In this document: positions 1 to 20,000 of the stretch, one piece after another | How positions within the stretch are numbered: the first letter of the stretch is position 1 | Layout: each line of letters begins with the position of its first letter | Source of the DNA: Mayamaea pseudoterrestris | Taxonomy: Eukaryota | DNA length: 20,000 nucleotides | Direction: 5' to 3' | NCBI GenBank assembly: GCA_027923505.1 | Contig: BROI01000037.1 | Span: forward strand, 185,490-205,489 | Program-made: the position numbers and the translations under genes | The notes under the pieces: generated by a model | What the model saw: only the letters and a program-made list of their open reading frames with translations | The model's database searches: none | Told to the model about the DNA's origin: nothing

Positions 1-1
1 T

Positions 2-328
2 GAATTTTACCAAGTACTTCGTAGTTGGAAACAGCCTGGCGCGTCTGTAGAAGTGACGGCTACAAACAAATTTAAGCAGGGTCGGGATTACACGACGGCC
101 AAGGGCATTAAGCATGGTTCACGTGACGAGATCCGAGCCGGCGTTCGCACGGACTCCTGCTTGCCGAAGCGAAAGTGCTACTATCCAAACTGTCCGGAGG
201 GTTACATGGCCGTGGAAAAATTGAGTCAATGCTCCAAGTGCAAAATAGCCCAGTACTGTTCGCGCGATTGTCAAGCTGCGCACTGGAAGGAGCACAAGCT
301 ATTGTGCACGGCGGCACGGCAAGGATGA
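2..328 (+). CDS. 3' end of a protein with a C-terminal MYND-type zinc finger (5'-partial)
   Basis: Frame is open from position 2 to TGA at 326-328. CYYPNC...CSKCKIAQYCSRDCQAAHWKEHKLLC fits the zf-MYND pattern CxxC..YCSxxCQxxHWxxHKxxC. Confidence 0.85.
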   Translation, partial: EFYQVLRSWKQPGASVEVTATNKFKQGRDYTTAKGIKHGSRDEIRAGVRTDSCLPKRKCYYPNCPEGYMAVEKLSQCSKCKIAQYCSRDCQAAHWKEHKLLCTAARQG

Positions 329-470
329 GCAAACGAGAGATAGTCAATTAACATCATTAGTAGCGTGTTGGATACCAAACACCCGGTATTCATGCAGCTT
401 TCCCTAGTAGTTTCCGTAGCAGAAGGCTTCACACTTTCAGCTGCTCCTGAGATATGGAATAAAATGTACT

Positions 471-1607
471 TTATCTATCGTTGCCGCAGTCATATAAACT
501 ATTGAGTCGCTGTAGCACGCCACCAAACATGTTCTCATCTAGTTCATGCACAAGATGTAACAAGGAGTCTCGGGTTGTTGGGTCGTGACTGCTCGCATGT
601 CCTCCTGCATTGACTTCCGGTTGCTGAGGAATTGTATAATACTCGTGACCACCTGGATATAAAAAGTCCATCGTTTGTCCAAATATATTGAGCTGTTTAC
701 TGGCGTTGGTGATGTCCTCAAAGCAGACTAATAGCGTTCTGTCCACGGGGTCCACCTGTCTGCGTTGCTCCAATTCCACGAGATATCCCTCAATGGATAA
801 GTAATACGCTCGCAAGGCCACGTGGATGTAGACGCGCATGCCCACATCCGCGTCTTCATCTGCTAAATAGTGACACATTGATCGATTAAGGCCAGGCGGA
901 TAGGCAAATTGAATATCACGTGTGTACCTTTCCCAATCCATGTTTCGTTGACGCTTCTCTGGCACGGGTTCGCCGTAGGCGCTGAGCCAACACTCATGTC
1001 CCGACTGGTGATACAAGTAGCCGGATACAATAGCATCAAACATGTTGCGGAGAAGGACAACTTGCCGGTAGTCCTTTAGTGATGTACTGTTTGCCTTGGG
1101 CATCCTTTTAGGAGTGATATGAGTGCTCGTAATATTTGGGGCAAAGGAACCGTAAAGCTTTTCGGACAAGATAAACCCGAATTTGTGGTTACGTCTGGGA
1201 TTGTGAAGCAGTTTGAATGAGGCTCAATAGCTTCCTTTTTAGTACATGGATCTGGCAATTGGCACTTACAAAATTTGGCGTTGGCAGCAATTTCGATCCA
1301 TGTGAAAGCAGGAACAATTCTCGTCTATTACCATTACCAATGGAGCCAGCTCCTCACTATGACTCTCTACAAATATATCTCGGTTAGTATTTAGAAGGAC
1401 TATCAGCGTGACAGCCGTCGTTCCAAAAAATAACAACCATGACAAAGAGGTGCGTGGCTGAAACATTGAATTTTGAAAAATTGGAATTGTTTGCTGGGAA
1501 TGCTCATCACTTGATTCACAGTCAAGTAAACAATGCTCATCCAAGCCTTCATTGTCATCAGTATTATCAAAAATTTGCTCGTCTGCATAGAGTTCTTTCA
1601 TTGCCAT
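471..1607 (-). CDS. Type II membrane sulfotransferase-like protein; two exons complement(join(471..1194,1270..1607)), about 353 aa
   Basis: ORFs 1266..1607 and 471..1169 join in frame across a GTAAGT...CCCAG intron, giving ...RQILRNHKFGFILSEKL... There is an N-terminal TM segment (WLLFFGTTAVTLIVLL), HKFG resembles the 5'-PSB motif, VVLLRNMFDAIVSGYLYH resembles the 3'-PB motif, and LLVCFEDI resembles RYEDL. Confidence 0.7.
1195..1269 (-). other. 75-bp spliceosomal intron
   Basis: Minus-strand donor GTAAGT at 1269 and acceptor CTTCACAATCCCAG ending at 1195. Splicing removes the in-frame TAA and restores one long ORF. Confidence 0.8.
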
Positions 1608-1981
1608 GTTAAGTTTAATTTTTTTCCAGTCTCATCCACACCATCATCACGAGTCGCAGTCTCTGTTGCCGATACCGGTAAGGATTTGGCGACTGATGAC
1701 ATGCGTTGGTAAAAGCGCTACCGGCGCGCTTTCAAACGCCTTCAACGGTTTGAACGTTTTGTTGCAGGTATGAAAAAAAATGTCTATTCACGACAAAGTA
1801 CTATAGCCCGTAAATATATCAGTCGTGCGCAACGCGGCGGACAGACTTGTTCTGCGAAACAACCATCCGACCGAACCATGAGCAACTTCGTATGCGTCAT
1901 TTGCAGCAAGATCAGCGGAAGAGCATCAAAAGCTTTAGAGACGATAGTAGATCTCTAAACATATAAAAATCTTGTGAAAGA

Positions 1982-3502
1982 ATGGAAGCAAGAACACGAA
2001 CGCCAATCGGGCCTCTCATCGTCAAATCTGCCTCCATGATCGTCGCAGCTGGGTGCGCTTGGTACTTCTACCAACGTAAAGGTTCCATTTGCTACAACCA
2101 GTCGCGCCAAAGGCGCAAACAAAATCATCAAGAAGATTCCATCACGTCGGCTTACGAATCACTGATTGGAGACACGCCCATGATTGAGCTGCAGCACTTG
2201 TCGCGCTTGCTCAAGCGACGAATATTCGTCAAACTGGAACACTTGAATCCAGGAGGGACGGGCAAGGATCGAGCCGCCCGCAGCATGATTTTGGCAGCGG
2301 AACGACAAGGTGCCTTGCCGGTATATGAAGCGAGTCATGAACTGGACGATGTGTCTGGCACGAGGTTTTGCATATCAACAACTGTGACGAGCACGGCAGC
2401 GCGTTGTAATCCATTGCAAGGCGACAATCAACCTGAAACGAGTAATGTAATAAATGCGTCTATCAGTATTAAAGATGCTTCATCAGTTTTCATGGACAAA
2501 ACTATGGACGCTGCAATTCAAAAAGCAGTGGCATATATGCCAACGTCGATTACAAAATGCGGCATGATTGTGGAAGGAACGTCGGGATCCACTGGAATAT
2601 CGTTGGCTGCACTGGCCCGCTGTCGCAACCACGCCTGCATTGTCGTCTTGCCAGACGACCAAGCTTCCGAGAAACGAGTCGTTTTGGAAGCCTTAAGTGC
2701 CGTCGTGTTGGTGGTGCCGACGCACAGCATTTCGCATCCGCACCATTACGTGAATGTGGCACGGAAGCTTGCCGAGCGAGCGCGACTAAAATACAAGCTT
2801 CAGGCGGTGTTCATGGATCAGTTTGACAACTTGGCCAATTTCCAGGTACATTATGATGAGACTGGACCGGAAGTGTGGGAGCAGTGTCAGCGAAATATAC
2901 AAGCTGTTTGTCTTTCCGCAGGAACGGGAGGTACGATTGCCGGCGTTGGCCAATATTTGAAGCAAGCATGTCCATCCATTCGCATTGTTTTGGTGGATCC
3001 GCCGGGGAGCTCGCTGTATCACAAGATTGTGCATGGAGTTTGCTTTGCGCCCCAGCAGTCTGAAAGAACATTGCAGCGACATAGATACGATACCTTGGCG
3101 GAAGGAATTGGACTGGACCGTGTCACGCGCAACCTACAAGCCGGCTTGGATGCGATTGACAGTGCCATTCAGGTATCCGATCAGGAGGCTTTGGACATGG
3201 CGCATTGGTTGCTGCGAAAGGAAGGTTTGTGGGTGGGTTCGAGCTCGGCCATGAATGTTGTAGGAGCCGTCCGCACTGCCATGGAGTTGCCGGAAGCGTC
3301 CAAGATTGTCACATTTGTTTGTGATTCCGGTCAACGGCATGTTACTCGATTCTGGAACCGAGATTTCGTTATAAGCCGAGGATTGGAGTGGCCAGGAGAT
3401 GTTTCATCTCCGTTAGAGTCATCTCTAGAAAGGTTGTCTGACTGCTTACGTGAGGCTTTGGTAAATGACAAGAGAATAAGTACGCTAGAGGACAACCAAT
3501 AA
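1982..3502 (+). CDS. Cysteine synthase-like PLP-dependent enzyme (fold type II), with an N-terminal hydrophobic anchor and an internal insertion
   Basis: Motifs IGDTPMIEL, VKLEHLNPGGTGKDRAA (PLP lysine), EGTSGSTGISLA, DQFDNLAN, AGTGGT, DTLAEGIG, EGLWVGSSSAMN and CDSGQRH. Resembles the fungal cysteine synthase 2/MCY1 type. Confidence 0.9.
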   Translation: MEARTRTPIGPLIVKSASMIVAAGCAWYFYQRKGSICYNQSRQRRKQNHQEDSITSAYESLIGDTPMIELQHLSRLLKRRIFVKLEHLNPGGTGKDRAARSMILAAERQGALPVYEASHELDDVSGTRFCISTTVTSTAARCNPLQGDNQPETSNVINASISIKDASSVFMDKTMDAAIQKAVAYMPTSITKCGMIVEGTSGSTGISLAALARCRNHACIVVLPDDQASEKRVVLEALSAVVLVVPTHSISHPHHYVNVARKLAERARLKYKLQAVFMDQFDNLANFQVHYDETGPEVWEQCQRNIQAVCLSAGTGGTIAGVGQYLKQACPSIRIVLVDPPGSSLYHKIVHGVCFAPQQSERTLQRHRYDTLAEGIGLDRVTRNLQAGLDAIDSAIQVSDQEALDMAHWLLRKEGLWVGSSSAMNVVGAVRTAMELPEASKIVTFVCDSGQRHVTRFWNRDFVISRGLEWPGDVSSPLESSLERLSDCLREALVNDKRISTLEDNQ

Positions 3503-3574
3503 GTTGTCTTAGTGTTTTGTTTACTGGTATAGGGTAAATGGCTGCTACCACCATATGGCGAAGTTGCACGCATC

Positions 3575-3579
3575 AAGCT
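3575..3579 (+). repeat. Left target-site duplication AAGCT (partner at 10451-10455)
   Basis: catc-AAGCT-TGTCA on the left and TGACA-AAGCT-gcctc on the right. Confidence 0.95.
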
Positions 3580-3933
3580 TGTCAGCCGATTACATGATTG
3601 AATACTCGAATGCTCTTGTCGCATGCGACATGAGCTATACATCAATACCTGGCTCGTGTGTGAATCGCCTGTTAATTAAGGACGATCGCCTGTTGGATCT
3701 ATTCAACGGGAGCACATGGACAGTTACATACAAAATTAGCGGACGCTACAGGATTAGCAGACTGTAGCGGGTAACTCACTTTCTATAGTATCACGTTGTT
3801 TTACCGACGTTGTAGATTGTGCCTCTTGCAATACGAGAGCAGTAAAGGAGAAGTGCACATCTCTGGTCTGCTTAAGGATTGTACAGAGGATTGAAGACCA
3901 CTGTCGAGCATCTTGCAAAGAGGCCGTGTGACA
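3580..3933 (+). repeat. 5' LTR of element 1 (354 bp)
   Basis: Direct repeat of 10097-10450 with no difference seen by eye; terminal inverted repeat TGTCA/TGACA. Confidence 0.97.
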
Positions 3934-3949
3934 GATCAACAGTCTTGGT
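3934..3949 (+). promoter_or_regulatory. Putative primer binding site of element 1 (non-canonical, GATCAACAGTCTTGGT)
   Basis: Lies immediately 3' of the 5' LTR. A near-identical GATCACACAGTCTTGGT follows the LTR end of element 2 (14711-14727). Confidence 0.7.
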
Positions 3950-4117
3950 TGTACCCTGCAAAGTGAAGCTTTGGACGCAAGGCATCACCTTCCTTCCCTC
4001 AAAACTTCTTCGCAGTCGACGAGAGCAGCAACTCTCGAGGCAGCATAAAGCAGAAGCACCTTAAAGTAAAGGGGTCTGCGATCGGATCGACTTGCAAGCG
4101 TTCCATAAACTGCAAAG

Positions 4118-6646
4118 ATGGCTCCAAGTACACGGAGCAACTTCCTCAAGATGGGCTTGTCGGCAATGATGAATCTGGCCGACGATGCAACGTATGACGC
4201 TCATAGCATCGTCACGACTCTCCAGTCGATCGGTGTAAATGATCGCGAGTCCCTCATGCTCGTTACCGATGCTGATATCAAGGGTCTCCATTTCTCGCCG
4301 CCAGAGGAGAACATGGTTCTTCGCATCAAGAAGTGGGCGGTCGGCAAGGATAAAGCAGCCGACTGGGCGACTCTGACGATCGACAAGCTTATCAGCGAAA
4401 CAAGCGATAGCGTGGCGACTCCATCGGCGACAAGCACGAGTCGTTCCTTCGAGAGCCGAATCAAAGTTGATATGAACGCGTATAAGGAGCTCAAGGACGA
4501 CAGTCGCTTCCGCGTATGGAATCGAGAGACGCTGATGGCAGCGTATATGCATGGACTCTCCGACATCTTCGACGAGAAGGTTGTCGCTCCGACTGACGCA
4601 GATGGCTTGAAGGAATGGAACTTAAAGCAGAGCGTCGTCATGAGCATCTTCGTTAACACCTTGAAGACGGCGAAATCGCTGCAGATCCTCCGCAAGCACT
4701 TAAACAATCGAACGGCAAAGGCGTGCTATCAGGAGCTAGTCACCGAGTATTGCAAAGGAACGTTCGGAAAGATCCAAGTGCGTAAGGCAGAGAAAACGTT
4801 GCGCGACTTCAAGTTCGATGAATCCAAGTCCCATATGAGCTTCGTTACTGGCTGGCTGAACAAGCTCAAGGATTATGAAGAGATCAAGGATGCGCCCGCG
4901 TCTGATGGAGACAAGCTCGAGTGGTTTACCGACGCGCTGCAAGCAAGCGACGCGCTCCGTGCTGTTATTGATACAACCACCGTGCAAGATCAGCGTGATG
5001 GCAAAGATACCGACTTCAACACCCTGATTACGCTCGTCTCGAGCATGGCGATCTCCAAGGACTCGTATGCTTCGATTACCAAGAGCAAGCTTAAAGCGAA
5101 TCAAGCTGAAACTGGAACTCCAAGCGCTAAGAAGAGCGGCGGCGGCGGTGGTCGTGGCGCCGGGCGTGGAGGAGCTGGTCGAGGCATGCAGAATCCCGGC
5201 CGCGGCACTGGTCGTGGCGGAGGCCGAGGCCAAGGCGGACAGCAGCGTCAAGCGAATGAAGCAGCAAGCAGTACAGCTCAGTTGCCTGCGGTATCGTCTG
5301 AAGTATGGGCGACCATGGACCAAGCAGCTCGAGCGCCGTACATCCGTCAAGCTCGTGAGCGTCGTCAGCAGCGCACTCATCAAGCGGCAAACCAGGCGCA
5401 GTCAAGCGGCGGCAACGGCAATCCGAACATTGCGACCATTCAGTTCGTTAATGAACCAAACCATTCGACGGCAATGTCGGCTGTTACGCAGCAGACTCAG
5501 CCTCCGCAGCAGCAGCAACCCGCGCAGCAGCAGCGAGGATACGCCGCGCGTCAATTCCTTTCGAACGACCAAGCATCGGTTGCTCAATCCAGTCAGCAGT
5601 CGCAGCAACCGGAGCATACCATCATGATGGGGAATCAGCGTTATCACATGTACCGTGCGAACGCTTGTCGGCTCAAGTATCGCATCAGTCGCTCGAGCGT
5701 GGGCGCTGATGACTCGTTGATTGATCGAGGCGCAAACGGCGGCCTCTGGGGATCCGAGGGTCGTGTACTTGACGTATCAACCTTCCACACCGTCGATATT
5801 ACTGGTATTGACAAGCATGTGAAGAAGGGCGTGCCACTTGGAATGGTGGCCGGAAAGATTGTCAGCGTGGAGGGTGAGCAAATCATCGCCATCTTCAACA
5901 ATTACGCCATTGGAGGCAGCGGAGCGACGATTCACGCAGCCATTCAGCTCGAGGACTTTGGACATGAGGTCTTTGATAAGGTATCAGGCGTTGGAGGACT
6001 GCAGTTAATGAAGCTCTCTGATGGAACCATTGTCCCCTTTAGCGTGGTTAATGGATTGGTCCAACTCGCGATGGCTAATTTTACCGACGACGAATTTAAT
6101 AGCCTCCGCTACGTTATGATGACGTTGGATGCTCCCTGGGATCCGTCAAAGTACGACAATGTGCTTGATGAGCAGGTTGCGAAGGACGCTGCAGAGTCGC
6201 TCGACCATGACGCTTCAACCATTGTGATGAGCAACGTCTCTAACCCCGGTCGACCAAACGATTTGCAGTCGTATCTCGAGTCTTTATCCTGCCCTTTGAG
6301 CAACTACGACCGCACGTCGTATACATTGTCCGAAGCGGATCATTCTATCGCTGGAAACGGAGTGGGCGCGACTCATTCAAGTGGACAGCTGCAAGTTGAT
6401 TCTTCTGTCGTCGACAGCAATCAAGTCAATAACACGGAGACTGAACTCGACGCGGACGACGATAGCGTTCCTCCATTGGTCGCGCGCGATGCAAACGATG
6501 ATTCTACCGCTGGCGGGTCCCGCGGCGACGACGAGTCAATCGCTAGCCACGGCAGCAACGACAGCGACGAATGGTTTGACGCTGAGGAAGATCTATTTTT
6601 CGAGTATGGGGAGACAATGAACAAGTCTTCTCTACGCATGATTTAA
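4118..6646 (+). CDS. Gag plus aspartic protease part of the element 1 polyprotein
   Basis: Copia-type Gag core (FRVWNRETL...HGLSDIFD...WNLKQSVVMSIF), an RG-rich/Q-rich segment, protease motif LIDRGANGG (DRG at 5723-5731), then an acidic spacer. Confidence 0.88.
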   Translation: MAPSTRSNFLKMGLSAMMNLADDATYDAHSIVTTLQSIGVNDRESLMLVTDADIKGLHFSPPEENMVLRIKKWAVGKDKAADWATLTIDKLISETSDSVATPSATSTSRSFESRIKVDMNAYKELKDDSRFRVWNRETLMAAYMHGLSDIFDEKVVAPTDADGLKEWNLKQSVVMSIFVNTLKTAKSLQILRKHLNNRTAKACYQELVTEYCKGTFGKIQVRKAEKTLRDFKFDESKSHMSFVTGWLNKLKDYEEIKDAPASDGDKLEWFTDALQASDALRAVIDTTTVQDQRDGKDTDFNTLITLVSSMAISKDSYASITKSKLKANQAETGTPSAKKSGGGGGRGAGRGGAGRGMQNPGRGTGRGGGRGQGGQQRQANEAASSTAQLPAVSSEVWATMDQAARAPYIRQARERRQQRTHQAANQAQSSGGNGNPNIATIQFVNEPNHSTAMSAVTQQTQPPQQQQPAQQQRGYAARQFLSNDQASVAQSSQQSQQPEHTIMMGNQRYHMYRANACRLKYRISRSSVGADDSLIDRGANGGLWGSEGRVLDVSTFHTVDITGIDKHVKKGVPLGMVAGKIVSVEGEQIIAIFNNYAIGGSGATIHAAIQLEDFGHEVFDKVSGVGGLQLMKLSDGTIVPFSVVNGLVQLAMANFTDDEFNSLRYVMMTLDAPWDPSKYDNVLDEQVAKDAAESLDHDASTIVMSNVSNPGRPNDLQSYLESLSCPLSNYDRTSYTLSEADHSIAGNGVGATHSSGQLQVDSSVVDSNQVNNTETELDADDDSVPPLVARDANDDSTAGGSRGDDESIASHGSNDSDEWFDAEEDLFFEYGETMNKSSLRMI

Positions 6647-8425
6647 ACGTTTACCAGGCAACGATGGAAGCTGGCAACACGACGGCATACATCAATCTTG
6701 CCGCTCGTCCTGCTCGATCCATCTTGCCTGCTCGCCCCGACTACGACGCTTTGCGCCCGTACTTCGCGTGGATTCCAATCAATCGTATCAAGGAAACTCT
6801 AAAGAATACAACGCAGTTTTATCGTGCGGAGAACCGTCATCCTATGCGGCGCCATTATCGGACGCGTTTCCCTGGAGCCAACGTTAATCGTCTGGCGGAG
6901 ACGGTCGCTACCGACACCATTTTCTCTGATGTGCCTGCTATTGACGACGGTATTCCCGGTCATGGAGGTTGCACGATGGCACAACTGTACGTTGGTCTTG
7001 AGAGTCGATTGATTGAGGTATACCCCATGCGGAGCAAAGGACAGTTGCCGAGCACGTTGATGAAATTCATAAGCGAACGAGGCGCTCCACTCGAGCTCTT
7101 CTCTGACTGCGCTAAGGAAGCTTGCAGCAAGGAAGTTGAGGAAATCCTTCGTATGATGATGATTCGGCGTCATAAACGCAGCAAGCCATACCAACAGAAC
7201 CAAGATCCCGCGGAGCGCGCCATTGGCGACGTCGAGCGCCAAGTGAATGTCGTCATGGATCGTACTGGGACACCAGCTCCATTCTGGTTGCTTTGTACGC
7301 TGTACATTGCGAGTCTCTTTTGCGTTCTTTCCCAAGCTTCTTTACAAGGGAAGACTGCCTTTCAGCATACTACTGGCCAAGTCCCAGACATTTCGCCCTA
7401 CTTGAATTACCATTGGTGGGAGCGCGTCTCTTTCCTTGACGACAATCCCGACAAGATGACTGATAGCATGCAACGCGCTGGTCGTTTTGTTGGCGTTGCA
7501 AAGGATGTGGGCGACCATTTAACTTATTGGATCCTTGATGAGGAGACGATGAAGGTCATTCCTCGGTCTGTTGTTGCAAAGCGCGACGATCCTGCAAACC
7601 CCAATCTCCGGCTCGATACGCCGACTGTTTCTGCTACTGCAGATGGGGAGGCATTCGTTTACACGCAAGACGGCATCATTGAAGCGTTTAACTTGAGTGA
7701 TAAAGACGAAGAGTCTCCAGTAACAGACAGCGGCGAGCGCTCCCCGGGTGAAACCGTCGCGAGCGACGAGTCGAGAAATCCTTTGAGCAATCCTAATCGT
7801 CCTCAAACTCGCTCACAAACTAAAGCAAATCCTTCTCCAAGCAATCGTCCCAAGTTGCCTTACTTTTCACCTGAAGATTTGATTGATCGGTCCTTTCTAT
7901 ACGACGCTCCAAACGGGCAACGCCTTCGAGCCGTCGTCAAACGCAAGCTAGACACGTTGGACGCTCAGAATCATCAAAACATTAAGTTCATTTTGCATCT
8001 TGGTAAAGAAGAAGCGGAGGAGGTGATTGATTACGTTAAATTGAACGACATCTTCGAGGCTCTTGTGCTGGATGAGGTAGCTAACCCTCAAGCGTGGCCG
8101 ACTTACAAAGAAATCCTTTCCCACGCTGGTCCGTACACAAACCGGTCCCCTGAGTGGCGTGGAAGCAAGTTTAACGTGTTGGTATTATGGGACGATGGCG
8201 AGGACATGAATCAATTTGGCAAAGATGATCCCGTAGCTGCGCCGACTATGCTCGAGACCATGGGCTGCTTGAGACGGATGGATGGAAGTTTCTGCAGAAG
8301 CATGCGCGGGAGACAAGCTCCTTACGCAAGATCAAAGCAGCGAAGTCAGCTCAATCAAAACGCGGTCCACGCTACAAGTTTGACGTCCGTATCCCTCGCG
8401 ACTGGCGTGAAGCTCGTTCCTTTTC
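6586..8425 (+). CDS. Integrase and C-terminal chromodomain-like region of element 1 (frame open from 6586; frameshift at about 8236)
   Basis: DDE core: VATDTIFSD...LFSDCAKE...QNQDPAERAI. SH3-like RAGRFVGVAKDVGDHLTYWI. After 8238 the shifted frame reads CADYARDHGLLETDGWKFL...PRYKFDVRIPRDWREA. Confidence 0.85.
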
Positions 8426-10090
8426 AAGGAAGCTGGCCATACCAAGTGGACTGATGCGGAGCAAGTTGAAATTGACAATCTATTTGAGTACGATACGTTT
8501 AAAGACCTCGGTAAAGGCGACAAGCAACCGAAGGGGCATCAAAAGATCCGCACCATTTGGGTCTACGATTGCAAACATGACTTTCGCCATCGAGCAAGGA
8601 TGGTGGCTGGAGGGCACTTGACGCCCGAGGCAGACGATGCTTACTCGAGCGTCGTATCATTGGAGATTATGCGCTACGCGTTGGTGATTGGAGAGCTGAA
8701 TGGACTCAAGCCCATGGTCGGCGACATCGGCAATGCGTATCTCGAGGCGTACACTAAAGAGAAAGTTTATTTCGTCGCTGGTCCTGAGTTCGGCCATCTT
8801 GAAGGGCATTCCCTGCTCATTGTCAAAGCTCTATACGGTCTGCGAACTAGCGGAGCTCGTTTCCATGAGCGTCTAGCCGATGCTCTGCGTGACGAAGGAT
8901 TCAAACCTTCGCTGGCGGATCCCGACCTGTGGTTGCGAGACACTGGCGATTGCTACGAGTATATATGCGTCTGGGTTGACGACTTGCTTGCCATTCTGAA
9001 GGATCCAGAGGCGTTTTACGAGGCGCTGCGCAGCAAGTATCAGTTCAAATTGAAAGGCGTCGGGCAACCCGAGTATCATCTTGGAGGCAACTTCGGTCGC
9101 GATCCTGATGGTACGCTCTATTGGGGAGCTCGCACGTACGTTGAAAAGCTTCTCGGCAATTACGAGCGCATGTTTGGCGGTCCTCCAAAGAAGTATTCTT
9201 CGCCGCTCGACAAGGACGACCATCCTGAGTTGGATCAGTCGCCATTACTGCGCGCTGATGGAGTCAAGATGTATCAATCGCTCGTCGGAGCGCTGCAGTG
9301 GGCAATTACTTTGGCACGATTCGATATCGCATGCGGAGTTGCTTGCTTATCTCGCTTTCGAGCGGAGCCTCGTGAGGGGCATCTTGATCGAGTCAAGCGC
9401 GTTTGTGGCTACTTGCGTAATCATCCTGACGCTGCGATTCGCTTCCGAGTTAACTGGCCTGAAAACGAGGCAATCTTTGGAGAGCAACCCGAGTTTGATT
9501 GGATGTATAGCGTCTACGGGGAGCCCGCGGAGGATGAGCTTGCTTTATATCCTCCACCAAAGGGAAGAATGGTGCGTCTGACGACATGGAAAGACGCCAA
9601 TTTAATGCACTGCAAAGTAACTGGCAAATCTTGCAGCGGCATTCTTCATTTCATTAACCAAACGCCCGTCAAGTGGTTCTCCAAGTTACAAGATACAGTG
9701 GAGGCGGCAACGTTTGGATCTGAGTCAATGAGTGGACGCATTGCTACCGACCATATCATCGGGATGCGCGCGTCGCTCAAGGCGATGGGTGTGCCTATAG
9801 AGAAGACCAGCTGGATGCTTGGAGACAACCAGTCGGTAATCACTCAAAGCACAATCCCTAGCTCAACACTTACAAAGCGTCACAATGCTCTGGCCTACCA
9901 TCGGATTCGCTGGGCGGTGGCGACTAAGGTAATCAAGTTCGTCAAGGTCGACGGTAAGGAAAACGTCGCAGACCCTCTGACCAAGTACATGAATTACACT
10001 GAGTCAATGCCTTTGATCAAGCCTCTGTTATTCTGGAGAGGAGAGACTTTGATTGAAGGAGATTTGGGAGCTGGCAGCCGATCTGCTTAA
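8426..10090 (+). CDS. Reverse transcriptase plus RNase H of element 1
   Basis: KWTDAEQVEIDNL...WVYDCKHDFRHRARMVAGGH, GDIGNAYL, KALYGLRTSG, WVDDLL; RNase H KDANL...TFGSE...LGDNQ...NVADPLTK. The frame is open upstream of the ORF-track ATG at 8600. Confidence 0.93.
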   Translation, partial: KEAGHTKWTDAEQVEIDNLFEYDTFKDLGKGDKQPKGHQKIRTIWVYDCKHDFRHRARMVAGGHLTPEADDAYSSVVSLEIMRYALVIGELNGLKPMVGDIGNAYLEAYTKEKVYFVAGPEFGHLEGHSLLIVKALYGLRTSGARFHERLADALRDEGFKPSLADPDLWLRDTGDCYEYICVWVDDLLAILKDPEAFYEALRSKYQFKLKGVGQPEYHLGGNFGRDPDGTLYWGARTYVEKLLGNYERMFGGPPKKYSSPLDKDDHPELDQSPLLRADGVKMYQSLVGALQWAITLARFDIACGVACLSRFRAEPREGHLDRVKRVCGYLRNHPDAAIRFRVNWPENEAIFGEQPEFDWMYSVYGEPAEDELALYPPPKGRMVRLTTWKDANLMHCKVTGKSCSGILHFINQTPVKWFSKLQDTVEAATFGSESMSGRIATDHIIGMRASLKAMGVPIEKTSWMLGDNQSVITQSTIPSSTLTKRHNALAYHRIRWAVATKVIKFVKVDGKENVADPLTKYMNYTESMPLIKPLLFWRGETLIEGDLGAGSRSA

Positions 10091-10096
10091 GCGGAG
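10089..10096 (+). promoter_or_regulatory. Putative short polypurine tract AAGCGGAG
   Basis: Purine-rich 8-mer abutting the 3' LTR and overlapping the pol stop codon. Confidence 0.55.
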
Positions 10097-10450
10097 TGTC
10101 AGCCGATTACATGATTGAATACTCGAATGCTCTTGTCGCATGCGACATGAGCTATACATCAATACCTGGCTCGTGTGTGAATCGCCTGTTAATTAAGGAC
10201 GATCGCCTGTTGGATCTATTCAACGGGAGCACATGGACAGTTACATACAAAATTAGCGGACGCTACAGGATTAGCAGACTGTAGCGGGTAACTCACTTTC
10301 TATAGTATCACGTTGTTTTACCGACGTTGTAGATTGTGCCTCTTGCAATACGAGAGCAGTAAAGGAGAAGTGCACATCTCTGGTCTGCTTAAGGATTGTA
10401 CAGAGGATTGAAGACCACTGTCGAGCATCTTGCAAAGAGGCCGTGTGACA
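10097..10450 (+). repeat. 3' LTR of element 1 (354 bp)
   Basis: Direct repeat of 3580-3933, preceded by a short purine-rich tract and followed by TSD AAGCT. Confidence 0.97.
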
Positions 10451-13124
10451 AAGCTGCCTCCAACGCGCTCATAACGGCAGCCTTCTTCTCGTCCTCCGAA
10501 GCATACTCTCGTGACAGCAAGTCCTTCAAATTGATCTGACGCAAACGCTTTACAAATGCAGTGTCAGCCGCGACAGACTCGGCTTGATCATGATCGTCGA
10601 CGGCGTAGCCGCTATTGACAACGCTGCTGGGACTGCTTTCCGACGACTGCCGTTTCTTTGTGTATTGAAAATTCTCCAACTCTTTCGCCTTAATTTTAGC
10701 GTCTTCAATCACCACAGAAGGTACGTTGGCCATTTTAGCAACTTGAATGCCAAAGCTTTCAAGGCACGGACCTGGTTTGACTTCGTAAAGAAAGGTCAAG
10801 CCATGATCACCCTTCTTCGCAGTAACATGATAGTTCTTGACAACATGCTTACAATCTTCGAGTGCCGTCAGCTCGTGAAAGTGTGTCGTAAACACCGTCA
10901 TGCAGCCAATCGTGTCGACTATGTATTCACTAATCGCTCGCGCCAAACCATATCCGTCGAAAGTTGACGTTCCTCGTCCAAGCTCATCAATCATGATCAA
11001 ACTTCGCTTGGTCGCGCGACGTAAAATAGATGACGACTCAAGCATTTCAGCCATAAAGGTGCTGATTCCGCGTTCCTGCAAGTCACCCGCACCAACGCGG
11101 GCCAAAATGTCGTGGCAAATGTTCATTTTGGCAGATGCGCACGGCACATACGCGCCAACTTGTGCGAGCGCAACAATGGCACCGAGCGAGCGAATATAGA
11201 CGGATTTTCCGCCCATATTTGGTCCTGTAATGAGCAGAAAGGACTGCTCACCGTATACAAGGCGAATGTCGTTGGGGATAAAGTCGACGCCGTCCTGGAG
11301 CTCGACGCACGGGTGGCGGGCCGCTTTCAAAACAATGCCAGTTCCGTCGTCCTCATTGTCCGTCAATTCCGGTCGAACGTAGTTACTGTATGCTGCAATA
11401 TGGGAAAAGCCAACAATAACATCCAAAGTCGCGACCAGTTGACTGGCATGAGACAGCACGTCGACATAGCTGGCCGCCGCCTGCATGGCTTGCATGGCTA
11501 GTTGGCGCTGGTACTTGTCATACTCATTTTTCAAATCTTGCTTGCGACTTGCTAGTCCACGAAGTTCCTTGGTTGTAAAGTAGACTCCATTCTTCAAGAT
11601 TCGCGAAACCTGGACGCGAATCTGCGTCGTTGCCTCGAGCAGCTTCAAGTCATTGGCATCGGCGAGTCGAAACTGAAACTCACCATCATTCGAGTTTCGG
11701 TCCAACTTGACGGCGTTTCGCTTTCCCGAAATGTTTGCCCAGGTTTCGTTCATTTGCTCCAAGCATTCCTGCACCTGCGTTTCCAATTCATTCAGCTCGT
11801 CATACACTTGCTCCAGCTCCGGCTTGTAGCCGGGTCGAAGTCGATATTCGCGGGGAGCAGCGTCCAAGTCAACAACATCTTCGGCTAGCTGACTCGCAAG
11901 AACCAAATCTTGTTCACACTGCTCAAGGCCATGCAGCAGCGTTACGAGCAGACTGGGCGGCACAGCAGTTTCATCGTTGTGAGAATGATGTAACGTCGAC
12001 GGATCGTCCGATAATGCCACTTGCAAGCGATCCCGGAGCAATGGAACTCGTTGTGATGCCACTAGCCAAAGTTTGTACATGGCCTGCAGCGCCTTGGTCG
12101 TTGGCCCCAACGGCATGCTCGCGCCAATGTCATTGACGCTTCCATCATGCACTGACGACGCCGCATCACTATCAATCTCATCATCAATACTAGTATACAT
12201 TTCCAGCTGCTTGGCCAAGCCATCCAGATCAATGGCAGCAAATCCCGCCAAACCTTCCTGTTTGAGTGCATCGCGCGCAATGTTTCGCTGCAGCAACCAC
12301 GCCACCGCCTCCTGTCGCTCCAGTATTTGCTCCAACTGCACCAGCGGCTGCTGCAACCACGTGGCCAGTCGCAGCTTGCCCACGTGCGTCTGCAGTGGCT
12401 GTCTCAACAATCCAAAGAGACTCGCGTTGCTCGCGCTGCTGAAAGCTCCCACTTGATCGGCAATGTGCGACGGCGGCCATAAATGAATGGCTTCGCACGC
12501 CGTCTTGTCGAGTGACAGAAACGACGGCAGTTTGCCCACGTCAATCTCCAGCGCCAGTGACGACTGCTCCGTTTGCGTCGCGCTGAAATAGAATTCGAGA
12601 CTAGTCGAAAGGTGCGTCGTTTCCGACGAGTGCAGCAAGGATGACAAATCGGAGTGCGCGCCAACGGAGAGGGCGGCTTGGCGCGACAAGCGATGCGCCA
12701 AGGTTTGCGACAAGTTGCATTTGCTTTTGGGTAGTGTTTCGTGGAAGCGAATCGTCACGTCGAGAGCAGGTGGTCCGTCGATGGCTTGCATGCTGTCATT
12801 GTTTTCGTCATTGTCTTGCGATTGCGTAACGAGTATTTGCTGCAACACTTGCTCGAGCGCTCCCAACGCTCGCTGCTTGACTTGCTTCTCGGCTGCAACG
12901 TGAATGCATGAAACGTCAAAATCTGCTTGCTGCAACAGTGCCTGAAGATGAGTGTAGGCCGCTGGATGATCAATGAAGGAGTAGCATCGCAAGGACTGCG
13001 TGGACGAATTCACTGCGGAATCACATTCGCGCCAAAGCGTCAGCTGGACGGCATGGGCGCAGTTTGGATCGGTCATTCCCGATAAGGACTTGTAGCGGGA
13101 GACGTAGAGTGTAACTGCTGTCAT
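10389..13124 (-). CDS. MSH2: DNA mismatch repair protein MSH2, with a 20-aa LTR-derived C-terminal extension
   Basis: TGPNMGGKS Walker A, RVGAGDLQERGISTFMAEMLE, IDELGRGTSTFDGYGLARAISEYI, THFHELT, SFGIQVA and KNGVYFTT all match the MSH2 subfamily. The likely start is the ATG at 13124 (alternative 13202). The stop TAA lies inside the LTR. Confidence 0.93.
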   Translation of the reverse strand: MTAVTLYVSRYKSLSGMTDPNCAHAVQLTLWRECDSAVNSSTQSLRCYSFIDHPAAYTHLQALLQQADFDVSCIHVAAEKQVKQRALGALEQVLQQILVTQSQDNDENNDSMQAIDGPPALDVTIRFHETLPKSKCNLSQTLAHRLSRQAALSVGAHSDLSSLLHSSETTHLSTSLEFYFSATQTEQSSLALEIDVGKLPSFLSLDKTACEAIHLWPPSHIADQVGAFSSASNASLFGLLRQPLQTHVGKLRLATWLQQPLVQLEQILERQEAVAWLLQRNIARDALKQEGLAGFAAIDLDGLAKQLEMYTSIDDEIDSDAASSVHDGSVNDIGASMPLGPTTKALQAMYKLWLVASQRVPLLRDRLQVALSDDPSTLHHSHNDETAVPPSLLVTLLHGLEQCEQDLVLASQLAEDVVDLDAAPREYRLRPGYKPELEQVYDELNELETQVQECLEQMNETWANISGKRNAVKLDRNSNDGEFQFRLADANDLKLLEATTQIRVQVSRILKNGVYFTTKELRGLASRKQDLKNEYDKYQRQLAMQAMQAAASYVDVLSHASQLVATLDVIVGFSHIAAYSNYVRPELTDNEDDGTGIVLKAARHPCVELQDGVDFIPNDIRLVYGEQSFLLITGPNMGGKSVYIRSLGAIVALAQVGAYVPCASAKMNICHDILARVGAGDLQERGISTFMAEMLESSSILRRATKRSLIMIDELGRGTSTFDGYGLARAISEYIVDTIGCMTVFTTHFHELTALEDCKHVVKNYHVTAKKGDHGLTFLYEVKPGPCLESFGIQVAKMANVPSVVIEDAKIKAKELENFQYTKKRQSSESSPSSVVNSGYAVDDHDQAESVAADTAFVKRLRQINLKDLLSREYASEDEKKAAVMSALEAALSHGLFARCSTVVFNPLYNP

Positions 13125-13592
13125 GATGATGAAGTTGGTACAGACAAAATGGAGGTGCAAGGATGCTAACTGTGGCTCGCAGTTTTTGCATTCTTGCATC
13201 ATTGCATTGGATGAGGCGAATGAACGGAAACCGCTACGACAGCTTCAGCTATCGCGACATTATTACCCTCCTCCTATCCACTACTATCATTCACCGCATC
13301 GCTCCCAGCCACCCGACTGGCATGAGTCTCTTTGTACGTTGAACTGTTTGTCTCGAGTGTCTGCTGTAGTACTGTACAGTACCTTGGGGCGGGCTTTTGA
13401 ACCATCAGAATATTCGCTTGCTTTTACATCAATCATTCTACGATAGACTTTTCAAACCTTTTGCCGTTGCATTCCAACGTGAATCACGTCTTTTCAAGTC
13501 CGACCCCGGCCTCTCGGTGCTTTGCTGTGCGCTTGTTTTTGTTTTGCCTAACTGTAACTTTCATCAAAATAAAATCATCAAGGTACTTCACC

Positions 13593-13973
13593 ATGAACAA
13601 TGCCAAATTCGCTAGTTTTAATCGGATTCCTGTCATACTCGTCTTGGCAAGCTTTTTTGTTTTCAACATCTTCCGACACCTAGAGTCCATGAATTTGTAC
13701 ACGCCTGCAGTATCTATCATGCAAATGGCGCGAAACAGTTCTTCCTGTCCAGAGATTGCTCCAGAGGTTGTTCCAGTCTTTTACAATCTCTTTGTCGCGA
13801 ATGAAAGCGATAGCACGCGAGTTCGACAACTCGTCGATGAGCAATTTTCCAATCTTTTACCTGAGCATCAAGTGTATATGCACTCAATTGGATATCCACT
13901 GGACATCCCCAATACAACCATGCTGCAGCATCATGAACAAGGTGATGAGGTGCTGACGCTTCATTCACTATGA
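13593..13973 (+). pseudogene. Apparently truncated gene for a signal-anchored/secreted protein of unknown function
   Basis: ATG at 13593 and a hydrophobic segment IPVILVLASFFVFNIF. The globular-looking sequence stops abruptly at GDEVLTLHSL-TGA, where that TGA starts a candidate insertion (TGAGT). Confidence 0.5.
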
Positions 13974-14420
13974 GTTAAAGGTCGTTGCGGTTCTCAGTGC
14001 GACACCTTTCAGCCACTCATCTCGTTCCACATAATCAAGCCATCGCCATGGGAATCCTCCTCATTCATGTACTTGAACTTGCAGCGTATCGGGCCTTTCT
14101 TTGGATGCAAGTTGAATGTACCTTGAGGTGAATCTGAGCTGGAGCATACGTGGCTTTCTTCGCTCCTTTGGATTGCAATTGTTTGCTCAGTCTCAGTGTT
14201 CTTTCACCGACCCACACCACATCTAATTCACACCTACTAGTAAAGCGACTTTCACCCAACTACAGTCTTTGTACTTTAGAGACTATTGTATCCATATAAA
14301 GCAGTAAGATGTCACAATGACGATCTAGTCCAGTCGCTTGACGCGAACCTAGACGTCGCCGGGGGCGCACGAGCATAGTACTCGAACCTCCGTTGCGGTA
14401 CCAGAAAAGACATCTACTCA
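13971..14420. mobile_element. Candidate solo LTR or other insertion (450 bp)
   Basis: Ends TGAGT...ACTCA form a 5-bp inverted repeat with TG..CA. Flanks CACTA and CAACTA are a TSD with one indel. No convincing ORF; TATAAA at about 14295. Confidence 0.35.
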
Positions 14421-14448
14421 CAACTACGTCATTGAAATATTGCATGTG

Positions 14449-14710
14449 TGCCAGCCGCAGGCACGATTAAACAAGATTAGTATTCACTATCGTGAATGGT
14501 CTTGAAAGAGCCATCTGATCAATCGCTCTTTCTCGACCGATCGTAAATCAACTCACTTTCTAGAGAACTGCTTAATCAACTAGTGTTTTGTAGGATAAGA
14601 CCCCTGTAGGATAAACCAAGGTAAAGGACTGATCATCCCGCTCACTTGGAAACCGACTACAGAGGGTGAGGAATCGTTGCAGCCGTACGAACTGGAACTG
14701 CATCGTGTCA
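14449..14710 (+). repeat. Putative 5' LTR of element 2 (3' end well supported; start 14449 preferred, 14318 alternative)
   Basis: Ends CGTGTCA directly before the PBS-like motif. AACTCACTTTCTA ends 148 bp before the LTR end, as in element 1. The start TGCCAGCCGCAGGCACGATTAAA matches the element 1 LTR start at 16/23 positions, ungapped. Confidence 0.6.
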
Positions 14711-14951
14711 GATCACACAGTCTTGGTCTTTACAATCAACCTCGGCGCTGGTGACGTCACTCCCGTCGTTTCGTTGCACACTACATTGGCAGCGGACATC
14801 CCTCGTTCATTTCCTGTCGAGGCTTCAATCTACACTAGTCCGGTAGACGGAGGGATTGAAGACCGAAGTCGATTGCAAGCATCGCTTCGGATAGAATCGA
14901 CTTCCTCGATTATTCGCGATATATCTCATCCTGTACCAATCAATCAACAAC

Positions 14952-17900
14952 ATGACCGTCGTCGAAGATGATCCTCCCGACGGACCCAATGTCACGCAAG
15001 ATGACGCGGAAGACAACTCGCTCGCCGTCGGATTGAAAAGCATGTACAAGCAGAAGACCGTCAACAACGACAAGTTCATGAAGCTTCCAGTCATCGTCGC
15101 CATCAAGTCACTCCTCCCGGACGGACGTCTACTCACGGAGCCATTCCTAATGCTGACCATCAAGGACATCGAGTCGGTACTGAAGGAATCCAAAACGCAC
15201 ATCACGGTTATTCGAACCATCACCCCTCGTCAATGGGCACGGAAGAGCGCGAACTCAAGGAATGGGCGACGCTCGTCGCAGGACTCATCAAAGCGACCGA
15301 ATCGCCCGAAGAGTCTCTATTCCAAAGCGACATGAGTCGGATTCAACCGAGTCAGCCACGGACGTTCCCGGAAGTCCGAGGCCGAGAAGTACAAATCTCG
15401 CGTCCGAGTAGACACCAAAGCATACAACGAGTTCAAAGACGAGTACAAATTCTGTCAATGGTGGCTCAAAATGTTCACAACGGCCAGAACCAAGGCATCG
15501 AGCGAGTCTTCGATCCGGATTTCAACCGACAACGCCGCTCGAAGATCTCGAGGTATTCAAAGCGCAAGAAGCCACAGCATTCGACATCATCACTTCATAC
15601 TGCAAAGTCGCCAACTGCATCCCGATCATTCGCTGCCACAAGGACGGGTCGGCCCACAGTGATTATAGGAAATGCACACGATGTAATTGGACGGGCAAGA
15701 ACGCCGAACGCGCAGCGCAGCGAGTCAAGAGTTCCGCGACATGAAACTGACGAACGACCACGGCAGTACGTACACTCGTGGTTCACTCAATGGGAGAATG
15801 CCTTGCTCGATACGAAGATTATACTGGCGAAACAGTCCCCGACGCGACGCGCAAGAAGTGGTTGTCCGAATCGGTTCGCTGGAATGACGCCCTTTCGCCA
15901 AGAAATTCGGCGAGTCGTATCCTCAACGCGCAAGGTCAAGATCAAAGCTTCGAAGACTGGTACAAGCAGCTCATCGAGTTCGGCTCGCGATACCGACGAC
16001 GTCAAAGCGACACGCCAAACGCCAAATGAAGATCCACCAATCCATCCAACAAGCGAGTACTACTGACCGGAGGCACTACACCGACTAGCGGCAACACTCA
16101 AAGCAGCAGCCACGGCGGAAACGGTCGTGGAAATGGCAGCGGACGTGGAACGGTCGCGGTTCTGGACGCGGTGAAAGCGCGGCCGAGGTAACCGGACGAG
16201 GTGGTGGACACGGACAGTGCACCAATCCTTCTGCAGCATCGAACCGTCGAGTCGAGCCGGATGTATGGTTCTCTTGGACGGAGGAGCAACGCGAAGCTCA
16301 TAAGGCAGAAACTCCCGAATCCGGGAAGCGGAACGTGCGCGCCTGCAGCTGAACGCCAAGCCCAAGCCAGCACGAACAACACTAATACACCACCAACTCC
16401 ACAAATTCAGCTTCCACCGGCGAGTACGACGGCGATGTCAGCCATGTCGGCGATTACTCAGCCTACAGTCGAACTACACCAGCACGTGGAACCGCCATGC
16501 GCGCGTTTCAGTCTCAGCAACAAGGCTCGATCGCTCAAGGAAGCCAGCCATCTACTCCACCAGTGTATCAAGCACGAGTTGGCGACGTTACATACAACAT
16601 GTATCGATGCCAACGCAACTAACGTCACGCGTCGTTCTACAAACCTATGCGCTACACATAACGTTATCCTACGCAGATGCGCTTTATGGGTATGAATACT
16701 CCGGCAACCGAAGGGCCACACACGTCACAGTTCCATGTCACTGGTCCATTACGTCCCGAAGCCCGTCCATGATGGATCGCGGTGCCAACGGTTCGTCGCT
16801 GGAGGAGATGATTTGCTTGGATCGTCGACGACCAGTTTGCAGACGTTACCGGAATTGACAATCACATGGCAAGGACTACCCCGGAACATTCGCCGCCAAG
16901 ATCTGGACGACGGAAGGGTACGTCATTGGCATTTTCTACCAGTACGCCGACGGAGGAACCGACGCAACCATTCCTCGGTCGTTCAGCTCGAGGACTTCGG
17001 AAACAAGGTATTCGAGCAAGGCAAGCGCACTTGGCGGACGGCAGCTCATGTACACCCGAAGGAGCATTGATCCCATTCACGGTCCAGAACGGTTTGGTCC
17101 ATTTGAAGATGCATCATTTCACCGACGCCCGAGTTCGACACGTTGCCGCACGTCGTCATGACAGCAGACACGCCTTGGGATCCGTCAATCGATGGAGACC
17201 TTAATGACAGTCGATCCAAGCGGAAATTGAAACCACGCGACGGACGATCACGGCGCCAACACTACTAGTCAACAACACCAAGTCAACGGAAACGCGCAAG
17301 ACGAATATCCCGAAGACCTTTCAGTCAAAACACTCAACGTCGTCTCATGGAACGGATTCCGAAACCCACGAATGGGAGCACTTCAGCGACGAGTCGGACC
17401 CTATACAAGTCGAAACCGGGTCCATCCGAGCGCGTTGAGCCGACATTGTACCCGACGACGCTTCTTACAACACGAACCCACAACAGGACGACATTTCACT
17501 ACCCTCACTACTTTCACGCGGAACCATATCGACATCCGGATCAAGCCATGCTCCGAATCCCAACGACGCAACGTTCGAATCTGAAGACATTGCCGGGAAA
17601 TGCGATCCGTACGAGCTGCAGGTCAATGCCGCAATTGTAGAAGCTGGAGGCAATCCATATTCTGGACTAGCCGGCCGACCAGCGCACGCTGTGGTTCCTA
17701 CGCGACCAGATTACCAAATGCTCCGTCCCAACTTGATTTCTACCCACCGATCCGTATCAAAGAGACTCTCAAGAACACTACCCAATTCTATCACGCCGAG
17801 CAACGTTTTCCTCAGCGACGCCATTTGCGTACTTCGTTTCCCGGTGCGAATGTTTCCGACTACCTGAAGAAGTTGCAATGGACACACTATTCTCCGACAC

Positions 17901-20000
17901 ACCCGCACTCAACGATGGTATTCCTGGACATGCCGGATGCCAAGCAGCGCAACTATACGTTTGCATGCAGAGCCGATTGATTCGCGTCTGCCGATGGCGA
18001 ACAAGGGACAAGTTCCGTCGACGCTCATGCAGTTTATCAACGATTGCGGTGCTCCACCGGTCTAATATCAGACGGAGCCAAGGAAGAAAACAGCCTGGCG
18101 AGCGAATCGAACGCCAGTTTATGATCCGTAAGCACTGGGTCAGCGAACCGGAAAACCAACAGCAGAATCCAGCGGAACGCGTTATCGGCGACGTCGGCGC
18201 GCACTGTCAATGTCAACATGGATCGAACCGGATCGCCTGCACCAACCTGGCTGCTATGCACTCTACATCGTAGCTCTGCTCGCCCTCATGTCCCGGTCAC
18301 GTCTTCTGGTGGCATGACCCCATATCAAAAGGTATATAATGAAGTACCCAATATCTCTGCCTACCTCAACTACCACTGGTGGCAGCCCGTTCGATACAGC
18401 GCAAACTCTACATCGCTCAACCAAACCAATGAGCGCGCTGGACGCTCGTCGGGTAGCTGATAACGTCGGTGATGCTCTAACGCTACTGGGTCTTGGACGA
18501 GGAAACACATCAAGTTGTCGCCCAAAGCATTGTAACGCTCGTCGAGACGATCTTAATCCAAACATCCGTCTTGATTTACCAAGTCGAAGCTTCTCCCGAA
18601 GCGCGTGTTAGTATACCCGAAGGTGGAACTCAAGAGAGCTTCCAACTCGGCACCCAAAGCTCCGAAGAAGAGGGGCTACCCACTGATGAACCCGTTCCTA
18701 CTGAAACGGCGACGACGGACCCAGTTCGCCCGGAGATGAACCATTCGTCGGAGCAGTCCCACCAGCGGCCGCCATCAGCCCGTCCTCAAGCGCATCCACG
18801 CGGACCAATCGATTACTACCTGCATTCTCACCTGAAGAACTTTACAATAAGCGTTTACTCGGCATACTCAGGATGGGTGGCTCCATGGAGCGGCGAATGG
18901 TTCACAAGCTCGAAACCATGGACGCAGCCAACCATCATAACATCAAGTTCCTACTCCAATCGGCGAAAACGAAGCTGAAGAAGTCATCGATTACATCCGA
19001 CTCTGCGAATTGTTCGAAAAGGACCAAGCAGCAAAGGTAAGCGATCCTGAACACAACTGGACGTTTAAAGCAATCCTATGATCTAAGGGCCACTCGCCAG
19101 CAATCCAACGGATGGAAAGGCTCCATGTATAACATCAAAGTCGTGTGGGAAGAGCACCAACTCGCGACTTGGGAGCCTTTGAACGCTGCTTAGCGACGAC
19201 ATCATTTCCTGCGCACTACGCCCGGCGAACGGTGGGTCACTACTCAACAAGAAAGGCTGGAAGTTCCTACTTGACGCAGCCCGACGCGCACGTAGTCGCC
19301 CGTCGAACCGTAAAGCCAACGACGCAGCACCCGTGCACGTTCGGCGTCAGGTACCACGATCCAAAGGGCTTCGAAAGTTCCAAGAAGAACTCCGGCATAC
19401 CAAATGGACCGACGCGGAGAAGGTAGAGCTGTCAAGCCTGTTCGATCACGACACCTTCATTGATCTCGGATTGAATGCCGCGCCTCCCGAAGGCTATCAA
19501 AAGATTCGCACTATCTGGGTCTGCGACTGCAAGCAAGACTTTCGTTCACAAGGCTCGGATGGTTGCGGTGGACACCTTACTGATCCTGTCGACGACTCAT
19601 ACTCGAAGCGTCGTTTCACTGGAATCGCTGCGCCTAGCGCTGGCGATAGGGAGTTGAATGGACTCACTCCCATGGTAGCGACATCGAAATGCTTACCTCG
19701 AAGCAAAACCAAGAAAAGATTTACTTCATCGCTGGACCTGAGTTCGGCGACTTGGAAAACCACACACTCATCATCTACAAAGCACTCTACGGCTCCGCAG
19801 AACAAGGCACGATTCCCGACCGCTCTGAAAACGGAAGGCTTCAAAGCCTGTCGCCCGATCACGTTTGGATTCGTGCTGGCCATTCTTGAATACTTTCACT
19901 GTCACCGACGCCTGCTAATGATTGCCCGGGCGCATTCTACGACATTCTTCGCAACAAGTACAAGTTCAAGCTCAAACGTCGGATGCCCAGAGTACCATCT
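14952..20000 (+). pseudogene. Fragmented gag-pol of element 2
   Basis: Homology to element 1 switches frame repeatedly and no long ORF remains. This could be decay or uncorrected long-read error. Confidence 0.7.

What the first reader, a model, noticed from the sequence alone, without database searches (positions are those of the whole stretch)
3934..3955. Non-canonical PBS shared by both elements resembles half-tRNA priming by a non-Met tRNA
Seen: neither LTR is followed by TGG. Element 1 has GATCAACAGTCTTGGT and element 2 has GATCACACAGTCTTGGT, although their leaders otherwise differ. The reverse complement CAAGA-CT-GTT-GA-TC has the layout of a tRNA anticodon arm ending four bases after the anticodon. 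Established: Drosophila copia and yeast Ty5 prime from tRNA-iMet cut in the anticodon stem, in this same register. Inference: these elements may use a 5' half of another tRNA, either Asn(GTT) or a Tyr/Phe/Cys-type GACTGNNGATC arm with a mismatch.
Basis: partly seen in the sequence, partly recalled or inferred. Interest (0 to 1): 0.7.

Follow-up and report, generated by a model that had tools for sequence, protein, structure and literature searches.

The report
Retrotransposon primer site matching tRNA-Asn anticodon arm
Two copia-type jumping genes in this window start their internal region with a short sequence that pairs with the middle (anticodon arm) of the asparagine tRNA rather than with a tRNA's end, a known but uncommon way to start reverse transcription, here with a tRNA not yet reported for it.

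Summary
Element 1 (3580-10450) has identical 354-bp LTRs and an AAGCT target duplication. Element 2's 5' LTR ends at 14710. Both are Ty1/copia-type retrotransposons.

The first 14-15 bases after each 5' LTR (GATCAACAGTCTTG and GATCACACAGTCTTG) are the only conserved part of LTR ends and leaders that otherwise do not align.

In 16 related junctions from other assemblies the same place reads GATTAAC, then (N)AGTC or ACGTC, then three variable bases. This is the complement of tRNA-Asn(GUU) positions 27-40: the 5' strand of the anticodon stem, the loop, and two bases of the 3' strand. All three tested versions of the variable bases occur as anticodon stems in real tRNA-Asn genes.

Sequencing runs that hold the window contain a eukaryote-type tRNA gene. 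It is 57/58 identical, over positions 7-64, to a tRNA-Asn with this arm.

There is no conserved complement to a tRNA 3' end and no self-priming complement. Priming itself is inferred, not shown.

Both window elements carry C where all 16 relatives carry T, opposite tRNA position 37. This is unexplained.

Half-tRNA priming by non-Met tRNAs (Ile, Tyr, Asp, Arg, Lys) is already described for Copia elements. I found no report for Asn.

The parts
3575..3579 (+). Target-site duplication AAGCT, left copy (element 1)
   Evidence: Same 5 bases at 10451-10455.
3580..3933 (+). Element 1, 5' LTR (354 bp, TGTCA..TGACA)
   Evidence: 100% identical to 10097-10450.
3934..3947 (+). Element 1 primer binding site GATCAACAGTCTTG. 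It is complementary to tRNA-Asn(GUU) positions 40 down to 27, except C3937 opposite position 37. The two further bases shared with element 2 (3948-3949) are not conserved in relatives.
   Evidence: for the sequence and its conservation. for the tRNA-Asn arm. for the tRNA in runs that hold the window.
4118..10087 (+). Element 1 gag-pol region. It lies in pieces (frame 2: 4109-6643; frame 1: 6586-8451; frame 2: 8411-10087, with a short homologous stretch in the third frame at 8235-8432). Order is integrase-like, then reverse transcriptase.
   Evidence: RVT_2 E=3.9e-14. rve only E=0.058.
10089..10096 (+). Putative polypurine tract AAGCGGAG just before the 3' LTR (inferred from position and composition only)
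10097..10450 (+). Element 1, 3' LTR
10451..10455 (+). Target-site duplication AAGCT, right copy
14650..14710 (+). 3' end of element 2's 5' LTR (ends ..GTGTCA). The LTR start was not determined and the 3' LTR lies beyond the window.
   Evidence: The boundary is inferred from the shared CA|GATC junction.
14711..14725 (+). Element 2 primer binding site GATCACACAGTCTTG: the element 1 motif plus one extra base in the part that pairs with the anticodon loop.
14728..20000 (+). Element 2 internal region, decayed. The longest open stretch is 353 aa and the frame changes many times. It runs off the window.
   Evidence: RT similarity to element 1.

Best explanation
The 14-15 bases after each 5' LTR are the minus-strand primer binding site of two Ty1/copia-type retrotransposons. 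They pair not with a tRNA 3' end but with positions 27-40 of cytoplasmic tRNA-Asn(GUU): the 5' strand of the anticodon stem, the whole anticodon loop, and the first two bases of the 3' strand.

Inferred mechanism, by analogy with copia, Ty5 and other Copia-superfamily elements:
- The tRNA is cut in the 3' strand of its anticodon stem, after about position 40 or 41.
- The new 3' end lies against the last base of U5.
- Reverse transcriptase extends it into minus-strand strong-stop DNA.

Shown: the position of the motif, its conservation, its complementarity to tRNA-Asn, the match of its stem part to tRNA-Asn stem variants, and the presence of such a tRNA in runs that hold the window.

Inferred: that tRNA-Asn is the primer, that it is truncated, and where it is cut.

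Both elements here have C opposite A37, where relatives have T. Most likely this is a tolerated mismatch inherited from their common ancestor. The idea that position 37 of Asn tRNAs carries a bulky modification that pairs poorly is recalled knowledge, not tested here.
For: 1. Position. The motif abuts the LTR end in element 1, whose LTRs and target duplication are exact.

2. Conservation. The motif is the only conserved block in LTR ends and leaders that otherwise do not align. CAGTCTTGGT occurs 2 times in the window against 0.03 expected.

3. Relatives. 31 loci encode an RT 47-60% identical to element 1 (one distant locus at 27%).
- 12 of them carry GATTAAC directly after a ..CA or ..TA end, in the expected place: 30-70 bases before the long ORF, or after the LTR-sized gap behind pol.
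- 4 more such junctions came from the same assemblies by pattern search. That search gave 8 hits, all junctions, against 0 hits for the reversed control pattern.
- All 16 keep the complement of anticodon GUU plus A37, A38, U39, C40.

4. tRNA match. Of these, 53 were typed tRNA-Asn(gtt) with NN=TA, plus 4 untyped with NN=TA.

5. Stem variants. The PBS versions ..GTCGCA and ..GTCTCA predict the stems TGCGA/TCGCA and TGAGA/TCTCA. Both exist in tRNA-Asn genes: 86 tRNA-Asn in 85 loci, and 7 in 7 loci.

6. Host tRNA. In runs X1 and X2, which hold 0.78 and 0.67 of the window's sampled words, a 418-base contig matches a tRNA-Asn(GTT) over positions 7-64 with 1 difference in 58. Its loose ends form a 7/7 complementary acceptor stem, followed by discriminator G and a T run.

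7. Precedent. Truncated-tRNA priming is described for Copia-superfamily elements (passages read).
Against: - Neither window element is a perfect complement. Element 1 has C opposite A37 (13 of 14). Element 2 has that C plus one extra base.
- The place of the single difference in the host tRNA contig was not reported. The arm could differ by one base from the reference.
- None of the 57 GTT hits has G at position 37, so the C is not explained by any tRNA-Asn seen.
- The hosts of the 16 relatives are unknown. They lie in bins labelled bacterial that evidently contain eukaryote contigs.
- One locus with the expected region (L241) shows a different sequence after its LTR-like end. Four others (L255, L264, L267, L271) show no such motif, or may lack the junction.
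- Element 1 is not coding-intact, so this copy may not prime anything itself.
- No primer, cut tRNA or cDNA was observed.
Confidence: 0.75

Rival explanations
1. In this host the primer is another tRNA with a GUN anticodon and a similar arm, such as tRNA-His(GUG) or tRNA-Tyr(GUA). The window's GATCA(A/CA)CAG form would then be a switch away from the ancestral Asn site, or a hybrid able to bind two tRNAs.
For: - Element 1 is one substitution away from the exact complement of a His arm CAAGA-CTGTGGA-TCTTG. Element 2 is one inserted base away from it.
- tRNA-His genes with that very stem exist: 46 typed of 120 hits.
- C opposite position 37 fits the G37 of those His genes (25 with GG) and of Tyr-type arms.
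- Runs X1, X2 and X6 hold a second tRNA gene that is 36/41 identical to the Asn reference over positions 8-48 and has discriminator A. Its identity is open.
- Tyr genes usually carry an intron after position 37 (passage), so the scan would miss them.
Against: - All 16 relatives are Asn-type.
- Element 1 keeps AAC, the exact complement of GUU.
- Against His or Tyr the mismatch falls on anticodon position 36, in the middle of the duplex.
- A tRNA 57/58 identical to an Asn reference is present in the runs.
- Nothing shows that the host's His or Tyr has the CAAGA/TCTTG stem.
Confidence: 0.1
2. The conserved block next to the LTR has another job, such as integrase recognition of the LTR end, packaging or dimerisation. 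Priming would then occur by another route, for example self-priming as in Tf1 or a hairpin site as proposed for fungal GalEa.
For: - In three relatives the 3' part of the block lies in a hairpin with the sequence just downstream.
- Fungal GalEa elements are reported to have a conserved hairpin in place of a PBS (passages).
Against: - The best complement of the block within the LTR is 7 bases in element 1, and there is none of 7 or more in element 2. Tf1-type priming needs a longer exact match at the transcript start (passage).
- The block is an exact complement of a tRNA arm, and its stem part follows tRNA-Asn stem variants. A pure protein-binding or dimerisation site would not be expected to do this.
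Confidence: 0.07
3. Ordinary priming from a tRNA 3' end through the TGG at 3946 (element 2: 14724), with a 12-base spacer after the LTR.
For: TGG is present 12-13 bases after both LTRs.
Against: - The bases after TGG differ between the two elements (TTGTACCC against TCTTTACA).
- TGG is absent in 10 of the 16 relatives.
- Conservation lies 5' of the TGG, not 3' of it.
Confidence: 0.01

Closest known systems
Drosophila copia and yeast Ty5 (primer: 3'-truncated initiator tRNA-Met, anticodon stem-loop)
   Same: Copia superfamily. The PBS abuts the LTR and pairs with the anticodon stem-loop rather than the CCA end (passages). That the register is the same, with the primer ending in the 3' strand of the anticodon stem, is recalled. 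Ke et al. 1999 was not held.
   Different: The tRNA here is elongator Asn(GUU), not initiator Met. There is no experimental proof here.
Plant Bianca lineage (1/2 tRNA-Ile) and Osser/Bryco/Gymco-II (1/2 tRNA-Met), Neumann et al. 2019, PMC6317226
   Same: An in-silico assignment of a half-molecule tRNA primer that is characteristic of a Copia lineage. It includes a non-Met tRNA and a modified anticodon-loop base that affects pairing (passages).
   Different: Different tRNA and host kingdom. That survey lists tRNA-Asn only among PBS types that it describes as mostly complementary to tRNA 3' ends (2% of elements).
Puccinia Copia families and Helenus TRIMs (anticodon loop of tRNA-Tyr, Ile, Asp, iMet), Kojima 2024, PMC10886601
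   Same: [quoted passage not shown]
   Different: Asn is not among them. The hosts are fungi.
[quoted passage not shown]
   Same: An internal-region PBS for a non-Met tRNA (passages). By my own comparison, the FunCo1 PBS shares 9 of 11 letters with 3935-3945 in the same register.
   Different: Other tRNAs. Fungal hosts.
Diatom CoDi Copia lineages (Maumus et al. 2009, PMC2806351)
   Same: Ty1/copia elements of diatoms. The window's host gene has its best named relatives in diatoms.
   Different: Membership was not tested, since no CoDi sequence was at hand. The main text of that paper does not discuss primer sites (0 occurrences of 'tRNA'; its one 'PBS' is a buffer). Its supplements were not looked at.
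Tf1 self-priming and the fungal GalEa conserved hairpin site
   Same: Non-canonical starts of reverse transcription next to the 5' LTR.
   Different: There is no complement of the block at the transcript's 5' side. The block here is a tRNA complement.

Membership tests
Ty1/copia (Pseudoviridae-type) LTR retrotransposon | Two LTRs with TG..CA ends and a 5-bp target duplication | tested here: met
   Element 1: 354-bp identical LTRs, TGTCA..TGACA, AAGCT duplication. Element 2: only the 5' LTR end is in the window.
Ty1/copia (Pseudoviridae-type) LTR retrotransposon | Copia-type reverse transcriptase (RVT_2) | tested here: met
   PF07727, E=3.9e-14, 53.3 bits against a cut-off of 31.6. All 120 listed homologues carry PF07727.
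Ty1/copia (Pseudoviridae-type) LTR retrotransposon | Integrase upstream of reverse transcriptase | tested here: inconclusive
   There is only a weak rve match (E=0.058, below cut-off) in the piece before the RT. The order is consistent but not proven. Gag and protease were not recognised.
Copia elements primed by a 3'-truncated (half) tRNA | PBS directly after the 5' LTR, complementary to a tRNA's anticodon stem-loop and ending in the 3' strand of the anticodon stem | tested here: met
   Element 1 matches 13 of 14 bases against tRNA-Asn positions 27-40. The 11 relatives without an extra base match all 11 of positions 30-40, and the three further bases match known Asn stems in 10 of those 11.
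Copia elements primed by a 3'-truncated (half) tRNA | No usable complement to a tRNA 3' CCA end at the LTR border | tested here: met
   No TGG at the border. The downstream TGG is not conserved, nor is what follows it.
Copia elements primed by a 3'-truncated (half) tRNA | The matching tRNA exists in the host | tested here: met
   Runs X1 and X2, which hold the window, contain a tRNA gene 57/58 identical to a tRNA-Asn(GTT) over positions 7-64. Caveat: the place of the one difference is unknown, and no whole genome is held.
Copia elements primed by a 3'-truncated (half) tRNA | The primer is a cut tRNA found on minus-strand strong-stop DNA | not testable with these tools
   This needs cDNA or primer sequencing. 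No RNA run was listed.
Tf1-type self-priming elements | The first bases of the transcript (in the LTR) are complementary to the PBS over about 11 bases | tested here: not met
   The longest complement in the LTR is 7 bases in element 1. There is none of 7 or more within 600 bases upstream in element 2.
Diatom CoDi lineages | RT/RNase H groups with CoDi reference elements in a tree | not tested

The most novel reading that the evidence does not exclude
The C opposite tRNA position 37, shared by both elements of this host while all 16 relatives from other hosts have T, may not be a tolerated mismatch. It may record a host-specific state of tRNA-Asn position 37. That state could be a G37 gene variant used as primer, or a modification that reverse transcriptase reads as G when plus-strand strong-stop DNA copies the primer. 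The PBS would then act as a fossil read-out of a tRNA's anticodon-loop state. The single unlocated difference in the host tRNA contig leaves this open.
Probability: 0.1. Interest if true: 0.6.

Novelty: new member of a known kind. Interest (0 to 1): 0.4.

Why it matters
It adds tRNA-Asn(GUU) to the elongator tRNAs whose anticodon arm can serve Copia-type elements as a primer site. It also places this priming mode in a large, poorly described clade: more than 1,700 RT relatives in metagenomes, from a host whose one searched gene is closest to diatom proteins.

Practical points:
- LTR annotation tools that look only for tRNA 3'-end complements will report "no PBS" for this clade.
- The motif CA|GATTAAC(N)AGTC is a ready marker for the clade's 5' ends.
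- The part of the site that pairs with the stem follows tRNA-Asn stem variants, which may help to link elements found in metagenomes to hosts.

The C/T difference opposite position 37, and the one-base bulges tolerated in the loop part, give natural variants for testing what the primer duplex requires.

Tried and rejected
- No whole genome is held for the window, and ARAGORN finds no tRNA in the window.
- Earlier notes of this scan gave nothing by place, words or sequence.
- Viral contigs hold no relative of the RT.
- The loose PBS pattern gave 120 or more hits in viral contigs. These look like chance: only one hit touches a tRNA (Glu), and only at that gene's edge.
- The gag-side ORF (4118-6646) found no homologue, so relatives could not be fetched from the PBS side.
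- MAFFT on the two junction regions put the motifs out of register. I anchored the alignment on the junction instead.
- Self-priming was rejected. 3'-end priming through TGG was rejected.
- GTT with G37 was not found: 0 of the 57 NN=TA/TG-class hits had TG.
- No RNA holder was listed among the sequencing runs.
- Run X7 had nothing laid on the tRNA.
- The read laying tables of differences were empty although the pieces differ by 1 and 5 letters. The places of those differences could therefore not be read.
- One supplementary file of PMC4247016 is held as text and has no Asn entry. Its table of tRNA fragments could not be seen and may bear on whether 5' Asn fragments exist in diatoms.
- Ke et al. 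1999 (Ty5) is not held.
- The search for GATNNACAGTCTT in five assemblies gave 7 GATTAAC junctions plus 3 other hits. The reversed control gave 6 hits, so the 3 others count as chance.
- (a 7-base pattern over all loci) was too unspecific to use.
- Literature searches for a half tRNA-Asn primer found nothing relevant. These cover only the held library.

Full report
WHAT IS THERE

The window holds two LTR retrotransposons on the + strand.

Element 1:
- It runs from 3580 to 10450.
- Its LTRs (3580-3933 and 10097-10450) are 354 bp and 100% identical. They begin TGTCA and end TGACA, and are flanked by the 5-bp duplication AAGCT.
- Its last coding piece carries a copia-type reverse transcriptase (PF07727, E=3.9e-14).
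- The piece before that has only a weak integrase-core match (E=0.058).

Element 2:
- Its 5' LTR ends ..GTGTCA at 14710, and the element runs off the window.
- It is related to element 1: an 82-base RT stretch is 72% identical, and the in-frame start of the RT is similar.
- It is decayed, with many frame changes.

The neighbouring host genes are a PLP-dependent, cysteine-synthase-like gene and an MSH5-like gene. The best named relatives of the first are diatom proteins at 48-56% identity. The host is therefore probably a diatom or another stramenopile, but this is tentative. No whole genome is held.

Directly after the two 5' LTRs come GATCAACAGTCTTGGT (3934-3949) and GATCACACAGTCTTGGT (14711-14727). 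Neither border has TGG.

The 10-mer CAGTCTTGGT occurs exactly twice in the window, at these two places. Shuffles give 0.03 expected, and 0 of 200 shuffles reach 2 matches. A third, one-mismatch match at 14263 is within chance.

The sequences around the motif are so unlike that MAFFT misplaced the motifs.

RELATIVES

The RT has more than 1,700 relatives among metagenome proteins (1,766 with E<=0.001 among the 8,000 candidates scored). The gag-side ORF found none.

An RT alignment pulled 31 loci from genome contigs. All lie in bins labelled as bacteria that evidently contain eukaryote contigs. Where complete, these relatives have one uninterrupted gag-pol frame of about 1,930-2,000 codons.

In 12 of the 31 loci, GATTAAC follows directly on a ..CA (once ..TA) end in the expected place. 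That place is 30-70 bases before the long frame, or behind pol after an LTR-sized gap. The loci are L246, L247, L251, L254, L256, L259, L260, L261, L263, L266, L268 and L270.

Most of the other 19 loci are too short to include the junction. L241 has room but shows another sequence (GATCCCACTG..) after an ..ACA end. L255, L264, L267 and L271 show no such motif, or may lack the junction.

A pattern search of five of those assemblies gave 8 hits. All were junctions of this kind, and 4 of them were new (L276-L279). The reversed control pattern gave 0 hits.

Two contigs end in an exact overlap of assembler-word length, as expected when one LTR joins the two ends of the internal region.

Anchored on the junction, conservation is confined to cA|GATtAACAGTCTtg.

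WHAT THE MOTIF MATCHES

Read as its reverse complement, the relatives' motif is ..GACTGTTAATC. Numbering follows the ARAGORN-called tRNA-Asn in L122. On that numbering the motif covers G30, A31, the loop C32 U33 G34 U35 U36 A37 A38, and U39 C40.

The three bases beyond this pair with positions 27-29 and vary among the relatives: TTG, TCA, GCA and GTA.

ARAGORN typing of those rows gave:
- 53 tRNA-Asn(gtt) with NN=TA, plus 4 untyped with NN=TA;
- 46 tRNA-His, plus 3 untyped;
- 11 tRNA-Asp, plus 1 untyped;
- 1 tRNA-Tyr, plus 1 untyped;
- none with GTT followed by G.

The stems predicted by the other PBS versions also exist in tRNA-Asn genes. TGCGA/TCGCA gave 86 tRNA-Asn in 85 loci. TGAGA/TCTCA gave 7 in 7 loci. 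The GTA version was not tested.

So the invariant part of the site is the complement of the Asn anticodon and its neighbours. The variable part changes in the way tRNA-Asn stems change. This is what a primer site that tracks its tRNA should look like. A site conserved for protein binding would not be expected to behave this way.

IS THE tRNA IN THE HOST?

Seven coded runs hold part of window 1982-4400. X1 holds 0.78 and X2 holds 0.67 of the sampled words.

I laid X1, X2, X6 and X7 on a 96-base stretch around a metagenome tRNA-Asn(GTT) that has this arm and a T-run trailer (L122).

In X1 and X2, a 418-base contig matches tRNA positions 7-64 with one difference in 58. The loose ends on its two sides are complementary to each other at 7 of 7 positions, which gives an acceptor stem. 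They are followed by discriminator G and a run of T, so this is a real eukaryote-type tRNA gene.

The tool did not report where the single difference lies. The arm is therefore identical to the reference or differs from it by one base. Either way at least 12 of the 14 PBS positions pair.

A second, shorter contig (in X1, X2 and X6) is another tRNA: 36/41 identical over positions 8-48, with a different acceptor stem and discriminator A. Its identity is open. X7 gave nothing.

WHAT IT MOST LIKELY DOES

The block is the minus-strand primer binding site, and the primer is tRNA-Asn(GUU) used from an internal 3' end.

In element 1, bases 3934-3947 pair with positions 40 down to 27, except C3937 opposite A37. 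The LTR's last A could pair with U41.

Truncated-tRNA priming is reported for copia and Ty5, with the tRNA cut in the anticodon stem or loop region (passages only).

That the same happens here is an inference. So is my suggestion that the site ends at position 27 because a modified base at position 26 would stop the copying of the primer; that suggestion rests on recalled knowledge.

ALTERNATIVES

- Self-priming is not supported. The longest complement of the block in the LTR is 7 bases in element 1, and there is none of 7 or more in element 2.
- Priming from a tRNA 3' end through the downstream TGG is not supported. What follows TGG differs between the two elements, and TGG is missing in 10 of the 16 relatives.
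- A different GUN tRNA in this host (His or Tyr) cannot be excluded. Element 1 is one substitution, and element 2 one inserted base, from an exact His-arm complement. His genes with this stem exist.

WHAT REMAINS ODD

Both window elements have C where all 16 relatives have T, opposite position 37.

The two are closer to each other than to the relatives. One change in a common ancestor, tolerated because position 37 of Asn tRNAs pairs poorly (recalled), is the simplest reading.

The strict T in the relatives argues that the position is not free. A host-specific state of position 37 therefore remains possible.

One-base extras in the loop part occur in element 2 and in 4 relatives (L246, L261, L268, L270). 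The duplex evidently tolerates a bulge there.

COMPARISON WITH WHAT IS KNOWN

Half-tRNA priming is a known trait of the Copia superfamily, and it is not limited to initiator tRNA-Met:
- plant Bianca elements are assigned 1/2 tRNA-Ile;
[quoted passage not shown] - fungal FunCo1 is assigned an internal region of tRNA-Lys.

I saw only the matching passages of these papers, not their full texts or supplements.

Searches for a half tRNA-Asn primer, and for primer sites of diatom retrotransposons, found nothing relevant in the held library. The main text of the diatom CoDi paper does not mention tRNA.

This is therefore a new member of a known kind: the same mechanism class with a tRNA not yet listed, in a clade where the primer site had not been described.

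VERDICT

The mechanism is inferred. Interest is moderate.

Noticed in passing
window 4109-10087: Element 1 has identical LTRs, so it looks like a recent insertion. Yet its gag-pol is split over frames: frame 2 up to about 6211-6643, frame 1 from 6667 to 8271, a third frame from 8235 to 8432, then frame 2 from 8420. Relatives have a single frame of about 1,930-2,000 codons. Either this is a defective copy moved in trans, or the assembly has indel errors.
   Followed up: partly
window 10389-13202 (- strand) and 3575-3579 / 10451-10455: Element 1 sits in the last codons of the MSH5-like gene. With the element and one AAGCT copy removed, the frame is 917 codons and stops about 2 codons past the insertion point. 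With the element present it reads on into the LTR, to 937 codons.
   Followed up: partly
L251:135-160, L256:155-177, L254:1270-1296 (relatives): In three relatives the 3' part of the PBS (UCUUGG.. or UCUCAG..) forms a 9-11 bp hairpin with the sequence just downstream. Compensatory changes keep the pairing (CTTGG/CCAAG against CTCAG/CTGAG). The downstream arm has the same letters as the tRNA's own 5' stem strand. The window's elements do not show this hairpin. It might gate or assist primer annealing.
   Followed up: partly
L246:4227, L261:5492, L268:1152, L270:987; window 14716: Four relatives and element 2 carry one extra base inside the part of the PBS that pairs with the anticodon loop.
   Followed up: no
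L279 (complement of 674-745): This short contig has a junction of the same kind (..CA|GATTAACAGTCTTG). About 230 bases downstream it has a tRNA-like sequence with an abnormal anticodon loop, which ARAGORN calls Asn(gtt). It may be a non-autonomous element carrying a tRNA-derived piece.
   Followed up: no
L241:168-185: This relative has the same gag-pol layout but a different sequence after an ..ACA end (GATCCCACTGATACC). It may use another primer.
   Followed up: no
L241-L271 (genome contigs): Bins labelled as bacteria (one of them supplies 13 of the 31 loci) hold many contigs encoding eukaryote copia-type polyproteins. This most likely means repeat-rich eukaryote DNA was binned into prokaryote MAGs.
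   Followed up: no
window 14260-14272: CTACAGTCTTTGT lies 55 bases before the likely start of element 2's LTR. It resembles the PBS with a Tyr-type (GTA) complement. It is within chance by the shuffle test.
   Followed up: no
runs X1, X2, X6 laid on L122:136-176: The host runs hold a second tRNA gene that is 36/41 identical to the Asn reference over positions 8-48. It has its own 7/7 acceptor stem and discriminator A. Its anticodon was not readable from the output.
   Followed up: no
window 3886-3920, 4087-4107, 14851-14886: Short shared strings (GATTGAAGACC.., TCGA(C)TTGCAAGC) recur in element 1's LTR end, in its leader just before the first ATG, and in element 2's leader. Their function is unknown.
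   Followed up: no

Follow-up and report, generated by a model that had tools for sequence, protein, structure and literature searches.

A copia-type retrotransposon in the stop codon of an MSH2-like gene of Mayamaea pseudoterrestris, and the tail encoded by its LTR

Insertion site and LTR-encoded tail

In a window of 20,000 nucleotides of Mayamaea pseudoterrestris DNA (contig BROI01000037.1, positions 185,490 to 205,489), an MSH2-like gene is interrupted precisely at its stop codon by an LTR retrotransposon. This produces a stop-loss allele: the native stop is gone in frame and the open reading frame (ORF) continues into the inserted sequence. We consider it likely that the locus records a young insertion of a diatom-type copia element that is tolerated, is carried on one haplotype or polymorphic, and left the added tail as a by-product. 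The features on which this reading is built are collected in Table 1.

Table 1. Features of the MSH2-like gene, the inserted element and the convergent neighbour (coordinates of the window)
Feature	Position	Strand	Description
Cysteine-synthase-like (PALP) gene, convergent	1982..3502	+	TAA 70 nt from native MSH2 TGA, 77 nt from LTR
Native TGA of MSH2-like gene, orphaned	3573..3575	-	In silico excision, giving ...ALEAA and stop; T inside left duplication copy
Target-site duplication AAGCT, left copy	3575..3579		5 bp, plus-strand pentamer
5' LTR	3580..3933	+	354 bp, TGTCAG...GTGACA, 354/354 identical to 10097-10450
Element ORF 1, 842 aa, frame 2	4118..6646	+	Presumed gag and protease; RGG/Q-rich low-complexity stretch
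Element ORF 2, frame 1	6586..8454	+	Integrase-like; 45% identical to P0165 residues 211-754, E 2e-154
pol frame break, frame 1 to 3 to 2	8235..8432	+	tblastn of P0160 against the window
Element ORF 3, frame 2	8411..10090	+	Reverse transcriptase and RNase H region; Pfam RVT_2
3' LTR	10097..10450	+	Antisense strand forms new C-terminal codons, stop and new 3' flank of MSH2-like gene
LTR-derived extension, 20 codons LSHGLFARCSTVVFNPLYNP and TAA	10389..10451	-	Junction sequence, ORF translation
MSH2-like MutS homologue	10389..13202	-	Uninterrupted 937-codon ORF; Pfam, solved-structure search, fold comparison, alignment
Target-site duplication AAGCT, right copy	10451..10455		5 bp, plus-strand pentamer

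On the minus strand, positions 10475..10389 read ...GTT ATG AGC GCG TTG GAG GCA GCT TTG TCA CAC ... CCT TAA, and the far junction reads ...GGCTGACA up to the boundary and AGCTT GA beyond it (TGA, 3575..3573). A 5-bp match between the two flanks, as in the AAGCT duplication, would arise by chance in about 1 of 1024 cases. In minus-strand orientation the duplicated pentamer ends with the T of TGA; the stop codon itself was therefore split, and the extension opens with a TTG codon composed of the duplicated T followed by TG from the LTR end. Removal by script of the element (3580-10450) together with one pentamer yielded a translation ending in ...KKAAVMSALEAA and a stop (ALEAA-stop). In the filled allele the new in-frame stop is the TAA at 10389-10391, inside the antisense LTR, and the tryptic peptide predicted across the junction of native end and extension is AAVMSALEAALSHGLFAR. 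The first-pass annotation, made from the letters of the sequence, had placed an LTR retrotransposon exactly in the MSH2 stop codon, which the junctions, the duplication and the excision bear out, and had derived a 20-residue tail and a new stop from the antisense LTR, as the junction sequence and the ORF confirm. The exonization that this annotation inferred would require a chimeric transcript or peptide and is putative; among the sequencing runs listed, none was recorded as RNA.

The reconstructed stop falls within a few residues of the homologue ends in an alignment with four of the five closest homologues (P0002 ends ...ALELSV, P0003 ...LIASHP, P0004 ...EYKSSQ and P0006 ...LLLAQ); the fifth, P0005, stops earlier, within the ATPase domain. 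Because the homologues end near the reconstructed stop, every native residue is retained, and the earlier annotation's claim to this effect thus stands, with the excised ORF ending ...ALEAA-stop where four of five relatives end nearby.

The length of the tail is ordinary for random sequence, and the tail is a by-product of the insertion: in 20,000 shuffles of the LTR the first stop came on average after 18.3 codons (median 13), 35% of the shuffles ran for at least 20 codons, and the remaining two antisense LTR frames would run for 59 and 43 codons. With a GRAVY of +0.39, the tail is hydrophobic compared to the last 60 native residues (-0.38) and to the whole protein (-0.17), and it may affect the protein level. 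According to the available text of two reports, proteins with hydrophobic C-terminal extensions arising from readthrough or nonstop translation are cleared (PMC10364623, PMC11502859). A scan for poly(A)-signal hexamers returned weak variants only, AATAGA at 10220 past the new stop and AGTAAA at 3525 in the native flank, which is now 6.9 kb distant from the gene. The two convergent genes have their stops 70 bp apart, and the insertion lies at the edge of this spacer; the named close matches of the cysteine-synthase-like neighbour are diatoms only (Nitzschia inconspicua, 56%; Cylindrotheca closterium, 48%).

The interrupted gene and the inserted element

The gene, of whose codons 917 are native, is MSH2-like as judged from sequence and fold comparisons. 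Pfam detected MutS_V (1e-72), MutS_III (1e-15) and MutS_IV (2e-5), and the alignment contains Walker A (GPNMGGKS) and Walker B (DELGRGT) motifs. In a sequence search of solved structures human MSH2 ranked best at 1e-107, followed by MutS (1e-57), MSH3 (1e-53) and MSH6 (1e-48); MSH1, MSH4 and MSH5 were absent from the matches, and closeness to MSH2 is judged against MutS, MSH3 and MSH6. The MSH2 identity proposed beforehand is thus upheld as MSH2-like, the human protein scoring 1e-107 versus 1e-57 or weaker for the other MutS homologues. Similarly, the top 21 matches in a fold comparison were all MSH2 chains (Z 18.9-22.8), with a low-confidence AlphaFold model as query (7-sequence alignment, mean pLDDT 58, ATPase domain and tail below 50). 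In the fold alignments of this model the match begins at human MSH2 residue ~145. MutS_I and MutS_II gave no Pfam match in the window protein or in the precomputed domains of the 5 closest homologues, tblastn of a fungal MSH2 against the window returned nothing for the first 308 residues of the query, and a search of 13.2-15.4 kb brought up no exon for MutS domain I upstream of the gene; such an exon may lie outside the window.

At the other end of the protein, the same low-confidence model predicts a helix at residues 903-918 and coil for the extension. The pattern of this terminal helix is common to the homologues in the alignment and the extension directly abuts it, while the extreme C-terminal tail is poorly conserved among them in both length and sequence. 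The C-terminal region of human MSH2 is an interaction region. The alignment with human MSH2 ends at human residue 865, and the last 61 native residues are not similar to the human tail; interaction data for the human C terminus are therefore not simply transferable.

The element, on the plus strand, comprises 6,871 bp (3580-10450) and, as its sequence features indicate, is of the Ty1/copia type: it has LTRs with TG..CA ends, a target-site duplication, an RVT_2 domain and an integrase-like region 5' of the reverse transcriptase. The LTR start motif occurs 2 times in the window, with 0 occurrences expected by chance. RVT_2 was detected in ORF 3 at E 6e-21 (75.6 bits versus a cutoff of 31.6), and this ORF is 77% identical to P0160, a polyprotein of 2137 aa. 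The P0165 segment matched by ORF 2 includes a weak rve hit at residues 334-396 (26.1 bits, below the Pfam cutoff of 32.6), located upstream of RVT_2 at 814-1026 in that protein; a Pfam search of ORF 2 itself gave no rve or other match. Within ORF 1, positions 5534-6241 align to residues 479-719 of P0160 with 44% identity, and the Pfam search of this region (4109-6646) returned no gag or aspartic protease family. Among 7079 candidate proteins, 1704 matched the element at E <= 0.001, and of the 120 matches listed, many are encoded by contigs of 6.5-8 kb, each as a single polyprotein of ~1800-2100 aa.

Whereas the relatives have a single polyprotein, gag-pol of the window copy is split among three ORFs (frames 2, 1 and 2). 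Compared to the window, contigs from all four sequencing runs (4/4) have 17 extra letters in 8203-8426. Either the window copy is defective or its assembly is locally wrong; its class is unaffected. These runs, X1 to X4, carry the same organism label and were used as Logan contigs, not reads. Since the two LTRs are identical over their entire length, the insertion is young, in accordance with the recent date that had been assigned to it from the sequence. The run contigs of the LTR likewise show 0 differences from the window LTR, and in X1 the depth of the LTR contig was about 1010 versus 81-102 for flank contigs, which, depth not being copy number, is a hint of a multi-copy element family.

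Filled and empty versions, and competing explanations

The filled junction recurred in the run contigs: record 21 of X3 extends from 10321 to 10678, covers 130 nt of LTR and 228 nt of gene, and has 4 differences. The same filled junction was present in a run from a second study, and it is therefore not private to one culture; by the same token, carriers persist. The first-pass annotation had named sequence across both junctions as the means to recognize a misassembly, and this check came out on one side: 10450/10451 is bridged in X3, while for the left junction, 3579/3580, no bridging contig was seen among the run-contig records listed. Record 31 of X4 ends 2 letters past 10451 and is uninformative on filled versus empty. 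By contrast, record 9 of X2 resembles an empty site, joining 3517 to 10451 with 6933 nt skipped. Its flank differs at 33 positions over 345 nt and has 4 gaps in addition, in keeping with a diverged haplotype, and because its gene side is only 38 nt long and ~54 letters between the aligned parts are unplaced, the empty site is not base-resolved. This contig could represent a homeologous locus or a different strain.

Further signs of more than one version came from the gene itself, as 10649-10797 (149 nt) is present in X3 in two versions, one with 0 differences and the other with 13, and run contigs differ from the window at 10950, 10959, 10962, 11196, 11199 and 11250. Contigs of X3 and X4 have 4 differences from the window within the ~200 nt adjoining the junction; if these represent real divergence of the filled allele, they sit badly with LTRs free of differences. 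An uninterrupted MSH2 copy probably coexists with the filled allele, judging from these contigs, and a recessive loss of function would then be masked. As the records are contigs and not reads, zygosity within one individual cannot be shown from them.

That a repeat induced a chimeric join of element and gene during assembly is almost certainly not the explanation. The left junction lacks a bridge among the run-contig records listed and the 17-letter cluster of length differences in 8203-8426, seen versus every run contig, could be an assembly error, but a chimeric join sits poorly with a perfect 5-bp duplication around perfect LTR ends, with an excision that restores the stop where homologues end and with the 130 + 228 nt by which the X3 contig crosses the right junction. 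On the basis that this bridging contig comes from an independent run, we conclude that the insertion is not an artefact of assembly. Alternatively, as the first-pass annotation inferred, the filled allele might be hypomorphic or a mutator, with the tail, the loss of the 3' flank or both lowering the level or the partnering of MSH2 and raising the mutation rate. We regard this as unlikely, despite a hydrophobic tail (GRAVY +0.39) placed straight after a terminal helix whose pattern homologues share, the clearance reported, in the available text, for hydrophobic C-terminal extensions (PMC10364623, PMC11502859) and the displacement of the native 3' flank by 6.9 kb. The empty-site-like contig and the second version of the gene indicate that loss of function is probably masked, the rest of the ORF is intact with its ATPase motifs kept, the extreme tail is poorly conserved and unlike the human tail, and the filled junction in the run of the second study argues that carriers persist.

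It is also conceivable, though very improbable, that the insertion acts through a regulatory side effect, in which read-out from the 3' LTR or read-through produces antisense RNA over MSH2 and repair dips upon activation of the element, for example under stress. In plants, cases are known in which LTR read-out silences neighbouring genes. At this locus the geometry alone would suit such an effect, the element being on the plus strand and the gene, on the minus strand, following immediately after the 3' LTR, which points into it, and Blackbeard, a copia element of diatoms, is induced under nitrate limitation according to the available text of PMC2806351. Against it, pol of this copy is frame-broken, although this has little bearing on LTR promoter activity, and the arrangement is without sign of selection. 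A compound of these ideas, in which an MSH2 allele weakened by the tail and the lost 3' flank would become a conditional mutator when the element, responsive to stress, is induced and gives rise to antisense RNA by LTR read-out, so that mismatch repair drops transiently, seems to us equally far-fetched from the sequence at hand.

We favor the reading of a young, tolerated stop-loss insertion. A copia-type element would have integrated in the 70-bp spacer between the convergent genes, through a 5-bp staggered cut that included the first base of the MSH2-like TGA. All native codons (917/917) are kept, and translation, if any, would add 20 codons of antisense LTR up to the first in-frame stop. 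Two reasons might explain why the allele persists: the stop codon would be the least damaging position for an insertion into a coding region, and an uninterrupted version of the locus appears to exist, making the insertion most likely confined to one haplotype or polymorphic. We infer one-haplotype status within a single cell line, as well as tolerance, and likewise that the output of the filled allele may be lowered, whether by the hydrophobic tail or by loss of the native 3' flank.

Significance and comparison with known systems

The locus offers a base-resolved example of how a retrotransposon hit in a coding region can be survivable when it falls in the stop codon, with no residue lost and a tail set by chance, and it exemplifies that diatom genomes have insertions missing from some copies of a locus. 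A core repair gene that occurs within one species as filled and as empty alleles would amount to a natural experiment on expression, protein stability and mutation rate. If the filled allele lowers mismatch repair, transposon bursts would be tied to the mutation rate in ecologically important algae.

Human MSH2 is reportedly silenced in cis by deletion of the 3' exons of TACSTD1/EPCAM, a case ascribed to Ligtenberg et al. in 2009. Both situations combine a rearrangement beside MSH2, spared coding residues and possible aberrant transcription across the gene. In the human case, however, the rearrangement lies upstream with read-through into the promoter, whereas here it affects the 3' end and an effect on expression is hypothetical.

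An insertion of the present kind is already described in diatoms: as far as the available text of Maumus et al. 2009 (PMC2806351) goes, diatom copia elements have TG/CA ends, generate a 5-bp duplication and include many one-haplotype insertions. The CoDi insertions of Phaeodactylum tricornutum (e.g. Blackbeard), as presented in that text, share with our locus the copia type, the TG/CA ends, a short duplication, near-identical LTRs, one filled haplotype beside an intact one and a diatom-like host. The likeness concerns structural features, and the window element is assigned to no named CoDi group. In contrast to those insertions, as far as that text describes them, the stop codon of a DNA-repair gene is hit here and the coding sequence is extended, and the one-haplotype status comes from contigs rather than PCR. 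Among the titles and abstracts listed by a literature search on LTR insertions that cause C-terminal extensions, none described an LTR element in a stop codon, which does not imply absence in print; a search on MSH2 readthrough or extension found a nonsense-mutation paper with no bearing on this case.

Nonstop extension alleles, known from cancer and from work on readthrough quality control, resemble the filled allele in the available text of PMC11502859 and PMC10364623 in that the stop is lost in frame, translation runs into non-coding sequence and the added tail is hydrophobic. They differ, on the same partial basis, in that the cause here is a 6.9-kb insertion and not a point mutation, and in that transposon sequence makes up both the tail and the entire 3' flank, with the native 3' UTR gone too.

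The insertion junctions and the native end of the MSH2-like protein

On the minus strand, the gene side of the insertion reads GAG GCA GCT TTG TCA CAC before running into a TAA within the LTR, and the far side of the element reads GGCTGACA AGCTT GA. The pentamer AAGCT adjoins the element at each end as a target duplication; on the gene strand it is AGCTT, and its final T begins the stop codon. Upstream, one copy of this T joins LTR bases 1-2 to form the TTG codon; downstream, the other preserves the TGA, now 6.9 kb away. Scripted in-silico excision of the element and one pentamer yielded a translation ending in KKAAVMSALEAA and a stop, and the filled allele (the gene carrying the element) adds LSHGLFARCSTVVFNPLYNP. 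The first-pass annotation had placed a retrotransposon exactly in the MSH2 stop codon, with the antisense LTR as the source of a new tail and stop; the junctions, the duplication and the excision translation bear this out. Its view of the insertion as recent also stands with regard to the youth of the element, whose LTRs (TGTCAG at the start, GTGACA at the finish) are identical at 354/354 positions. The LTR start motif occurs at just two sites in the window, both of them LTRs, against a chance expectation of 0.

Coordinates of features in the window
Feature	Positions	Strand
ORF with weak sulfotransferase-domain match	471-1169	minus
Cysteine-synthase-like gene	1982-3502	plus
Native TGA	3573-3575	minus
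Ty1/copia-type element	3580-10450	plus
LTR, left	3580-3933	
Low complexity in presumed gag (ORF 1)	5130-5229 and around	
G-run	6609-6612	
Segment with length differences	8203-8426	
RT/RNase H ORF	8411-10090	
LTR, right	10097-10450	
New TAA	10389-10391	minus
MSH2-like ORF	10389-13202	minus
MSH2-like N-terminus	12000-13244	minus
Second copia-like element	15372-19976	plus

The MSH2-like ORF (937 codons) matches Pfam MutS V (1e-72), III and IV. In a comparison that took in MSH2, MutS, MSH3 and MSH6, with MSH4, MSH5 and MSH1 outside it, human MSH2 was by far the best sequence match of solved structure (1e-107), followed by bacterial MutS (1e-57), MSH3 (1e-53) and MSH6 (1e-48). The best 21 fold matches, obtained with a low-confidence model as query, were all MSH2 chains (Z 18.9-22.8). 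Identity to the closest database relatives is 43-57%, and four of the five (P0002, P0003, P0004 and P0006) have their C-terminus just a few residues from the reconstructed stop, P0005 stopping short within the ATPase domain. By these ends, the displaced TGA is the native stop and, as had been claimed, no native residue is lost. The human MSH2 alignment ends at human residue 865 (query residue 856), and the final 61 native residues are lineage-specific; the native end has a helix-like pattern common to the relatives. At the other terminus, neither MutS domain I nor II was matched by Pfam in the MSH2-like protein or in the precomputed Pfam annotation for the five closest homologues, fold alignments begin at about human MSH2 residue 145, and the first 308 residues of a fungal MSH2 had no tblastn match anywhere in the window. 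MSH2 of this lineage may be without the mismatch-binding domain I, or the domain may be too diverged or encoded elsewhere.

The filled junction and a probable empty site in independent runs

Part of the gene stretch is present in five sequencing runs from two studies, none recorded as RNA, and four of these (X1-X4, all as Logan contigs) were compared over 3000-11500. The right junction is real outside the assembly of the window, since an X3 contig of 358 nt (record 21; 10321-10678) bridges 130 nt of LTR and 228 nt of gene with 4 differences; no bridging contig for the left junction was among the records listed for the four runs over this interval. In X3 and X4 there are 4 differences beside the junction, at odds with the difference-free LTRs, and haplotype switching in contigs or assembly may lie behind them.

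An X2 contig of 439 nt (record 9) aligns to 3173-3517, where it shows 33 differences and 4 gaps, before jumping to 10451 and omitting 6933 nt. Its gene side is 38 nt long, and ~54 letters between its two aligned parts are unplaced. It fits an empty site, not base-resolved, belonging to a haplotype, homeologue or strain that has diverged. In X3 the 149 nt of 10649-10797 occur in two versions, on contigs of the same length and similar depth (records 22 and 23). One has 0 differences and the other 13 (~9% coding divergence), suggesting either highly diverged haplotypes or a pair of subgenomes.

The element and its neighbourhood

The RT/RNase H ORF matches Pfam RVT_2 (6e-21) and has 1704 relatives at E <= 0.001 of 7079 candidates; among the 120 relatives listed, many are single polyproteins some 1800-2100 aa long, encoded on contigs that measure 6.5-8 kb, and the best among the matches listed is the polyprotein P0160 (77% identity). 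The middle ORF is 45% identical to the part of a second polyprotein, P0165, that bears a weak integrase-core match upstream of RVT_2, integrase before RT being the gene order of Ty1/copia. ORF 1, the presumed gag, matched zero Pfam families and hence no zinc-knuckle domain; it contains RGG-rich and Q-rich low complexity with an internal imperfect 40-nt repeat. Reading frames in the window copy run 2, 1, 3, 2, the last two shifts falling inside 8235-8432. Over 8203-8426, contigs from all four runs have 17 additional letters, distributed among eight places, and the G-run, G4 in the window, is one G longer in some of the X1 and X2 contigs. Either the window copy is defective in pol, with identical LTRs, or the assembly carries local length errors; the junctions are unaffected either way.

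The cysteine-synthase-like gene has 1082 matches, and among the close ones only two organisms are named, both diatoms: Nitzschia inconspicua (56%) and Cylindrotheca closterium (48%). It converges on the MSH2-like gene, the stop codons having been only 70 nt apart before insertion, so that the element sits at the extreme edge of a tiny intergenic spacer; the 3' UTRs must then have been very short or overlapping. The LTR starts 77 nt past the cysteine-synthase stop, and the 3' flank of that gene is changed too. The second copia-like element, which reaches the window end, is far more decayed: it aligns to P0160 at 27-47% identity in at least eight pieces with repeated frame changes, and its ORFs had no Pfam match. 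Young and old copia insertions thus lie on either side of the MSH2-like gene. Near the left end of the window, a 232-aa ORF has a sulfotransferase-domain match of E 0.004 and 16.9 bits (Pfam cutoff 22).

Possible consequences of the insertion and a precedent in a diatom

The LTR-encoded tail is nothing special. In shuffled LTRs the open frame had a mean length of 18 codons (median 13), with 20 or more codons in 35% of 20,000 shuffles, and the remaining two antisense LTR frames run for 59 and 43 codons before a stop. Altered output from the filled allele is plausible as an inference: the tail is hydrophobic (GRAVY +0.39; native end, -0.38), the gene has lost its native 3' flank, and two papers report that hydrophobic readthrough tails are cleared in animals (PMC10364623, PMC11502859); antisense read-out is conceivable as well, because the 3' LTR is directed into the gene. 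A recessive defect would stay hidden behind a second, uninterrupted copy. Judged from the contig evidence, the putative exonisation and mutator effect raised by the first-pass annotation are unlikely to have phenotypic relevance.

The reading with the best support is that the insertion is tolerated and either confined to one haplotype or polymorphic, its survival owed to the loss of no residue and to the existence of an uninterrupted copy. The same pattern appears in a diatom, where Maumus et al. 2009 (PMC2806351) describe copia elements that have TG/CA ends, near-identical LTRs and short duplications, many of the insertions occurring on one haplotype only.
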